In this document: piece by piece, positions 1 through 64,000 of the stretch
Numbering within the stretch: position 1 is the stretch's first letter
How the letters are laid out: each line of letters begins with the position of its first letter
The notes under the pieces: generated by a model
What the model was told of the DNA's origin: nothing
Seen by the model: only the letters and a program-made list of their open reading frames with translations
The model's database searches: none
Program-made: the position numbers and the translations under genes
DNA from: a virus
Lineage: Duplodnaviria; Caudoviricetes
IMG/VR virus record: IMGVR_UViG_3300037400_006508
Span: 79,526 to 143,525 of that record
DNA: 64,000 nt
Direction: 5' to 3' (one strand)

Positions 1-1251
1 TACTATTGCAGAGGCAGTTCCTTTATCTCGATAATGATACCGGCGTCGGTGACTAGCATCGGGTCTTACGCTTTCGCGAACGACAATTACTTGAGAAATA
101 TAACCTTTGAGACGTCGAGTAGCACACTCACACTTAACACGTATGCCTTCAGTGCGTGCTTTTATAGTGGATCGACGGCAGCCTCGATCGACCTTTCGCC
201 GAGGAAGATTACTTCTATACCAAACTACTGCTTTAACAATTGCAGGTATTTGAAGGGCATAGTATGGCCTCAAGGATTGACCAGTATTGGAGGATCTGCG
301 TTCCGGTACTGCTTCTACTATACTGCTAGCACAGGCACTGTGGAAATCCCAGAGGGTGTTACGAACATCTCTGGCACCTATGCGTTCGCCAACTGCCTAT
401 ACTTGACCGCTGTGACATTGCCAAGCACATTGACCAACCTCAACAACTACACCTTCTATTATTGCACGAGGCTGGCGACCATCACTTCCAACAGGTCAAC
501 GGCTCCCACGGTGTCCTCCGCCACATTCGGCAACAGTTCAACTTACTATACGGGCAGGACATACTACTCGACGGGAAAGAACAGCCTATATGTGCCAGCA
601 GGAGCAACCGGGTACAATGCATCTTACTGGTCGAGCGTTTTGTGCAACAGCTCCATGTGCGGATTTACTCTTATCGAGAATTCCATACAGGAGGTAGAAT
701 ATATCACGCTTACGACAGCGCCTTCCGGAACAATGAGCACGAATGACGGAAACATTCTTCCGATCGACGTCGTTCCGGGCACTTCTACAGAGCTGGAGAT
801 AGACTGGGTTGTGAACAACTCTACAGGAAACATACTGTTTGGAATCTCGTCGTCCAGCGATTCTGCGGATTTCCGCATATTCTCAACCAACTCTAATTAT
901 TACTATGATAGGGGGTCCGGGAGGCTGAGTCCGTCGTATACCACGTTTGGAGTCGGGCTGGGTACGAGGTTCAAGATAAAGGCCGGCAACTATTATCTTC
1001 AGAACGTGACGGGAGGATATACTGCAACAGGAACAAGTGCGGCGTATACACCGCAGTCTCCACAGTGTCTTGGATTCTGGGGGTACACGACGATATACTC
1101 CTGCAAGGTGTGGGACGGTAATACGCTTGTCCGTAGTCTTACGCCGGCCAGAATAGGGCAGAACGGAGGATTGTACGACTCCGTTTCAGGCAGATTCTTC
1201 AGGGTGATCGGTAATGGCGCGTACACGCTTGGATCCGATGTGACGCAGTAG
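1..1251 (+). CDS. BspA-type leucine-rich-repeat (LRR_5) protein, probable receptor-binding/tail-fibre component; 5'-truncated by window edge
   Basis: Frame is open from base 1. Repeated LRR_5 units: IPASVTSIGSYAF, WPQGLTSIGGSAFRYC, IPEGVTNISGTYAFANC, LPSTLTNLNNYTFYYC. C-terminal beta-rich domain. Confidence 0.8.
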   Translation, partial: YYCRGSSFISIMIPASVTSIGSYAFANDNYLRNITFETSSSTLTLNTYAFSACFYSGSTAASIDLSPRKITSIPNYCFNNCRYLKGIVWPQGLTSIGGSAFRYCFYYTASTGTVEIPEGVTNISGTYAFANCLYLTAVTLPSTLTNLNNYTFYYCTRLATITSNRSTAPTVSSATFGNSSTYYTGRTYYSTGKNSLYVPAGATGYNASYWSSVLCNSSMCGFTLIENSIQEVEYITLTTAPSGTMSTNDGNILPIDVVPGTSTELEIDWVVNNSTGNILFGISSSSDSADFRIFSTNSNYYYDRGSGRLSPSYTTFGVGLGTRFKIKAGNYYLQNVTGGYTATGTSAAYTPQSPQCLGFWGYTTIYSCKVWDGNTLVRSLTPARIGQNGGLYDSVSGRFFRVIGNGAYTLGSDVTQ

Positions 1252-1255
1252 ACGC

Positions 1256-2479
1256 ATGATTTCAGCAGCACACCACACGTTGATGGGTCCTGATACGGGG
1301 ATAAAGCTGCCGTACGACTGGTCGTACGACACGGTTATGGATCAGAGGGACGCGCTGGCCGCGAAGGTAACGAGAAATTCGACTCCAACGGTGACGGACA
1401 CGTACATCGATCTTTCGGCTCTTGGAGTAGCTCAGGTCTTGCATCATCCTGTCCCATTGATTGACTACCCTGGAAAGGTTGGGATGGCGTTCAGATTCAG
1501 CGACGAGCCTGCTGTGTCTGAGTATTGTATCGTAGATCCAGAAGTTGGAACGGTTACACGAACGGGCGCAAAGATGACTATTACGTCGAGCAACGTAAAT
1601 ACTCGTTTGTGTCTTGACAGATACGGAAAAATGTGTGGTGTCGTCAGATATGATGGTGGTGTCTACTCTTTTGGACAGGACGGCAGCAATTGCACGAAGC
1701 ACGGCACATGCGAGGCGTTTCCGACAAACAGAGGCTTCAGACTTGTACAGATACCTGAGGGCGGATTCATAGCGTACGGTGAAGAGTCGACGACTAGGCA
1801 CATGTACAAGATAGATGACAATTACAACCCGTCTCTCGCGTACACATGGGATCAGACGTCGTACTATCCGTACAGCGCAATTTTCATGCCGGATTATCTT
1901 GTGATCACAATTACGCTGGGTACGATACAGCGGTTCAAGAGAGACTTGTCCAGCGGTACCAGACTTTCTACGGTAACGTATGGGTCGTATATTTCTCTTG
2001 CCGGCATGACAATGTGTCCGCTGACCAGGGGTGATATATTCTTTGGCATGTCTGGGAACAAGTATAGCAGCAAGAAGCTTGTAGGATACAAGGTGGGCAC
2101 GAATGCGGCTGTTCTGTCCACAACGCTTGCGTCGAGCAACGGTACCGGAGAAAACACCGGGTGTTTTCTTCCGACTGGAGAATTTTTCAGCCATGTTCAG
2201 TATGACGGCAACAATACGGCGCCAGTGAAAGGAAATCAATGGTATTTGTATAATTATGAAACTGACACGTTTACTAATGTTGGAGGAACACATGACGGAA
2301 CTACTGCAGTCGGGTGGAGGGTCTGCATGCTTCCGACGGGGAAATGTCTTTCGTACAGGAACAATATAGGCAACGACGGGAAGATCTATTTCAAGTTCCA
2401 CGATTGGGGATTTAAGAAAAAGGACATACCGGCTAATTTGATAAGTGGCCCTTTCGGATTCAACAACACATGCTGTTAG
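1256..2479 (+). CDS. hypothetical beta-rich protein (possible beta-propeller, fibre/adhesin-associated)
   Basis: 407-aa ORF tightly packed between neighbours. Recurrent short beta units (CFLPTGE, CMLPTGK, CPLTRGD). Confidence 0.55.
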   Translation: MISAAHHTLMGPDTGIKLPYDWSYDTVMDQRDALAAKVTRNSTPTVTDTYIDLSALGVAQVLHHPVPLIDYPGKVGMAFRFSDEPAVSEYCIVDPEVGTVTRTGAKMTITSSNVNTRLCLDRYGKMCGVVRYDGGVYSFGQDGSNCTKHGTCEAFPTNRGFRLVQIPEGGFIAYGEESTTRHMYKIDDNYNPSLAYTWDQTSYYPYSAIFMPDYLVITITLGTIQRFKRDLSSGTRLSTVTYGSYISLAGMTMCPLTRGDIFFGMSGNKYSSKKLVGYKVGTNAAVLSTTLASSNGTGENTGCFLPTGEFFSHVQYDGNNTAPVKGNQWYLYNYETDTFTNVGGTHDGTTAVGWRVCMLPTGKCLSYRNNIGNDGKIYFKFHDWGFKKKDIPANLISGPFGFNNTCC

Positions 2480-2488
2480 GAGAAAAAC

Positions 2489-2992
2489 ATGTACGCGAAA
2501 TACATCTCTGAAACAACGATCAATACGACGATCCCGAAATCTGGGCATGACGCGCAGGGACGCCTCGTGACCGGAGATCTGACGAACAGGCCGGACGTCC
2601 TGGCCCTGCTCAACTACTTTCCGGTGGTTGAGCAGGAGATGCCGTCCGAACCGATCGAAGGGTACCACTACGAGAAGCGGTACGCCCCTCCGGACAGCAA
2701 CGACGGGATCGTACAATTCTGGGTTTCCGTCGAGGATCCTCCGCCCCCTCCGGAGCCGGTCAAGGTGTATTCCAAGCTCAAGATCCTGATGGCTGCTGAC
2801 CAGGCCGGGATCATAGATCCGCTTATGGACCTTATCGAGTCGGACAGGAAGCTAAAGTACATCTGGGACGCGTCGAACACGATCGAGGACAACGCCCTTC
2901 TTTCCGCATACATCCCGAACATCGCCCAGGCGCTTGCAAAAACGGAGCAGGAGGTGTATGCTTTTCTCGACAACTACTGCATTGCAGACTAG
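2489..2992 (+). CDS. hypothetical protein, possible tail-fibre assembly chaperone
   Basis: RBS AGGAG upstream. Small protein after fibre-like genes. Pro-rich hinge (DPPPPPEP), YSKLKI motif, one DSND. Confidence 0.55.
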   Translation: MYAKYISETTINTTIPKSGHDAQGRLVTGDLTNRPDVLALLNYFPVVEQEMPSEPIEGYHYEKRYAPPDSNDGIVQFWVSVEDPPPPPEPVKVYSKLKILMAADQAGIIDPLMDLIESDRKLKYIWDASNTIEDNALLSAYIPNIAQALAKTEQEVYAFLDNYCIAD

Positions 2993-3001
2993 GAGGACGA
3001 C

Positions 3002-3451
3002 ATGAAGAAGTGGTGGAAGAAGATCTGGAAGAAGATCAAGGAATGGCTCGAGGGCGACGAGAAGTTCGACTACCAGGGCCTGGACTGGTGCTACGGCGGC
3101 GAGAGGGCAAAGGGGGCCGTGGAGGACGTGTCCCAGAACGGGTTCAAGCTGAACTCGGTCTCGGCCGACGAGAAGGGCGTCAGGTTCTCCGGCGAGGGCA
3201 GGATGTGGGGGTACACCCACGACCATGCCGACGCACGCAACTGCATATTCTTCCTCGGCGACGACGGCGTCTGGCACGGAGGATTCTGGGAATGGGGCTC
3301 CGTGGACAGGACCTACCGAGATTTCAACAACATCTACTCCGGGTACAAGGGGTGGAAGGTGCAGCCGTTCCTCAAGTCGAAGAGATGGCTGTTCTTCGTC
3401 ATGACAAGGTCCGGGGATAAGAGGACCAACCTGATGTTCATCGACAGGTAG
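3002..3451 (+). CDS. hypothetical Trp-rich protein with cationic amphipathic N-terminus
   Basis: RBS AGGAGG. Starts MKKWWKKIWKKIKEWL. Confidence 0.7.
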   Translation: MKKWWKKIWKKIKEWLEGDEKFDYQGLDWCYGGERAKGAVEDVSQNGFKLNSVSADEKGVRFSGEGRMWGYTHDHADARNCIFFLGDDGVWHGGFWEWGSVDRTYRDFNNIYSGYKGWKVQPFLKSKRWLFFVMTRSGDKRTNLMFIDR

Positions 3452-3460
3452 AAGTCCGGC

Positions 3461-4270
3461 ATGCCGGAAGGCGAAATCAGGGTAGCCTACACGATAGACG
3501 TGCGGGGGGCCGGCGCTCAGCAGTTCTGCGACCAGCTCCTCGTCTCCGTGTATTCTCTTCTCAAGACGAAATCGCCGGACGACCGTATACGCGTGTCCGT
3601 GTTCTACGGGAGCATCCCATACGGGCTGGAGCAACGTGTGTCGTCGTTGGGAAGGGACGGATTCAAGGTCGAGTTCAACAGAATAGACGCAAATCTGCTT
3701 GCGAGGCTTGACAGATGTTCCGGAAGGGATCCTACCAAGGGAATACGGACTTTTTCCGGGATAACTTTCGTAAGGTTCTGCCTTCCGGACCTGATTCCGG
3801 ACGCGGACAGGGTCGTATACCTGGATTGCGACACACTGGCCCGTTTTCCCATAAAGGATCTTTGGGACGTCGAATTCGACGCTGGCTCCCTTATAGCGGC
3901 CACGCCGGGCGTCGTACCGGAGTACGGATTCAATTCCGGTACGATAGTTCTCGACCTGGCGGGGATGAGAAGGGAGGGGTGCGTGGAGCCGTTTCTCGAA
4001 TATGCCGAAAAAGAGGCGAAGCTGTTCATGCTTCCCGACCAGACCGCCATGAATAAGTTCTTCGGCGGCAGGATAACGGAGATTGACGGATCGTGGGTGT
4101 TCACTCCGTCCGTCGGAGGAAACAGCCCGTATCTAAGGTCTGCGAAGATGTTTCACTTCTATAACGGGCATAAACCGTACCGTATAACCAGGGAAGATAC
4201 CGGAAGGGTTCTTGTCATATGGAACAATCTTCTTTCCGAGGCGGAAAAGGAGGTGTCCGATGCCGGATAG
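3461..4270 (+). CDS. glycosyltransferase family 8 (GT-A fold)
   Basis: GT8 motifs: FVRFCLPDLIPDADRVVYLDCDTL (DxD), FNSG, PDQTAMN, HFYNGHKPY. Confidence 0.9.
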   Translation: MPEGEIRVAYTIDVRGAGAQQFCDQLLVSVYSLLKTKSPDDRIRVSVFYGSIPYGLEQRVSSLGRDGFKVEFNRIDANLLARLDRCSGRDPTKGIRTFSGITFVRFCLPDLIPDADRVVYLDCDTLARFPIKDLWDVEFDAGSLIAATPGVVPEYGFNSGTIVLDLAGMRREGCVEPFLEYAEKEAKLFMLPDQTAMNKFFGGRITEIDGSWVFTPSVGGNSPYLRSAKMFHFYNGHKPYRITREDTGRVLVIWNNLLSEAEKEVSDAG

Positions 4271-5894
4271 CGAAAATGACGGCGCACCGAGCCCGATAGT
4301 GGATACGAGAACGGTAGATTATAACTGCGAATGCTGCAAATGCGGTCTTCTTAGCGTCGTTATCGAGTTTGATAATGGTTGCAGGTGCCTGGGGATATAC
4401 AGCAAGGAGGATTGCAGCGGTGATTGGTGGGAGAAAGAATGTCATTACGGCCCTTCCCATTTCGAAGTGGAGGTATCTTTGTTGTATTGGGATTCGGAGC
4501 CGCCGCCCGGAACGGATCCCGTATCGGCAAGAGAGGTTGTTTTCTTCGAGTTTGACGCGGCGCATACCAGGTCCTCAGGTTATCTTTCATACTCGTCCCA
4601 CGAGCAAATACCCGTTTGTTCGCCCGGCAAGTACAAAGTGGAGCTCCGTATATATGGAGACGGCATGAGCGTTACCTTCGAGAAGGTTATTACCCTGTCG
4701 TCGATATACGGCCAGACCGTGGTTTTGAAGTATAGAAACATGGAATACCACGGGTGCTGCAATCCAACGCTGACTATATCGTTGTACGATTTGTGCAGAT
4801 CGAGAAAAACTCCCGATGGGGATGAAATTGCCGACGATCTGAAGGATTTTGACGACGTAGTAGTTACCATGGAGGACGGTACGCAGTATACGCTCACTTA
4901 CGATCCGGATGATTCATACACCTATTACTACAAGGATTTCGATCTGCCGTGCGGAAGCAGCTCCGGTGGGAGCGTTGAAAGCGTAACTATAGGCGGCGAG
5001 GAGGTTTCTCTTTATTGGGGGGATTTCTATTTTAACCCGTCCCAGCCGTACAATGCGTCTGAGTGGCATGAGGATTGCAATTGGTATTTGATGCTCCGCT
5101 TGCCGCCCAGATACTATTTGTATCTCAGCATGGAGGGAAACGAATGCACTTCCGTGGGCGATACCATGACTTTGTATGTAAAGGATTGCGATTATGGTTC
5201 GTGGCACATGACCGGGGTAACGCTTTCAAAGGTGCCCGGAAGTTCTAGCTTCGTATATTTCGACAGAGTTCCGCTTGAACATTTTAATCTTACCAGTTGC
5301 GACTGCAGGAGTCTGGATGTCTATCTTGATCAAGGGGGGAACACACTGGTTGGCCATGCCGATTTCCACGATGAGTACAATGGTGTTAGAAGCGTGTTCG
5401 TTTTGACTGGATCGGTCGACAATATAAAGCTCAGGAGAATAGTTGTAACCGCAAACGAGAAGGAGGATCATATAACCGAGCCGTACACCATAACCGTTCA
5501 CGTCAGTTACTACGACGGATACTCCACGCAGTATTTCACATGTACGCTTTCAAATCAGGGAGGAAGCGGAGGAAGCGGAAGTTCGGGGTCGTCCGGAAGT
5601 GGAAGCGGAGGCATAGGCCCCGGCGCAGGATGCAGCACCGTGGTGTGCATGGAGACGTATTCGTGCGGTGTAGATTACATAGACGCCCCGCCCTTCATAT
5701 ACGCCGATTCAAATACAAGTTTTCCGTCGGACGATCTTGTGCAGATAGATATCGGTATCTATTACACCGGTCCATATTATCGTGGATTGCAAGAGCCCGA
5801 ACCCGTGGTTAAGCTGTTGGAAGCACCGAAAAGCGATGTGGACGATGTATTCAGCGAAGGCGTCGTTGAAGAGTCAGAGAAAGGCGAAAAATGA
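4260..5894 (+). CDS. Cys/Tyr-rich acidic beta-sandwich protein, probable virion surface/fibre protein
   Basis: ATG at 4260 with GGAGG RBS, overlapping the GT8 end. CECCKC, GCC and CDC clusters. Gly/Ser linker near 5560-5625. Confidence 0.6.
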   Translation: MPDSENDGAPSPIVDTRTVDYNCECCKCGLLSVVIEFDNGCRCLGIYSKEDCSGDWWEKECHYGPSHFEVEVSLLYWDSEPPPGTDPVSAREVVFFEFDAAHTRSSGYLSYSSHEQIPVCSPGKYKVELRIYGDGMSVTFEKVITLSSIYGQTVVLKYRNMEYHGCCNPTLTISLYDLCRSRKTPDGDEIADDLKDFDDVVVTMEDGTQYTLTYDPDDSYTYYYKDFDLPCGSSSGGSVESVTIGGEEVSLYWGDFYFNPSQPYNASEWHEDCNWYLMLRLPPRYYLYLSMEGNECTSVGDTMTLYVKDCDYGSWHMTGVTLSKVPGSSSFVYFDRVPLEHFNLTSCDCRSLDVYLDQGGNTLVGHADFHDEYNGVRSVFVLTGSVDNIKLRRIVVTANEKEDHITEPYTITVHVSYYDGYSTQYFTCTLSNQGGSGGSGSSGSSGSGSGGIGPGAGCSTVVCMETYSCGVDYIDAPPFIYADSNTSFPSDDLVQIDIGIYYTGPYYRGLQEPEPVVKLLEAPKSDVDDVFSEGVVEESEKGEK

Positions 5895-6319
5895 GTTGCA
5901 ACTGCGATAAGGACAAGTCTGCGAAAGTGGATTCGCGGTCATCCGGCTACAGCCAGCCAATGGCTTGCGGCAAGTGCCTTGCCAAGCATTTGTCGAAGGC
6001 TTCGGTCGAGTACTCGGAGGTGTTGGAGGACGCATCAAGGTACACCGAGCTGTCATTTTGCATAGGCGATCTGGCGTGTGCGGAGGACCATGCTTCCGCT
6101 CTCGGCTGGAGTGACATGAAGGACAAGATAAGATCCGCCAGGGAAAGCGTATATTCGTTCGAGAAGTCAACGTACGACGATCTGGTGTCGCTTGCGTCCG
6201 AGGCGGTAGGCCGTATTGTGTCTAAGGACAAGGATAACATGAAGTTTGCGATGGAAATGGCCAAGGCTCGGGCGGCCGCCCGTGCGTCGGAGGACAGCAA
6301 CGATGTCGGCGCACCCTGA
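5891..6319 (+). CDS. hypothetical protein, possible metal-binding (CxxC..H / C..EDH)
   Basis: ATGA overlap with upstream stop. MSCNC, CGKCLAKH, CAEDH. Ends with DSND. Confidence 0.65.
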   Translation: MSCNCDKDKSAKVDSRSSGYSQPMACGKCLAKHLSKASVEYSEVLEDASRYTELSFCIGDLACAEDHASALGWSDMKDKIRSARESVYSFEKSTYDDLVSLASEAVGRIVSKDKDNMKFAMEMAKARAAARASEDSNDVGAP

Positions 6320-6797
6320 TTCGTTCGAGGAGGGAGACGGAACGGTCGAGTCCGTCACTAAGGACAAGACCGAGAAGCACGATGAGATCGTCGTCCGCCT
6401 CAAGGACGGAAGGCGGATCGTCATATCGAACAACACGGAGCTCGGGAAGCGCATACTTCCGGTTCTTGGTTCGAAGATAGGATACCACGGATACCGCGTA
6501 ACCGGCACGAACGTCGTACACAGGACGCACCCGAACAGGGGGTCCAGGGGCGGATGGCTCGAGGAGAAGAAGGCGCAGTACTGGGGGGATGTCGATCTCT
6601 CGCGGGGCTCCGAGGCGCACGAAGGGCAGACCGTGATCGTGCTCGAAGGCCGGAGACAGCTTGAATTTGCGACTTTGGAGGACGCGGCCAACTATCTGGC
6701 AGGCGTAGGAATGCTGCCTAGGTCCGATGTGGAGACCATGCTGCGCAGCAGGGAGCCGCTGATCAACGGAAGACAGGTCTCCTATCCGGAGGGATAG
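6303..6797 (+). CDS. hypothetical protein with possible C-terminal HTH (NUMOD1-like) DNA-binding motif
   Basis: ATG at 6303 after GGAGG. C-terminal EFATLEDAANYLAG resembles the NUMOD1/HTH pattern. Confidence 0.5.
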   Translation: MSAHPDSFEEGDGTVESVTKDKTEKHDEIVVRLKDGRRIVISNNTELGKRILPVLGSKIGYHGYRVTGTNVVHRTHPNRGSRGGWLEEKKAQYWGDVDLSRGSEAHEGQTVIVLEGRRQLEFATLEDAANYLAGVGMLPRSDVETMLRSREPLINGRQVSYPEG

Positions 6798-6823
6798 CGC
6801 CGCATAGGTTTTTTTGGTTTAAT
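6795..6823 (+). promoter_or_regulatory. weak candidate promoter (TGG-TTTAAT extended -10)
   Basis: Only AT-rich intergenic gap in the area. TTTTGG-TTTAAT matches the TGG+-10 pattern of other promoters here. The -35 (TAGCGC) is poor. Confidence 0.35.
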
Positions 6824-6847
6824 CGCATAAACATCCTGGAGATCGAG

Positions 6848-7417
6848 ATGACACGTTACGAAAAGGGATTTCTTGCAAAGTGCGCGGAGTACGGGCTTCC
6901 GTACGAGAACGCGATCGGACTGTTCAAGTCTGCCAAGGTCACTGGACTCATGAGCGACGGAAGGGTCGTCACAATAGACCATGGGAAGAAGACGGTAGGC
7001 GGCGGCAGGCCGATGCCGTCCTCGGGCGCCGGGTTCGTTTATACCGGTAAGTCCGATCCAAGGACCGTTGCGTCCGGAGGAGGGAGGTACAGATACGCTC
7101 CGGCTTCCTCGCAACCGGGCGCAAAGTTGGCGAAGAGGCAGCCTGACGGGAAGGGCGGATACCGCATGTCCGAGCCGGAGTGGAGGAAGACGTACGGCAA
7201 CACGAAGAGACCGAACCTACCGCAGTCCGAGATCGACAGGATCCATGCGAAAAACGTATCGGCCATGAGGAGCGATCCGGACTACATCGCCTGGAGCAAC
7301 AGGGTCGACCGCGGAGTCAGGGAAGATCGCCTGCGTGCCGCCAGGGAGATGAACGAAATGGCTGAGAAGCTTCTAGCGGCACGCGCCGCGGCCAGGTCCC
7401 GTGGCGGAAGGTCGTAG
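6848..7417 (+). CDS. putative internal head protein, MTxYExGFL-leader family
   Basis: Starts MTRYEKGFLAKCAEYGLPYENAIGLFKSA. Basic C-terminal payload. Confidence 0.7.
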   Translation: MTRYEKGFLAKCAEYGLPYENAIGLFKSAKVTGLMSDGRVVTIDHGKKTVGGGRPMPSSGAGFVYTGKSDPRTVASGGGRYRYAPASSQPGAKLAKRQPDGKGGYRMSEPEWRKTYGNTKRPNLPQSEIDRIHAKNVSAMRSDPDYIAWSNRVDRGVREDRLRAAREMNEMAEKLLAARAAARSRGGRS

Positions 7418-7418
7418 G

Positions 7419-7994
7419 ATGACCCCGTACGAGTCCGGCTTCCTGTCCAGGTGCTCCGAACTTGGCGTTCCGGAGCGCCTTTCGTCGTCTTTGCTGAAGC
7501 GTGCGGCCGAGGTCGGTCTGAAGACGAACCTGACCACGCACGTGGACATGCCCTATGTACCTGCCGTCGATACGCCGGTTCCCGACAACCCTACGCCTCC
7601 TCCGTTCGACTGGTCGAAGCTGGAATGGAAGAAAAGGGAGCCGGGCCTCCTGACCCGTATACTGAACGGCAGGAGAATATCGAAGTATCCTGACTGGAAG
7701 GATCGCATGAACAGGGACGTCGAGGAGCACAACAAGGCCGTCAGCGACTGGTACGACGAGGCGTACAAGAAGCTTCCGCCGTTGCCCGGAGGACCGGTGC
7801 AGAAGCTCAGCGACATCTACGATTACGTACGGAGGCGGCATGCTTTCACGCCGCCGACCCATCTTATGAAGGAGCAGCCGTCCTTCTATTGGGACGACTC
7901 TCCGCAGGAATACAGGCCTCCCACGCGGGATGAAAGGTTCAAGGAGTGGAGGTTCCAGAATCCATGGACCCCCGCTTCCGAGTTCAAGGGGTAG
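7419..7994 (+). CDS. putative internal head protein, MTxYExGFL-leader family
   Basis: ATG at 7419: MTPYESGFLSRCSELGVPERLSSSLLKRAA. Pro/Trp-rich payload. Confidence 0.7.
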   Translation: MTPYESGFLSRCSELGVPERLSSSLLKRAAEVGLKTNLTTHVDMPYVPAVDTPVPDNPTPPPFDWSKLEWKKREPGLLTRILNGRRISKYPDWKDRMNRDVEEHNKAVSDWYDEAYKKLPPLPGGPVQKLSDIYDYVRRRHAFTPPTHLMKEQPSFYWDDSPQEYRPPTRDERFKEWRFQNPWTPASEFKG

Positions 7995-7998
7995 CCGG

Positions 7999-10566
7999 AT
8001 GTCCGTAAAGTCAGCCCAGATTCCGGTGGACTTCATGGGCTGGGCCCAGGCCCAGGTTCCACATGACGTCGTGTCGTCCGTCGAGCGCAGCACGCCGGAG
8101 AACAAGATCGCGTTCGGTACAGGCAAGGGCGTGAAGGCCGGGTTGTCCCCGGAGGAGGCGAAGCTACGCGCCCTTCAGCACGAACTGGCGCTAAATCAGC
8201 AGGAGAACACGTCCACCGGTCTTGTGTCGGGACGGCCGTACAAGAATCACGAGTTTTTTGCAAGGACCAATATGCCGGAGAAGGTGTATGTCAATGTAGG
8301 CGGGTACGGGGAAGGGGAAGGCAACCCGCTTCTGTTCGGCGGATCGATTTCCCCCAATCCTGTCCTTGATCTGGCTACACCCGGAAAGATAGCCCCGGAG
8401 GACACCCTATCGTTTCAGCAATCGCAGGGAAGGGCGGCACAGAACGCGATAGATCTATTCAGGGCCGCCGGCGTGCCAGTCGAGTTGTTCGGGCATTCGT
8501 ACGGAGGCGACACGGCCGCGCACCTGGCCGTTGCGAACCCGGACGTACCGACGCATGCAATAGATCCCGTCAGCATGTTCAATCAGGTTCCTTCGGAGAA
8601 GAGGCCGTCGAACCTGACCGTGTATCAGCCGTACGGCAGCGCATGGAACGACGTTCCGTACGATTTCATCGCAACCGTCGGAAACAAGTACGCCCCGGAC
8701 AGGAACACCGTTCAGTACGAAGGCGGCCATGTCAAGGGGACAGGGCAGCTTGTCGACAGCATAATAGACGATTCAACGGCGAAGCGGACGTCCGATGCCG
8801 CGGTTCCGGCGCCATCCGCGGTCGTTCCTCTAAAGAAGGCCGGAAGCGGCCTCGTAGGTCCGCACAACATAGGTTCCGTATTCATGAAGGCGGCCGCCAG
8901 CTATAGATGGGGAGACGCATCTGCAAAACCTATCGTACCGGCCGAGAAGCCGGCGGATCCGCCGGCGCAGCCGAAAGAAAAAGGATCCGGCGGGTTTTCC
9001 CTTTTCGACAATGCCGCTACAAGGGGCATAGCCGATGCGATAAACTGGGGAATCGACACAGGATCCAGGGTCGGAACGCGCATGGGGTGGGTCGATCCGG
9101 ACGCGAACGCAAGAAGGCTGAGGGACAGGGCCGCCCGCCGCGAGGCGGACGAGAACAACGGGGTCGTGACCGGAAAGTACTACCGCGAAGCCCTGGACAG
9201 CGCATTGGACGACTGGAACGCCGGACAGGGCGACAAGGCGTGGACGAGAACGCTTGACGACCATTTCAGGTGGGGGAACATAACTCCGCAGGAATACTAC
9301 GGCATGTTGAAGGACCAGTACGGCAAGTATGCGTACATGTTCGGCATGCCGGGGGACATGTCTGCCGATCCTAACGGGCAATTCCCGATTACCAGGGACG
9401 GGAAGCCGGTCATGGTTCTTGGAAATGGCAAAAACGAGCAAATGGCCGTCGACACCAGGCAGAGGCAGTATGCATTCCAGAAGATGCTGGAGGGCGCGGG
9501 GCAGCATTTCGCCCATATGAAGGACGGTGATGTCGGATTCTTCGGTCCCTACACCCGTGCGGCTTCGTTCGCCATAAACGAGGACAGGTCGTTGCACGAT
9601 GGACCTTTTGTAGCGAACACCGACAATCTTTCCGATGTATATCCGGCTCCAGGAAGCATGCGGACCGGAAAGCCGTGGGGGTACAATCTTGCCGATCTTT
9701 CAGACAAGGCGAAACAGTTTCGCATGGATCGCGAGCTGGAGTGGTACGATAGACAGCTGGAGGAAAGTCGGAAGCTTCCGGAGTGGCAACGCGTCCCAGG
9801 TCTCGAAGAAAGCATCCTTTCGGCCAAAGAATCGGCAAAAAGGCCATGGGAGAAGTATTTTGTGGAGACCCCGGCGCGCCTCAAGAGCCTCAGCGACGGA
9901 ATATCGATGAGAAAATACAATCTTGAAAACGGCGACGGCCTTACGCCGGAGGACAGGGATAGACTGCAATCGGAGATAGACTCCATGCAGAAGGAGTACG
10001 ACAGCCTGTATGAAGGCAGTCGCGAGCAGGATAAGATGGATTGGGCCAGGGTCGGAGACGCCGCCGGATTCGCGGTACCGTATCTTGCGTTTCCGACGTA
10101 CGCCATACCGACCTACGGAATAAGCTCGGCTACGCGAAACCTGAACAAAGGAAACTACGCGTCAGCCGTCATGGATGCCGCGACGGCGGCCATTCCTTTC
10201 GGGGTAGACAGACTCGGAATCAAAAACAAGGTAGGGCAGGTTGCGGCGAATCTCGTTCCGTTCGGCGTTGCGCAGACGGCCGGCCCGCTCTTGGACGAGT
10301 ATTCGTACGGCGGGTACAACGACGCGACTCCGGAGTATCAGGAGGCGATGTCCCGGATACAGAACGACATGCAGAGGACAAGGGACATATCCTCTCTTGC
10401 CGCGATGTTGTCGGGCTATGACCAGATGAGTCCGGAAGACCAGGCCGGTGTATGGAGGATGTTTAACAATCTGACGGAATCCGAGATGGATCAGCTGGAC
10501 GCATTCGTTAACCAAAATGGCGGGAAGATAGACATCCCATGGCGTACCCAGACCTATTTTAAGTAA
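7999..10566 (+). CDS. large multi-module putative virion protein with N-terminal alpha/beta-hydrolase domain
   Basis: ATG at 7999 (MSVKSAQ). Nucleophile elbow GHSYGG at 8491-8508, followed by IDPV and GGH. KxA sites flank the domain. Hydrophobic segments near the C-terminus. Confidence 0.7.
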   Translation: MSVKSAQIPVDFMGWAQAQVPHDVVSSVERSTPENKIAFGTGKGVKAGLSPEEAKLRALQHELALNQQENTSTGLVSGRPYKNHEFFARTNMPEKVYVNVGGYGEGEGNPLLFGGSISPNPVLDLATPGKIAPEDTLSFQQSQGRAAQNAIDLFRAAGVPVELFGHSYGGDTAAHLAVANPDVPTHAIDPVSMFNQVPSEKRPSNLTVYQPYGSAWNDVPYDFIATVGNKYAPDRNTVQYEGGHVKGTGQLVDSIIDDSTAKRTSDAAVPAPSAVVPLKKAGSGLVGPHNIGSVFMKAAASYRWGDASAKPIVPAEKPADPPAQPKEKGSGGFSLFDNAATRGIADAINWGIDTGSRVGTRMGWVDPDANARRLRDRAARREADENNGVVTGKYYREALDSALDDWNAGQGDKAWTRTLDDHFRWGNITPQEYYGMLKDQYGKYAYMFGMPGDMSADPNGQFPITRDGKPVMVLGNGKNEQMAVDTRQRQYAFQKMLEGAGQHFAHMKDGDVGFFGPYTRAASFAINEDRSLHDGPFVANTDNLSDVYPAPGSMRTGKPWGYNLADLSDKAKQFRMDRELEWYDRQLEESRKLPEWQRVPGLEESILSAKESAKRPWEKYFVETPARLKSLSDGISMRKYNLENGDGLTPEDRDRLQSEIDSMQKEYDSLYEGSREQDKMDWARVGDAAGFAVPYLAFPTYAIPTYGISSATRNLNKGNYASAVMDAATAAIPFGVDRLGIKNKVGQVAANLVPFGVAQTAGPLLDEYSYGGYNDATPEYQEAMSRIQNDMQRTRDISSLAAMLSGYDQMSPEDQAGVWRMFNNLTESEMDQLDAFVNQNGGKIDIPWRTQTYFK

Positions 10567-10569
10567 CAG

Positions 10570-11052
10570 ATGGCGTCCACCTTTTCATCCGTGATACAGC
10601 TTCTCCTGTCCGTGTTCGACTTCATAAGGGGCCGGTCGGACAGGAAGCGGAAAAGGCTTGACGTGCTGGAGGACAGGATAAAGGCGATCCAGCGCGATAT
10701 TGCAAAAGCCCTGGAAGATGGTAGAATAACCGACGTAGCCACCCTGAGGATGGAGTTGGACGGATTGAAGAAGGAGTACGACAAGCTTGGAGGAAAACGC
10801 GCATCGGTGGCCGCCGCCACCGGCATGCTTCTTTTTTTAGCCATTACGCCGTTTTTGTCCGGATGCTTTTCGACCAGGTCGGATCCGTCGACCCCGTATG
10901 TGGTCGTCGGCGAGAGGATCATAATACTGGAGCCCGGTTCCGAGCTCGTTGTTCCGGAACTGGTTCCTCCGGCGAAGAAATGGTACCTGATAGACAACAT
11001 AGGCCTTCAGGTCGGACTTGGCATACCGATGTTACTGGAGAACGACAGATGA
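10570..11052 (+). CDS. putative lipoprotein/spanin-like protein with internal lipobox
   Basis: N-terminal helix and coiled coil, then KR + hydrophobic stretch + FLSG-C lipobox, then a short Pro-rich tail. Confidence 0.5.
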   Translation: MASTFSSVIQLLLSVFDFIRGRSDRKRKRLDVLEDRIKAIQRDIAKALEDGRITDVATLRMELDGLKKEYDKLGGKRASVAAATGMLLFLAITPFLSGCFSTRSDPSTPYVVVGERIIILEPGSELVVPELVPPAKKWYLIDNIGLQVGLGIPMLLENDR

Positions 11053-11405
11053 AGGACTTTTCCGGGCTTCTCAAGATCGCCGGTGTCGGATACTCGCCCA
11101 CGGTGGGCGACTTCATGAACAGATGGAACGGCGACATCAACGCGAATCCGTTCCAGAGGAGCGACGCGTTCAGCCGGATCAACAACGCCGGGCTCGACGT
11201 CAAGCAGCCGGCATCCAGGATACCGTATGTCCTTGGCGGCGGCGTTCTTGGAAGGGCCGCGGCATCATACCTGGGGGCCAATCCGTTCTGGAAGAACGTA
11301 GCCACGGTAGGCGGGGCCATGGTCGGAAATTCCATTTACAAGAAGAACAATCCGGATCCAAGGGCGATGCCGGTCGCACCAGGAGTGATAAGGAGAGGTT
11401 GGTAG
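11049..11405 (+). CDS. small glycine-zipper membrane protein with KxA leader
   Basis: ATG at 11049 (ATGA overlap). MKDFSGLLKIAG; YVLGGGVLGRAAASYLG...VGGAMVG. Confidence 0.7.
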   Translation: MKDFSGLLKIAGVGYSPTVGDFMNRWNGDINANPFQRSDAFSRINNAGLDVKQPASRIPYVLGGGVLGRAAASYLGANPFWKNVATVGGAMVGNSIYKKNNPDPRAMPVAPGVIRRGW

Positions 11406-11765
11406 ATGTACAGGATAAACGAGTTCTTGACCCCCAGGGAGAGGGCCGAGGCGATAAGGGTCGGCGCTCTTCGCAAACTTGCTTCTTTGGGCATGACGCC
11501 GTCCGATTTTTCCCGCCAGATGAAAAAATCGGCCCTTGCCGGGGCCGCAGCCGGCGTCGGGGCTGCCGCGGCCGGCAAGATGGCGCCGCTTCTGTCCCCG
11601 AAGACGCTGTTTTCGCTTGCCATCTACCTTGGAATTCCGCTTGGGGCGCTGAGCTACGGCCTAAAGAGCTCGTTCTCCCCGGAGACAAGCGCAAACAGCG
11701 ATCTGAAGACCAAGCTTGACGAGATGAACGACATCGTCGAGCAGTACAGGAGGCAGCTCGGCTAA
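11406..11765 (+). CDS. small membrane protein with KxA leader
   Basis: RKLAS...KKSA followed by LAGAAAGVGAAAAG and TLFSLAIYLGIPLGALSYG. Confidence 0.7.
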   Translation: MYRINEFLTPRERAEAIRVGALRKLASLGMTPSDFSRQMKKSALAGAAAGVGAAAAGKMAPLLSPKTLFSLAIYLGIPLGALSYGLKSSFSPETSANSDLKTKLDEMNDIVEQYRRQLG

Positions 11766-12157
11766 TGAACCAGGGCATGCCGTCGTGGGCCGAGCTGATG
11801 GCCCGTATGCCGAAGTCCTCGGTCTTTCCACAGCCCAGCGAGGTTGCGCACGGGCTTGAGACGATCAAGTACAAGAAGACCCCCGTCGTGGTATCCGAGT
11901 ACCATGTGGAGGTGTTCGACATGGAGTCGAAGAAGGACAGGGAGGACTACTGCAAGCTGATGCTGGACCTTGCGAACAAGGTTCAGAACTCGCAGTGCAT
12001 GATCGGCAGGCAGGAGCTTGAGAAGATGACTTCCAAGGACGGATCCACCACGTGGAAGAGGTATGTTGAGTGGTTCGACTACAAGCTGAACGATACCAGC
12101 ACGACCACGAAGACGGAGGACGAGGAGAAAGATGGAGATGAATCAGAAAATGGCTGA
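11765..12157 (+). CDS. hypothetical protein
   Basis: TAATG-coupled 130-aa ORF with typical codon usage. Confidence 0.65.
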   Translation: MNQGMPSWAELMARMPKSSVFPQPSEVAHGLETIKYKKTPVVVSEYHVEVFDMESKKDREDYCKLMLDLANKVQNSQCMIGRQELEKMTSKDGSTTWKRYVEWFDYKLNDTSTTTKTEDEEKDGDESENG

Positions 12158-14096
12158 GTTGGACACGGCCGCCTGGGCCGAGAGACATCCTGTCCTCGAC
12201 ACGATGGGAAAGGCCGGCCTCACGGGGGCCGGCGTAGCCGCGCTGTCGTCCATCCTGGCTGACTTCATAGAGGCGAGAAGGCAGGCCAAGAAGCAGCGCG
12301 AGCGCGACAAGATGAACAATAGCGAAGACGCCATAGTATTCCATGTGCGCGACGCGTCCGAGAAGGCGGCGGAGGACTGTGTCGGGTCGTGCGATTCGCA
12401 TCCGTGCGAGGATACGAACGTCACCGTCGTTTCCGAGGAGTCCGGAAAGAGCATAAAGTACCAGAACGGATCGGACCAGATGCGGGAGACGAACGGCCGT
12501 TTCTCCGGTTTTGGGAAGAGCGCCGGGGGGTGGGGAGACGTTCCGGTGGACACGTTGAAGATCCTCGGATCCGTCGCGGCGTTCCCCGTCGGGTACATGG
12601 CCGTGTCCAAGATACACGAGAGGATGGAGAGGAACCGCCTCAAGAAGCAGATCGCCGCGGCGCAGCAGGAGTACATAGACCTGCTCGACGGAAGGCGCGA
12701 GGAGAAGACCGCCGAGTTCTGCGACATGTTCATGATGGACGATCCGTATCTCGGTACCGGAATCGTAAAGTCCGCCGAGAAGAACCCGGCCGACTACAAC
12801 GCGCTAGACAGGGCGGCCGCCTGGGTTGGAAACGGTCTGTCCTCCGTCAACAAGGATGCGCAGAACGTTTCAGCAGCCACCCTTGCGGCCGCCCTCCTTA
12901 CTTCGGGAGTGTCCGCATGGGTCGTGCACAAGCTTCTCGCAGAGCGGTTCGACAAGAAGGACAATGACGCGGAGCCGCGCAGGGACATGAAGATCATGTT
13001 CAAGTCCAGTTCCGCGGACGAGCTGGAGATATCGCCGGAGCAGTTCATGGCAACGATAGTCGTGATGCGCGACTGCATAAGGGATTCGAAGCCAATGTCC
13101 AAGGAGGCGCAGTACTATTTCAACCACCCAAAGGCGCAGTATGACGACGAGGCGATGCAGCATGTGCTAAGGACGTACGCCCATGATAATTTGGGCGTTA
13201 AGTACGACAAAGCGAACGATACCGCCCTTCAGGCTAAACTGCTTGTGAGCTCCGGTCTGGCTAAACCAAAGGACATAGTGCGGGCCGCAGTGGACGAAAA
13301 GGAAGCGGCCCGCCTAAAGTCATTGGCTCCGGACGTCAAGGACAGCGTAATGAACTACATGCTGGCCAATCCCGTCGGATGGCTTCGCATGATAGGGGCC
13401 AAGGAGAACAGGGACATCCTGGAGGCTGCAGTAAACAGGGGTATATCCGATATGCAGGGCAAGGGAGGCTTCATAGGAACGTTGATGGGCGTTCCGGTCC
13501 TCGGAGACGTGATGAAAAGCATCATGAGGTGGTACTCCATGAATACGGAGGCCGGAAGGCGCATGGTTGCCAACAGGATGCTGGAAGGCGCCGGCATGAC
13601 GGACGCGGAGGAGAGGAACAGAGTGCTCAGGAACGATATGAATTTCAGCACAGGGTTCAACGCCGCAGATCCTAAGGCGGTAGTCGGATCGCCCATGGCC
13701 GCCAGACCGAAACAGATAGTCGCGCCCCCTCCTCCGCCACAAGTTCAGCCCGGAGCCGGAAACGGCGTGAATCCGCCCGAGATGAAAACAGATCTGGACA
13801 CGGCTGGCGCCGGTCCCGGAATGACGGCAAATGCGTCCGCAGGCATGGGAAAGTCGTCTGGCGTCATCGGAGACATAAAGTCGAACGTCGACTTCTTCGC
13901 GAACATGAAGACCCTTTCCGATATGACGAACAAGGATCTTGGAAGAACTATGAAGAAAACCAAGAAGGGAAAGTCGTCCAAGAACGAGCCGCAGGTCGAA
14001 GTGGACTTCGACAATGTTCTCATGGAGCACCTTACCGACGAGCAGCGCAGGAGGCTGTACGAAATAGCTGCGAGGATAGCGGCCAAGAGGAAGTAG
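12132..14096 (+). CDS. multi-module KxA-punctuated membrane-associated virion protein (putative polyprotein)
   Basis: Three TM-like + coiled-coil modules separated by EKAA, GKSA, EKTA, VKSA and SKEA. Confidence 0.7.
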   Translation: MEMNQKMAELDTAAWAERHPVLDTMGKAGLTGAGVAALSSILADFIEARRQAKKQRERDKMNNSEDAIVFHVRDASEKAAEDCVGSCDSHPCEDTNVTVVSEESGKSIKYQNGSDQMRETNGRFSGFGKSAGGWGDVPVDTLKILGSVAAFPVGYMAVSKIHERMERNRLKKQIAAAQQEYIDLLDGRREEKTAEFCDMFMMDDPYLGTGIVKSAEKNPADYNALDRAAAWVGNGLSSVNKDAQNVSAATLAAALLTSGVSAWVVHKLLAERFDKKDNDAEPRRDMKIMFKSSSADELEISPEQFMATIVVMRDCIRDSKPMSKEAQYYFNHPKAQYDDEAMQHVLRTYAHDNLGVKYDKANDTALQAKLLVSSGLAKPKDIVRAAVDEKEAARLKSLAPDVKDSVMNYMLANPVGWLRMIGAKENRDILEAAVNRGISDMQGKGGFIGTLMGVPVLGDVMKSIMRWYSMNTEAGRRMVANRMLEGAGMTDAEERNRVLRNDMNFSTGFNAADPKAVVGSPMAARPKQIVAPPPPPQVQPGAGNGVNPPEMKTDLDTAGAGPGMTANASAGMGKSSGVIGDIKSNVDFFANMKTLSDMTNKDLGRTMKKTKKGKSSKNEPQVEVDFDNVLMEHLTDEQRRRLYEIAARIAAKRK

Positions 14097-14097
14097 G

Positions 14098-17000
14098 ATG
14101 GCGGACGGCCTTCCAGAGGGACTTCGTGAATTCGACGACGCGAAGGCGACGCGGAAGCTCATTTACGACAATGTGCTTTCCGCGGTGCAGAAGCGTTTTC
14201 CTGTAGAGGACGACAACTACAGGCTCGAGCTCCTCGACGCCAGGTACGGCGGTCCGCAGGAGTATACGCTGGCTCAGCAGAAGAACGCCATCTTGCGCAA
14301 TAGAAACCTAAGGACTCCGATTGTCGGCAAGTGGCGTCTGACGGACAAGAAGACCGGCCAGGTGCTCGACGAACGCGAGGACCAGGTCATGCAGGTCCCG
14401 TACTGGACCGACCGCGGCACCATCATCAACAACGGGTCCGAGTACACGGTCATCACGCAGTCCAGGCTCCGTCCGGGCGTGTACGCCAGGCGCAAGACGA
14501 ACGGAGGCCTGGAGGCGCAGTTCAACATCGATCCAAGGACGGGTCATTCGTTCAGGATAGGCCTGAACCAGCAGACCGGCGTGTTCGACGTATCCGTAGG
14601 GCAGGGCCACATACCTCTGTACCAGGTTCTTCGCGGTCTCGGCGTCGACGACAAGGAGATCATCAGGAACTGGGGCGCGGATCTTACGGCGGCCAATGCG
14701 CAGAAGTCGGATCCGCAGGCGTGGAGGAAGCTCTACGAGCGTATGGCCGGGTACAGGGCGGATCCGAATTTGACCGACGCGGACAGGATGGAGTATGTCA
14801 GGAACGGTCTTACGTCGTATAAGGTCGATCCGGACATCGTCGAGAGGACGATGGGACTCCGCAACGTGTCCGGAGTCACCCCGCAGCTGCTCATGCGTGC
14901 GTCGCAGAAGCTTCTTAACATATCTCGCGGCGACGAGAAGCCGGACAATCGCGACAATCCAAGGTTTTCGGCTTACTACTCGATCGAGGACTTCCTCAAA
15001 GAGCGCGTTGACAAGGATGCTGGTCGTCTCACAAAGTCGCTTCTGTTCAGGGCAAGGAGAAATAGAAACCTGAAGGGAGTCCGCAGGGACGCCCTCGCCC
15101 CGTATGTGGATGCGTTCATCCAGGGATCCGGCCTTGCGATGCCGGGAGAGGAGGCGAATCCGCTCTCCACGCTCGAGCAGATGTCCAGGATATCCAAGTT
15201 CGGCGAAGGAGGAATCCAGTCCGAAGAAGCCGTAACCATGTCCGCCCGCGAGGTGAACGGGGACTACCTCGGGTTCGTAGATCCGGTAGCCGGTCCCGAA
15301 TCGGGCAGGATCGGCGTTGACGTCAGGGCCACCTACCATACGTACAAGGGCAAGGACAACAAGATCTATGGCGAATTCCTGGATGCAAAGACGGGAAAGA
15401 CGGCGTACGTCGACATCGGAACCGCCGCTGACAGAAAGATAGCCTTCCCGGGTCAGGACATGTCGAAGCCGTACGTGTATATCATGAAGGACGGCGTTCC
15501 GCAGATGGCTCCGACGTCGGAAGTGCAGTATATTGTTCCGAACTACGGGCGTGTCGTCGGGTCGAACACCAACATGAATCCGTTTCCGACGGCCGTCCAG
15601 CCGAACAGGCAGTTCTACGCGTCGAAGTTCTGGACGCAGTATCTGCCGCAGGCGAAGGGCGAGGTGCCGTTGGTGGACTCGCTTATGCCGGACGGGAAGC
15701 AGACCTGGAGCGAGTACTACGGCAGGAAGGTCGGAGCCGTCAAGTCCGATGTAGACGGAGTCGTTACGCGTGTCACGGACGACTCGGTCACCATCAAGGA
15801 CAACACGGGCAAGACGCACAAGGTGGAGCTCGTCAAGAATCTTCCGTTCAACAGGCTGTCCGGCATTTCGTTCAGTCCGTCCGTCGAAGTCGGGCAGGAC
15901 GTGAAGTCCGGCGACATGATCGCCCATTCCAACTTCACGGACAAGAAGACCGGTGCGATCAACATGGGCCAGAACCTGCATGCGGCGATCATACCGTACA
16001 GGGGATACTCGTTCGAGGACGCCCACGTCATATCGGAGTCCGCCGCGAAGAGGCTTGCGACGGACAGGCTGTACAGTTTCGACCATGATTCAAGAAACGG
16101 CGTCATACTGGACAAAAAGAAATACATATCCGCGTTTCCGTCCAAGTTCACCAAGGATCAGATAGAGACGCTTGACGACAATGGCCTTGTAAAGCCGGGT
16201 ACGATACTCCACAGGGGAGATCCCATTGTAACTTCTCTCGGGCCAAAGGTTCTTACCTCGTCTGACAAGGCTCTCGGCAAACTGTCCAAGGCGCTGAGGA
16301 ATTCGTATACGGACCGCACGGAGACATGGGAGCACGACTACGAGGGGAAGGTCGTAGACGCCGTAAGGACGGCCGGAGGCGCGAAGGTGAACGTCGTTGC
16401 GCAGCCGCCGGTCAGGGCCGGGGATAAGCTTTCCGGAAGGTTCGGGCTGAAGGGTGTCGTCGGAAAGGTCGTTCCGGACGACGAGATGCCGAGGGACGCC
16501 ACAACGAACCAGCCGTACGACATGCTCATCAATCCGATGGGCTTTCTTTCGCGAGTGGCGCCGGGCCAGATCATGGAGATGGCCATGGGCAAGGTCGCCA
16601 AGGCGACCGGAAAGCAGGTTCGCATACCGCAGCTTCCACCGCCGGAGGGATGGTACGAGTGGACGAAGAACCAGCTTGCTCAGAACAATCTAACGGACTC
16701 GGCCAATGTGTTCGATCCGACCACCGGAAAGACCATAAACAACATAGGCGACGGGTATCTGTTCATATCGGCGTTCCACCATCTGGCCGAGAAGAAGGAG
16801 TCGATGCGGGGCGCCGGAGACGCCGCGTATACGCAGGACGAGCAGCCGGCGAAGGGCGGAAAGACCGGCGCGAAACGTTCGTCCGGCCTGGACAACTGGG
16901 CCATGCTGTCGCATGGGGCCACGGACGTGCTGAAGGACGCCGTTCTGATCAGAGGAACGAGGAACGACAATTATTGGAACTCCCTTAAGCTCGGCCTTCC

Positions 17001-18480
17001 TCTTCCCGAACCGGAATCTCCGTTCATCTACAAGAAGTTTCTCAATACGCTCAGGGCCGGCGGCATCAACGTAGTCGAGAAGGGAAATATCACCAAGATC
17101 ATACCGCAGACCGACAAGGATGTCGAACAGCTCGCGAACGGCCGGGTCATATCGTCGTCCGAGATGGTCGATTCGTCGTTCGATCCCGTAAAGGGCGGTT
17201 TGTTCGATCTTGGAAAGACCGGCGGAATGGCCGGCAACCAGTGGTCGATGATCGAACTTCCGGAGCCGGTTCCGAATCCGATAATGGAGGAGCCGGTCAG
17301 GAGGGTTCTCGGTCTTACCGTGTCCAAGATGGAGGATGTTCTTGCCGGAAGAGAGAAGATCGACGGAAAGACCGGCGGCGAGGCGCTGAAGTCCGCGTTG
17401 GCGAAGGTTGACGTCGACAAGAAGATCGCCGACGCGAAGAGGGACATACTCGGCCAGCGTGGGGCGAAGAGAGACGACGCCGTCAAGGTATATAGGTACC
17501 TGACGGCCATGAAGGAGCAGGGTCTCAGCCCGCAGGATTGGATGGTGTCGAAGGTTCCCGTCATACCGCCTGCGTTCAGGCCGGTGTCCAAGATGGGAGA
17601 CGTAGCCCTTGTGTCCGACATGAACGACCTGTACAAGGACATCATAGAGAACGCGAACAACTTCAGGGAGCTGAAGAAAGACGTTTCCGACGAAGGCGTT
17701 GCCGACGAGAGGATCAATATATACAACTCCGTCAAGGCCGCGTACGGCCTGGGACAGCCGATCACGCCGGAGAACGCCGCAAAGGGCGTCAAGGGCGCAC
17801 TGAGGCAGGTCATCGGGTCGAGTCCGAAGTTCGGACAGTTCCAGTCGAAGGTTCTATCGAAAACGCTCGATAACGTAGGGCGCGGCGTCGTGACGCCGGA
17901 TCCGAATTTGGACATGAACCAGGTTGGAGTTCCGGAGAACATGGCCTGGGAGATGTACAAGCCGTATGTGTTGCGAGGGCTCGTGCGGACGGGATATCCG
18001 TCGGCCACCGCCGTTAAAATGGTCGCCGACAAGACGGATACGGCCAGGCATATACTGGAGAAGGAGATGGAGGAGCGTCCTATCATCATGGATCGCGCCC
18101 CGACGTGGCACAAGTTCAATTTCCTTGCCTTCACTCCGCATATAACGCAGGACGAAACGATACGCGTATGTCCTCTTATAGTAAGCGGGTTCAACATGGA
18201 CTTTGACGGTGACACGGTGAACATGCACGTACCGTCGTCACAGAAGGCGGTTGACCAGGCCAAGCGCATAATGATGCCGTCGGAGAATTTGATTTCTACC
18301 ACCGACCTTTCCTCTCCCATGCACTCCCCGTCGAAGGAGCAGATCTTTGGGCTGTACGCCGCTACGTCGAAGGTGAACCAGAAGCCAGTCAAGGTGTTCA
18401 ACACCGTTTCCGAGGCCAAGAGGGCGTATGCGGCCGGCGAGATAGAGATGAACGACCCGATAGAGATTCTACAGAAATGA
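14098..18480 (+). CDS. rpoB: DNA-directed RNA polymerase, fused beta + N-terminal beta' (RpoB-RpoC1-like)
   Basis: Beta motifs: PYWTDRGTIINNGSE..TQSRLRPGV, NPLS..RIS, GPESGRIG, GYSFEDA, GDKLSGRFGLKGVV, NPMGFLSR, HHLAEKK, WAMLSHGA. Then beta' motifs: GGLFD, IELPEP, VPVIPPAFRP, SDMNDLY, GRGVVTP, DRAPTWH, and catalytic NMDFDGD (18193-18213). Confidence 0.95.
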   Translation: MADGLPEGLREFDDAKATRKLIYDNVLSAVQKRFPVEDDNYRLELLDARYGGPQEYTLAQQKNAILRNRNLRTPIVGKWRLTDKKTGQVLDEREDQVMQVPYWTDRGTIINNGSEYTVITQSRLRPGVYARRKTNGGLEAQFNIDPRTGHSFRIGLNQQTGVFDVSVGQGHIPLYQVLRGLGVDDKEIIRNWGADLTAANAQKSDPQAWRKLYERMAGYRADPNLTDADRMEYVRNGLTSYKVDPDIVERTMGLRNVSGVTPQLLMRASQKLLNISRGDEKPDNRDNPRFSAYYSIEDFLKERVDKDAGRLTKSLLFRARRNRNLKGVRRDALAPYVDAFIQGSGLAMPGEEANPLSTLEQMSRISKFGEGGIQSEEAVTMSAREVNGDYLGFVDPVAGPESGRIGVDVRATYHTYKGKDNKIYGEFLDAKTGKTAYVDIGTAADRKIAFPGQDMSKPYVYIMKDGVPQMAPTSEVQYIVPNYGRVVGSNTNMNPFPTAVQPNRQFYASKFWTQYLPQAKGEVPLVDSLMPDGKQTWSEYYGRKVGAVKSDVDGVVTRVTDDSVTIKDNTGKTHKVELVKNLPFNRLSGISFSPSVEVGQDVKSGDMIAHSNFTDKKTGAINMGQNLHAAIIPYRGYSFEDAHVISESAAKRLATDRLYSFDHDSRNGVILDKKKYISAFPSKFTKDQIETLDDNGLVKPGTILHRGDPIVTSLGPKVLTSSDKALGKLSKALRNSYTDRTETWEHDYEGKVVDAVRTAGGAKVNVVAQPPVRAGDKLSGRFGLKGVVGKVVPDDEMPRDATTNQPYDMLINPMGFLSRVAPGQIMEMAMGKVAKATGKQVRIPQLPPPEGWYEWTKNQLAQNNLTDSANVFDPTTGKTINNIGDGYLFISAFHHLAEKKESMRGAGDAAYTQDEQPAKGGKTGAKRSSGLDNWAMLSHGATDVLKDAVLIRGTRNDNYWNSLKLGLPLPEPESPFIYKKFLNTLRAGGINVVEKGNITKIIPQTDKDVEQLANGRVISSSEMVDSSFDPVKGGLFDLGKTGGMAGNQWSMIELPEPVPNPIMEEPVRRVLGLTVSKMEDVLAGREKIDGKTGGEALKSALAKVDVDKKIADAKRDILGQRGAKRDDAVKVYRYLTAMKEQGLSPQDWMVSKVPVIPPAFRPVSKMGDVALVSDMNDLYKDIIENANNFRELKKDVSDEGVADERINIYNSVKAAYGLGQPITPENAAKGVKGALRQVIGSSPKFGQFQSKVLSKTLDNVGRGVVTPDPNLDMNQVGVPENMAWEMYKPYVLRGLVRTGYPSATAVKMVADKTDTARHILEKEMEERPIIMDRAPTWHKFNFLAFTPHITQDETIRVCPLIVSGFNMDFDGDTVNMHVPSSQKAVDQAKRIMMPSENLISTTDLSSPMHSPSKEQIFGLYAATSKVNQKPVKVFNTVSEAKRAYAAGEIEMNDPIEILQK

Positions 18481-18650
18481 AGAAGTACGATCTTAGTTAC
18501 CATATCTTGTTGAAGATGGCCGGTCTTGAGAAGGACGCATGGCCGTGGAGCAGCCGTGCGCCCGCGTTCGACTATTCCAAGGCGCAGATAGACACGTCGG
18601 TCGGCAACAACGCGTATAGAAGCTTCAACAAAGCGTACGCCGGTGCGTGA
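18477..18650 (+). CDS. 57-aa KxA-type small protein (absent from the supplied ORF track)
   Basis: ATGA overlap with RNAP stop. Translates MKKYDLSYHILLKMAGLEKDAWPWSSRAPAFDYSKAQIDTSVGNNAYRSFNKAYAGA. Fills the gap to the next gene. Confidence 0.65.
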   Translation: MKKYDLSYHILLKMAGLEKDAWPWSSRAPAFDYSKAQIDTSVGNNAYRSFNKAYAGA

Positions 18651-18662
18651 TTGGGGGCTAAA

Positions 18663-19148
18663 ATGACACCATACGAACTTGGTTTTTTGAAAACTGCGCG
18701 GGCCAAGCTGTCTGACAGCGACGTGGAAGCCTTGCGCGAGATGATGGCGCAGCAGAAGGAGAACGCGAGGCAGCGCGAGCTGCGTCGTACCGCAAGGTTC
18801 GACAAGAACCGCAAGGAGCGCGTAAGGGATGCGAAGAACTACATGATGATAATCCTCGGCCTTGCCGGATTCATGGGCGGAAGGCTTGCGGGAGGCGCAA
18901 TCGGAAAGTCGATCGGACAGCCCGGAGACATGACGCACAACAAGGGTGCTCTCATCGGGTCGCTGTCTGGGTTGGTTGCCGGAGGAATAGGCGGACGTTA
19001 CTTCGGAGAAGGGGCAGGAAACAGGACCGCCGACAGGATGGAGCAGATCGAGAAGGACACCGGGATACGAGTCAACGAGCAGGAGACGGAGAACCTGGCC
19101 CGCACGACGAACAACCTGATGCTCTACAACACGTTTTTCAAACACTAG
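18663..19148 (+). CDS. glycine-zipper 2TM protein with MTPYELGFLKTA leader
   Basis: ATG at 18663. Leader matches the family. ILGLAGFMGGRLAGGAIG...GALIGSLSGLVAGGIGG. Confidence 0.75.
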   Translation: MTPYELGFLKTARAKLSDSDVEALREMMAQQKENARQRELRRTARFDKNRKERVRDAKNYMMIILGLAGFMGGRLAGGAIGKSIGQPGDMTHNKGALIGSLSGLVAGGIGGRYFGEGAGNRTADRMEQIEKDTGIRVNEQETENLARTTNNLMLYNTFFKH

Positions 19149-19178
19149 TTGCCTACATCGGCACATTTTTGGTAAAGT
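19149..19178 (+). promoter_or_regulatory. sigma70-like promoter TTGCCT-N18-TAAAGT with extended -10 TGG
   Basis: Intergenic. Followed by AAGGAAGG RBS and ATG at 19205. Confidence 0.55.
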
Positions 19179-19204
19179 AGATGTCAAGCAAGGAAGGACA
19201 CAAC

Positions 19205-19747
19205 ATGTTCGACTACAAAGGATACAAGGAACTTCAGGACGTACTGTCCAAGAAGGCCCAGTTCGTGCCGATGGGCGGAGACCCTGCGGCGGGTGGAATG
19301 CCTCCGGGCGATCCGGCGGCTGGTGGAATGCCTCCGGGCGATCCGGCTGCGATGGGCGGCGCGATGCCTCCTGACGCCGGTGGAATGCCTCCGGTAGATC
19401 CCGCCGCAATGGGAGGAGACCCCATGGCCGGTGGAATGCCGCCGGTGGATCCGGCGATGATGGGAGGGGCGATGCCGCCAGGGGCCGATCCAATGGCCGG
19501 TATGCCCGATCCTGCGGCTGGCGACGTTTCTCCGTCAGGTGAGCCGTACATGAAGATAACGCCGACGCAGCTCAGCAAGCTGTTCAAGCAGTTCGCAGAG
19601 GTGTTCAAGAGCGTGCTTGGAATACAGCAGCCGGCCGGTGCTGCTCCGGCGGCTCCGGCGGCTCCGCAGCAGGATCCTAATCTAGCGGCGAAAGTCACCG
19701 AAGTCGACGCGAAGCTCAATGCTCTAATAAACCAGATCGGAGGTTAA
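19205..19747 (+). CDS. low-complexity Gly/Pro/Met-rich putative internal head protein
   Basis: MFDYKGYKELQDVLSKKAQ, then GGDPAAGGMPP repeats and a short C-terminal coiled coil. Confidence 0.75.
   Translation: MFDYKGYKELQDVLSKKAQFVPMGGDPAAGGMPPGDPAAGGMPPGDPAAMGGAMPPDAGGMPPVDPAAMGGDPMAGGMPPVDPAMMGGAMPPGADPMAGMPDPAAGDVSPSGEPYMKITPTQLSKLFKQFAEVFKSVLGIQQPAGAAPAAPAAPQQDPNLAAKVTEVDAKLNALINQIGG
19271..19522 (+). repeat. degenerate tandem repeat encoding (G)DPAA(M)GGMPP units
   Basis: ggtggaatgcc recurs, two of them as 30-nt units ggtggaatgcctccgggcgatccggc. Confidence 0.85.
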
Positions 19748-19751
19748 TTAC

Positions 19752-20729
19752 ATGAAGAGGGAAAATCTTGTCAAGATCGCATCTGCCGTACGCAGGCGCC
19801 AGTGCAAGAACGCGCTATTGAAGGTTGCGCAGAAGTACAGTTTTACCCCGACTGGCGCCGGGGAAGACACGGATGCAATAGCTGCAGCCAAGGCGGAAGA
19901 ACTCAGGAGGCAGATGATTGATGCCGATGTCGCCGAGGAGAGAGCGCAGGAGGCGGCAAGAAAAGCGCAGGAAGAAGCGGATACCAGGGCTTTTATGCGG
20001 GAACACGAACTGGATAAGATAAAAAGTCCGTGGGATAAACCACAATCAGACTTGTCCGCAAACGCTATTTACGACGTAGATCCGGAGGAACCAATAGACT
20101 GGAATAGTCCGGAGTTCAAGGAGCTTTCAAATCTTACGCCGAATGAAACCGATTGGCCTGTAGGCATCGTTGCCATGGATTCAAATGGCAGGATCAGACC
20201 CACAATGCCAGCGGAGCAGGCCTCCGAGATAGTAAAAAATCTTAATCTTCCAAAACCTGCACCGGAAGCAAAACCTGCCCCTGCAGCAAAACCTGCCCCT
20301 GCAGCAAAACCTGCACCTGCCGCAGCTCCTGCAGCAAAACCTGCACCTGCCGCAGCTCCTGCAGCAAAACCTGCACCTGCCGCAGCTCCTGCAGCAGCAG
20401 CCCCTGCAGCAGCCCCTGCAGCAGCCCCTGCAGCGAAGCCGAATAAGGCGCCGTCTGCCTGGTCGAAGGGCCTGTCGTCAATCAGAAGCGGTCTTTCAGA
20501 CGTAGGAAACGCAATCGGATCTGCAGCCGGATCACCGGTTGGACGCGGAATAGCGGCGGGCGGAGTTGCAGGTGCCGTCCTCCTCGCGCTCAGCGAAATG
20601 AACAAGAAGAAGGAGCGTAGGAATTATCTTCGTAGCGCCATCCTTGGACTTCTTGCCGGCGGAATGTTCGGTGCCGCCGCGGGGCATTATGCCCCAGGGG
20701 CGTTTACCGCCAAGCCAACCACGGCGTAG
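19752..20729 (+). CDS. KxA-leader protein with PAPAAK linker and C-terminal glycine-zipper TM hairpin
   Basis: MKRENLVKIAS...LLKVAQ. AP-rich repeat. GIAAGGVAGAVLLAL...AILGLLAGGMFGAAAG. Confidence 0.75.
   Translation: MKRENLVKIASAVRRRQCKNALLKVAQKYSFTPTGAGEDTDAIAAAKAEELRRQMIDADVAEERAQEAARKAQEEADTRAFMREHELDKIKSPWDKPQSDLSANAIYDVDPEEPIDWNSPEFKELSNLTPNETDWPVGIVAMDSNGRIRPTMPAEQASEIVKNLNLPKPAPEAKPAPAAKPAPAAKPAPAAAPAAKPAPAAAPAAKPAPAAAPAAAAPAAAPAAAPAAKPNKAPSAWSKGLSSIRSGLSDVGNAIGSAAGSPVGRGIAAGGVAGAVLLALSEMNKKKERRNYLRSAILGLLAGGMFGAAAGHYAPGAFTAKPTTA
20255..20436 (+). repeat. tandem repeats encoding (A)KPAPAA / AKPAPAAAPA / APAA
   Basis: gcaaaacctgcccctgca 18-mers, 30-nt gcaaaacctgcacctgccgcagctcctgca units, and 12-nt gcagcccctgca units. 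Confidence 0.9.
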
Positions 20730-20731
20730 AG

Positions 20732-22591
20732 ATGCCGACAACGATCGGCCAGATCTACGTAAATGAAGCCCTTCCTCCGGAGTACCGTGACTACAACAGG
20801 GTCATGGGCGCTCCGGAGATGAAGGGCATTCTGACCGACATAATCAATAACCACCCGGACAAGTACAGGGAGGTATCGGCCGCCCTCATGCGAGCAGGAA
20901 ACAAGTTCGCGTACGAGGGAGGTACGACCCTTAGGCTGTCCGACGTGGCTCCGCCCTTTGACAGAAAGCCGCTGTACGCGTCGATAGAGAAGGCCGAGAA
21001 CGCGATACGTTCATCCAGGCTGTCCGACGACGAGAAGAACGAGCAGCTTAAGTCCCTCTACGAAAAGGCGTACGAAGCCATAAAGGGCGATACGTACGAC
21101 GTGGCTCTTGCCGCCAACAATCCGTTCGCCCTGCAGGTGAAGTCGAAGGCGAGAGGCGACCCAAACCAGTTGTCGGCCATGCTGTCAACGCCAGGCGTGT
21201 ATGCGAACAGCAAGGGCGAGACGATCCCCATGTTCATCAAGCATAGCTACGCGGAGGGGCTTTCACCGGCGGAGATATGGGCCGGAGCGTACGGCGCCAG
21301 ACTAGGAACAGTGTCGACGAAGTTCGCGACGAGGCAGGCCGGAGAGCTTGGAAAGCTCCTTACGTCCGCGTCGATCGATCAGGTAGTTACGGAGGATGAC
21401 TGCGGTACGATCAACGGGATGCCGGCAAGCGTTGACGACAACGACAACATAGGCGCCCTTCTGGCGTCTCCAGCCGGCGGATACGATGCCGGTACGATCA
21501 TAACGAAATCGGTTCTGTCCGATATAAGGAAGTCGGGCGCCACCGACATACTGGTCAGGTCTCCGATAACATGCGGTGCCAAGAACGGGGTATGTTCGCA
21601 TTGCGCCGGGGTCAGGGAGACCGGAGGCCTTCCGCCCGTCGGGTACAACCTCGGTACGAACGCTGCGGCGGCTCTAGCCGAGAGGCTGGCCCAGGGTTCT
21701 TTGAACGTAAAGCACAGCGGAAAGAAGAACAAGGGCGCCGGACAGTACCAGGGGTTCGAGATGATCAAGCGCATGGCGACGGTGCCGAAGAACTATGCGG
21801 ACCGCGCCACCGTTGCCGAGCTGGACGGAACGGTCGACAAGATAGTCAACGCCCCCCAGGGAGGCCATTTCGTAGTAATAGGCGACCAAAAGCACTATGT
21901 TCCTTCCGGGTATGACATTCTGGTCAAGGAGGGCGATTCCGTCGAGGCGGGAGACCAGCTTTCTGATGGGGTCATCAGTCCGGCCGACGCCGTCAGGCTC
22001 AAAGGCATCGGCGAAGGCCGCAGGTACTTTGCGAACAGGTTCACGAAGGCGTTCAGGGATTCGGGCTACGCCGTGAACAGAAGGAACGCCGAGGCCGTCG
22101 CAAAGGCGCTCATAAACAATGTGGTGGTCGAGAGCGAGGACGCCGAGGCGCAGATGCTGCCGGGCGATACCGTCACCTACGGCAGATGGTCATGGGGATA
22201 CAAGCCGCGTCCGAATTCGACGCAGCTGTCGCCGAAGGCGGCGATAGGGCAGTATCTCGAACAGCCGGCCCTTCACTATACGATAGGCACCAGGATCACA
22301 AAGAAGGTCGCGGACGAGCTTACGAAGTTCAAGGTACCGGCCGTGTTGGCGAACAAGTCGGCCGTCGGAGTACGTCCGGAGATGCAGTCCGTCGTGCAGA
22401 CGACAGGAAACACCGACGACTGGATGGCGAGGCTGGGCACCACGTATCTCGGCAAGAGACTGACGGAGGACGTACAGCGCGGCGCCGAGTCCAACGTCCA
22501 TGGGACGAATCCGTACCCCGGTATAGCGAAGGGTACCGAGTTCGGACAATGGGGTTCGCCCGGACACAGGGACGGGCCGTACTATTACTAG
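20732..22591 (+). CDS. rpoC: DNA-directed RNA polymerase beta' C-terminal half (RpoC2-like)
   Basis: KSKARG..QL (SGARG), SYAEGLS..GAYGARLG (bridge helix), EDDCGT, VRSPITC..GVCSHCAG (Zn site), trigger loop AQGSLNVKH, sandwich-barrel hybrid VKEGDSVEAGDQLSDG. Confidence 0.93.
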   Translation: MPTTIGQIYVNEALPPEYRDYNRVMGAPEMKGILTDIINNHPDKYREVSAALMRAGNKFAYEGGTTLRLSDVAPPFDRKPLYASIEKAENAIRSSRLSDDEKNEQLKSLYEKAYEAIKGDTYDVALAANNPFALQVKSKARGDPNQLSAMLSTPGVYANSKGETIPMFIKHSYAEGLSPAEIWAGAYGARLGTVSTKFATRQAGELGKLLTSASIDQVVTEDDCGTINGMPASVDDNDNIGALLASPAGGYDAGTIITKSVLSDIRKSGATDILVRSPITCGAKNGVCSHCAGVRETGGLPPVGYNLGTNAAAALAERLAQGSLNVKHSGKKNKGAGQYQGFEMIKRMATVPKNYADRATVAELDGTVDKIVNAPQGGHFVVIGDQKHYVPSGYDILVKEGDSVEAGDQLSDGVISPADAVRLKGIGEGRRYFANRFTKAFRDSGYAVNRRNAEAVAKALINNVVVESEDAEAQMLPGDTVTYGRWSWGYKPRPNSTQLSPKAAIGQYLEQPALHYTIGTRITKKVADELTKFKVPAVLANKSAVGVRPEMQSVVQTTGNTDDWMARLGTTYLGKRLTEDVQRGAESNVHGTNPYPGIAKGTEFGQWGSPGHRDGPYYY

Positions 22592-22596
22592 GCAAA

Positions 22597-22625
22597 TTGC
22601 AACAAGTTGTTTCTTTTGGTACGAT
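22597..22625 (+). promoter_or_regulatory. sigma70-like promoter TTGCAA-N17-TACGAT with extended -10 TGG
   Basis: AT-rich intergenic gap with canonical spacing. Confidence 0.65.
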
Positions 22626-22650
22626 GAAATAAATCCGAAGGGGATAAGGG

Positions 22651-25146
22651 ATGGCGAATAAATTCAGTTTCAAGTCGCTTCTTGCCGACGACCGGCTTGT
22701 TCCGGATCTGTGGCTTCACAAGGAGGCGCAGGAGCAGCCGGACGAGACGCAGTTCGCGCAGGACTTCGCTAACTTGGCGTTCCAGTTCATGCAGGACAGG
22801 GCGCCGGCCATGATGAAGTACCTTCTGGGCTTCGAGGTCGTGGACCGTGCGGAGAACGGAACGCGTGCCGTCGGTATTTTCGGGTTCAAGATCGACGGGG
22901 ACTATTTCTACGTTCCGGCGTTCTTCCTGAACTCCCAGGTCAAGGGCATCGATTCCATTCTTTCCAAGCGGACCAATTCGTTCGTGCCCCTTACGGAGGA
23001 ATGGATCAACTATATCATCAACAGGAAGGCGAACGAGCTTGGCAAGGAGGCCCCCAAGGAGACAACCGACGGAGACGGCCAGGCCGAGTTCGAGAATCCG
23101 AACTTCGATTTCCTCCGTACGCCGACCGTAGGTCCGCTCGGAGGATACAATTCCAGCTACAAGATAGCGGAGGACAAGTCCCCGTGGACCTTCGCGAAGG
23201 CGTGGGAGGTAATGAAGTCCGGTACCGAGGAGCATATGGAGAAGGACTCGGAGCTCCGCGAGGCGTTCGTCGGATTCTGCTGCGCCGTGAAGGGCGTCAG
23301 GTCGCCTATGCACAAATCCGCTTCTTCCCCGATACAGGAATTCATATCGAAGGTCGGCGGCCCTGCGTCCGAGCGCACGTTCATGCGTTCGCTGAAGAAC
23401 GTCAAGATGGCGAACGCCGCGTTGGAGTTCTACACCGGCCCGGAGGCGTTCCACGTGTCGTCCTACCCGAACCGCGGAAAGGACTGCTACCTTCTACGGA
23501 AGAAGGCCGAGGAGATTTCCGAGAAGGCCCCGAAGGTTGAAATCACCGACGACTCGCAGAGCGAGGAGGAGGCACGCGACGTAATAGAGGACGGATTCAC
23601 GGTGAGAGACAGACGCGACGAGGCGGAGAAGTCCGACGTCGTGTCTACCGACTACGAGAAGTCGTTCCAGAATCCGGACAAGCCAGGCGCGTACGACGTT
23701 CTTGTCACCGGAGGCGTCACGAAGAGGGCCTACGTGTTCGCGGCCGATCGCATGTTCCATCGCGGCGAGCGCGGTACGATGGTCGTCTACTTCCCGGACA
23801 ACAAGCAGGTCATCACGGCCAGGAACCGCGACATCTTCACCGAGGGCGGCTGCCAGGAGGAGATGCAGGACGTGTACGGAAAGGGCAAGGACATACAGGA
23901 CTGCGCCCTTCATGGTAAGTACATCTTCATCGGAAAGAACGGTGTATCCCTTCCCGAGTTCTACGTCAGCAATCTGAAGAGGGACAAGGGCGAGCGTCCT
24001 GTCATTTCCGGCAATTTCGAGTACTTCTCGGATCCAGACTGGCGTCCGGACTTCGACGACGATTTCACCAATTATTGGAAGGGTGACGAGTTCCATCACA
24101 GGAACGGCCTTACGAAGATTCGTCCGTCTGAAATGTCGTTCTGCGATGTAGAGCTTGCTTCGTTCACCGGATCGCCGAAGTTCACCGGAAGTTCGGTCGT
24201 GATGCCGTCCGATTGGAAGGCCCTGCAGGTCGGCGAGATCGAGCGCGGGTGGGACGAGTACGAGCCGATGTCCTCGACCGAGGAGGCGTTGAAGAACAAG
24301 GACAAGGTGACCTACAAGCTGGGTTCGCTTGATTCCCTGTCGTTCGACCTCCGCAAGGAGGGTGCCGCAAGGCTCGATCTACGCTCCGATGACGGTACCA
24401 CGTTCTATTTCAACATGGACAAGGCCCCGTCGTTCACGAGGCCGGTAGGGTACAAGCAGGCCGCGATTTCGCTCGTGACGAAGCTTGGACTCCGTTATCC
24501 GGATGCCAAGAAGCTGCTCAAGACGGCTGCTGTCGAAAGGAAGGCCGTGTGCCTCGTCAAGTTCGCGCAGATGTCTCCTCTGGTCGGTGTTTCGACCGGA
24601 GTACCTACCGAGCAGACGCCGGGCGTCGATCCGTACACGGGAATACCGGCGTACGATCTGCCGTTCATCGACAAGACCACGATGCCGTTCAACGGCGTCG
24701 AGCTTCCTCCGCAGGACAACCCGTACGGCGAGAACCTCGATGGCGAGATCTCGAGGCAGTCCGAGTCCGCAGGAGACGGTCAGGGGGAGGCGGAGTTCGA
24801 CGAGGAAGCCGCAGGACTCGCGCAGGACGCTGCGAAGCTCGGGCAGAAGCATGTGTTCGACAAGGCGGCGATCGGCGGTCTGGCGAAGGTGTACGACACA
24901 GGAGCCGTGATCGACTCCTATATACCGGAGTTCCTGACCGCCGTAGACAGGCTTGGTCGCGTGCTGTTTCTCTACTATTGGAAGCACAACGATTTCATCG
25001 AAAGGTACGGTACGGACGACGTCATCGAGATGGAGGACGTCCTTCGTGGTACCTTCAAGCAACTTGGGAAGCTTACGCTCGACCTCAAAAGGAAAGCCGT
25101 TGGCGGTGGGGATTCGGACGCCAGCATAGACACGATTGGAGCATAA
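22651..25146 (+). CDS. large KxA-rich putative virion (inner head) protein
   Basis: 831 aa with strong high-expression codon bias. HKEAQ, YKIA, HKSA, KKAE, YKQA, LKTA, VKFAQ. Confidence 0.7.
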   Translation: MANKFSFKSLLADDRLVPDLWLHKEAQEQPDETQFAQDFANLAFQFMQDRAPAMMKYLLGFEVVDRAENGTRAVGIFGFKIDGDYFYVPAFFLNSQVKGIDSILSKRTNSFVPLTEEWINYIINRKANELGKEAPKETTDGDGQAEFENPNFDFLRTPTVGPLGGYNSSYKIAEDKSPWTFAKAWEVMKSGTEEHMEKDSELREAFVGFCCAVKGVRSPMHKSASSPIQEFISKVGGPASERTFMRSLKNVKMANAALEFYTGPEAFHVSSYPNRGKDCYLLRKKAEEISEKAPKVEITDDSQSEEEARDVIEDGFTVRDRRDEAEKSDVVSTDYEKSFQNPDKPGAYDVLVTGGVTKRAYVFAADRMFHRGERGTMVVYFPDNKQVITARNRDIFTEGGCQEEMQDVYGKGKDIQDCALHGKYIFIGKNGVSLPEFYVSNLKRDKGERPVISGNFEYFSDPDWRPDFDDDFTNYWKGDEFHHRNGLTKIRPSEMSFCDVELASFTGSPKFTGSSVVMPSDWKALQVGEIERGWDEYEPMSSTEEALKNKDKVTYKLGSLDSLSFDLRKEGAARLDLRSDDGTTFYFNMDKAPSFTRPVGYKQAAISLVTKLGLRYPDAKKLLKTAAVERKAVCLVKFAQMSPLVGVSTGVPTEQTPGVDPYTGIPAYDLPFIDKTTMPFNGVELPPQDNPYGENLDGEISRQSESAGDGQGEAEFDEEAAGLAQDAAKLGQKHVFDKAAIGGLAKVYDTGAVIDSYIPEFLTAVDRLGRVLFLYYWKHNDFIERYGTDDVIEMEDVLRGTFKQLGKLTLDLKRKAVGGGDSDASIDTIGA

Positions 25147-25244
25147 AAGATGACAAGGTACGAACAAGGATTCCTCACCAAGTGCGCTTCGGCCAGAGTT
25201 CCGAAGAACGTAGCCTTCGCCCTTCTGAAGAGGGCGCAGGAAGC
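25146..25244 (+). repeat. direct repeat copy 1 (about 100 nt, leader-coding)
   Basis: Near-identical to 26326-26424 (atgacaaggtacgaacaagg...gccttcgcccttctgaagagggcgcagga). Confidence 0.9.
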
Positions 25245-25938
25245 CGGCTCGCAGGACGCGCAGCTCGGCTCACTGGATCAGGCCGAAAACGATTATCTTA
25301 AGCAACTTGGTAGGATGGAGAGTCTTGGCGAAGTTGATGACGATGGAAGTGGCAGCTCGGTAACTTTAAATCCGTTAGGCCATATATTTATGGACAGAGT
25401 GAAACGCATGGGTCTTACTGGTGGTCAGTACGATCAGCTATCGTATCCAGACGCACTTGCGAATATCCCGTGGAGTAATAAATTCGGACGCACTGTGCAT
25501 AGCGTGGTGGATCCGATTTATAGCGCATTTGTATCAGATCCGCTAGAGAGATCAATAACGAGTCCGAGGATAACGATGGACGAGCTTGAAGCCGCAAGGG
25601 CTGCGCAGGCTGAATGGGGTGCAAATCAGATATTCCCGGCTGGAACGAGGGCCAACAAGAAGATACAGGAGAGCCTTATAAACGCCGGCAGGAAGAATTA
25701 CCAGAATTGGCTTGACTGGGGTACGGGTGCGCCGAGAGACAAGTACGATCCTACAGGAATAGAAGGCATGAATCTTGGTGAACCTCCGGAGCCCGGTGTG
25801 GATTACACCGAGCGGTTTGATTACGGCTCAGGCGTCAATTCTCTTACGCCGAGGAATATCCCGAAGCAGGAACTTCTCAGGCAGTATCAGAATTCAATGG
25901 TAAGAAACGGGTCTGGCAATAGGTCTGGGGTGGCGTGA
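25150..25938 (+). CDS. putative internal head protein, MTxYExGFL-leader family
   Basis: MTRYEQGFLTKCASARVPKNVAFALLKRAQE. Paralogue of 26330..26944. Confidence 0.75.
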   Translation: MTRYEQGFLTKCASARVPKNVAFALLKRAQEAGSQDAQLGSLDQAENDYLKQLGRMESLGEVDDDGSGSSVTLNPLGHIFMDRVKRMGLTGGQYDQLSYPDALANIPWSNKFGRTVHSVVDPIYSAFVSDPLERSITSPRITMDELEAARAAQAEWGANQIFPAGTRANKKIQESLINAGRKNYQNWLDWGTGAPRDKYDPTGIEGMNLGEPPEPGVDYTERFDYGSGVNSLTPRNIPKQELLRQYQNSMVRNGSGNRSGVA

Positions 25939-25939
25939 G

Positions 25940-26311
25940 ATGGACGAAGACGAGAAGCAGGAGAAATTCCGCGAGGAGGTAAGGGAGTTTCTCGCAAGGG
26001 ACAAGTTGACCCTGGATAATCTTGTTATGAGGGTCGACAAGCTTGAGAAGACAGTGGTTCACGGCAATGGCGATCCGCCCCTTACGACTCAGATAGCCGC
26101 CATGCAGGTGCAGATGAACAATTTCAGGGACGAGCTGAAGGAAGTAAAGGACAAGATGGGCAAGCTGGATCAGATGTGCGTTGACGTGGCCAGCATAAAC
26201 GCAAAGCTTACGGCTAGGGCAAGCAGCAATGGCATGTGGATATGGGCGATCATCACGGTAGGAGCCGTAGTTTTGACGCCGATTCTAGAGCATTTCCTGT
26301 TCGGAAAGTAA
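25940..26311 (+). CDS. coiled-coil protein with single C-terminal TM (holin/XhlA-like architecture)
   Basis: LEKTVVHGNG, heptad region, then MWIWAIITVGAVVLTPIL. Confidence 0.55.
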   Translation: MDEDEKQEKFREEVREFLARDKLTLDNLVMRVDKLEKTVVHGNGDPPLTTQIAAMQVQMNNFRDELKEVKDKMGKLDQMCVDVASINAKLTARASSNGMWIWAIITVGAVVLTPILEHFLFGK

Positions 26312-26325
26312 AAGAGACAAGGAGA

Positions 26326-26424
26326 AAAAATGACAAGGTACGAACAAGGGTTTCTAACCAAGTGCGCTTCGGTCCGTGTTCCGAAGAACGTAGCCTTCGC
26401 CCTTCTGAAGAGGGCGCAGGAGGC
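26326..26424 (+). repeat. direct repeat copy 2 (about 100 nt, leader-coding)
   Basis: Near-identical to 25146-25244. Confidence 0.9.
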
Positions 26425-26944
26425 GAAGAATGATGACGCCGGTATAGGCGGTTACTCCGCTAATGGAATAAATTGGCTGGATACCGATCATGTTTTGGCG
26501 CCTAATCACAACTCATACGCAGGAAGACTTCTAGGGAATGCGAGAGGTGCTGAACGGATGGATTCCGGTAGATCAGGTATCAAAGCACCCAGATACTCTC
26601 CTGCCACTAATCTCTATTATGCAATGCCATCTTCAGACAATACCAATTCAGGTCCAATAAGCCAGCGTAGTCTTGACGGGATTAGAAGTAGTCAGGCCCA
26701 TCAGAACGCCGCGTCTATTGGATACTTCGGAGTTCCTCGAGATCGTATCATAAATAACCTTATTGAGGCAGGAAAGAAAAACCAGCAGAGCTACATCGAT
26801 ACCGGAACAGTCCCGAAGCGCGATACGCTCGATAGGACCGGCATAGAGACGCTGCAGCTCAGCCCGGAGGACGAGGCCCAGCTTCTGGAGATGCAGAATA
26901 CCATGGCTAGGAATTCAAGACGTGGTACGAACGTGACGGCGTAA
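26330..26944 (+). CDS. putative internal head protein, MTxYExGFL-leader family
   Basis: RBS AAGGAG. MTRYEQGFLTKCASVRVPKNVAFALLKRAQE. Confidence 0.75.
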   Translation: MTRYEQGFLTKCASVRVPKNVAFALLKRAQEAKNDDAGIGGYSANGINWLDTDHVLAPNHNSYAGRLLGNARGAERMDSGRSGIKAPRYSPATNLYYAMPSSDNTNSGPISQRSLDGIRSSQAHQNAASIGYFGVPRDRIINNLIEAGKKNQQSYIDTGTVPKRDTLDRTGIETLQLSPEDEAQLLEMQNTMARNSRRGTNVTA

Positions 26945-26963
26945 TGTCTTTAGTGAAACCAAA

Positions 26964-27314
26964 ATGACACAGAACTACGTAAACGGATTTTTCACCAAGT
27001 GCGCGGAACAAAGGGTTCCGTACGATATCGCCGTTGCGCTGTACAAGAAAGCAGGTACTACAGGATTGTACGAGGCTCCTGTAACTCCAGCTGTACGCGC
27101 TGCCTACAATACGGGCGCTGCGCTTGGTACGGCAACCCGTGCAATGATGCCCGGTGGCAAGACCGAGATGGTGAGAAGGGGTCTTGTGTCGTATCTTAAG
27201 AACAGAGCAACTAGAGCAGCGATGAAAAAGCGTGAGGCGCAGAAAGTTCCGGCGAATAACGCTGCGGACAAAGCGGCCAGAGCCGCTGCCGTTATGATGG
27301 GCACGCAGAAGTAG
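26964..27314 (+). CDS. small basic putative internal head protein, leader-family variant
   Basis: MTQNYVNGFFTKCAEQRVPYDIAVALYKKAG. Confidence 0.7.
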   Translation: MTQNYVNGFFTKCAEQRVPYDIAVALYKKAGTTGLYEAPVTPAVRAAYNTGAALGTATRAMMPGGKTEMVRRGLVSYLKNRATRAAMKKREAQKVPANNAADKAARAAAVMMGTQK

Positions 27315-27335
27315 TCCACACCGGCCAAGTAATGC

Positions 27336-28271
27336 ATGCGGATCAACGATACGGTCATAGTCACTCCGATCGACAATCCGGGTCAATTCGACCCGGATTG
27401 GCGTAATTCTATAGCATTAGCCCTGTCCGATTCGTCGGAGCGGATCGACCCGGTGTACATAAGGTACAAGTCGGATCCGTGGATACAGAAGCAGATGGCC
27501 TATTTTCGGGCCGTCAAGCGCGGTTTGACGTTGACAAGGGAGCAGACCCAGTTCAGACTTGCGTACCTGTGGTTCCAGGGAACGAACCTATCAGATGTCA
27601 GATTCAGGCTGGAGCCGTTGCTGCTTACTGCGGTCCCATACGATATCATAGCTTTGGATATACTTGGAGAGTGCGACGATATCCAGGCGATCAAGGCGTA
27701 CGAGAAGCTGTATTTCAACATCCGGGACGCGGAAGGCAGGCTGTCCAGGTCGTGCCAGCTGAAACAGTACTTCTCGCTTCCTTCCGGGCAGTTCGACAGG
27801 GACACTCCTCCGGAGCAGATGTGGAAGATGGTCGCATCCCTCATGGGGTACGACACGCTTGTGTCGATATGGCTGTGGAAGGACGCGCACGGGATAAAGA
27901 ACAATTCGCAGGAGTATCTTCTTGACGAGATGTGGCGCTTGGCGCAGTCCAGGTTGTTTATGTCCATGTTCGCCGACAGGGTCGGGCACGAGTCCATGGC
28001 GAAGCTTCTTTCGGCCGTATCCTCGCAGCAGAAGCTTCTGCGCGAGGGCAAGCACGAGGATGACAACGGAATCGAGACCATGCGTGCGTTGCAGGACATG
28101 CTGTATCTCGTGTCTCCCAGGGTCATAGACTCCACGGCGAAGGAGGTAGACGAGAAGATGAAGAGGGAGCAGGCCGTCCAGGCCCGCATGGATACCGAGA
28201 AGGCCGTTGACGCCGTAGTATTGGACGAGACAGGCAAGAATGGTGTAAAATTGATAGAAGAAAGGGCGTAA
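27336..28271 (+). CDS. hypothetical helical protein (function unknown; small-terminase-like role possible)
   Basis: 311-aa ORF upstream of the head module. Lacks the KxA enrichment of its neighbours. No diagnostic motif recognised. Confidence 0.55.
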   Translation: MRINDTVIVTPIDNPGQFDPDWRNSIALALSDSSERIDPVYIRYKSDPWIQKQMAYFRAVKRGLTLTREQTQFRLAYLWFQGTNLSDVRFRLEPLLLTAVPYDIIALDILGECDDIQAIKAYEKLYFNIRDAEGRLSRSCQLKQYFSLPSGQFDRDTPPEQMWKMVASLMGYDTLVSIWLWKDAHGIKNNSQEYLLDEMWRLAQSRLFMSMFADRVGHESMAKLLSAVSSQQKLLREGKHEDDNGIETMRALQDMLYLVSPRVIDSTAKEVDEKMKREQAVQARMDTEKAVDAVVLDETGKNGVKLIEERA

Positions 28272-28272
28272 C

Positions 28273-29724
28273 ATGTCTTTCAAGGAACAGCTTAAAAACG
28301 AGATACTGCCTAAGGCGGTTGAGTACTACAATAGTGGTACCGGGATCAACGAGTCGATCGTCAAGGCGGCGTCCGACTTCAATCTCAATCTGGAGCAGAC
28401 GTACCGTCTCCTGGAGACGATGAACACGGCCAGGACGATCGCGCACTACGAGAAGAACGCGGAGGACAGGACGCAGAACTTCGACATAGCCGACAAGGAC
28501 GTTGTTCGGAGGATGCTGTTCTCGGACGGTACCGAAAAGAAGGCGTCAGCCGACCAAGGCGGCTGGTTCGACTACTCTTCGTACGACTCGCCGGAGCGAG
28601 ACTACCTGGAGGAAAGGACGGACGGTTCCGTGTTCACGAAGGCCGCCGAAGCCAACGAGCCTGGAGTCAAGGAGTTCTCGCGCAGGCAGGTCATCGAGAA
28701 GGTTGCGTCGTACAAGAACGAGCTGACAGAGCAGCACAATTTCGCTTCTGGCCGCGAAGAGATGGCCAAAGACTGGCTTGCTACGTCCATATCCAAGCTT
28801 GCATCCGATCTGTCCCGCGGGTACGAGCCGGAGAGGCGGTACGCCATGTTCAAGGTGGCTTGCGGGAGGGGGGATGTCGTTTCTGCCGTCGAGAAGGCGA
28901 TGCATCCGTCGATCGTCAAGGACGCCGCCCCCCATGTCAAGACGCTAAGGCGTTCCAATGTTTTCGACCCTTCCGAGGTGGAGGAGCAGCTCAAGCTTGC
29001 AGAGGAGGTCTACGAGGGGTCCAAGCTGGTTGACAGGATACACTCCGTAGTCGAGTCGCTTTCCAGGAAGGAAGCGGAGGCTAGGGATCTCCTTGCCAAG
29101 TATCAGGCTACGCAGACGGAGGGAAAGCTCGATTTTTTCGGCTATAAGGAAGCCCAGCAGGGACCGGCCGGGCACCCGAGAAACCCACCGGGTAGAAATG
29201 GAAGGAACGGCGGCAACAACGACGATGACGACCATCATCACCATCGGGGGGCATGGTTTGGACGCGGCATAAAGGCAACGTACAACGCGCTTGCACCGGA
29301 TGTACGCGGAAATACTCTACAGACGAACATAAACGACTACATCTCCGGCAGCCTGCTCACTCCCGAGGCCATCAGCAAGATACTGGACAAGGAAGACAAG
29401 AAGGAGGACAGGACCCTTCGCGAAGAGATAGACAATATGCGCCGTAGCGCCATTCTTTCCGAATTGTACGCCGACGACGATATCATCAAGGAGGCCGACC
29501 CCAACGATGTTGCCAGTGCGTATAAGACCCTGGTGATGGCGGCTCCGGATCTTTCGCTCAACAAGGAGGCGGTAAGATCGGTCCTGCGCCAGTCCGTCAA
29601 TTCGGTAGCCGTGTCTCCGTTCGATGTCAAGCAGTGGGCCGATTACGACAAGACGGTTGCCGAGGCAAGGGAACACGGACTGAAGGCCGACTATTACGAG
29701 AGAGGACTGTTCAGGCAGGCATGA
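28273..29724 (+). CDS. KxA-rich helical putative prohead core protein
   Basis: 13 KxA motifs in 483 aa. Low-complexity NNDDDDHHHH segment. Confidence 0.7.
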   Translation: MSFKEQLKNEILPKAVEYYNSGTGINESIVKAASDFNLNLEQTYRLLETMNTARTIAHYEKNAEDRTQNFDIADKDVVRRMLFSDGTEKKASADQGGWFDYSSYDSPERDYLEERTDGSVFTKAAEANEPGVKEFSRRQVIEKVASYKNELTEQHNFASGREEMAKDWLATSISKLASDLSRGYEPERRYAMFKVACGRGDVVSAVEKAMHPSIVKDAAPHVKTLRRSNVFDPSEVEEQLKLAEEVYEGSKLVDRIHSVVESLSRKEAEARDLLAKYQATQTEGKLDFFGYKEAQQGPAGHPRNPPGRNGRNGGNNDDDDHHHHRGAWFGRGIKATYNALAPDVRGNTLQTNINDYISGSLLTPEAISKILDKEDKKEDRTLREEIDNMRRSAILSELYADDDIIKEADPNDVASAYKTLVMAAPDLSLNKEAVRSVLRQSVNSVAVSPFDVKQWADYDKTVAEAREHGLKADYYERGLFRQA

Positions 29725-30128
29725 AAATCAACGTGAAGCAGAACAGGATCAACTCGGTCCTGAGCGTGATCGTGTCCACGTCGGATTGGTCGAGGCACGA
29801 GCTGGATTCCATCGTAAGGTTCGGGGAGCCGACGATACAGATCGGCGGAAAGTTCGTCAAGCTGTGCACAAGATGCCTCGTACCGAGGTGCCCGTTCGAT
29901 GACAGCAACGATCTTCCTGAGAACTGCGAATTCTACGTCGCCGAGGCCGAGAAGAAGGTACGGAGCGACTTCCCGATCATGGTGGAGTTCGGCCCGGACG
30001 ATTTCGACGAGCCGGAACTCTGCGCCAGGTCGTGGACAGACGAGATAGTAGGCAGGATCGTAGACGCCGTCAGGGAGCTTCGGCAGACTTCAGCCGACAT
30101 AGTAAGGGAAGAGACGTACGAGGTCTAG
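29721..30128 (+). CDS. hypothetical protein (DSND-containing)
   Basis: ATG at 29721 overlaps the upstream stop (ATGA). CTRC..C..C cluster around DDSNDL. Confidence 0.65.
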   Translation: MKINVKQNRINSVLSVIVSTSDWSRHELDSIVRFGEPTIQIGGKFVKLCTRCLVPRCPFDDSNDLPENCEFYVAEAEKKVRSDFPIMVEFGPDDFDEPELCARSWTDEIVGRIVDAVRELRQTSADIVREETYEV

Positions 30129-30134
30129 CAGGAA

Positions 30135-31451
30135 ATGAACGAGATCGATGTAACCAGAAGCGACGTCGACCAGCTGTACAAGCTGGCGTTCCACAGTCGT
30201 TCCGGCCTAGAGAAGCAGGCGGACGGCGGAAATCCGTTGTACGGTGCGCTGATAGGCGGTGGTCTGGGGCTTATAAACCATGCGATAACGCCCAAGGATG
30301 AGGACGAGTCCGAGATCGGCAGGCTTCTCAGGCATGTGCTCGGAGGGGCCGCTCTTGGCGGACTCGCCGGATATGGCGTAGACGCGTTCAAGAGTTCCGG
30401 TGTCGGTCGTACCGTAAACAGCGTTGTGTCAGGCGACGATTCCGCCGGCGACAGCAAGCCAACGCAGAACTTACTAGACGTTCTTGGCCTTGGGAACAAG
30501 CCGGCACCGGCGGCCGATTCGTCTTCCGCAAGTGGAGCCGGCGGTGCATCAGCGGGAGGATCTTCATCGGGAGCATCCGGCGGTTCGTCCGGAAACGGCG
30601 GCCCGTCTTCCGGTGGCGGTTCGTCGCCGGCACCTGCGAAGGAGTATGATCCGAAAAAGTATCCGGAAAACGGAAATGCGGGCGAGATTTTCCAGTGGGG
30701 GCTGGATAATAAGGTTATTCCGGCAGCTATAACAGGAGTATCCGCAGAGGTAGCTCCAGCGGCCGCCGGTGCTGTATTGAAGGCAGACGCGAGGCGTGCG
30801 TCGCAAGCTGTCATAGACAGGGCTACAGCTGCTTCGAGGGAACCTGTTTCATTGGAAGTTACAAGGGACCCAACAACAGTTACTTTTGATCCGCCTCCGG
30901 CGCACGATATTGCGGGTAGAAACATAAATCCAAGGTCTGGCGGAGAAAATCCGCAACAAAGGACGGTAAGGGGCAGGCACGGCAGCACGGTTACTACAAC
31001 TGTGACGAATACGGAGCGGTTCAGCGACCTTCTTGATGCATCTAGACAAAATTTAAAAGGCGATAGACTTGTACAGCATCTTGTAGACAGAGGGTTGATA
31101 GATAGAGATATGGTCGATGGACTCCAGAGACTTAGATCTGGCAATAGAGCGGATAGGAGATTTGCTCGCCGTGTAGTCAGAGACTATGAAAGAGCTGTCG
31201 AGAAGGCAAGAAAAATTGAAAGAAGCGTAGATACTGTAGCAAGAAGGGGTACCTGGGGGTCTAAAGCGCGCATTGGTACAGAACGAACGCTGGGCAAAGT
31301 ACTAGCTAGTGGATTTCTACGCCATTCGTTGGCTGTTATTGGAGTTGGATACGAATTTTGGACCAATAATCACATGTCGCCGACGGGAACTGAAGTTGAA
31401 AACGCCTTCGATAAAGCAACGCGTTCGTTCGGTGGAGGAAACGGACTGTAA
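30135..31451 (+). CDS. glycine-zipper protein with KxA leader and variable C-terminal domain
   Basis: LYKLA...LEKQA, then GALIGGGLG / LGGAALGGLAGYG, a Ser/Gly linker, and an AT-richer Arg-rich C-terminal half. Confidence 0.7.
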   Translation: MNEIDVTRSDVDQLYKLAFHSRSGLEKQADGGNPLYGALIGGGLGLINHAITPKDEDESEIGRLLRHVLGGAALGGLAGYGVDAFKSSGVGRTVNSVVSGDDSAGDSKPTQNLLDVLGLGNKPAPAADSSSASGAGGASAGGSSSGASGGSSGNGGPSSGGGSSPAPAKEYDPKKYPENGNAGEIFQWGLDNKVIPAAITGVSAEVAPAAAGAVLKADARRASQAVIDRATAASREPVSLEVTRDPTTVTFDPPPAHDIAGRNINPRSGGENPQQRTVRGRHGSTVTTTVTNTERFSDLLDASRQNLKGDRLVQHLVDRGLIDRDMVDGLQRLRSGNRADRRFARRVVRDYERAVEKARKIERSVDTVARRGTWGSKARIGTERTLGKVLASGFLRHSLAVIGVGYEFWTNNHMSPTGTEVENAFDKATRSFGGGNGL

Positions 31452-32869
31452 TGAGCCTTGTAAAACTGATTCATTCATCGTCCTGGGATCCGACCATAGG
31501 AGTCGGCGCAGAAATCGTCAGGCGCGAGGGGGAGCTCAACAAGCAGGCCTCCACGATCTTCGGCAAGGAATACGACGAATTGAAGCCGGACGACAAGTCC
31601 GTGGGCATACATGTCGTGGCTCTCGGGGACGCCGAGCATTACGGCATGAACAGGAACGGCGACCTGTTCTCCAAGAAGGCGTGCGTCGAGTACCATCCGA
31701 CGTTCCTGGACGGATGCGTGTACAGGCACCACAGGAACAAGGATCCGGAGACGCAGGGCATCGGAAAGATCGCCGCGGCCACGTACAACGAGGACATGGG
31801 CCGCGTCGAGCTGTTCATACACGCGGACAAGGAAAAGGCGGCTCCGGAGCTGGAACGCCTAGAAAAGGAGGGCGAGATCCCGTTCTCCATGGCCTGCGTG
31901 GTACCGAACGACCGCTGCTCTATCTGCGGGTCTCTCAGGAAGTCGGCCGGTGACGAGTCCGAGTGCGAGCATGTCAGGGACCATCTCGGGGAGCAGTGGG
32001 ACGACGGAAGGAAGGTCGGCACGTTCAACGACCAGCCGAAGTTCTTCGACATCAGCTTCGTCGGTCGCCCCGCGGACAGGATCGCCTGGAATCTCAAAGT
32101 CGCTTCTGCCCTTGACCTTGATTCCGTGAAGTACGCCGAATACGAGGGAGTGACGGCGCCGGACGATCTAATGGTGGAAAAGGAGTCCTCCGTCAGGAAG
32201 CTCGGATACGCAAGGGATATCGTAGACATGCAGAACTCCTTCCGCGGGTGGTTGACCAAGTCCGCGTCCGTCGTTACGGCCAGGGACGGGTATCTTTACG
32301 AATTCAGGAAGATCGCCGCGGACTCTCTCGACGATGCCACGTTGTCCAGGCTCAGGGAGCTTCCGGTCAAGTCCGCCATGTCCATACTTTCCAGACGCGG
32401 AATAGTGATGGACGTGCCGACATTCTTCAAGTACGCCACGGGCGACGACTACAAGTCGGTCGTCGAACCGTACATGGAGCCGGTAGAACGCACAATTCCA
32501 CATCTTGTCGAATCGCTTGTTAAGACTTCGTCTGTATCCCCTCTTTGCAACGATGACACTTACGATTCGTACGATCCGTCGGTACCCGTTTCCGTTCCAT
32601 CCGCGTTGGAGTCCATGCTAGCGAAGCATGCGTCCAGCGTGGGTGACAGGATAATGGATGCGACTATGGACGATTCCGTCTGCCGGCCTGTGTACTTTGT
32701 TGACACGAAAGCGGATAAATGCGTAAATGGTGGCGTCGTGCAGAAGCTGGCTTCTGCGTATCTTTCTTATCAGCTTTCCGCGATAGACGCGGTAGTGAAC
32801 GGCCATAGTGGCATCAGCAAAACAGACGCGGAGGCGCTGGCTTCCGTAAACAACCTACAAAAGAAGTAA
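31451..32869 (+). CDS. prohead maturation protease (HK97/herpes-type fold) with Zn-finger insertion
   Basis: NRNGDLF, VYRHH (catalytic His region), PFSMAC (catalytic Ser region), CSICG..CEH insertion, FFDISFVGRPAD. Located before scaffold and MCP. Confidence 0.85.
   Translation: MSLVKLIHSSSWDPTIGVGAEIVRREGELNKQASTIFGKEYDELKPDDKSVGIHVVALGDAEHYGMNRNGDLFSKKACVEYHPTFLDGCVYRHHRNKDPETQGIGKIAAATYNEDMGRVELFIHADKEKAAPELERLEKEGEIPFSMACVVPNDRCSICGSLRKSAGDESECEHVRDHLGEQWDDGRKVGTFNDQPKFFDISFVGRPADRIAWNLKVASALDLDSVKYAEYEGVTAPDDLMVEKESSVRKLGYARDIVDMQNSFRGWLTKSASVVTARDGYLYEFRKIAADSLDDATLSRLRELPVKSAMSILSRRGIVMDVPTFFKYATGDDYKSVVEPYMEPVERTIPHLVESLVKTSSVSPLCNDDTYDSYDPSVPVSVPSALESMLAKHASSVGDRIMDATMDDSVCRPVYFVDTKADKCVNGGVVQKLASAYLSYQLSAIDAVVNGHSGISKTDAEALASVNNLQKK
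32700..32728 (+). promoter_or_regulatory. candidate promoter TTGACA-N17-GTAAAT (TG extended) for scaffold-capsid operon
   Basis: Perfect -35 inside the 3' end of the protease gene, about 150 nt before the scaffold start. Confidence 0.45.
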
Positions 32870-32873
32870 CCAC

Positions 32874-34055
32874 ATGGCTACACTGATCAGAGACCTGATG
32901 AACCAGGTAGAGGCTTTCTGCAAGGAGGCCGGAGAGCGCGAATCCGAGAACATCACCGGACAGGATCCGGACTCGATGCCCGGTTCCGAGAACGACAAGA
33001 ACATCCCCGAGGGCGCTACCAAGGACGATCCGAAGGTGAAGGACGAGACCATCAACAACACGGACGCCCGCAACCTGGATGGCGCTACGCCTGGATCCGA
33101 CGCCCCAGTAGTCGAAAAGGGGCTCGAGTCGTCCGAGGCTGTGCTCAATCCCGACAAGAAGCCCCTCGACACGGCCGATGCCAACGCCAAGGAGGCGTCC
33201 GCGCTCGGCAACAACCTCGTCAGCATGATCCTCGGCGCCAAGAAGGCCGCCGCAGAAAAGAAGGCCGCAGAGGAGAAGAAGGCGGCTCCGGCCGAGAAGA
33301 AGGCCGAGCCCTCCGCCAAGATCACCGTCGACATGGCCATGATGGCCAAGATCGCCGCGATCACCCTTGCGGACGAGGAGGGCCAGCTCGCCGTACAGTC
33401 GGCTCTGACAAAGAGGGCCGGTGCAGAGTTTGCGGCAGAGGTGTTCGGCATCCTGGAGAAGCGCGCAGCCGAGGAGAGGGCCCGCTACGAGTTCGAAAAG
33501 GGCGCGCAGGACGCGGAGGCAATGATCGGAGACCTGCAGGAGGCGCAGGGCGCAGCAGATGCGGAAGCAGCTTTGGCTGGAGCCGCCGATGCCGCACCAG
33601 CGGAGCCTGCAATGGGAGCCGACGAGGCAGCAGCGGCGCTTAATGACTTTTCGGCCGACGAGGTCGCAGAGGCCGTCCAGGAGCTTGCCGACGAGGGACA
33701 GATCGATCCGGCGACAGCCCAGCAGGTCGCAGAGGCCGTACAGGGTGCCGCAGCCGCGGAAGGCGCATCGACGGATGTTTCTGAGGATGATCTTGCCGAC
33801 GCCCTTACCGAGGCAATCGATTCTGGCGAGCTTACCGTAGAGGATGCGCAGGCCCTTATCTCTTCTCTTTCCGAAGGTGCGTCCGATGGCGCGGCCGTCG
33901 AGGAGCTGAAGAGCGATGTGGCAGGCGACGCCGCACCGGCGGAGGCTGCTCCGGAGGAGTCACCCGAGGCCGAGAAGGCGGCTGCGGTGAAGAAGGCCGC
34001 GGCGAAGGAGATGGCGACCAAGCTCGTGGACGCCATCAAGAGCATGAAGAAGTAA
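32874..34055 (+). CDS. capsid scaffolding/core protein (putative)
   Basis: Acidic Ala/Glu-rich helical protein between protease and MCP. Many KxA motifs. Confidence 0.7.
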   Translation: MATLIRDLMNQVEAFCKEAGERESENITGQDPDSMPGSENDKNIPEGATKDDPKVKDETINNTDARNLDGATPGSDAPVVEKGLESSEAVLNPDKKPLDTADANAKEASALGNNLVSMILGAKKAAAEKKAAEEKKAAPAEKKAEPSAKITVDMAMMAKIAAITLADEEGQLAVQSALTKRAGAEFAAEVFGILEKRAAEERARYEFEKGAQDAEAMIGDLQEAQGAADAEAALAGAADAAPAEPAMGADEAAAALNDFSADEVAEAVQELADEGQIDPATAQQVAEAVQGAAAAEGASTDVSEDDLADALTEAIDSGELTVEDAQALISSLSEGASDGAAVEELKSDVAGDAAPAEAAPEESPEAEKAAAVKKAAAKEMATKLVDAIKSMKK

Positions 34056-34064
34056 TAGGCTGCA

Positions 34065-34448
34065 ATGGACAAGGACTACGATACGCTCGCTGAGAAGGTC
34101 GCCGAGTATATCGGCGTCGTCCAGCCGCAGCTCGACGAGCTCGAGAATCTTCGCAAGTCGGCCGCCGAAAGGAAGGCCGGCTTCGCGAAGAAGGCGACGG
34201 AGGCCCTCACGCTTCTTGCGGACGAGGGCCTCATGTCGCGCAACGACGTTTCCGCATGGGTCGACAAGTCCGCGGAGGACCCGTCGTCTGTGTGGGACCT
34301 TGTGACCAAGGTCGCATCGGCCGTGAAGCCGTCAGACATCGGCCACAGGTCAGACGAGAAAACAGCTTCCGCCACGCCCCGGGATCCCTGGGAGCGCGAG
34401 TTCGGCGGCTACAGTAACAACAGTGCCGACAACGGCATGATTGACTAA
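34065..34448 (+). CDS. small scaffold/core protein (putative)
   Basis: 127 aa; 6 of its 10 lysines are in K-x-A. Confidence 0.65.
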   Translation: MDKDYDTLAEKVAEYIGVVQPQLDELENLRKSAAERKAGFAKKATEALTLLADEGLMSRNDVSAWVDKSAEDPSSVWDLVTKVASAVKPSDIGHRSDEKTASATPRDPWEREFGGYSNNSADNGMID

Positions 34449-34463
34449 ACAGGAGACAAACAC

Positions 34464-35024
34464 ATGGCACACCTGAGCCCCCTGAAGGGAGGATTCCCTC
34501 ACAAGGACCAGCACGACCGCAGCGCGCTTGTCACCACCGACGAAGCCTCGAAGGCTATCGAGCGTGGCACCATCATCTGCGTGAACGAGGACGGACGCTT
34601 CCAGATTGCGGCTGATACTTCGATCCAGCCCCTGTACATCGCGCTCCAGGACTACGACGACCTCCAGGCCGTCTTCGCCGGAACGTTCTCGATCGGAAAG
34701 GGCGAGGCCGTCGACGGCGCGACCGGAACGCATACGCTCGCGCAGCATCCCGACGTGTCGCTCAACGCCCCGAAGATCACCGGCATCCACATGGACGACG
34801 GCGATGTCTGGGAGACCGACATGTTCGACGAGAAGGCCGAGTACAAGATCGGCGCTCCCCTCACCGTCAAGGACGGCCTCGTGACCGCCGCCGGTGAGAA
34901 CGACGACGTGGTCGGATACGTCTACAAGGAGCCGTACACCCGTTACGCGAACGACGCCGTCGTTCTCGCCGGCATGATGACCGGTGGAATGATCCGCGTG
35001 ATCGCCTACCAGTGCGGCAAGTAA
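34464..35024 (+). CDS. head decoration/cement protein (putative)
   Basis: Immediately upstream of MCP. RBS AGGAG, strong codon bias. YKIGAPLTVKDG..VVGYV beta-clip/tulip-like pattern. Confidence 0.65.
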   Translation: MAHLSPLKGGFPHKDQHDRSALVTTDEASKAIERGTIICVNEDGRFQIAADTSIQPLYIALQDYDDLQAVFAGTFSIGKGEAVDGATGTHTLAQHPDVSLNAPKITGIHMDDGDVWETDMFDEKAEYKIGAPLTVKDGLVTAAGENDDVVGYVYKEPYTRYANDAVVLAGMMTGGMIRVIAYQCGK

Positions 35025-35042
35025 GGAGAGGAGACCACAGAA

Positions 35043-36017
35043 ATGGAAACCCAGAACGTCAGCATAATCAACTCCCAGATCCTGGAGAGCCTGAAGAACG
35101 ACGACGCCGCCACCTTCGAGAAGAAGGCGCAGGCCGCCGCCACGAACTACACCCGCATCCAGGTCCGCGAAGGCTCGTTCGCCTTCAAGGTCCTCCCGCC
35201 CGAGAAGGCGACGGACGAGATGCTCAAGTACGACCTGACCGAACACCTCGGCGTCGTATGGGAGCGCGAGCCCGATTCGCCCGCGGCGAAGTGGGTCCCG
35301 CTCGAGACGGTGCCGGACGGCGAGTACATCAAGTCGTCCCGCTACATCATTCCGTTCGCCCGCGTGCTCACGCCCGACTTCCGCAAGGACATCGCCGAGC
35401 TCCGCACGACCCGCCAGGACATCAGGAAGATCCTCACGGACAACTCCATCAAGGACGGCCTCGCCGAGATCGACTCCAAGTTCATCTACACGGTCAACTC
35501 GATCGTGTTCGACGCGGACGCCGCCGGCAAGCCCAACCACATGTCCGGCAAGGTCCAGTGGATGGACTTCGAGGATCCGCTCAACCGCGACACGTTCGCG
35601 GAGGCGACCAAGATGCTTCCGTCCGGCAACGCCGAGGGCAAGTTCGTCAACCGCAACTACTGCTGCCTGATGAACGAGATCACGGCCCGCGACCTGCTCA
35701 AGCTCGATCGCACCGCGGTCGGCGGCGACAAGGCCCAGGACTTCTTCCTGAACGGCCTCACCACGGACACCGTCATGGGACTGAAGTGCCTCTTCACGAT
35801 CAAGAACCATCTGGTTCCCACGAACTGGATCTACTTCTTCGCGGAGCCCGACTTCCTCGGAAAGTGCTTCTACCTCGACGACTGGACGATGTACGTCAAG
35901 AAGGAGGCGTACTTCATCTCCATGTTCTCGTACTGGATGGGCGGCTTCGCCTTCGGCAACACCGCAGGCATGGCGCTCGCCAGGTTCAACGTGGACGCGG
36001 ACGAGTCGAACACGTAG
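35043..36017 (+). CDS. major capsid protein (HK97 fold, putative)
   Basis: Extreme codon bias and strong RBS. Position after protease/scaffold/decoration, followed by a strong hairpin. 324 aa with VREGSFAFKVLPP..EREPD..A..VP. Confidence 0.8.
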   Translation: METQNVSIINSQILESLKNDDAATFEKKAQAAATNYTRIQVREGSFAFKVLPPEKATDEMLKYDLTEHLGVVWEREPDSPAAKWVPLETVPDGEYIKSSRYIIPFARVLTPDFRKDIAELRTTRQDIRKILTDNSIKDGLAEIDSKFIYTVNSIVFDADAAGKPNHMSGKVQWMDFEDPLNRDTFAEATKMLPSGNAEGKFVNRNYCCLMNEITARDLLKLDRTAVGGDKAQDFFLNGLTTDTVMGLKCLFTIKNHLVPTNWIYFFAEPDFLGKCFYLDDWTMYVKKEAYFISMFSYWMGGFAFGNTAGMALARFNVDADESNT

Positions 36018-36025
36018 CCAGGAAA

Positions 36026-36089
36026 CCCCGCACCGGTTCCACACGGGGCCGGTGCGGGGGACCCCTACCCGTTCAACGGAGGCTTTTTG
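36026..36089 (+). terminator. tandem hairpins after MCP (15-bp GC stem, then small hairpin + U tract)
   Basis: ccccgcaccggttcc-acac-ggggccggtgcgggg, then ccg-ttcaa-cgg...gcttttt. Confidence 0.7.
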
Positions 36090-36090
36090 C

Positions 36091-36435
36091 ATGCATCCGA
36101 AGCTTGCGGAGTACAGAAAGTCCATTAGATCGAATCCCGATGCATTCGTGCAGGGGATTCGTTCTTTTTGCAAGACGGCCCAGTACAAGGAAGAGGAGAA
36201 GAGCCTATTCGACAAGATATTGCCGTGGGCTCTCGCCATCGGCGGAGGGTATCTAGCGCTCAAGGGCGGAGAGTACTGGGGAAGGCACGCGCATGCTACA
36301 AATAACCAAAACGGACCTGTAAAGGGACCGATCGTAGGCTTCCTGAAGGCGCTTCTTCCAAAGGGGAAAAAGCCAAAGGAACCCGCGGATCCGACGGTGC
36401 CTTGGTCCATCGCCACGGGCGGCGGATACTATTGA
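36091..36435 (+). CDS. small membrane protein with KxA leader
   Basis: ATG at 36091: MHPKLA...FCKTAQ, then ILPWALAIGGGYLALKGG. Confidence 0.65.
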   Translation: MHPKLAEYRKSIRSNPDAFVQGIRSFCKTAQYKEEEKSLFDKILPWALAIGGGYLALKGGEYWGRHAHATNNQNGPVKGPIVGFLKALLPKGKKPKEPADPTVPWSIATGGGYY

Positions 36436-36436
36436 C

Positions 36437-36868
36437 ATGCCCAATCCGAAGGGAAGCGACACCTACCTGACGGACATTGACGTCAGGATATGGCTCCGGG
36501 ACAACGATCCCGAGGCCAACAAGCTTCTTGACGACTACGAGTTTTCGCCGGAGGAGATACGTACGGCGATGACGCTTACGGTGGACTACTGGAACGACCA
36601 GCCACCATATATAAGGTCTTACGACTATGACAAGTTCCCGTTCAGATCGCAGCTTCTTACGGGGACTGCCGCGAATCTTCTTTTCATAGCGGCGAACAGG
36701 TACAGGAGGGACTCTCTCCAGTACAGCGCCGGAGGCCTGACCGTACAGGATCAGGAGAAATACCAGCAGTACGACATGGCCGGGGACAGGCTGTGGGCGC
36801 AATACAAGGACTGGGCTATAAGGAACAAGCGTTCGTTGAACGCTGAAAACGGGTTTGCGACACTATGA
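36437..36868 (+). CDS. head-tail adaptor/neck protein (putative)
   Basis: Position after MCP. Helical VRIWLRD..FSPEEI..AM..WN, and LQYSAGGLTV. Confidence 0.6.
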   Translation: MPNPKGSDTYLTDIDVRIWLRDNDPEANKLLDDYEFSPEEIRTAMTLTVDYWNDQPPYIRSYDYDKFPFRSQLLTGTAANLLFIAANRYRRDSLQYSAGGLTVQDQEKYQQYDMAGDRLWAQYKDWAIRNKRSLNAENGFATL

Positions 36869-37662
36869 ACGACCCGGCCATAGCCAGGTTCGACGTTCTG
36901 CCCGACTACGGTCGCGGTTTCGTGTTCCATTGGAGGATGAGGGGCGGTTTCAACGACCCATCACCGTGGGAGTTCCGTATCCAGATGGCGCCTACGCAGG
37001 AGGGCGAATGGAAAGACGTCTCCCCTGTTATAGTTGATTCCATGTCGTATAAGTCCAAAGGATCGCTTCGCGTCAACAAGAGCGATATACTGTTTTTCAG
37101 GCTATTTTGCCATACTCCGCGTGGAGACTACTTCACAGAGGCGAGGACTCCGTACGGGGACCTTTCACGGAGCGAGTTCCTTCTAGCCAGGGAGGTTATG
37201 CGCAAGGAGGTTTTGCACATGCGCGGAATGGCCGGCGTAGAGTGCGACGTATGGAGCGTGTCGAACTTTGGTCCAAGGTGCATGCATTGCCTGGACCCGG
37301 TTACGGGCCATACCAGGGACAGCCACTGCAAGTTCTGCTTCGGTACGGGGTTCTACCCGGCTTACCGTGGACCTTTCCGCGTGTGGTGCATGTTCTCCGA
37401 GAACAACCAGCACAAGGTTTCCGAAGGCAACGAGGGCAACGGCGTCGATGAAGAAAAGCGCTTCTCCGTCAGGATGGTAAGTTCCATTCCTACAAAGAAG
37501 AACGACATATTGCACGATGTACGTTCCGGCAAGAGGTACTACGTCGGTGCGTCGGAGGTTGCTGCGGAGCTAAGGAGAGTGCCAATCGTGCAGACGCTTG
37601 ACGTCAGTGAAATAGCGACAAGCGACGCCGCTTATTCAGTGGGGGTGCGTCATGGCGCTTGA
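36865..37662 (+). CDS. neck/head-closure protein with Zn finger (putative)
   Basis: CMHC...CKFCFGTGF. C-terminal KKNDILHD..GKRYYV. Position. Confidence 0.6.
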   Translation: MNDPAIARFDVLPDYGRGFVFHWRMRGGFNDPSPWEFRIQMAPTQEGEWKDVSPVIVDSMSYKSKGSLRVNKSDILFFRLFCHTPRGDYFTEARTPYGDLSRSEFLLAREVMRKEVLHMRGMAGVECDVWSVSNFGPRCMHCLDPVTGHTRDSHCKFCFGTGFYPAYRGPFRVWCMFSENNQHKVSEGNEGNGVDEEKRFSVRMVSSIPTKKNDILHDVRSGKRYYVGASEVAAELRRVPIVQTLDVSEIATSDAAYSVGVRHGA

Positions 37663-38380
37663 GCTCAAGGTTTCGCCGGAGGAGACGCATGATGTCCATG
37701 AACTTGCAGGTCACGAGTTGATCTGCGAGCTCAGGAAGACTAGCATGGTTCTGTATGGTATGTTCGTAGAACTTGTACGGAAGTTTTACAGGTTCGAGTC
37801 TCCATATATCATCGGGTGCCCCGACATCAAATGGGATCCCGATCCGCAGAATACCGGGATATGGATAGACTCGGAGTTGAACTGGAATCCTGAACATCCG
37901 GAGTTCGTTCCGGCCGTATACGTGAAACTTGGCGGAATAGAGTACGGAAGCATATTCGGTCCCGGCGCACCAACGCCCAGTGGGATGGTGCTTAAGGATG
38001 CCATATACAAGAGATCGAGGATCGGAAGGACGAACGTTACGTTCGTTCATGTCGGAGGGACGGCCGGAGAGGCGTGCACGCTGTGTGACAACACAAGATC
38101 GTATCTATCCGATTTTGGTCCTGTGGTAGCGAGGGATTTGATACTTACGAAATTTTACGAGGCGCAAGCGGTTCCGCTTCAGCCGTACAAGCCCGATTCG
38201 AAGGAAAAGTGGAAAAGTTCCGTGACTTATGCTGTAGAATGGGCTGAGGAAACACTCTTGAAGCTAGAGTCCCCGATCCTACGGGCGGTAGACTTCGATG
38301 CTTTACAAGAACACAGAAAGTATGGTTTACTGTCTGCAAGGAAGGGTAAACCAGACCAACACTTAGGAGAACAAAGATAA
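37652..38380 (+). CDS. tail completion/terminator protein (putative)
   Basis: Directly upstream of sheath. PAVYVKLG motif. Confidence 0.55.
   Translation: MALELKVSPEETHDVHELAGHELICELRKTSMVLYGMFVELVRKFYRFESPYIIGCPDIKWDPDPQNTGIWIDSELNWNPEHPEFVPAVYVKLGGIEYGSIFGPGAPTPSGMVLKDAIYKRSRIGRTNVTFVHVGGTAGEACTLCDNTRSYLSDFGPVVARDLILTKFYEAQAVPLQPYKPDSKEKWKSSVTYAVEWAEETLLKLESPILRAVDFDALQEHRKYGLLSARKGKPDQHLGEQR
38302..38331 (+). promoter_or_regulatory. candidate promoter TTTACA-N18-TTTACT with TGG, upstream of sheath
   Basis: Same TGG-preceded -10 architecture as the other sites. About 50 nt before the sheath ATG (RBS AGGAG). Confidence 0.5.
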
Positions 38381-41031
38381 TGGCTAAATACATTGTCCCA
38401 CAAGTTCTGATCAATCAGCTGATCTCCGAGGTCAGCATGAACACGATCAAGAACCAGAATGTTCTGGTCATAGGACCGAACTACGAGTTGTTCCGATTCA
38501 CCGAAGCTGACGAAAAGCAGAAGTGCTACATCGGAGACTACACAGACCCGACCGGTCAGGAAGGCGGCGGAACCGTCGTCGACGAGGGCGAGCGCGAGTA
38601 CTCGGTAGAGAACGGAAACGCGTACGCCAACGTCAAGCTGAAGGTCGACAACCTCGCCGGACGCGTGGTCATCCCGTACCCGGGACAGGCTTCCACGACG
38701 ATTCCGGACGCCAACTACACGAAGGTGTTCGCGGACGAGGTGATCATCAAGCTCGCGTCTCTTGGAAGCTTCTACTTCCTGGACGACAAGGAGACCGCCG
38801 GACTCGACGCACGCCTGCGCTTCCCGTTCGCCCTTGCCGGCGACAAGCGCGGTTTTGCGACGAAGTACGTCTGCCGCTGCTACGTGGAGCCAACGGACGG
38901 AAAGTGCGTCGACGGTTGCGGAAAGGACCTTCAGCCCTACTTCGCCATCAGCTGGGCAGACGACTACGTCGATCCGACTGGCGCGCTGAAGCCCGGCCAG
39001 ATGAAGAATTTCCCGCGCAGCATCAATCCTGGCGACGCGATCCGCATTCCGTACGTCGGAACCGACGGTGCGGCCCATGTCTACAAGTCCACGATCGTCG
39101 AGGTGTTCGAATCCGTCAAGGAGAGCGGAATCTTCGACTCGGTGCAGCTTGCCGACACCCTTCCGGATGACTTCCCGAAGGACACTGTCACGATTCCGGC
39201 CGACCCGACCGACAAGTACTCGATCGCCTACGAGACCGAGCACTTCACGGCAGTCGAGGACAATACGATCCACCCGGTGTACCCGTGGGATCCGGGCGAG
39301 TGCGACAGCAACGATCTGGACAGCAACGACGACGGTACCGACATCCTCGGCGCCGTGCAGCTCTGCGCCCAGTTCTCCGACGTGGAGATCTCGCGCAAGA
39401 CCGGCGTTCGCCATGTCTGGAACTGGGACACCTACGCCGACACGGATCCAGGCAACGACGAGGACATCTTCGGCGTTGTCATCTCCGGCAACCTCAAGGC
39501 CCGCTACTCCAACTGGGATTCTTCGGATCCAGTCACGGGTCTCTCGCCGGAGTACCGCGTCCTGTCCGCACGTCTGTTCGTTCAGCACCGAGACCTTATC
39601 GTCTCGTCTGCCGGCGACATCACGTCGATCGCGTCCCACACGCTCGTCGAGCAGACGCTCGGCAAGCTGCATCCTGACAATCCGCTGGCGTTCGGCGTCT
39701 ACATGGCGGCTCTCAACTCCGGCGACAGGATCGTCTACTACTGCGGCATCCCGACCGACGATCTTTCCGGCTACAACGTGGCCCTCGGAAAGGCGACGAT
39801 GACGGACGACGTCTACTTCATCGTTCCTCTGTCCGGAGACGAGATGGTCGTTGATTCCGTCAAGGCCCACGTCGAGGAGATGTCAACCGCCGAGAACAAG
39901 CTCTGGCGCGTCGGATTCGTCTCGCAGACGCCGCCGAAGATCGACATGATCTACGACCAGACCAACAACCCGAGCAAGGAGGACTTCTACGTGCAGTTCA
40001 AGCTCGCGAAGGGTCGCGACTGGTACACGGACGGCGCCAACCTCATCCAGTTCATGAAGGACGAGGACATCGACGACGACAGCATCAACGTGGATGTAAA
40101 GTGCCTCAAGGACGTGAAGGTGGGAGACGTCGTCAAGATCTGGCTGGACAACAGCGACGACGACTGGGACGAAACCCCGCACTACACGGAGCGCTACGTC
40201 AAGAAGATCGTGTCCAACAGCGTGCTCCAGCTGGCCAAGCCGGTCTACCTGTGCGCTGGCGAAGAGACGATCGACGACGGAAACGAGAGCAACGACTACT
40301 GCTACCCGGACATGATCCCGAACGGCAAGACCCGCAACCACTTCAAGGTCGAGGTCTACCGCAAGCTGACGGCAACGCAGCAGGTACAGTACATCGCGGA
40401 CATGTCCAGCTCCCTGGCCACACGCCGCATGTACAACGTGTTCCCGTCCGTTGCGTCGACCGACGGAATCGTCTTCACCGGCGAGTTCCTCGCGGCGGCG
40501 GCAGCCGGACTTGCTTCGTCCGTTCTGCCCCAGCAGCCTCTGACGAACGTCGAGCTCAACGGCGTCGGCGACCTGCCCATCGTGTACCAGACGTACACGA
40601 GGGAGCAGCTCAACACGATCGCCGCCGGCGGTACGTTCATCATCATGCAGGAACGCCCGGGGTCGCAGGTCTACGTACGTCACCAGATTTCGACCGACTA
40701 CACGAGCAACAATCTGCTCAAGGCCGAGCTCTCGATCACGAAGAACCTTGACTCCATCTCTTACTACTTCGCGGAGCTGTTCGCCCCGATGATCGGTAAG
40801 TACAACATCACGCCGGAGCTCATCGGAGTTCTTCGCGTGAAGCTGGAGCAGGGCCTCAGGATGCTCGAGACCTCCACCGCGGCAGGCCTTTACGGCCCGC
40901 AGGTTCTGGCCGAAGGCACGGAGATCCTGGAGCTGCACCAGGACGAGGTACACAGGGACCATGTCTACGCAAAGGTCCACCTGAACCTGCCTGTGCCGTT
41001 CAACTACTTCGACCTCGATCTTGAAATCTAA
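38380..41031 (+). CDS. contractile tail sheath protein
   Basis: 883 aa. N-terminal YIVPQVLINQ..VLVIGP; C-terminal sheath domain (AAAAAGL..PQQPLTN, VRHQIST, ELSITKNLD, PVPFNYFDL). Strong codon bias. Confidence 0.88.
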   Translation: MAKYIVPQVLINQLISEVSMNTIKNQNVLVIGPNYELFRFTEADEKQKCYIGDYTDPTGQEGGGTVVDEGEREYSVENGNAYANVKLKVDNLAGRVVIPYPGQASTTIPDANYTKVFADEVIIKLASLGSFYFLDDKETAGLDARLRFPFALAGDKRGFATKYVCRCYVEPTDGKCVDGCGKDLQPYFAISWADDYVDPTGALKPGQMKNFPRSINPGDAIRIPYVGTDGAAHVYKSTIVEVFESVKESGIFDSVQLADTLPDDFPKDTVTIPADPTDKYSIAYETEHFTAVEDNTIHPVYPWDPGECDSNDLDSNDDGTDILGAVQLCAQFSDVEISRKTGVRHVWNWDTYADTDPGNDEDIFGVVISGNLKARYSNWDSSDPVTGLSPEYRVLSARLFVQHRDLIVSSAGDITSIASHTLVEQTLGKLHPDNPLAFGVYMAALNSGDRIVYYCGIPTDDLSGYNVALGKATMTDDVYFIVPLSGDEMVVDSVKAHVEEMSTAENKLWRVGFVSQTPPKIDMIYDQTNNPSKEDFYVQFKLAKGRDWYTDGANLIQFMKDEDIDDDSINVDVKCLKDVKVGDVVKIWLDNSDDDWDETPHYTERYVKKIVSNSVLQLAKPVYLCAGEETIDDGNESNDYCYPDMIPNGKTRNHFKVEVYRKLTATQQVQYIADMSSSLATRRMYNVFPSVASTDGIVFTGEFLAAAAAGLASSVLPQQPLTNVELNGVGDLPIVYQTYTREQLNTIAAGGTFIIMQERPGSQVYVRHQISTDYTSNNLLKAELSITKNLDSISYYFAELFAPMIGKYNITPELIGVLRVKLEQGLRMLETSTAAGLYGPQVLAEGTEILELHQDEVHRDHVYAKVHLNLPVPFNYFDLDLEI

Positions 41032-41050
41032 AGAAAAGGAGAGCTAGAAA

Positions 41051-41533
41051 ATGGCTGACGATTCAACAGACGTGTTTGGCTACAAGAGCACCCTTCCAGT
41101 CAGGCAGCCCGGATTCAAGGATCCGGCTTCCAGCGAAGGCCTGCTCAAGCTGGACAGCAAGCCTGTAGCGCTCATCCAGAACTGGTCGGTCCAGTACCAG
41201 ATGAACGTTACCCCGATCTACGAATGTGGTTCATCCACTGTCACGTGGTCCGCGAAACATGGAAGCGGAACTCTGCAGATAGGAAGGATCATAAACGAGG
41301 ATCCCACAGAGACGCTCGCGTCCCTCGGTACGGTCTGCGTACCGAAAGATCCACAGATCACCGCGTACTCCGGGTGCGACAACGTCGGAAAACCTGTCGT
41401 TCTCACGCTGACCGGATGTGTTGCGGCTAGCATCGGTTTCTCGGGGCAGGCGCAGAACGCCTACATCTCCGAGGACATCGGCGCGCAGTTCGCGATGCTG
41501 AAGGTGTCAGGCGGCGGACAGCAGGGCGGCTAA
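41051..41533 (+). CDS. tail tube protein
   Basis: 160 aa after sheath. LIQNWSVQYQMNVTPIYECGS..GTLQIGRI..LTGC. Confidence 0.8.
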   Translation: MADDSTDVFGYKSTLPVRQPGFKDPASSEGLLKLDSKPVALIQNWSVQYQMNVTPIYECGSSTVTWSAKHGSGTLQIGRIINEDPTETLASLGTVCVPKDPQITAYSGCDNVGKPVVLTLTGCVAASIGFSGQAQNAYISEDIGAQFAMLKVSGGGQQGG

Positions 41534-41579
41534 GGACCAGATGGCCCGTAGACAGACCATTCGGTTCGTCTAACACGGC

Positions 41580-41611
41580 AAAAAGACCCGGGGTTCGCCC
41601 CGGGTCTTTTT
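41580..41611. terminator. bidirectional rho-independent terminator
   Basis: aaaaagacccgggg-ttcg-ccccgggtcttttt perfect inverted repeat. Confidence 0.93.
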
Positions 41612-41622
41612 GTATCATAAAG

Positions 41623-41651
41623 TTGACTCTATACATGCCATGTGCTAATAT
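41623..41651 (+). promoter_or_regulatory. sigma70-like promoter TTGACT-N17-TAATAT with extended -10 TG
   Basis: Directly after the terminator. AAGGA RBS and ATG at 41672 follow. Confidence 0.7.
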
Positions 41652-41671
41652 ACGCCGCAAGGAACGACACC

Positions 41672-44053
41672 ATGTTTTGGAAGAAAAGAAGAGACAGCTC
41701 CTCTCGGCAGCTAAATTCTCAGGTTGGCGCATCGACGGGGGCGGCTCCGGTAGGGTACGACCCAACCGGCGGTGCTGCGAGGATGGCAATCTATGGCGAG
41801 ACGAAGCTCGTAATAGAGGAGGGGATCGTCATACGCGGCGGCGTAGGCGGGTACGACTGCACCGTAAAGATACGCGGACAGCTGATACCGTGTTCCACCC
41901 TGTCAAGGCAGCAGTCTTTGGCTTTCGGCGTAGGAGAGGGAAACATTCCCGTCGAGGGAACCCATGTTCTTGTGATCCTGAACGACAGGAACCCGAGCTT
42001 CGGGTGGATCGTTTCGGCGGCCCCGATGGGTCAGCATGTGCTGAACCAGGAGGACGCGACAAAAAGGCGCGTTCATTCGTTCTATCCGAATGACAAGTTC
42101 AGGATCTATAGTGAAAACTGCGCGTATATCGTTCCGTTCATGGATAAGAAGTGGAGCGGCAAGAAGTGGCTGAACACCAACCGCGCCAACGATATACTCC
42201 CCGGCGAGTCGATGATGGAGAACGAGAGCCACGCCGGGATGCTCGTATCCATGTACCAGTCGGAAATAACGGCGGGTGACAGTTTCGTACGCGTAGATAG
42301 AATGGACGACGCTATAAGGGAGCGGTCCACCAATTTCACGCATTGGTCCAACGAGCATGCGGTAAGCGAGTTCAATGACGGAGGCCATATATCAGCAGAG
42401 GGAAGGTACTATTCATATCAGGGCGAGCTTCTTGGCACGGAGGGGCACAAGGGCCCGCATTATCACTTGCCAAGCGAAACGGAGAACAGGGAGCCAAGGC
42501 CGAGAATACGTTTTTGGAAGAGCTTCCTTGGAAATCTTCTTAGCTACTTCGTTGTTAGGGCTAGAAGAACAAAGAGTGATTTTGATACGACGCTGGCCAG
42601 TATGCATGTGAGTCAGGCCGGGAATGTCATTATAAAGGCTGGCGGTGGCGTATCTCTTGAGAGGTACGAGAGGATTCCTACGCCGAAGAGGCTCAAGCAC
42701 GCCTGGGATCCGCAGGGAGACAGGGAGGTGCCCTGTCCGCACGAGCCGTTCAAGCCGTTTATCGTCGAAAATCCGCATGACAGAGGTTTGGCAGAGGCCA
42801 GTAAACAAGCATGGGAAGTGAAAACCCACTACCAAAGATGGGATGAGCTCAAGAAGGATTTCAAGGTTCAGAACGAGGATGAGGTAAAGTTGCCTCAGGA
42901 TGACGATGAGGACCCAAAGCATTCAAACGAGATAAGGTACACCAAGTATAGGGATAGGCATGCAGGTTTGTTCATAGGAGATGACGGCTCAATCATTATA
43001 CGTGATACATGGGGGTCAGAGATCGTAATGCTGGGAGGAAACATCCTTATCAATTCGCCCGGCAATGTTATTACAACTACGAACAAGGACATAGTCTCTA
43101 TAGCTCGCGGTACGGTAGCCATGCGCGGCACGGAGTCTGCCGAGCTTACTTCTGAGGAAAAACACGTAAGAATACACGCCAAGCAGCTCGTTGAAATAGC
43201 CGGCGGCATAGACAGCGAAACCGGTGGAGTTTTGATTGAGTCCGTGGCTAAGGGATCTATTGTAAAGGCTCCGGAGGAGGCTGGGGAAAAGGCCAGGATA
43301 GCCGGCGTAGTTGTACGTTCCGAGAACGCCGGATGCTCGATTAGCGGGAATAACACTTATGTTACCGGGCGTGACAACGTGTTTATTACCGGTGGTCCTG
43401 ATGGGGCGATCCGGGAGGGCAACGTGTTCATCGACGGTAAAATGGTAATTGAGACGGCGGACAAGACGTATGCGGCCGTGTCGCACCAGACCATAGAAAT
43501 AATAACCGAGAACGTTGCCGCGATGGCGTCTCCCAACTACGCCCTTCTAGCGGGTGACAAGGGTGCAACGATCCTCAATGCACGTAAAATCACAATACCG
43601 TGGATACGTGTCGATGCGGATCTTAGCAAGTTGTTCGCCGACGCACAGGAGATATTCGACCGGTTGCAGGACTCCGCTATAATCATGCCTTTCTCCTGGG
43701 ATAATCTGTGTGCCAATGCGGTGTTCTCGTTCCGTTCGGCTGTTGAAGCCAAGACAAACGAGGGCATAGAGCCATGGAAAAAGAACGAAAACTTCACCAT
43801 GTACGAGCCGTGGTGGCAGGTTATGAAGAAGCTAGGAGACCCGAATATAGAGAAGGCTACCCCGTATCATCCGAAGGCCGAGACCGTGCATAAGACAAAG
43901 TGCTGGCCCTATCTTCCGTCGATAGAGGAGGGCGACTTCAGAAACGTCGAGCTTCCTGTCAACATAAAGGTATGGTGGTCGAAGCCAAGGGAAGACCTGG
44001 CCAACACGGAGGAGAATTTGAAGGACTATCCTATGTCTGAATTCATGGTCTAG
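41672..44053 (+). CDS. baseplate central spike (gp5/VgrG-like, putative)
   Basis: N-terminal OB-fold-like PVEGTHVLVIL. Beta-helix-like repeats LFIGDDGSIIIRDTWGSEIVMLGGNILINSPGNV. True start probably 41672. Confidence 0.6.
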   Translation: MFWKKRRDSSSRQLNSQVGASTGAAPVGYDPTGGAARMAIYGETKLVIEEGIVIRGGVGGYDCTVKIRGQLIPCSTLSRQQSLAFGVGEGNIPVEGTHVLVILNDRNPSFGWIVSAAPMGQHVLNQEDATKRRVHSFYPNDKFRIYSENCAYIVPFMDKKWSGKKWLNTNRANDILPGESMMENESHAGMLVSMYQSEITAGDSFVRVDRMDDAIRERSTNFTHWSNEHAVSEFNDGGHISAEGRYYSYQGELLGTEGHKGPHYHLPSETENREPRPRIRFWKSFLGNLLSYFVVRARRTKSDFDTTLASMHVSQAGNVIIKAGGGVSLERYERIPTPKRLKHAWDPQGDREVPCPHEPFKPFIVENPHDRGLAEASKQAWEVKTHYQRWDELKKDFKVQNEDEVKLPQDDDEDPKHSNEIRYTKYRDRHAGLFIGDDGSIIIRDTWGSEIVMLGGNILINSPGNVITTTNKDIVSIARGTVAMRGTESAELTSEEKHVRIHAKQLVEIAGGIDSETGGVLIESVAKGSIVKAPEEAGEKARIAGVVVRSENAGCSISGNNTYVTGRDNVFITGGPDGAIREGNVFIDGKMVIETADKTYAAVSHQTIEIITENVAAMASPNYALLAGDKGATILNARKITIPWIRVDADLSKLFADAQEIFDRLQDSAIIMPFSWDNLCANAVFSFRSAVEAKTNEGIEPWKKNENFTMYEPWWQVMKKLGDPNIEKATPYHPKAETVHKTKCWPYLPSIEEGDFRNVELPVNIKVWWSKPREDLANTEENLKDYPMSEFMV

Positions 44054-44076
44054 CAAAAGAAACGGAAAACAAAGAA

Positions 44077-44865
44077 ATGGAAATCGTAGGCGACAAGGAC
44101 GCACTGAACCAGAATACGGTCGATGCCAGGCCGGCAGACCCAGCGGGTGACGCTGGTACCGAACAAAGCAGAGAAGCTGTAATAAACAACTTTAATTTCG
44201 CGATGGCGGAGGCGCATGCCGAGGCCGATGCCGCAGTCGCAAAGTCGGCGCAAAGCGAGCCGGAGAGCGGCGGTATGGTCGGCAAGTCCGTTGATGTTGT
44301 CGATCATGTTTCGTCCGACTCGGATTTGAAATCAGCCCTCATAGACAAGATGAAGGAGCTTGATTCCATGTCATCGAAGGACCGTACGGTCAAGATAGAA
44401 CAGAAGCACAAGGACGCGTTTTTGGACTGCATCGTCAGCGGTGAAAGGTACATGGAGGAGTTTAGTCTTTTCGGCGGCAAGATACGAGTCAAGGTAAGGT
44501 GCCGCAGCTCCGAAGAGACAGACGCTATCGAGGCGTATGCAAGGCGCGAGATATCGGCCGGCAGAATAACGCTAAATTCCGAATACGCGACTCTTATGAG
44601 AAAGTTGCTTCTAGCCGCTCAAATAGAGGAGGTAAACGGCGTGAAATATGATACTCTCAAGAAGCCGTTGTTCTATATTGAGACCAAGGACGGTCTGACG
44701 CCTCCGGCGTGGTCCGACCAGATAGACTTGTGGGCTTCCAAGCCAGATTACCTGGTAGCCAGTCTGTTTGAATGCATCATAGGTTTCGAAGCCAGGTACT
44801 GGGGTATGATACGGGAGTCCAAAAATGAAAATTTTTGGAAATCCGGCGAGTCTACCGGGGCATAG
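44077..44865 (+). CDS. tail assembly chaperone (gpG-like)
   Basis: Upstream of tape measure. Ends just after a slippery heptamer. Confidence 0.7.
   Translation: MEIVGDKDALNQNTVDARPADPAGDAGTEQSREAVINNFNFAMAEAHAEADAAVAKSAQSEPESGGMVGKSVDVVDHVSSDSDLKSALIDKMKELDSMSSKDRTVKIEQKHKDAFLDCIVSGERYMEEFSLFGGKIRVKVRCRSSEETDAIEAYARREISAGRITLNSEYATLMRKLLLAAQIEEVNGVKYDTLKKPLFYIETKDGLTPPAWSDQIDLWASKPDYLVASLFECIIGFEARYWGMIRESKNENFWKSGESTGA
44829..44835 (+). other. programmed -1 ribosomal frameshift site A_AAT_TTT
   Basis: In-frame X_XXY_YYZ heptamer. The -1 frame is exactly the open frame 44835..45242. Confidence 0.85.
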
Positions 44866-45242
44866 AGGAGTCTGCACTCCTTGGTAGGTACGACGGGCTG
44901 GTGTATCCGCATTCCTACCTTGCGCGTAATCTCCGTTTCAGGTACCGGGAGTACAGGGACCTCATGGAAAGGTCGTACTTCAGGATGGTATCGCTATCTT
45001 CGTTGTACGGTAACCCAAAAACGGATATCAAGGCCGGAAACAGGTCGTTCAAGAACAACCTAGAGCTGGCAAGCAGATTCATTCCGTACTATAATGCAAA
45101 CAAGTCCGCTTCTACGGTGGTGTCAGAGCGAGAAAGAGGCGTAGCCCTGTTCAACGCGATAAAGAAGAGGATAACTTCGAAAATGCTTGACGATTACAAC
45201 AAGGCGATTTCAGCAGGTACTGCATCCGTTAAGTTTTCATGA
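44835..45242 (+). CDS. tail assembly chaperone C-terminal extension (gpT-like, expressed by frameshift)
   Basis: No convincing RBS/ATG. Overlaps the upstream gene in the -1 frame. Ends in an ATGA overlap with the tape measure gene. Confidence 0.75.
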   Translation: MEIRRVYRGIEESALLGRYDGLVYPHSYLARNLRFRYREYRDLMERSYFRMVSLSSLYGNPKTDIKAGNRSFKNNLELASRFIPYYNANKSASTVVSERERGVALFNAIKKRITSKMLDDYNKAISAGTASVKFS

Positions 45243-48200
45243 GCGAGTTAGACATAGGAAAATTGGCTGACGAGCTCGTGGAGCGAATGAAGCCGAAGAC
45301 CATGCAGGTCCAGGACTATAGTTTCTCTGGATATGCATCGCCGATGTCCGGCGTTGGCGGAAATCCGTACGATCTTGCCTCGCTCCAGCCGGAGCCAGAT
45401 AGCTTTCTTGGGTTTTTAGGCGGGTTTGGCGGCATAGTCGCCAAGCTGCTTGGCCTCACTGCGGAAGACAAGAACGGAACGGAGGTACCTATATTCAAGA
45501 CGAACTTCCGTATGCAGGACAGAAATCTGCCTGCGTTCAAGAACAGCATGCTTGGCAACAACAGGCGTGTCATGGGAAGCGCGTCGTCCGGCTCATCCCC
45601 TCTGGCCGTCAACGCCCTTACCAGGCTGTTCGATGACGATTCCGTCTTCGGCAGGTGGCTGAACGAGACGGACAGCAACGGAAAACCGGTTCTGCCGGAT
45701 GCTGACAGGGCGTTTTTCGGCGGTATACAGAATGTCGTTCGGAACGAGAACGTCGCACCTATGTTGATCCCGCTTATGAATATGCTGACCGGACAGGACC
45801 GGGGGCTCAGCGCCAATGTGATGAACGCGAGTTCGTTCCAGATGGTAGGGGGTCTGGGGTCTACGCATGGATTCGGCTACAACACGGATACAGGTCGAAA
45901 CAAGTTCAACCTAGACAGCGTATTTGGAGACGACTATACGAGGCAGCGCATGGCGGCTGCAAGGATGGGTTCGCAGGCGGCGTACGATCTGACATGGGAT
46001 GGCCTGGTAAGGAGGGACAGCGTCCATGGCGCGTCGGAGACGCTCGTCGGACAGATTGTCAGCGATGCCATAAGGACTGGTGCCCTCGACAAGGATCTTG
46101 GCCGGTTCACCGTAGGAAGGTATGACGAGACTGGCGGAAGCCGGGAGGATGTTGAGTTCCATAGGCTTGGGGCGGAAGAAAGGCTTAAGGCAGCCGAGAG
46201 AACCGGAGACAGGGAATCAGCGAAGAAACTGCGGGAGGAGATTCGCAGGTACGACGATCGTCTTTCATATTTTGGAGCCATGGACGACAAGGCCGATATA
46301 CAGGATAAGAAGGTAGATGCAGAGGCAAGGCTCCGTACCGCCGTTCAAGAAGGAAACTATGACGAAGAAAGGCGCATAAGGGAGGAGATAACCGGGTACG
46401 ACGATCGTCTGGCGTATCTTGAAAATTCCGGATCCAGGGAGGACAGGGGCAGGGCTGCCGACAGAACGTCGGATATGATAAGACGGCAGGGAGAGCTTCG
46501 CAGGAAGAGATTTGACGCCGAAAAGAGGCTGTCCGCCGCCGAGGAAGCCGGGAATGAAGACGAGGCGGCCAGGATACAGGACGAGCTGTCCGGTTACGAG
46601 CAGCAGTTGGATACGCTAAGTCCGGAGATAGACAACAGGCTGTCGGATGTAGGCAGAAGCGTAAATGGCCTTGATACCAGGGATGTAAACGACAGGATAG
46701 CCACCCTAATCCGTCACCAGGACGATTTGCGCGGCGCGAAACTGGAGCTTGGACAGTCCAGACGAGACGCGGAAAGCCGCGGAGATGCAGACGCTGTAAA
46801 GGAGATAGACGATCAGATAAGGGAGTATGACGTAAAGATAAACGCCCTTTCCGCTCAGATAAAAAGCCTTGGCGACAGGGTACGGGATGCTGCTGAACCG
46901 CTGGTCGATGCTGTCACGGGGGTGGTTGACTCGTTGAAGGACTTCTACGGGTCGGAGGAGGAATCCAAGAAAGCCCTCGACCAGATGACGGGTGGAGAGG
47001 GGTCAAAGAATGCGGAAGCCGCAAGGACGCTTACAAGGCAGCTTGACGAGATAAAGATGACCGGATTGATGGCCGGTTTCGATCCGTCGCAGACCGGCGC
47101 GTTCATGAACGAGATGATGGCTCGTTCTTTTAACGACGAGAGGAGCGCTCTGGCCGCCGGAAGCAATGCGCAGTCCCAGTTTGGAATGGCGCTTACAGGC
47201 ATGTCTCTTAGAGCCGCATCCGGTATAGCCGATACAAGGGAGAGGCGGCTTTACATGAATGCCGCCAGGGAGTATGCGTCGTCGGCCGATAAATCTCGTG
47301 GTAAAAATCTTAGTTTCTCCCTGGAGGCAATGAGGCGGGAGGGTATGGTAGGCGGGGAAGAATACGCGTCTCTAAACGATATGCTTACATCGGGAAGAAA
47401 GGGTACGATAAACCAAGCCGAGAGAAGGATTGCACAGCTGCTTGGAGGCGGTTCCGTCGAGGAGGGCATGAGGATGCTCAACGATCCTTCGTCGATGGCG
47501 CGGCTTGCCGGATCGTTGAATCTCGAGGATGCAAAGACGGCCAGCGAGCGGTTCGACCTCATGCACAGGAACGAGCTTGACGTTGTCGGAAGGGCTGCAG
47601 CTCGAAGGGCCGATGTACGCAGGGGCAAGTCTGCTTTGGTTGACGCCGGCATGAAGAGGCGCGACGTGGACAATAGCGTTGAGCTGGCAAGATCGGGAGC
47701 CTTGAGATCCGAGCTCGACAGCATCATACAGACCGAGGGCATTGACTCCGAGACTTTAAAGTCCGCGAATGCGGCCCTCGCGCAGTACGATATAGATTAC
47801 AAGGATGGTCTGGATAGATACAACGGAGACAAGGCGAAGGCTGCGGAGTATGCCAATCAGAGGTTTAGGGCCAATTATGAGACGATGCTGCCACCGGAGG
47901 TTCGGGAAAGGATAAGGAACGCCGAGCATGACGCCTCCATGGATACCCTGAACGGTCTCAGGGATTTCAGGGACGAAGAAGGAAACGTGGTTGACGTAAC
48001 CACCACCGGAAACGGAAATCTTGATATGTATCTAGAGGGCGTCGGCGCGTTTGGCACCGACCATCGTATGAACAGGAGCGCGTTCACGAAGGTGTATACC
48101 CAGACGTTGGACACGCTTCTCAGGAATGATACGCTGCGCGATAAGGACGGCAACAAGTTCGATAGAAAATATCTGCAGGACACGAAGGAGAAGATAGATG

Positions 48201-50014
48201 CCGCCATGGCGGCGGGCGACCGATCTACTGCGTTTTCGCTCTTTGCGGAGTTGCAGGACAAGATGGGCGGCCCGTATTCGACTACGGCAACGATAGCGGG
48301 GTCCAATGTAAGGAAGAGCGGAATATACGGTACGGACCAGGCGGCGCAGGAAATCATGTCCAGGCTGTCCGACGACTTCTCCGATGCAGACCAGAAGGAG
48401 GCGTTTTCAAAAGCCAACTCGGAGTACGAAAGGTCCGAGGCTACGTTGTCGTCCCTGGAAAGAAAGAAGAGGGACTCGGAGGCGTACATCAGATTCGACG
48501 ACGAATACAATTCAGCCAAGGAAAGAAAGGAGGCTGCCGAGGCTCGAGCGAACGATGAATCACTGTCCGATGCGGAGAGGGCCGTTGCAAGGGAGGAGGC
48601 CGAGCAGGCCGACAGGGAGATGCAGGCAGCCGCCTCTTCCAGGGACTCGCTGGCCGGTGTGTCGGCAAATTCAGACAAGAACAAGGAACTGTCGGCGGAG
48701 GAGCGCCGTGCGTCCGTAGAAAACGATGTTGCCGTCACGTCAAACGCAATAGATGTGGCCAGGGAGAACAGGGACAGGCTTAAGACAGAGAGGGACGCGA
48801 TTTTTGAACAGAGGTCGTCAGACAGACAGGCGTACCAGGAGGCCAGGAGTATAGCGTATTCGACGGATAGCAGCGTCACGGACGAACAAAGGGAGGCCGC
48901 AAGGGAAAAGATGCGCGTTCTCGAGGCGCAAGCCAGTAGAACGAAGAACGCGATAGAGACTCTTTCGGAGGATAAGGAGTTGGCCAGGCATCTGACCGGC
49001 ATGAGCGACGACGCCAAGCTCATCCTTGCCCAGAACAGGGCCGTTATAATGTCAGATACGGCTACGCAGGAGGAGAAGGACAGGGCGCAGGCCGATTATG
49101 ACAGGGTAAAGCAGGAGGCGATCAGAGAGAGCAAAGGCGATATGACCCGCGCTTTCGAGTTCTTGCAAAATGGGGATATGGAGGCTTTTCGTGATATATT
49201 CAAGAATGCGGGTGTCGCAATTGAGACTTTCACCGATATTATAAAAAATGCTCTTGTGAAGTTAGGTGTAGACCCAAGCGAACTTGACAATGGCAAGGCA
49301 GAGGGCACGCCGGAGGGTGGCGGCACGACTGAGGCGAGCGAGGGCCAGCAACAGGCGGAAGAACGCCCGCCAGCGGCATCCGAAGAAGCGGCGGCGGAAG
49401 ACATATTGCCACAGGCTGAATGGGGGAGGCCTCCATCTCCGTCCGAGGATGTACAGGAGCAACTTGTCACAGGCAACGAGCCCTCCGTGACGGAACTTGG
49501 TTCCGGAGACGTGGTTGTAGGAACTCCGGAGGGAGGCGGTACCGTTGTATCGACCGACGAGGCTGTTCAGACCTCCGACGACATGGCCGGGGAGAGGGAG
49601 TCCAATGCGATTGTTTCTGCCGATGCAGCTTCCGGGGCCGCCATTGGCGGAGATGCCGCCGGTTCCCTTGTATCGGAGGAGGAGCTTCATGCCGAGGAGA
49701 AGAACGCCATACCGCCTCCGGACGGGGGACAGGCGTACGACGACGTTTCTGGGGATATTCCGGAACCATGGGCCGCCAGCGAACATGGGTCGAAGGAGTC
49801 GGAGGCGTTTAAGGAGGCTAGAGAGGCCGAAGAGTCGGCCGCGGAGGCTGTTGTGGAAGAGGGATCACAGGCTGGAAAGTCGGATGACCTTGCCACCTCC
49901 GTAGGCCAGTTGATTCCGGCCATAGAGAAGTCTACGGCGGCCATGGAAACGGCGGCTGACAGTATGGTTACTCTTGCAAGAAGCGGAGAAGGCGTGTTGG
50001 CGGATGAACCATGA
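45239..50014 (+). CDS. tape measure protein
   Basis: 1591 aa, helical/coiled-coil, directly downstream of frameshifted chaperones. Confidence 0.82.
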   Translation: MSELDIGKLADELVERMKPKTMQVQDYSFSGYASPMSGVGGNPYDLASLQPEPDSFLGFLGGFGGIVAKLLGLTAEDKNGTEVPIFKTNFRMQDRNLPAFKNSMLGNNRRVMGSASSGSSPLAVNALTRLFDDDSVFGRWLNETDSNGKPVLPDADRAFFGGIQNVVRNENVAPMLIPLMNMLTGQDRGLSANVMNASSFQMVGGLGSTHGFGYNTDTGRNKFNLDSVFGDDYTRQRMAAARMGSQAAYDLTWDGLVRRDSVHGASETLVGQIVSDAIRTGALDKDLGRFTVGRYDETGGSREDVEFHRLGAEERLKAAERTGDRESAKKLREEIRRYDDRLSYFGAMDDKADIQDKKVDAEARLRTAVQEGNYDEERRIREEITGYDDRLAYLENSGSREDRGRAADRTSDMIRRQGELRRKRFDAEKRLSAAEEAGNEDEAARIQDELSGYEQQLDTLSPEIDNRLSDVGRSVNGLDTRDVNDRIATLIRHQDDLRGAKLELGQSRRDAESRGDADAVKEIDDQIREYDVKINALSAQIKSLGDRVRDAAEPLVDAVTGVVDSLKDFYGSEEESKKALDQMTGGEGSKNAEAARTLTRQLDEIKMTGLMAGFDPSQTGAFMNEMMARSFNDERSALAAGSNAQSQFGMALTGMSLRAASGIADTRERRLYMNAAREYASSADKSRGKNLSFSLEAMRREGMVGGEEYASLNDMLTSGRKGTINQAERRIAQLLGGGSVEEGMRMLNDPSSMARLAGSLNLEDAKTASERFDLMHRNELDVVGRAAARRADVRRGKSALVDAGMKRRDVDNSVELARSGALRSELDSIIQTEGIDSETLKSANAALAQYDIDYKDGLDRYNGDKAKAAEYANQRFRANYETMLPPEVRERIRNAEHDASMDTLNGLRDFRDEEGNVVDVTTTGNGNLDMYLEGVGAFGTDHRMNRSAFTKVYTQTLDTLLRNDTLRDKDGNKFDRKYLQDTKEKIDAAMAAGDRSTAFSLFAELQDKMGGPYSTTATIAGSNVRKSGIYGTDQAAQEIMSRLSDDFSDADQKEAFSKANSEYERSEATLSSLERKKRDSEAYIRFDDEYNSAKERKEAAEARANDESLSDAERAVAREEAEQADREMQAAASSRDSLAGVSANSDKNKELSAEERRASVENDVAVTSNAIDVARENRDRLKTERDAIFEQRSSDRQAYQEARSIAYSTDSSVTDEQREAAREKMRVLEAQASRTKNAIETLSEDKELARHLTGMSDDAKLILAQNRAVIMSDTATQEEKDRAQADYDRVKQEAIRESKGDMTRAFEFLQNGDMEAFRDIFKNAGVAIETFTDIIKNALVKLGVDPSELDNGKAEGTPEGGGTTEASEGQQQAEERPPAASEEAAAEDILPQAEWGRPPSPSEDVQEQLVTGNEPSVTELGSGDVVVGTPEGGGTVVSTDEAVQTSDDMAGERESNAIVSADAASGAAIGGDAAGSLVSEEELHAEEKNAIPPPDGGQAYDDVSGDIPEPWAASEHGSKESEAFKEAREAEESAAEAVVEEGSQAGKSDDLATSVGQLIPAIEKSTAAMETAADSMVTLARSGEGVLADEP

Positions 50015-50027
50015 ACCGGAGTTGTAA

Positions 50028-50519
50028 ATGGCGATAATAATGGGTGATACAAGGGGGTCGTTCACCGTACTGAAGATGCCTATAGAATCAAGCATCGTCA
50101 GGATAGACGGGTTTGATCCACCAAATGGGCAGAACGACCACGGAATACTAGTACAGTCGTTCTCCATGAAGGATGCGGAGAAACATTCCATTATCCAGTG
50201 TTTTAACGACTCCAATCATGTTTACGCGTTTGGACACGATCCGGAACAATCCGGGTTTGCCATAACGTACATTGTTTTCTTTGGAAGCCAGTGCATGCCG
50301 GATAAGGAGTTCAAGCAGAGCAATTATCTTGAAACTATTGTAGGCAAGTACAATGAATTGAGGGTATCGTCAAGTTCTAAGACGGTGAATGTCATTTATG
50401 GAAACGGCGTTATGCAGGAAGGCATTCTTTTGTCGTTGTCGGCCAGCATACACGATCCGGAATTGAACACCATATCTGTAACGCTTTCTGGAAAGGCGAT
50501 GCAGAGCATAAATGTCTAG
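50028..50519 (+). CDS. tube-initiator/tube-like baseplate protein (putative)
   Basis: Follows tape measure. IIQCFNDSNHVYAFG resembles the tube fold. Confidence 0.5.
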   Translation: MAIIMGDTRGSFTVLKMPIESSIVRIDGFDPPNGQNDHGILVQSFSMKDAEKHSIIQCFNDSNHVYAFGHDPEQSGFAITYIVFFGSQCMPDKEFKQSNYLETIVGKYNELRVSSSSKTVNVIYGNGVMQEGILLSLSASIHDPELNTISVTLSGKAMQSINV

Positions 50520-50522
50520 GCC

Positions 50523-51056
50523 ATGGTAAATCACGTAAGAACTCTTCTTTTGAATGAAAGTTCCGCAAACGTTGCGGATCTTGTACCGTGGTATATGGAT
50601 TCTTCCTATAGTGCCCTTGTGCTTCCAAGGGATCTGTCAGACGCGCATTCCGTTCTTTTTCTTGGAACGGATACGCTTTATGACAGGATCGGCAGGGTTG
50701 ACGTATTAATGCCGTTTGTACTGGATCCTGAATTCGACGCATACAGGACCATGATGGACACCAGATCCACGGTACAGTCTGATTCAAGGCCGGTAGGTCC
50801 TACTACGATATACGAGTTCTACAAGAAGTTGTCAGGCAACGATGCCGGGTTTTTTAAGGAGTATAAGTCGAACCAGGCCGTGCAGTCGTCATTTTCGCAC
50901 GTTGGCGACGTTACATTTGATTCGTATGTAGACGACCTGAAGAAAAGGTTTTCGTACGGGTTCGAGACAAGCAGGTCGTTTTCCGCGTTCGTATACGTCG
51001 TATTGTTGAAGATGAACCGTCTTCTAAAGAGTACAAAGCGGTATGGCGACGCCTAA
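50523..51056 (+). CDS. hypothetical baseplate-region protein
   Basis: Packed 177-aa ORF, MVNHVRTLLLN. Confidence 0.6.
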   Translation: MVNHVRTLLLNESSANVADLVPWYMDSSYSALVLPRDLSDAHSVLFLGTDTLYDRIGRVDVLMPFVLDPEFDAYRTMMDTRSTVQSDSRPVGPTTIYEFYKKLSGNDAGFFKEYKSNQAVQSSFSHVGDVTFDSYVDDLKKRFSYGFETSRSFSAFVYVVLLKMNRLLKSTKRYGDA

Positions 51057-52755
51057 AGCAAAACATGTTATTTACACGGTAGAGCTTGCCAACTTCACGG
51101 TTGGCGGAGAGTCGTACAATGTGTCTACTGTATCATTGGAACTGGCCAAGAACGAAGTTCCTATCTGCGCGGTGGGCATAGCGCCGGAGGAGTCAGACTG
51201 GTCTTCCACGTTTGACGAGCATATAACCAAGGTCAATGTATTCAGCATAGAAAAATTGAAAGGCTTGTATGATAGGTTTATAGAAAAGACGCTTGAGCCG
51301 ATAGATTCGGGAAGCAGGCTGTCGTCGCTTATGGTTGTCATAAACGGTCTCGACTCCGGCGGCGGAAAGATACAGCAGACGCTGAATCTGCACGGTTGGA
51401 TTTTGATAGGAGCCGGTCTTAGCCGCGTCACGACGACGTCGCCATTCCATCTGGAATGCTATATAGCGCACCCGTCGTACAAGCTGAAGCTGTACGAGGG
51501 GTTCTTTTTCAACGGAAAGAACGCCATACCGTTCGACAGATACGAATCCCAGGCGACGGATCCCATAGCTGCGGGAAAGGCGGCGATAGAGGCCATACAG
51601 GAGGCGAACGAGAAAGAAAGCATAACTACTCTTTGCATGGATGCATCGTCTCTGTCTACTCCGTTGAAGAGTGTTGACGAGATGAACAAAGATATCGCCG
51701 ACCATATAGAAAAGGCGAAGCAGAACATGGAGCTGTATTTGGAGTGGAAGGGGGACGACAACGACGGCGGGGAAGGGCCCGGCACCTACACAAAGGGGTC
51801 CTGGGACTTGCCGTGCGAGCAGTATCTTACGCTTGAACACCAGAAATCCGGCGTCAGGTATTCTATGCTGACAGAATGGGGTAACAGCAGATGCTCCGTA
51901 TGGGATTCATTGGTAAGCGACATCTGCCCGTATCTGTCGTTGGAGGTCATACCTACTTTCTGGAAGGACAAGCTTCCCGTTGTACCGGCGCATCCCTGGA
52001 GGGAGCTGTATTTTTCCATCTACGGTGCGGACACGTCTGAAGTCATTTTTCCGGGGAAGGACAGGGATCCAGTATACGGCTGTGTTATCATAGAGGGGAA
52101 GGGGTTGACCGAGTCTGGCGGTATGTATACCGTAGCCGATTCCGTCGGATGCAAAACAATGATACAGCCGCTCAATTTGAGTTTTATCCCAAAATCGGAG
52201 TCCGACACAGAAGGCAGGTTGATCCATTGCGGAAGACCTGCGTGGATCGGCGTGTCTTTGGATCATGGAAGTTCGTTCGCCACTACGGAGAATGAGCTCG
52301 GCGACAGTCCGCCAGACGATTTCAACGATGAGCTGTACGAACCGACAAAGAAGGAGAGCGGCGAAAACAAGGATTTGACGACGTGGGATACATGCACGGT
52401 GTGCTATCTCGGGTCCGTGTTCATGAACGAGTACAAGAAAACCGTCACCGCCTCTCTCGCTTGCGCATTCATGGTCAGGGATTTCAACAAGAACGAGTAC
52501 GTTATCCCCGGCAAGCGTGTTGCGTTCGTATCTGGCGAGAAGACGATGTTTACCGGTATGATAACAACGGTTCACCATTATATAGATTGCGCAAAATCCA
52601 TTGCCAGTACGAACATAAAGTTGGCATACTGCACATACCTCGGTGCAGACGAGAAACTCTTGGGAAACACGCCGTCGAATCCGATGTGGGACGACAAGCA
52701 GAATATAGAGGTTACGGCTCCGCCGGAAGAAAAGCCCAGCATGGACGTACAATAG
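51043..52755 (+). CDS. baseplate hub protein (putative)
   Basis: Position. C-terminal PGKRVAF..FTGMITTVHHYID pattern typical of hub/gpD-like proteins. Confidence 0.55.
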   Translation: MATPKAKHVIYTVELANFTVGGESYNVSTVSLELAKNEVPICAVGIAPEESDWSSTFDEHITKVNVFSIEKLKGLYDRFIEKTLEPIDSGSRLSSLMVVINGLDSGGGKIQQTLNLHGWILIGAGLSRVTTTSPFHLECYIAHPSYKLKLYEGFFFNGKNAIPFDRYESQATDPIAAGKAAIEAIQEANEKESITTLCMDASSLSTPLKSVDEMNKDIADHIEKAKQNMELYLEWKGDDNDGGEGPGTYTKGSWDLPCEQYLTLEHQKSGVRYSMLTEWGNSRCSVWDSLVSDICPYLSLEVIPTFWKDKLPVVPAHPWRELYFSIYGADTSEVIFPGKDRDPVYGCVIIEGKGLTESGGMYTVADSVGCKTMIQPLNLSFIPKSESDTEGRLIHCGRPAWIGVSLDHGSSFATTENELGDSPPDDFNDELYEPTKKESGENKDLTTWDTCTVCYLGSVFMNEYKKTVTASLACAFMVRDFNKNEYVIPGKRVAFVSGEKTMFTGMITTVHHYIDCAKSIASTNIKLAYCTYLGADEKLLGNTPSNPMWDDKQNIEVTAPPEEKPSMDVQ

Positions 52756-52756
52756 G

Positions 52757-52785
52757 TTTACAATCTTCTCCGATTCTGGCATACT
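52757..52785 (+). promoter_or_regulatory. sigma70-like promoter TTTACA-N17-CATACT with extended -10 TGG
   Basis: Intergenic, directly upstream of the sigma factor gene (RBS AGGTG). Confidence 0.65.
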
Positions 52786-52803
52786 TCCATCTCAGGTGAA
52801 CGA

Positions 52804-53643
52804 ATGGTAGAAGACGATTACGACTCAGACGAATCCGGCTTCGAGGAGGTGCTTTCCGGCATATCCGACGTTGCGGCGTCCGAAAGGAAGGACGAGTCGC
52901 CCTTTCTAAGGGACGATCCGGGGCCGCGTACCAGGAATCTAAGCTCGAACGAGCAGGCATACGCGGCATGGTTGAAGGACAAGACGCCGGGCAACCTGTC
53001 AAAAGTGATAGATTCGCTTTCTCCGACAATCAACTCCGAGATTACGCGTTACTCCGGGTCAAAGCCCCTTTTGCGGTCAAAGGCGAAGGTTCTTGCCATC
53101 AAGGCGGTGAAGACGTTCAATCCCATGTCCGGGGCGAGGCTCAGCTCCTGGGTTGTCACGAATTTGCAGCCGCTTGCCAGGTATAGCATAAAACAGAGGG
53201 ATATCAAGGTTCCTGAAGTTGCGGCGAGGCAGGCGGCCGAGGTATCCAGGGTATCGGAATATCTGAAGGACGAGCTTGGAAGAAGTCCGACTGACGACGA
53301 GATAGCTGACGAGATAGGAATATCGGCAAAGCGTGTAGCGAAGGTCAGGTCCATGGCCGTGGCCACGGTTTCGTCCAGTGCGTTCGACGAAGCCGAATCC
53401 GAGGACTCCAGCTCAGCACCTGGCGTAGAGACACCGAGCCAATTGCCGTTCGCGCAGGAAGCGGTGTACCAGGGGTTGTCGGACACGGACAGGCTCATAT
53501 TCGACAGTTTAACAGGATCTCATGGTAAACCCATGGTGCCGTCAAAAAGGGTTGCCGCAATGCTTGGCGTGTCGCCGTCCGCTGTAAGCCAGAGGGCAAA
53601 CCTTATAGCCAGGCAGATAACAGAGGTGCTGGAAAATGTCTAA
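52804..53643 (+). CDS. RNA polymerase sigma factor, sigma70 family (group-3/FliA-SigF-like)
   Basis: Region 2: AVKTFNPMSGARLSSWV. Region 3: ELGRSPTDDEIADEIG. Region 4 HTH: VAAMLGVSPSAVSQR. Confidence 0.88.
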   Translation: MVEDDYDSDESGFEEVLSGISDVAASERKDESPFLRDDPGPRTRNLSSNEQAYAAWLKDKTPGNLSKVIDSLSPTINSEITRYSGSKPLLRSKAKVLAIKAVKTFNPMSGARLSSWVVTNLQPLARYSIKQRDIKVPEVAARQAAEVSRVSEYLKDELGRSPTDDEIADEIGISAKRVAKVRSMAVATVSSSAFDEAESEDSSSAPGVETPSQLPFAQEAVYQGLSDTDRLIFDSLTGSHGKPMVPSKRVAAMLGVSPSAVSQRANLIARQITEVLENV

Positions 53644-54010
53644 GATACAGGATCTTCTTCCGAAGCTCGAAGCGGAATGCAAGAAGGAAGAGAGGATGTT
53701 CGCCGGCGATAAAGAACGGGAGTTCTTTATAGAAATGATGGCCGACAGCCTGGAATCTCTTTTGGAGATGTATAATCCGACCGAACACAATAAAAAATGG
53801 GATGAAGAGAGATCCAAGCCGGTACCGGACATAGAGACGATACAGCTTGAGAGAAGGGCCATAGCCTTCATGGCGTCAGGAAGGCTCGGTGTTTTGAGGC
53901 ATTATTGGGAAGACGAGCTGAAATCGCACGTGCAGGGACGCGCCAGGATGATTTGGAACCATGATATGCTCAGAAGGACGGAATGGTTCACGGAAGACAG
54001 GCAGCAATGA
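53636..54010 (+). CDS. hypothetical protein
   Basis: 124-aa ORF overlapping both neighbours. Confidence 0.6.
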   Translation: MSKIQDLLPKLEAECKKEERMFAGDKEREFFIEMMADSLESLLEMYNPTEHNKKWDEERSKPVPDIETIQLERRAIAFMASGRLGVLRHYWEDELKSHVQGRARMIWNHDMLRRTEWFTEDRQQ

Positions 54011-54516
54011 AGATATACACGCCGCGCCAGACAACAAAGAGCTATGCCGACAGGCAGCTCGACATAGAAGCGCTGAAGCATGTCGACAAGATGCTTCGGA
54101 AGCAGCGCGTGTTTCCCGATGTACACAGTACACCGAGGATCGTATCCGGAATAGAAAAGGCTGTTCAGCGGTACGCCAAGCTTTTTCTCACCGAGATAGG
54201 GTCCATAAAGGCGGCTCCGCAGATAGGCAGCACTTTGCTAAGCCGTGTGTTGAACGGAATGGTTGCCAATGAGGCGGAACTCGGGTTTCTGTACGCGATT
54301 GCGAACAGCAACGCCCTAAAGGCCATTCGTGCGGACGACTCTGAGACGGGATTGTACGGCAAGATACCCCCGGACGAGAGGATCGTGTCGACGAGGCTTG
54401 TTGACATAAGCATAGATTACAAGACATACACAGCTAAAGTTCATGTGTTCATAACGACAGCCGCAGGGGATTCGTTCACCTTCATAATACCGGTCTCTGC
54501 CGGAATAACGCAATGA
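54007..54516 (+). CDS. baseplate wedge/sheath initiator (gp25/gpW-like)
   Basis: ATG at 54007. SGIEKAVQR..LFLTEIGS..P.IGS, DERI. Precedes baseplate J. Confidence 0.7.
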   Translation: MKIYTPRQTTKSYADRQLDIEALKHVDKMLRKQRVFPDVHSTPRIVSGIEKAVQRYAKLFLTEIGSIKAAPQIGSTLLSRVLNGMVANEAELGFLYAIANSNALKAIRADDSETGLYGKIPPDERIVSTRLVDISIDYKTYTAKVHVFITTAAGDSFTFIIPVSAGITQ

Positions 54517-56138
54517 GAGAGATAACCCTCGATTCCGTAACGGAAGAACAGATACAGTCCGAGGCGCAGATCCTGGTCAACATGATCAGGACGAAGTACC
54601 CCAAGCTAGACTTGAGAAGGGGAACGGTTCTTCGCGACCTGTTGATAGACGCGGATTCCGCGGTGGGATGCATGTTCAATATGCAGGCGGACGAGCAGAG
54701 GAACAGTTCGTCTCTGCTGGAGCTTCTTCGCAGGTCGGAGGCCGGAGAAGAGGTGGACGCGGACGACGTAAACGCCGTCATGTCTAATTTCAATATGGAA
54801 TCTGTTACCGGAACAAGGGCGAAAGGGTATGTCAGGGTTTTCGTGTCAAGCGATTCCGGTACGGTAGTAGGCAAGGGCGTGCAGTTCCATACGGCGAATG
54901 ACATTTATTTCACGGTAACCACCTCCGTGGTAGCGTCGATGAATCCTTCGTCGGACGAGGTACAGAAGTATCAAGGTGTTTCCAACTTTTGGTTTCTGGT
55001 ACCGGTGGAAGCCGTTCTTGACGGGTCAAACGGAAACTTGGAGCAGGGTACTGCGCTCGAGCCGGACTCGGCCATATCGGATTTCGTGTCGGCGTCGGCG
55101 TACAAGACTTTTTCCGGAGGTTCCGATCTCGAGTCTCTGAACAGCACGGTATCCAGAATAAAGGAATCGCTGTCCGTCAGGTCTCTTACGACGGAGACCG
55201 CTATGGAGTCGCAACTCAGGGACAGGTTTGACAATACGGAGCATCCTATAGTTGCCGTCTCATTGTGCGGGTACGGCAACGAGGCCCAGCACAGGGACAA
55301 GCACAATCTGTTTGGAGTAGGCGTCGGCGGTAGAGTTGACGCGTATGTACGCAATTTTACCGATCTTCCGGTATCGCAGGCCATAACTAAGCCAGGCGTC
55401 TTGAACGACGACGGGTCCTACTCTATTTCAATCTCTCATTCCGAGGTTCCGGGGATCATTTCCGTTTATTCCGTTACGGATCCGGATTCCGATGCTTTGT
55501 CGTCTTATTCATATAAGACTGAATACAGCGGCGACGTGTCGGGGGTATGGCACGACTTCGATGTCAGCAAGAACTTTTCAGAGATAGCGAATACGGTATG
55601 GCGCGACCTTACCATAAGGGTCGAGGGGGTTCCTCCTTTGGAGGGCAGCAATGATGAGGAAGACAGGGAATTCAGGGTCGAGGTAATCGCGCTACCGTTC
55701 GCAAATGAATTGCAGGATTTCGTCGACGACGGGCTCGTCATGAATGTGGGGTCTGACTTCGTAGTTCGTGGCCCTATGGTTGTTAATTTGTCAGTTAACG
55801 CGGTTGTACGGCATTCGTTTTCCGTAGCATTCGATGTCGACAAGGCCGTAACGGCCATTTGCAGCTATGTAAACACGTCCGGCTTCGTAGGAAGGATAAC
55901 AAGATCCGAGATCGCATCCATTCTACGGGGGTTGGGCGCGACATCCGTAGATCTGTTCGACGAGAACGCGATGCTGTACGGATATGCGTACGATGCGTTC
56001 GGCAGGAAGCATGAGATGAGCGGAGACGCGATCGATCTAGATTTGATGAAGGACGTACCTGGGATGCTCACCAAGGATACGGCCGTATTCGTACTTGAGC
56101 CAAGAAACGTGCAAATAAAGAAAATAGCGGTGTCGTAG
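54513..56138 (+). CDS. baseplate J-like wedge protein
   Basis: GTVLRDLL, GTRAKGYV, VEAVLDGSNGN, FSGGSDLES, GGRVDAYV. Confidence 0.85.
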   Translation: MREITLDSVTEEQIQSEAQILVNMIRTKYPKLDLRRGTVLRDLLIDADSAVGCMFNMQADEQRNSSSLLELLRRSEAGEEVDADDVNAVMSNFNMESVTGTRAKGYVRVFVSSDSGTVVGKGVQFHTANDIYFTVTTSVVASMNPSSDEVQKYQGVSNFWFLVPVEAVLDGSNGNLEQGTALEPDSAISDFVSASAYKTFSGGSDLESLNSTVSRIKESLSVRSLTTETAMESQLRDRFDNTEHPIVAVSLCGYGNEAQHRDKHNLFGVGVGGRVDAYVRNFTDLPVSQAITKPGVLNDDGSYSISISHSEVPGIISVYSVTDPDSDALSSYSYKTEYSGDVSGVWHDFDVSKNFSEIANTVWRDLTIRVEGVPPLEGSNDEEDREFRVEVIALPFANELQDFVDDGLVMNVGSDFVVRGPMVVNLSVNAVVRHSFSVAFDVDKAVTAICSYVNTSGFVGRITRSEIASILRGLGATSVDLFDENAMLYGYAYDAFGRKHEMSGDAIDLDLMKDVPGMLTKDTAVFVLEPRNVQIKKIAVS

Positions 56139-56141
56139 GCT

Positions 56142-57884
56142 ATGTCAAAGGAAACATCGGTAAAATTGAATAGGACGGCTATCGCGGCCGAGTCAAAATC
56201 GTCGTTTCCGGCCGACCTGACACCGGAGCAGGCAACCAACGCCGATACGCTGTTTTCGTGGCTTGGATCGTTTTGGGACCAGATATACGAGGATCCAGAG
56301 TTCATACAGTATATCCAGAAGGCCAGGGCTCTTCGCATATCGCAGCTGTACCTTGATCTTTTGGAGAACCTGAAGCTGCATGACAGGGAGAATGCACCCG
56401 TTTTCCACAGGGAGAGATGGCACCCTATTATTCTGAGGAGGAGCCAGATGGGAACCGGTTCGCAGGCCATGTTCCGGCTTACGAACGACGGTACGTTGAA
56501 TCTCGGGGAGCAGAAAAATCCGGTGTACCCATCCGGAACGGTTGTTACACTTGGCGGCGTTAACGTCGATCTGGAGGGGATGGTGGTATATCCGTTGTCC
56601 GGCGAGTCTTCCGTCCTAAAGTCGGTTCTAACCTGTATTTCCAACAACATAGTTGACGCAACCGTGGTACTGTCGGCCGGCAGGGATTTTGCCGTTCTTG
56701 ACGGTGCTATCGCCATATCCAAGGAGTTCGATCCGTTTACGGGCGACCATGCCGATGAATTCTCAAAGTTCGAGATAGTACGCGATAATCCTGACGACAA
56801 CGACGTCGAGACGGTGTTGTGGGCGTGTGACTCCATGTTCGACAGGAATTTCCTGTACGACAATCTCGGATACGCCATATCGCTGCCTACGGAGTCGAAG
56901 GAGGTGTACAAGCGGGTTATAAACGCGGCATGGAACATAGTGGCGTCAGGCGCAACTCCGTTGCTAGTGCGTTCCCTTATGGCGTGCATATGCGGTGTAC
57001 CTACCGTTAAGGAGGAGGGAGAAATCGTTGAAAGAATAGTGGTTAACGACGATTCCAACGATTTCACGAAGCAAGTCATTACAAACAAGAACGTATATTC
57101 GTTTTCAGGGTATGCCGAACTAAGGAAGGATGTGTTTGTAGGCGCCAAATTGCACAGGTTCGATACGCTCGATCTCGCCATCAGGGTGTATCCGTTCACC
57201 AGGGAGCTTGACAGGGTGCCGCTATACAGCGAGTTCGTGTCAAGCATGGATGAGCTAATGGAGGACGTTCCGGCCGTAGACATGCCCGATGCGTACTTTA
57301 GAATGGATCTTGATGCCGGCTTTTCGTTGACATGGAACGAGGTTCCGGTCTATTGTGATGGTTTCGACCGTAACGGGAATCCGAAGCTAAGGTTCGATCT
57401 GGAGGGATCGAAGGAGGATAACGACATCTTTTGGTCCGACGTGCAGAAGGCGTACGAGGAAACCGGACAGAACATGATGACTTGTCTTGGTACCGTACAA
57501 GATGGTATCATCGTCGAGGCCGGCAAGATTGTGGGCAGCGTATCGCCTTTGAGGTTTTTCTTCGAGAATCTTGTGGGGGCCAACACCCTCGTCATAACGG
57601 TGAGGACGGACACACTCGCGGACGACGCCCCGCTGTACGATCCGAAATTCTTTGGCGTCTTGAGGGAGAGCATTCCATCGTACATAAGGCTATACGTGAT
57701 CGAGCACGGGTCCGTTGGTGACGAGACGGTGGATCTCGCCGAGGTCTATGACGACGCCGACCTGAACATACAGGAGGAAGAGGAGGACGAGTTCGACTAT
57801 GGGGTTCTTCCGAGGGGGCCTAAGTACCACGATCACGTAGACACGAAATGGATAGCAGCTTGCAGGGACGAATACGATGATTGA
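56142..57884 (+). CDS. baseplate wedge protein (gpI/gp7-like, putative)
   Basis: Follows J. LGSFW, NLGYAI..YKRVINAAW..GATP..L..ICGVP, IPSYI. Confidence 0.6.
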   Translation: MSKETSVKLNRTAIAAESKSSFPADLTPEQATNADTLFSWLGSFWDQIYEDPEFIQYIQKARALRISQLYLDLLENLKLHDRENAPVFHRERWHPIILRRSQMGTGSQAMFRLTNDGTLNLGEQKNPVYPSGTVVTLGGVNVDLEGMVVYPLSGESSVLKSVLTCISNNIVDATVVLSAGRDFAVLDGAIAISKEFDPFTGDHADEFSKFEIVRDNPDDNDVETVLWACDSMFDRNFLYDNLGYAISLPTESKEVYKRVINAAWNIVASGATPLLVRSLMACICGVPTVKEEGEIVERIVVNDDSNDFTKQVITNKNVYSFSGYAELRKDVFVGAKLHRFDTLDLAIRVYPFTRELDRVPLYSEFVSSMDELMEDVPAVDMPDAYFRMDLDAGFSLTWNEVPVYCDGFDRNGNPKLRFDLEGSKEDNDIFWSDVQKAYEETGQNMMTCLGTVQDGIIVEAGKIVGSVSPLRFFFENLVGANTLVITVRTDTLADDAPLYDPKFFGVLRESIPSYIRLYVIEHGSVGDETVDLAEVYDDADLNIQEEEEDEFDYGVLPRGPKYHDHVDTKWIAACRDEYDD

Positions 57885-58488
57885 AGACAGGGTAACGGCC
57901 AGAGGGGCAATCGACGCGAGATGGGTTTCGGAGGAGGAATCCATCCCGTTTTTCAAGAATCACAACGCTCTTTCGTATACGGCGGCGGATGTCATGGCTT
58001 CCGCATACGGCGGAGACATAGGGCGGATACCGAAATACGTCGGTTTCCTGTACGGGGACGAGCAGCAGCCGCCTCTTCTTCCGGAAGTGATAGACAGATA
58101 CATGACATGGGATTCCTTGAAGGCTCTGACCGAGGACATAGAGGGAAACCTCCTGGTCGTCAGGTTTTCCAGGAAGCCCACGATAACAACTTCGTTCGAG
58201 GACAGCAACGACCTTGGGCTTTACGACGGAAATATAGTCGAGTTCCATGCCGTCACGCGGTCCGGCGAAGACGGCGTATACGCAAACGACACGTCCGGCG
58301 AGTCGAAGTTCGCCGGCAAGTTCGAGTCCGGGAAATGGCTATACAGGGCAGTTCTCCTGGGTGATCCGAAGGACTGCGAACCCGGTTACACCGTACTTGG
58401 CATGGCGTCGTTGAAAAAGAACGGCGCCTATAGGGCCAAGCCTTCCGAGTACGAGCTTGCATTGGACTGGCGCATAGTCTTTAACTGA
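57877..58488 (+). CDS. baseplate/fibre-attachment protein (putative)
   Basis: Position. Ends KPSEYELALDWRIVF. Confidence 0.55.
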   Translation: MIEDRVTARGAIDARWVSEEESIPFFKNHNALSYTAADVMASAYGGDIGRIPKYVGFLYGDEQQPPLLPEVIDRYMTWDSLKALTEDIEGNLLVVRFSRKPTITTSFEDSNDLGLYDGNIVEFHAVTRSGEDGVYANDTSGESKFAGKFESGKWLYRAVLLGDPKDCEPGYTVLGMASLKKNGAYRAKPSEYELALDWRIVFN

Positions 58489-58499
58489 GGTACCTACAC

Positions 58500-61490
58500 A
58501 TGGCTACATGGCCCACCGTAAAAGGAGTCGAAAACGGCCAGAACGTGGATGAAGCCACCTTCAACAGGCCGATCGCGGAGCTTGCCGAGCGCACCGACTA
58601 TCTTAAGAGGAGGCTTGACGCCCTGACCGGGCTCGATTCGGTTCGGTCGGAGATACGGCTGTCCCCGGACGAGACGTTCCATGTCGGCGATATAGTATGC
58701 GTGAACCCGGAGACGAAGCTGTATACAAAGGCCATCGCCTCCATGAGTCTCTACGACGCGTACACGGCATCAGTCAAGGCGTATGCGGTCGGAATACTCG
58801 TACGAGTCGACGGGGCGGCCGGCACCGTGTGCCTTTATGGAAAGGTGGAGCTTGATAGCCTTAATGTGAGTATGCCGGATCTCATGGAGGCCGGCGAGAC
58901 GTTCAGGAACGGCGAGTACTACCTGTCGTCGACAACGGCCGGAAAGATAACCAGGCATCCAAAGGGGCCAAGGATACTTGTAGGGTTCTTCTGCAAGAAG
59001 GAGGCCGTGTCCGGCGACCATTCAGGCGATTTTGCTCTGATAAATCCGCAGCACATGGATATCGAGGCGCACTCGCATCGTACGTACGTTCTGACGCCTC
59101 GTCCGGCCGGCGAGGTGTATGCGGAGTACGAGGACGAGTCGAACGGGATAATATCCGGATACAGGGTAATAGGGTTCAGGCCGGATGACGGCACCGAGGT
59201 AGCCCCCAGGATGACGATCTGCGGGGATTGGACCACAAGCCTGTATGCGTCGTACACGGTGACGCTGGACGACGGTGTCGGAAATACGCCGACATCGTGG
59301 CCTTGCCGTCTTACCTGGGTATGCGAGGACGATTCGGACAGAGGTACCGGAACGGTCGACGTCAAGTTCTTCGGCGATGAAGTCGCGGTCGGAACCCTGG
59401 GCCTTGCCGTCAGATTCGACCCATACCCGTCAGGAAGCCTCGACAGACCGTTTCCGGAAGACTACGATGGCGGAAGGGTATGGACCGCAAACAGGGATCT
59501 TGGAAGAGGCTGGGCAGCGGCTTCGGTAAACAGGGTCGAGTCGTTTGACGGCTCGTATGTAAGGCTTACGGGAGTGTCTCCGGAAAAGACGATAACGCAT
59601 GCGTATTTCTGCATACCGTACCACATATACGATCTCACGTCGATCTTCCAGGATGGTATAACCGCCGGAATGACGTTGTCGCTCGGCGGCGAGGACTTCG
59701 TGTTCGTAAACGAGGAATACGAGTATTCTGGCACGGCAAAGGTCGTATACATAGCAGACGACGAGAACATCTTCGATACGCTTGTGGCTCTGGCCGAGAA
59801 ATCCGATATGGCCGTTATGTACAACGTGCAGGAGAAGCAGGTGCTGTTCGGCGATATAGAGGGAGACGAAGTCGTCACGGTGAACGGGCTGACGGCGCAG
59901 CCAAGATTCACAGAGCAGGGTCTTGGACTCCTGTTTGACATGCAATCGAAGGAGTCGCTTGCCGTACCAATATCGATAGGAAGGGAATTTTACTCCGTAA
60001 TAGCTCCGGCCGCGTGGACCACTTTCGACGTGGAGCACGGGTTCAGCCTGTCGTTCATGGGCGACACCCCGCCGTCCGGATCGTACTTCCAGTTTGACGC
60101 GAACAACGGGTGTCCTGGTTCCGTGTACAGATATGCCGTGGAGTTCGACAACGACCTGAAGAAGCACTTCCCGCCAGTTCCTGCGAAGTCCGGATCGCTC
60201 ATGCTGAACGGCGTGGAGCTGGAGCCGTACGAGCAGTACGGGGAGGAGTCGGTATTCGGCATTGGCGACGATTCCATATACTGGAGAGACCCATCGTACG
60301 GGCGTGCTCCGTGGCCTACGGAATGCTCCGATAGGAATTCCACGGTAGACGTGGAGGACGAATACAGGATACTGTTCCATTTTGTGTCGGAGTTCCATTC
60401 CGAGACGGGGCCCGTTACATCGTTGAGGCCCGCGGAGGGATCGCCCATAAAGGTGTATAGATGCGGAACCGACGAGGATGCGACGGTAGGCGATCTGTCT
60501 CTTGACGTAAAGCTCGAGTTCGATGCGTCCGACAGCGGGGAGTCCGGATACAAGGTCGTCAAGCGCACCCGCGGGAACAGGCTTCTTTTGGGGCCTGTGG
60601 TTGAAAGGATCATAGCCGGTCCGGGAATCTCAATTTCAAACGAGACGGGCCAGGGGACGGTAACCATATCCGCGGACGGTACGGAGTACAACGGTGATTT
60701 CGAGACGGTTGCGCTGGAGAACGCGAAGCTGGAGTCCGTCGGGATGTTCCCGTACATACGTTTCCTCAAGTGGAGCGACTCCGGTTCCAACATACCGACC
60801 GGTTTTGTCGCCAAATTCCATCTTCCGGCGACAGCGCACGACGCCGTGTACCGAGTGAAGTTCTACGCAACCGTTTTCGGCGAGGAGTCGTTCTCGAACC
60901 AGACGTCTCCGATGACGGCCGGAGTGGCGATGGACTACAACATTCTTCCGGACTTCAGCATGGACGGATCCGATCCGACGACGGCCAATCTCAAGACCGG
61001 GCTCATAAAGCCGAACAAAGAGGCCGTCCTCGATATACCGTTCGGTGTCCAGACCGGGCAGAACTCGTACGACTACTCCGCATTCGATCCTATTCTGATA
61101 CACAACGATTCGACGATCGCGGACGAGGCAGGGGTCAGCCAGCAGGTATACGACGCGTCTTTCCCGAACAAGACGGATTGCTCCGAGTACGTCGCGGCCC
61201 ATTCTATAACATGGGCGTTCGGCATACGTCCGGGCTATACCGTGGCCATCCGCTTCTCCAGGACAGATCCTAGCACGGGAGTTCCGTACGAGTATCCGAT
61301 AGGGTTCCTGAATCTGCGCTGGAGGGTGGAGGAAGTCGCCACCGTCGACGCCGTAAGGGAGGGATACCTGGATGATCTTGTCACGAGGACGGTGGTGAAC
61401 CTCCGGAAGGCCGCCAAGAGCTCTGGCCCCATGACAAACAGCTACGAAGTGGTCGACGTGATACAGAAGATCCTAAATGCCCTTAAGTGA
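58500..61490 (+). CDS. tail fibre/baseplate-attached protein
   Basis: N-terminal FNRPIAELAERTDYLKRRL (fibre-attachment motif). YYLSSTTAGKIT; IIAGPGISI..GTVTISA. Confidence 0.7.
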   Translation: MATWPTVKGVENGQNVDEATFNRPIAELAERTDYLKRRLDALTGLDSVRSEIRLSPDETFHVGDIVCVNPETKLYTKAIASMSLYDAYTASVKAYAVGILVRVDGAAGTVCLYGKVELDSLNVSMPDLMEAGETFRNGEYYLSSTTAGKITRHPKGPRILVGFFCKKEAVSGDHSGDFALINPQHMDIEAHSHRTYVLTPRPAGEVYAEYEDESNGIISGYRVIGFRPDDGTEVAPRMTICGDWTTSLYASYTVTLDDGVGNTPTSWPCRLTWVCEDDSDRGTGTVDVKFFGDEVAVGTLGLAVRFDPYPSGSLDRPFPEDYDGGRVWTANRDLGRGWAAASVNRVESFDGSYVRLTGVSPEKTITHAYFCIPYHIYDLTSIFQDGITAGMTLSLGGEDFVFVNEEYEYSGTAKVVYIADDENIFDTLVALAEKSDMAVMYNVQEKQVLFGDIEGDEVVTVNGLTAQPRFTEQGLGLLFDMQSKESLAVPISIGREFYSVIAPAAWTTFDVEHGFSLSFMGDTPPSGSYFQFDANNGCPGSVYRYAVEFDNDLKKHFPPVPAKSGSLMLNGVELEPYEQYGEESVFGIGDDSIYWRDPSYGRAPWPTECSDRNSTVDVEDEYRILFHFVSEFHSETGPVTSLRPAEGSPIKVYRCGTDEDATVGDLSLDVKLEFDASDSGESGYKVVKRTRGNRLLLGPVVERIIAGPGISISNETGQGTVTISADGTEYNGDFETVALENAKLESVGMFPYIRFLKWSDSGSNIPTGFVAKFHLPATAHDAVYRVKFYATVFGEESFSNQTSPMTAGVAMDYNILPDFSMDGSDPTTANLKTGLIKPNKEAVLDIPFGVQTGQNSYDYSAFDPILIHNDSTIADEAGVSQQVYDASFPNKTDCSEYVAAHSITWAFGIRPGYTVAIRFSRTDPSTGVPYEYPIGFLNLRWRVEEVATVDAVREGYLDDLVTRTVVNLRKAAKSSGPMTNSYEVVDVIQKILNALK

Positions 61491-62413
61491 TGTCGACGAT
61501 AAATCCAGGCTGGTTAAACCAGAATTCCCAAAGAACATACCCGTTCGCGGAGGACTCTAGACTGAGGCCGACGCTGGACGGCGTTCCGTCGGAGGACTAC
61601 AGGTTTCCGCTGGGCGGAGTGCTGGATCTCATGCTCGAGACGTCGAAGCCGGACGACGTCAGATCCGTGTACATGAGCACGTTCACGCTTGCGGGCGGCG
61701 TCGCGACGATCGCGTTCTCCGATGTTGCGTCACGGGAGCTTCTGGCTTCTGCGTCGTGTACGAGGACCGACGACACCTATACGCCTGTCAATTTCACCGG
61801 ATTCGGAAAACACGACGATATACGTGGTACCGTCGTATTCGGCGAATTCTCGAAGGTGTACGACAAGCTTCCGGACGGCATATATTCGTTCGAGCCGGAG
61901 GAGACGACGTTCGAGGCAAGGTGCGTCAGGCCGTCGGTTCCGTGCGTCAGCGGCGTGTTTGTCACAAAGGCCTACGGTGACATGGAGTCGTCCCGTCTTA
62001 GAGGGGATGTGGCGTTGATCGCCGGAAGAAACGTGCATTTGGACTATGACGAAGCCGACAACGCCATCATAATCAGCGCCGACTCCAGGTACGACTACAA
62101 CGACAAATGCGATTGCGGAGACGCGGACAGGAATCCGGTGGTCACCATAAACGGAATTAGCGCCGATGATGTGGTAATAGAGGGCGACGACTGTGTGAAC
62201 GTAGAGGTTTCCGACGGCAGGATAAAGATCTCAGACACCTGCTCGAAACCGTGCTGCGGGTGCGCGGAGCTTACGTTTTTGAATGAGAAGTCCAACCTTC
62301 TTACAACAGCCCTGGGGAAGCTTGAGAACTATTCCAACAACCTGGAGAACAGGCTGAACGAGTTTGTGATGAACGCCCTTCTTTCGGAGCGTTCATCCAT
62401 GAAGTACGTGTAG
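61490..62413 (+). CDS. Cys-knot fibre-associated protein, paralogue family member 1
   Basis: WLNQNSQRTYPF N-terminus. TINGI, EGDDC, CSKPCCGC, then coiled coil. Confidence 0.65.
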   Translation: MSTINPGWLNQNSQRTYPFAEDSRLRPTLDGVPSEDYRFPLGGVLDLMLETSKPDDVRSVYMSTFTLAGGVATIAFSDVASRELLASASCTRTDDTYTPVNFTGFGKHDDIRGTVVFGEFSKVYDKLPDGIYSFEPEETTFEARCVRPSVPCVSGVFVTKAYGDMESSRLRGDVALIAGRNVHLDYDEADNAIIISADSRYDYNDKCDCGDADRNPVVTINGISADDVVIEGDDCVNVEVSDGRIKISDTCSKPCCGCAELTFLNEKSNLLTTALGKLENYSNNLENRLNEFVMNALLSERSSMKYV

Positions 62414-62421
62414 GTGCTGCC

Positions 62422-63918
62422 GTGAGGAACGCGGGATACCTTACATCTAACGCAAACACGATGTGGCCGTTCGACGAGGACGACCCGAGATCGCTGTTGC
62501 AGGTGTCAAGGATGTTCGCCGACGGTTTCGCGACAGTATACCCGGACGAGGATATAGACGAAGTCGTGGTACGGGATATACGGGTATCTTCAAACGAGGT
62601 GTCGTTCGCCGTGTATAAAGTAAAGGGAGGGGAATCGGTATCGTCCAACAGCATTGCCGCACGGATAGACAGGGAAAGGCCGTACGCTACGGCCGTTCCG
62701 TCCGAGGCCGGCTGGAGCGCATTCGTCCTCGACGTGTTCCAGGTTCTCCAGAATGACGGTATGTCGTTTCCCGGACCGTTCAGGATGTCGGACTCGTCCT
62801 TGTACGCAAGGGCCAACAGGGTTCTGTCGTTCACGCTTGTCAACGGCGAGGAGAGAAGCGGAAAAATTTCCGGAAACGTCAAGTTCAAGGCCGGTACGAA
62901 CATGTACGTCGGAAGCGATATACTGCAGGCGTCGTACATCATGCCGATAACGGAGGACAAGAAGGGCGTTGTGATTTCCGCCATTCCCGGGGCCGGCGCC
63001 GGAAGGGTTCCGTGCGAGATTCCGGTCGACTGCGGCGAAGGGTCCGGCAACATAAAACCGGACGAGATGGGAGATGTGGTGTTCGAGGGGGACGACTGCC
63101 ACCAGATCGTTCCTGTAGACGAGCCATGGACGGACGAATCTGGTATAAAGCACGTGTCCGTCAAGATCATAGGCAAGTGCACCGCATGCTGCCAGTGCGA
63201 CGACTATGTGGACATAGGAAACAGGCTTGCCGGGGAGAGCGAGAGGCTGTCCGATGTGTATTCCATGATAAAGAGGGATTCAAGCGTCTACAACGCGTAC
63301 GCCAGGAAGTTCAACCAGAGCGTGTACCGCGTGTCGGCCGATGAGCTGCTCGTCCATTGCGTGGCGATGAGCCAGAACAGGAATGTCGGCTCTGCGCATT
63401 CTGTCAATATGGGAAGTAGCGGAATATCGGGGTCGATAGACAGGGCGAATGCGAGCCTTACGATAAAGAATACGTCCATTTGCGACGTATCCTGCACAGT
63501 ATATGCGCAGATGGACCCGCAACGCATAGTGATGGCAACCATCATACGGCCTACCAGATCGGACGATACGAGCACGAGCGTCGTATCCGAGACCATAGAT
63601 TGCTCGAACATGTGGTACGACGACCCGTCGAACGACTGCTGCGACCCGTCGAACGACTGCTATGACCCGTTGAATCCAGAAAATTGCGACCTGTACGACG
63701 CAGGCCCCGCCTTTTTCAAGTCCGGCGTGGATGTTCCGTCCGGGTCCTCCGTCAATATAATACTGTACGGTTCCAAGGCGAACACCACAACCCCGAACCG
63801 GGAGTGCAAGGTCAACGGATTCGTTACTTTTTCGTGGATGGAACGCGATCCGTACGGGTCGAACGATACGGTCCCCAGGCAGCTTGTAAGGAAGTTTTCA
63901 GCGGAGCAGAGGACATGA
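62422..63918 (+). CDS. Cys-knot fibre-associated protein, paralogue family member 2
   Basis: YLTSNANTMWPF N-terminus. EGDDC, CTACCQC, coiled coil, DPSNDC repeats. Confidence 0.65.
   Translation: MRNAGYLTSNANTMWPFDEDDPRSLLQVSRMFADGFATVYPDEDIDEVVVRDIRVSSNEVSFAVYKVKGGESVSSNSIAARIDRERPYATAVPSEAGWSAFVLDVFQVLQNDGMSFPGPFRMSDSSLYARANRVLSFTLVNGEERSGKISGNVKFKAGTNMYVGSDILQASYIMPITEDKKGVVISAIPGAGAGRVPCEIPVDCGEGSGNIKPDEMGDVVFEGDDCHQIVPVDEPWTDESGIKHVSVKIIGKCTACCQCDDYVDIGNRLAGESERLSDVYSMIKRDSSVYNAYARKFNQSVYRVSADELLVHCVAMSQNRNVGSAHSVNMGSSGISGSIDRANASLTIKNTSICDVSCTVYAQMDPQRIVMATIIRPTRSDDTSTSVVSETIDCSNMWYDDPSNDCCDPSNDCYDPLNPENCDLYDAGPAFFKSGVDVPSGSSVNIILYGSKANTTTPNRECKVNGFVTFSWMERDPYGSNDTVPRQLVRKFSAEQRT
63622..63670 (+). 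repeat. 21-nt tandem repeat encoding DPSNDC(C/Y)
   Basis: gacccgtcgaacgactgctgc / gacccgtcgaacgactgctat / gacccg. Confidence 0.85.
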
Positions 63919-64000
63919 GGACTTCACCGAACTGGTTGGTCGGAAATGCCGTCGAGACCGTGCAATGGGAGAATTCAAACACCGGCACGGCCTATCCGAT
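63915..64000 (+). CDS. start of third paralogue (3'-truncated by window edge)
   Basis: ATGA overlap. Translates MRTSPNWLVGNAVETVQWENSNTGTAYP, matching the W-x-N-x-N-x4-YP motif of the two preceding genes. Confidence 0.6.
   Translation, partial: MRTSPNWLVGNAVETVQWENSNTGTAYP

Follow-up and report, generated by a model that had tools for sequence, protein, structure and literature searches.

A phage RNA polymerase of two chains with β fused to the N-terminal half of β′ and the remainder of β′ encoded by a separate gene

Organization of the RNA Polymerase Genes

The window analyzed here, a stretch of 64,000 nucleotides (positions 79,526 to 143,525 of IMG/VR record IMGVR_UViG_3300037400_006508), belongs to the 143.5-kb genome of an uncultured cattle-gut phage (CheckV completeness 95%) and encodes a multisubunit RNA polymerase (RNAP) as two open reading frames (ORFs) that lie 2.25 kb apart, at 14098-18480 (+) and 20732-22591 (+). 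The first ORF encodes a chain of 1460 aa in which β (aa 1-992) runs into the N-terminal half of β′ (aa 993-1460), and the same fusion is found in 269 of 269 retrieved homologues, none of which (0/269) includes the C-terminal half. The second ORF encodes the 619-aa C-terminal half of β′ with the bridge helix, the second Zn site, a trigger loop devoid of SI3 and a region-H-like C-terminus. Pfam places the β domains Rpb2_2, Rpb2_3 and Rpb2_6 at aa 126-920 of the fused chain, followed by the β′ domains Rpb1_1 and Rpb1_2 at aa 1135-1393, and assigns Rpb1_5 to the second ORF. This mapping with hidden Markov models, together with alignment to the Salmonella subunits, confirms the original prediction of a bacterial-like β fused to the N-terminal half of β′ with the C-terminal half split off. 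With a sequence about 30% identical to bacterial subunits, the fused chain is a complete, stripped-down bacterial-type β plus β′ N-terminal half, and the second ORF is the remaining β′. Both chains together comprise 2079 aa as compared to 2749 aa in Salmonella, and about 2360 aa when the sigma factor described below is included.

Motif positions were taken from the alignment to Salmonella RpoB and RpoC. All catalytic modules are intact, namely both double-psi barrels, the lysines of the β motif LKG..GK, the DFDGD motif, bridge helix and trigger loop. The double-psi barrel of β is matched by Rpb2_6 (9.4e-43), with SGRFGLKGVVGKV aligned to AGRHGNKGVISKI, and the DFDGD of the β′ barrel is found at 18199-18213 (+; aa 1368-1372), 88 aa upstream of the end of the fused chain, which corresponds to E. 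coli β′ residues of about 550-570. In the second ORF the bridge helix occupies aa 188-216 and the trigger loop aa 324-352, and an AlphaFold model of this protein (pLDDT 74) gives a full-length Foldseek match to bacterial β′ chains (E 1.7e-27). At 17194-17268 (+) a short Gly-rich loop takes the place of the N-terminal Zn ribbon of β′ (E. coli C70/C72/C85/C88), which has been deleted, and the whole 1460-aa chain contains a single Cys (aa 1358). Of the two Zn sites of bacterial β′ only the second is kept, with four Cys (224, 281, 288, 291) in the second ORF, and one subclade of relatives has lost this site as well. The lineage-specific inserts SI1, SI2 and SI3 are absent from both chains.

In bacterial RNAP the flap-tip helix of β is the docking site for sigma region 4 and the clamp helices of β′ are the docking site for sigma region 2. 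Alignment shows equivalents of both in the fused chain, a flap-tip helix (LTSSDKALGKL) at 16252-16284 (+), the function of which is assigned by analogy with bacterial RNAP, and a clamp-helix region with the lid/rudder motif (..VPVIPPAFRP) at 17464-17583 (+), in which R1125, D1126, A1128 and K1130 are nearly invariant in the family.

The Fusion Junction

At the junction (17053-17097, +) the C-terminus of β, ..RAGGINV (aa 986-992), ends at nucleotide 17073 and is followed directly, without a linker, by VEKGNITK, from where β′ resumes at about residue 16 in the Salmonella alignment. The original prediction had called for sequence support at this point, and contigs from two sources cross it without indel: a Logan contig from the probable source run shows no difference across 16400-17800, and a 151-nt contig of a different study spans 17055-17205 with one substitution. 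Moreover, the junction and the C-terminal end of the fused chain are almost indel-free across 42 aligned homologues.

Could the fusion nevertheless be false, arising from chimeric assembly, an overlooked stop codon or a frameshift, given that the source is one metagenomic assembly? Since independent contigs span the junction without indels and all 269 homologues, which stem from many samples, are fused alike, as are isolate genomes, an assembly error does not account for the fusion, and the probability of such an artifact is practically negligible. It could also be imagined that the chain is a precursor, from which a protease such as that of the prohead would release mature β and a β′ N-terminal half by cleavage in or close to the junction, as processing is common for head proteins of large phages. 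However, the bacterial fold carries on through the junction, a short conserved segment with neither a linker nor a recognizable cleavage motif, and natural β/β′ fusions at the same point are found in Helicobacter and Wolbachia, with NCBIfam holding models for β/β′ fusions, so that we regard maturation by cleavage as highly improbable.

Distribution and Phylogeny

Relatives of the fused RNAP were found in at least 521 IMG/VR contigs, and the best 150 clusters (50% identity) all have E-values of 2.7e-171 or lower. The same layout occurs in the cultured Salmonella phage Arash and the Vibrio phages D69, D181 and D148. Among 30 contigs of relatives with a length of 144-224 kb, the C-terminal half of β′ is encoded in all 30, a sigma factor in 28 and α in none. 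A β fused to the N-terminal half of β′ with a separate C-terminal half is the invariant layout and the norm of a large phage clade. The original prediction of an unusual arrangement therefore holds in so far as the layout differs from the Helicobacter/Wolbachia, cyanobacterial and phiKZ/AR9 forms discussed below, but not as a peculiarity of this genome. Neither the reviews consulted nor the Arash paper (PMC10585845) describe the fused and split layout.

A comparison with cellular and phage RNAPs had also been proposed originally. In a tree of the β′ N-terminal half, which was built by a quick search, contains long branches and samples bacteria from the best matches only, the fused forms including Arash and D69 constitute one clade (SH-aLRT 99), which lies outside the clade of all 36 sampled bacteria (99).

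Comparison With Known RNA Polymerases

Closest are Arash (OQ632216.1; Gp206, Gp216 and the sigma factor Gp10) and the Vibrio phages D69, D181 and D148, which have the same three parts, fusion and split points at the same alignment positions, the same deletion of the N-terminal Zn ribbon, no α, syntenic flanking virion genes and a place in the same clade, yet are only about 31% identical. In Arash about 9 genes, many of them on the opposite strand, separate the two RNAP genes, and a SNF2 helicase, for which no match was found in the genome of the present phage, directly follows the C-terminal half. The Arash paper labels the chains β and β′ and mentions neither fusion nor split (PMC10585845).

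The full rpoBC fusions of Helicobacter and Wolbachia (NCBIfam PRK09603 and PRK14844) share the natural join of the β C-terminus to the β′ N-terminus, and their models are the top NCBIfam matches to the fused chain, albeit with 323 bits against a cut-off of 5372. These chains include the whole β′ (about 2840-2890 model positions) and operate with α and ω, whereas the phage chain stops 88 aa after DFDGD and leaves the C-terminal half to a separate gene, which rules out a full rpoBC fusion. In cyanobacteria and plastids β′ likewise comes in two pieces, rpoC1 (γ) and rpoC2, divided in the linker that follows the catalytic double-psi barrel. The phage split precedes that of cyanobacteria by about 15-20 aligned residues, residue 1 of RpoC2 corresponding to about residue 18 of the second ORF, and cyanobacteria have an unfused β, a giant SI3, α and ω, whereas in the phage β is fused and SI3 absent; given the offset and the fused β, the rpoC1-rpoC2 split was ruled out as well.

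Among phages, the phiKZ/AR9 RNAPs are also phage-encoded, lack α and ω, have β′ split after the barrel and occur in one form in virions (PMC7598289). They differ in having two highly diverged enzyme sets of 4-5 pieces each, with β split into 2-3 pieces and no sigma-70-family factor; with one set, an unbroken β and a sigma factor, the present enzyme is not of this type. Bacterial-like β and β′ of non-phiKZ type that fall outside bacteria are known from the mReC phages (Weinheimer and Aylward, 2020, PMC7481178), Rhizobium phage RHph_Y65 and Cobetia phage Carin-5, in the last of which the sigma gene adjoins those of β and β′. In all of these β and β′ are separate and unsplit, and they lie outside the fused clade on the tree. 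In the mReC screen only separate subunits of 800 aa or more were accepted, and NADxDGD had to be present (PMC7481178); the fused and split chains with NMDFDGD instead of NADxDGD exclude membership in this lineage, and the capsid protein (35043-36017) has no Pfam match, including the T4-type PF07068 used to define mReC phages. Finally, N4 gp50, crAss-like gp66 and the tape-measure-fused RNAP of P23-45 (PMC10770324) are particle-carried pre-early polymerases, sometimes fused to virion modules, but they are unrelated or extremely diverged single chains, none of which is known to use a sigma-70-family factor.

Missing Subunits and the Sigma Factor

The absence of α and ω, originally noted for the window, extends to the whole genome, as profile searches with PF01000 (α) and PF01192 (ω) gave no match in the 143.5 kb. 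The α dimer and the ω of a bacterial-type core are thus lacking, and α is also missing from the complete genomes of Arash and D69. No second β/β′ set was found in the genome, leaving one RNAP set only, and no match to a T7-type RNAP model, the latter being a weak blank since the control gave no match anywhere. That the fusion takes the place of α-dependent assembly, as originally suggested, is a speculative possibility. Phage RNAPs that lack α and consist of more than two pieces are already known, and therefore the fusion is not required for α independence (PMC7598289). It is also conceivable that the two-chain enzyme may use host α.

What the genome does encode, 30 kb away from the RNAP genes, is a sigma-70-family factor of 279 aa with regions 2, 3 and 4 (52804-53643, +), homologous to the virion-associated sigma factor Gp10 of Arash (phmmer 1.2e-15), with a Pfam Sigma70_r3 score of 42.6 bits (cut-off 25.3), matches to NCBIfam sigma models and 108 homologues. 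The original prediction mentioned neither a sigma factor nor the virion association of the Arash homologues. Complex prediction for sigma and aa 1000-1460 of the fused chain gave a score of 0.60, graded as weak support, as compared to 0.01 for the best of 3 controls, with runs agreeing in at least 50% of the contacts and a partner pLDDT of at least 62. Of 80 solved complexes, 58 passed the mark, as did 2 of 110 mismatched pairs; passes scoring 0.60 or lower comprise 7 of the 80 solved complexes and both passing mismatches. Since sigma and β′ are a textbook pair, the pass may reflect resemblance to solved structures.

Directly after the gene for the β′ C-terminal half and 26 nt before the next start codon lies a promoter-like site, TTGCAA-N14-TGGTACGAT (22597-22625, +), recognized by its match to the consensus, and similar sites precede 19181, 41642 and 52804. 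These sigma-70-like candidate sites in front of late genes could equally be read by the host RNAP.

Probable Association With the Virion

In Arash virions the fused chain Gp206 is the most-detected protein (3516 spectra, 100% coverage), accompanied by Gp216 (1210 spectra) and the sigma factor Gp10 (467 spectra) (PMC10585845); this virion evidence stems from Arash only, which is about 31% identical. The RNAP genes are located within a block syntenic with Arash virion genes, with counterparts of gp218 at 22651, gp220 at 28273, gp222 at 31451, gp226 (major capsid protein) at 35043 and gp236 (sheath) at 38380. In addition, 55 relatives have an InPase domain at the N-terminus of the fused chain, 6 of them together with LysM and tail lysozyme domains. 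Domains of these kinds are typical of polyvalent proteins that are packaged and injected (PMC5512222). The fused chain of the present phage has no InPase, LysM or lysozyme extension and no N-terminal leader of the kind found in neighboring genes.

A Model for the Two-Chain Enzyme

Given the sigma gene and the abundance of the Arash homologues in virions, the likeliest reading is that the two genes encode the core of the phage's only RNAP, a minimal, sigma-dependent enzyme that works without α and is packaged and injected, and we consider this on balance probable. Promoters would be recognized by the phage's sigma-70-family factor (52804-53643), docking on the clamp helices and the flap tip, both of which are retained. 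Core and sigma would be late products that, as homology to Arash and gene position suggest, are taken up into the head and enter the cell along with the DNA, so that early transcription would be independent of the host RNAP, and the same packaged enzyme would serve the whole cycle. The tether between β and β′ may fix their stoichiometry and aid assembly without α, and the break after the catalytic barrel would be ancient and obligatory in the clade.

Alternatively, the enzyme might be an unpackaged middle or late RNAP, made after the host RNAP has read the early genes, its presence in Arash virions being carry-over. The missing InPase, LysM or lysozyme module would fit this reading, and so would Carin-5, where sigma, β′ and β are encoded in a replication-type block; furthermore, the Arash authors concede that proteins abundant during infection could be contaminants of their virion preparations (PMC10585845). 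However, the genes are placed inside the late structural block, away from early and replication genes, and an unpackaged polymerase first made late would find little left to transcribe. Moreover, Gp206 exceeds every other Arash virion protein in detection, and chains of relatives are fused to domains typical of injected proteins, which renders a role outside the virion rather unlikely. A further possibility concerns the sigma factor, which might serve the host core, as in phages that encode no polymerase, while the two-chain enzyme would initiate with a different factor or with no factor at all. A 2026 review finds no sigma homologues with phage multisubunit RNAPs and assigns phage sigmas to redirection of the host RNAP (PMC13282480), and the distance of 30 kb between the sigma gene and the RNAP genes as well as the weak grade of the predicted complex point in the same direction. 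Against this speak the co-occurrence of sigma with the fused RNAP in 28 of the 30 long relatives, the joint presence of sigma and both chains in Arash virions, the conservation of clamp-helix residues and flap tip in the family, and the difference between the complex score and its controls, and we deem a sigma factor devoted to the host core distinctly unlikely.

If the model of a packaged, sigma-dependent enzyme is extended to the family, a more far-reaching and so far tentative picture emerges, in which widespread phages of 140-220 kb from gut, marine and soil-type samples would be fully independent of host transcription through an injected, self-assembling two-chain RNAP with a bona fide sigma factor. 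The tether would then take over the role of the α dimer, the enzyme would rank as the smallest sigma-dependent multisubunit RNAP in nature, entirely Zn-free in some relatives, and the lineage would have branched off from the bacterial enzyme before the sampled bacterial phyla separated.

Implications of the Arash-Type Family

According to the prevailing summary, phage multisubunit RNAPs are devoid of α, ω and sigma, and phage sigmas are a feature of phages that take over the host core (PMC13282480, PMC7598289). The Arash-type family, in which the core of a phage is accompanied by a true sigma-70-family factor and α is lacking, breaks this dichotomy. Cultured members, Arash on Salmonella and the D69-type phages on Vibrio, together with the small number of chains, two plus sigma, make core assembly free of α and ω directly testable, and likewise the need for the N-terminal Zn ribbon and for the lineage inserts and the cause of the repeated breaks of β′ behind the catalytic barrel. 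The family further offers a compact candidate for an orthogonal, sigma-programmable transcription system. Considering the number of IMG/VR contigs with a relative, many uncultured phages may therefore resist defenses or drugs that act through the host RNAP.

Genes Between the Two RNA Polymerase Genes

The second and third of the intervening genes (19181-20729, +) encode repeat-rich, lineage-specific proteins of 188 and 325 aa that are not conserved between both RNAP genes in relatives. The first (18651-19148, +; true start likely the ATG at 18663) encodes a small protein with a weak Gly-zipper match, for which no homologue was found in the flanks of 80 relatives and no sign of a role in the enzyme. 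Its leader, MTPYELGFL.., is common to the ORFs at 6848, 7401, 25150, 26330 and 26964.

The fused chain and the separate half of beta-prime

The source record, assembled from a bovine gut metagenome, comprises 143,525 bp, is 95% complete by CheckV and contributes its bases 79526-143525 as the window. Two genes on the plus strand encode the large RNA polymerase (RNAP) subunits: an ORF of 1460 aa at 14098-18480, in which Pfam recognizes Rpb2_2, Rpb2_3 and Rpb2_6 of beta at residues 126-920 and Rpb1_1 and Rpb1_2 of beta-prime at residues 1135-1393, and an ORF of 619 aa at 20732-22591 with Rpb1_5. This domain mapping agrees with the original prediction, which had placed beta and the N-terminal part of beta-prime in the first ORF and the rest of beta-prime in the second, at these same positions. 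The closest solved structures for both ORFs are bacterial beta and beta-prime chains. No second beta/beta-prime set was found in the genome, megablast of the RNAP region against a phage collection gave no match, and neither did a genome search with PF00940, the T7-type RNAP model; the control for this last search also matched nowhere, so that its blank carries no weight.

Is the fusion real? The original prediction had called for read support across 17040-17120. The Logan assembly of the probable source run, made independently, shows no difference over 16400-17800, and 17055-17205 is covered by a 151-nt contig of another study with one substitution and no indels. The fusion is confirmed. Stronger evidence than the crossing contigs comes from conservation among homologues. 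A word-indexed search with the fused chain retrieved 580 proteins at E <= 1e-10, and when representatives of 50%-identity clusters were searched exhaustively, the best 150 all had E <= 2.7e-171. Beta and the N-terminal part of beta-prime are both present in 269 of 269 retrieved sequences and the C-terminal half in none of them; an alignment of 42 sequences shows conservation of both junction and C-terminal end, with almost no indels.

Alignment of both ORFs and their counterparts in the cultured Salmonella phage Arash and the Vibrio phage D69 with Salmonella RpoB and RpoC showed a complete beta part from which SI1, SI2 and another segment of about 45 residues are absent. Beta ends with RAGGINV (residues 986-992, nt 17053-17073, plus strand) and continues without linker into beta-prime from about its residue 16. 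A short Gly-rich loop stands in place of the four-Cys zinc ribbon at the N-terminus of beta-prime, and the entire chain of 1460 residues contains a single Cys. The clamp helices, the lid/rudder region, RAPTWH, the beta flap-tip helix and the barrel lysines are retained. The catalytic DFDGD aligns at residues 1368-1372, 88 aa before the end of the fused chain, and the C-half ORF begins in the alignment a few residues beyond that end. In E. coli beta-prime the cut point would fall at residues ~550-570, and in TIGR02386, the generic rpoC model, at positions 535|549. In cyanobacteria beta-prime is cut in the same linker, but the phage cut lies ~15-20 aligned residues earlier, the fused chain ending at position 550 of the 619-position gamma model and residue 1 of RpoC2 corresponding to residue ~18 of the C-half. 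Bridge helix, second zinc site (with its four Cys) and trigger loop, the last lacking SI3, are found in the C-half ORF, whose AlphaFold model (pLDDT 74, pTM 0.62; built on a 24-row alignment) matches bacterial beta-prime chains over the whole length (Foldseek E 1.7e-27). The two ORFs very probably encode an active two-chain core.

In a large subclade of relatives, about 38% identical to this phage (contigs L123, L174, L150 and others), the second zinc site is missing as well: VGGPxDGGVYAKDVG replaces CG..C..C, and an acidic insert takes the place of DDCGT. The polymerase of this subclade would bind no structural zinc.

Distribution and origin of the architecture

In IMG/VR, relatives are found on at least 521 contigs. 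Of 30 long contigs of 144-224 kb, 10 of them with terminal repeats, all 30 carry the C-half gene (including 20 of 20 that are at least 90% complete), 28 a sigma homologue and none alpha. The two genes adjoin in one relative and are separated by ~1 kb in many, by 2.2 kb here, by 8.6 kb in one NCBI assembly and by 50 kb in another contig; whatever its position, the C-half is a separate reading frame in every relative. The arrangement is real and distinct, as originally predicted, but instead of an unusual one-off it is the norm of a whole clade. The layout recurs, at ~31% identity, in Arash (1525-aa gp206 and 606-aa gp216) and in the Vibrio phages D69, D181 and D148, and no alpha was found in the genomes of Arash and the D69-type phages. 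Other cultured phages with subunits of bacterial type differ: the Rhizobium phage RHph_Y65 has an unsplit beta-prime, the Cobetia phage Carin-5 has sigma with unsplit beta-prime and beta, and in IME392 and RP13 the subunits come in multiple pieces. It had been suggested that the fusion may replace alpha-dependent assembly; there is no need to postulate this, because phage RNAPs that consist of more pieces also do without alpha, and a fusion is thus unnecessary for alpha independence.

Where does the enzyme come from? A quick IQ-TREE tree (LG+C20; 79 rows, 382 columns of the N-terminal part of beta-prime; bacteria taken from best hits) places every fused form, including Arash and D69, in one clade (SH-aLRT 99) and 36 of 36 sampled bacteria in another (SH-aLRT 99), with RHph_Y65, Carin-5, IME392 and RP13 outside both. 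Long branches and the choice of bacteria from best hits leave the deep placement uncertain. Recent capture from a particular phylum is unsupported, because identity of the N-terminal part of beta-prime to bacteria is a uniform 29-34% over all phyla returned, with no nearer lineage. The data fit an architecture that arose once, without such a capture.

In many homologues (proteins P0029, P0004, P0125, P0171 and P0239; genomes G008, G023 and G024) beta, the N-terminal part of beta-prime or the C-half is interrupted by one to three inteins (Intein_splicing, LAGLIDADG), the chains reaching 3038 aa, and D181 and D148 have a homing endonuclease within the RNAP gene region.

The combination of this fusion with a separate C-half is unmentioned in the Arash paper (PMC10585845), a review of jumbo-phage RNAPs (PMC7598289), a comparative genomics study (PMC7824862), the mReC paper (PMC7481178) and a 2026 jumbo-phage review (PMC13282480), and a 2026 review of the alpha subunit (PMC13374769) covers neither phages nor fusions. 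No description of the two-chain architecture was found in the literature searched, to which most subscription journals do not belong.

A phage sigma factor

An ORF of the sigma-70 family at 52804-53643 is homologous to the Arash sigma factor Gp10 (phmmer 1.2e-15) and lies above the Pfam cut-off for Sigma70_r3 (42.6 versus 25.3 bits). The Pfam region-2 sigma model has no match in the genome; NCBIfam sigma models match this ORF from region 2 through region 3, the helix-turn-helix of region 4 being weak, and the conserved blocks in an alignment of 38 family members correspond to regions 2, 3 and 4. Complex prediction of sigma with residues 1000-1460 of the fused chain scored 0.60, compared to 0.01 for the best of three controls, and was classed as 'weak support'; runs share at least 50% of contacts, and the partner pLDDT is at least 62. 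Among solved complexes 58 of 80 attain the mark, and among mismatched pairs 2 of 110; passing scores of 0.60 or below belong to just 7 of the 80 solved complexes and to both passing mismatches. Moreover, since sigma and beta-prime are a textbook pair, the pass may reflect likeness to solved structures. The two-chain polymerase probably uses the phage sigma.

Outside the window, at 48757-48858 of the whole record, an open frame of 111 aa contains a sub-threshold helix-turn-helix resembling sigma region 4 (E 5e-4) and could encode a second small sigma-like or other DNA-binding protein.

A phage-specific promoter motif was set aside: k-mer enrichment in the intergenic regions gave no strong exact motif, gene calls being crude and noisy in this GC-rich genome, and only a modest excess of TGGTANNAT (10 on the plus and 2 on the minus strand, several with TTGnnn 14-15 nt upstream). 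A sigma-70 promoter scan of 11000-26000 yielded fewer sites than in shuffles. A look-up of RNA samples that contain the stretch gave none. A strong hairpin resembling an intrinsic terminator, GACCCGGGG..CCCCGGGTC and then TTTTTG, lies at 41560-41605, and directly after it comes a promoter-like TTGACT-N14-TGCTAATAT ahead of an 803-aa ORF at 41642.

Probable virion association and neighboring genes

Is the polymerase carried in the virion? In purified Arash particles, Gp206 was the most-detected protein (3516 spectra, 100% coverage), accompanied by Gp216 (1210 spectra) and the sigma factor Gp10 (467 spectra), and the authors suggested a role in early transcription while conceding carry-over as possible (PMC10585845). 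Here, the RNAP genes lie within a block syntenic with Arash virion genes, including a gp218-like gene directly after the C-half, a prohead-protease-like gene, the tail sheath and the major capsid protein (35043-36017; 27% identical to Arash gp226, E 9e-23). In addition, 55 of 269 relatives have an N-terminal InPase domain on the fused chain, followed in 6 of the 55 by LysM and a tail-lysozyme domain. InPase, LysM and tail lysozyme are typical of packaged and injected polyvalent proteins, and pyrophosphate removal by InPase was proposed to aid early transcription (Iyer et al., PMC5512222). In the present phage the fused chain has no such extension, and no homologue of the InPase, LysM or lysozyme domains was found in its genome. 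By analogy to Arash, packaging of the polymerase is favored, if slightly less firmly than its use of the phage sigma, and the most likely mechanism would be a sigma-dependent two-chain polymerase without alpha and omega that is packaged and then injected.

Further extensions occur elsewhere. In three distant relatives (L184:1075-5184, minus strand; L185:1289-5008, minus; L186:2318-5074, plus) the C-half chain is longer by 300-750 aa; the L184 extension contains AAA_18/AAA_33 kinase-like, acylphosphatase-like and DUF5661 domains, and Pfam finds none in those of L185 and L186. In another homologue, P0229, the fused chain runs on into an AAA domain. Arash has a gene for an SNF2 helicase, also present in its virions, directly after the C-half gene. 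The RNAP chains of such phages serve to carry further enzymes. No SNF2 helicase was found in the present genome.

Arash and D69 have the portal gene directly upstream of the fused gene, whereas here this place is taken by a 654-aa ORF (12132-14096) without Pfam or PHROG match and with poor Atlas models, which was rejected as portal (profile-profile probability 0.4% against the Arash/D69 portal). A homologue of the portal, with 27% identity to Arash gp204 (E 3e-68), was located outside the window at 68736-70145 of the whole record, ~24 kb upstream of the RNAP gene; nearly all ORFs in the ~45 kb from portal to capsid gene are unannotatable. The three ORFs between the RNAP genes are not counted as parts of the enzyme because the flanks of 80 relatives contain no homologue of any of them, and they were rejected as conserved subunits. 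The one after the fused gene (18651-19148, likely start 18663) has the N-terminus MTPYELGFLKTA.. and shares the leader MTRYEQGFLTKCA...LLKRA with five small head-region ORFs at 6848, 7401, 25150, 26330 and 26964, so that 'leader + cargo' genes surround the RNAP genes; the leader is absent from both RNAP chains. Two of the ORFs between the RNAP genes contain in-frame tandem repeats (19286-19476 and 20251-20434; units of 30 and 57 nt) that encode Pro/Ala/Gly-rich repeats, the 30-nt unit being repeated 3.3 times at 100% identity.
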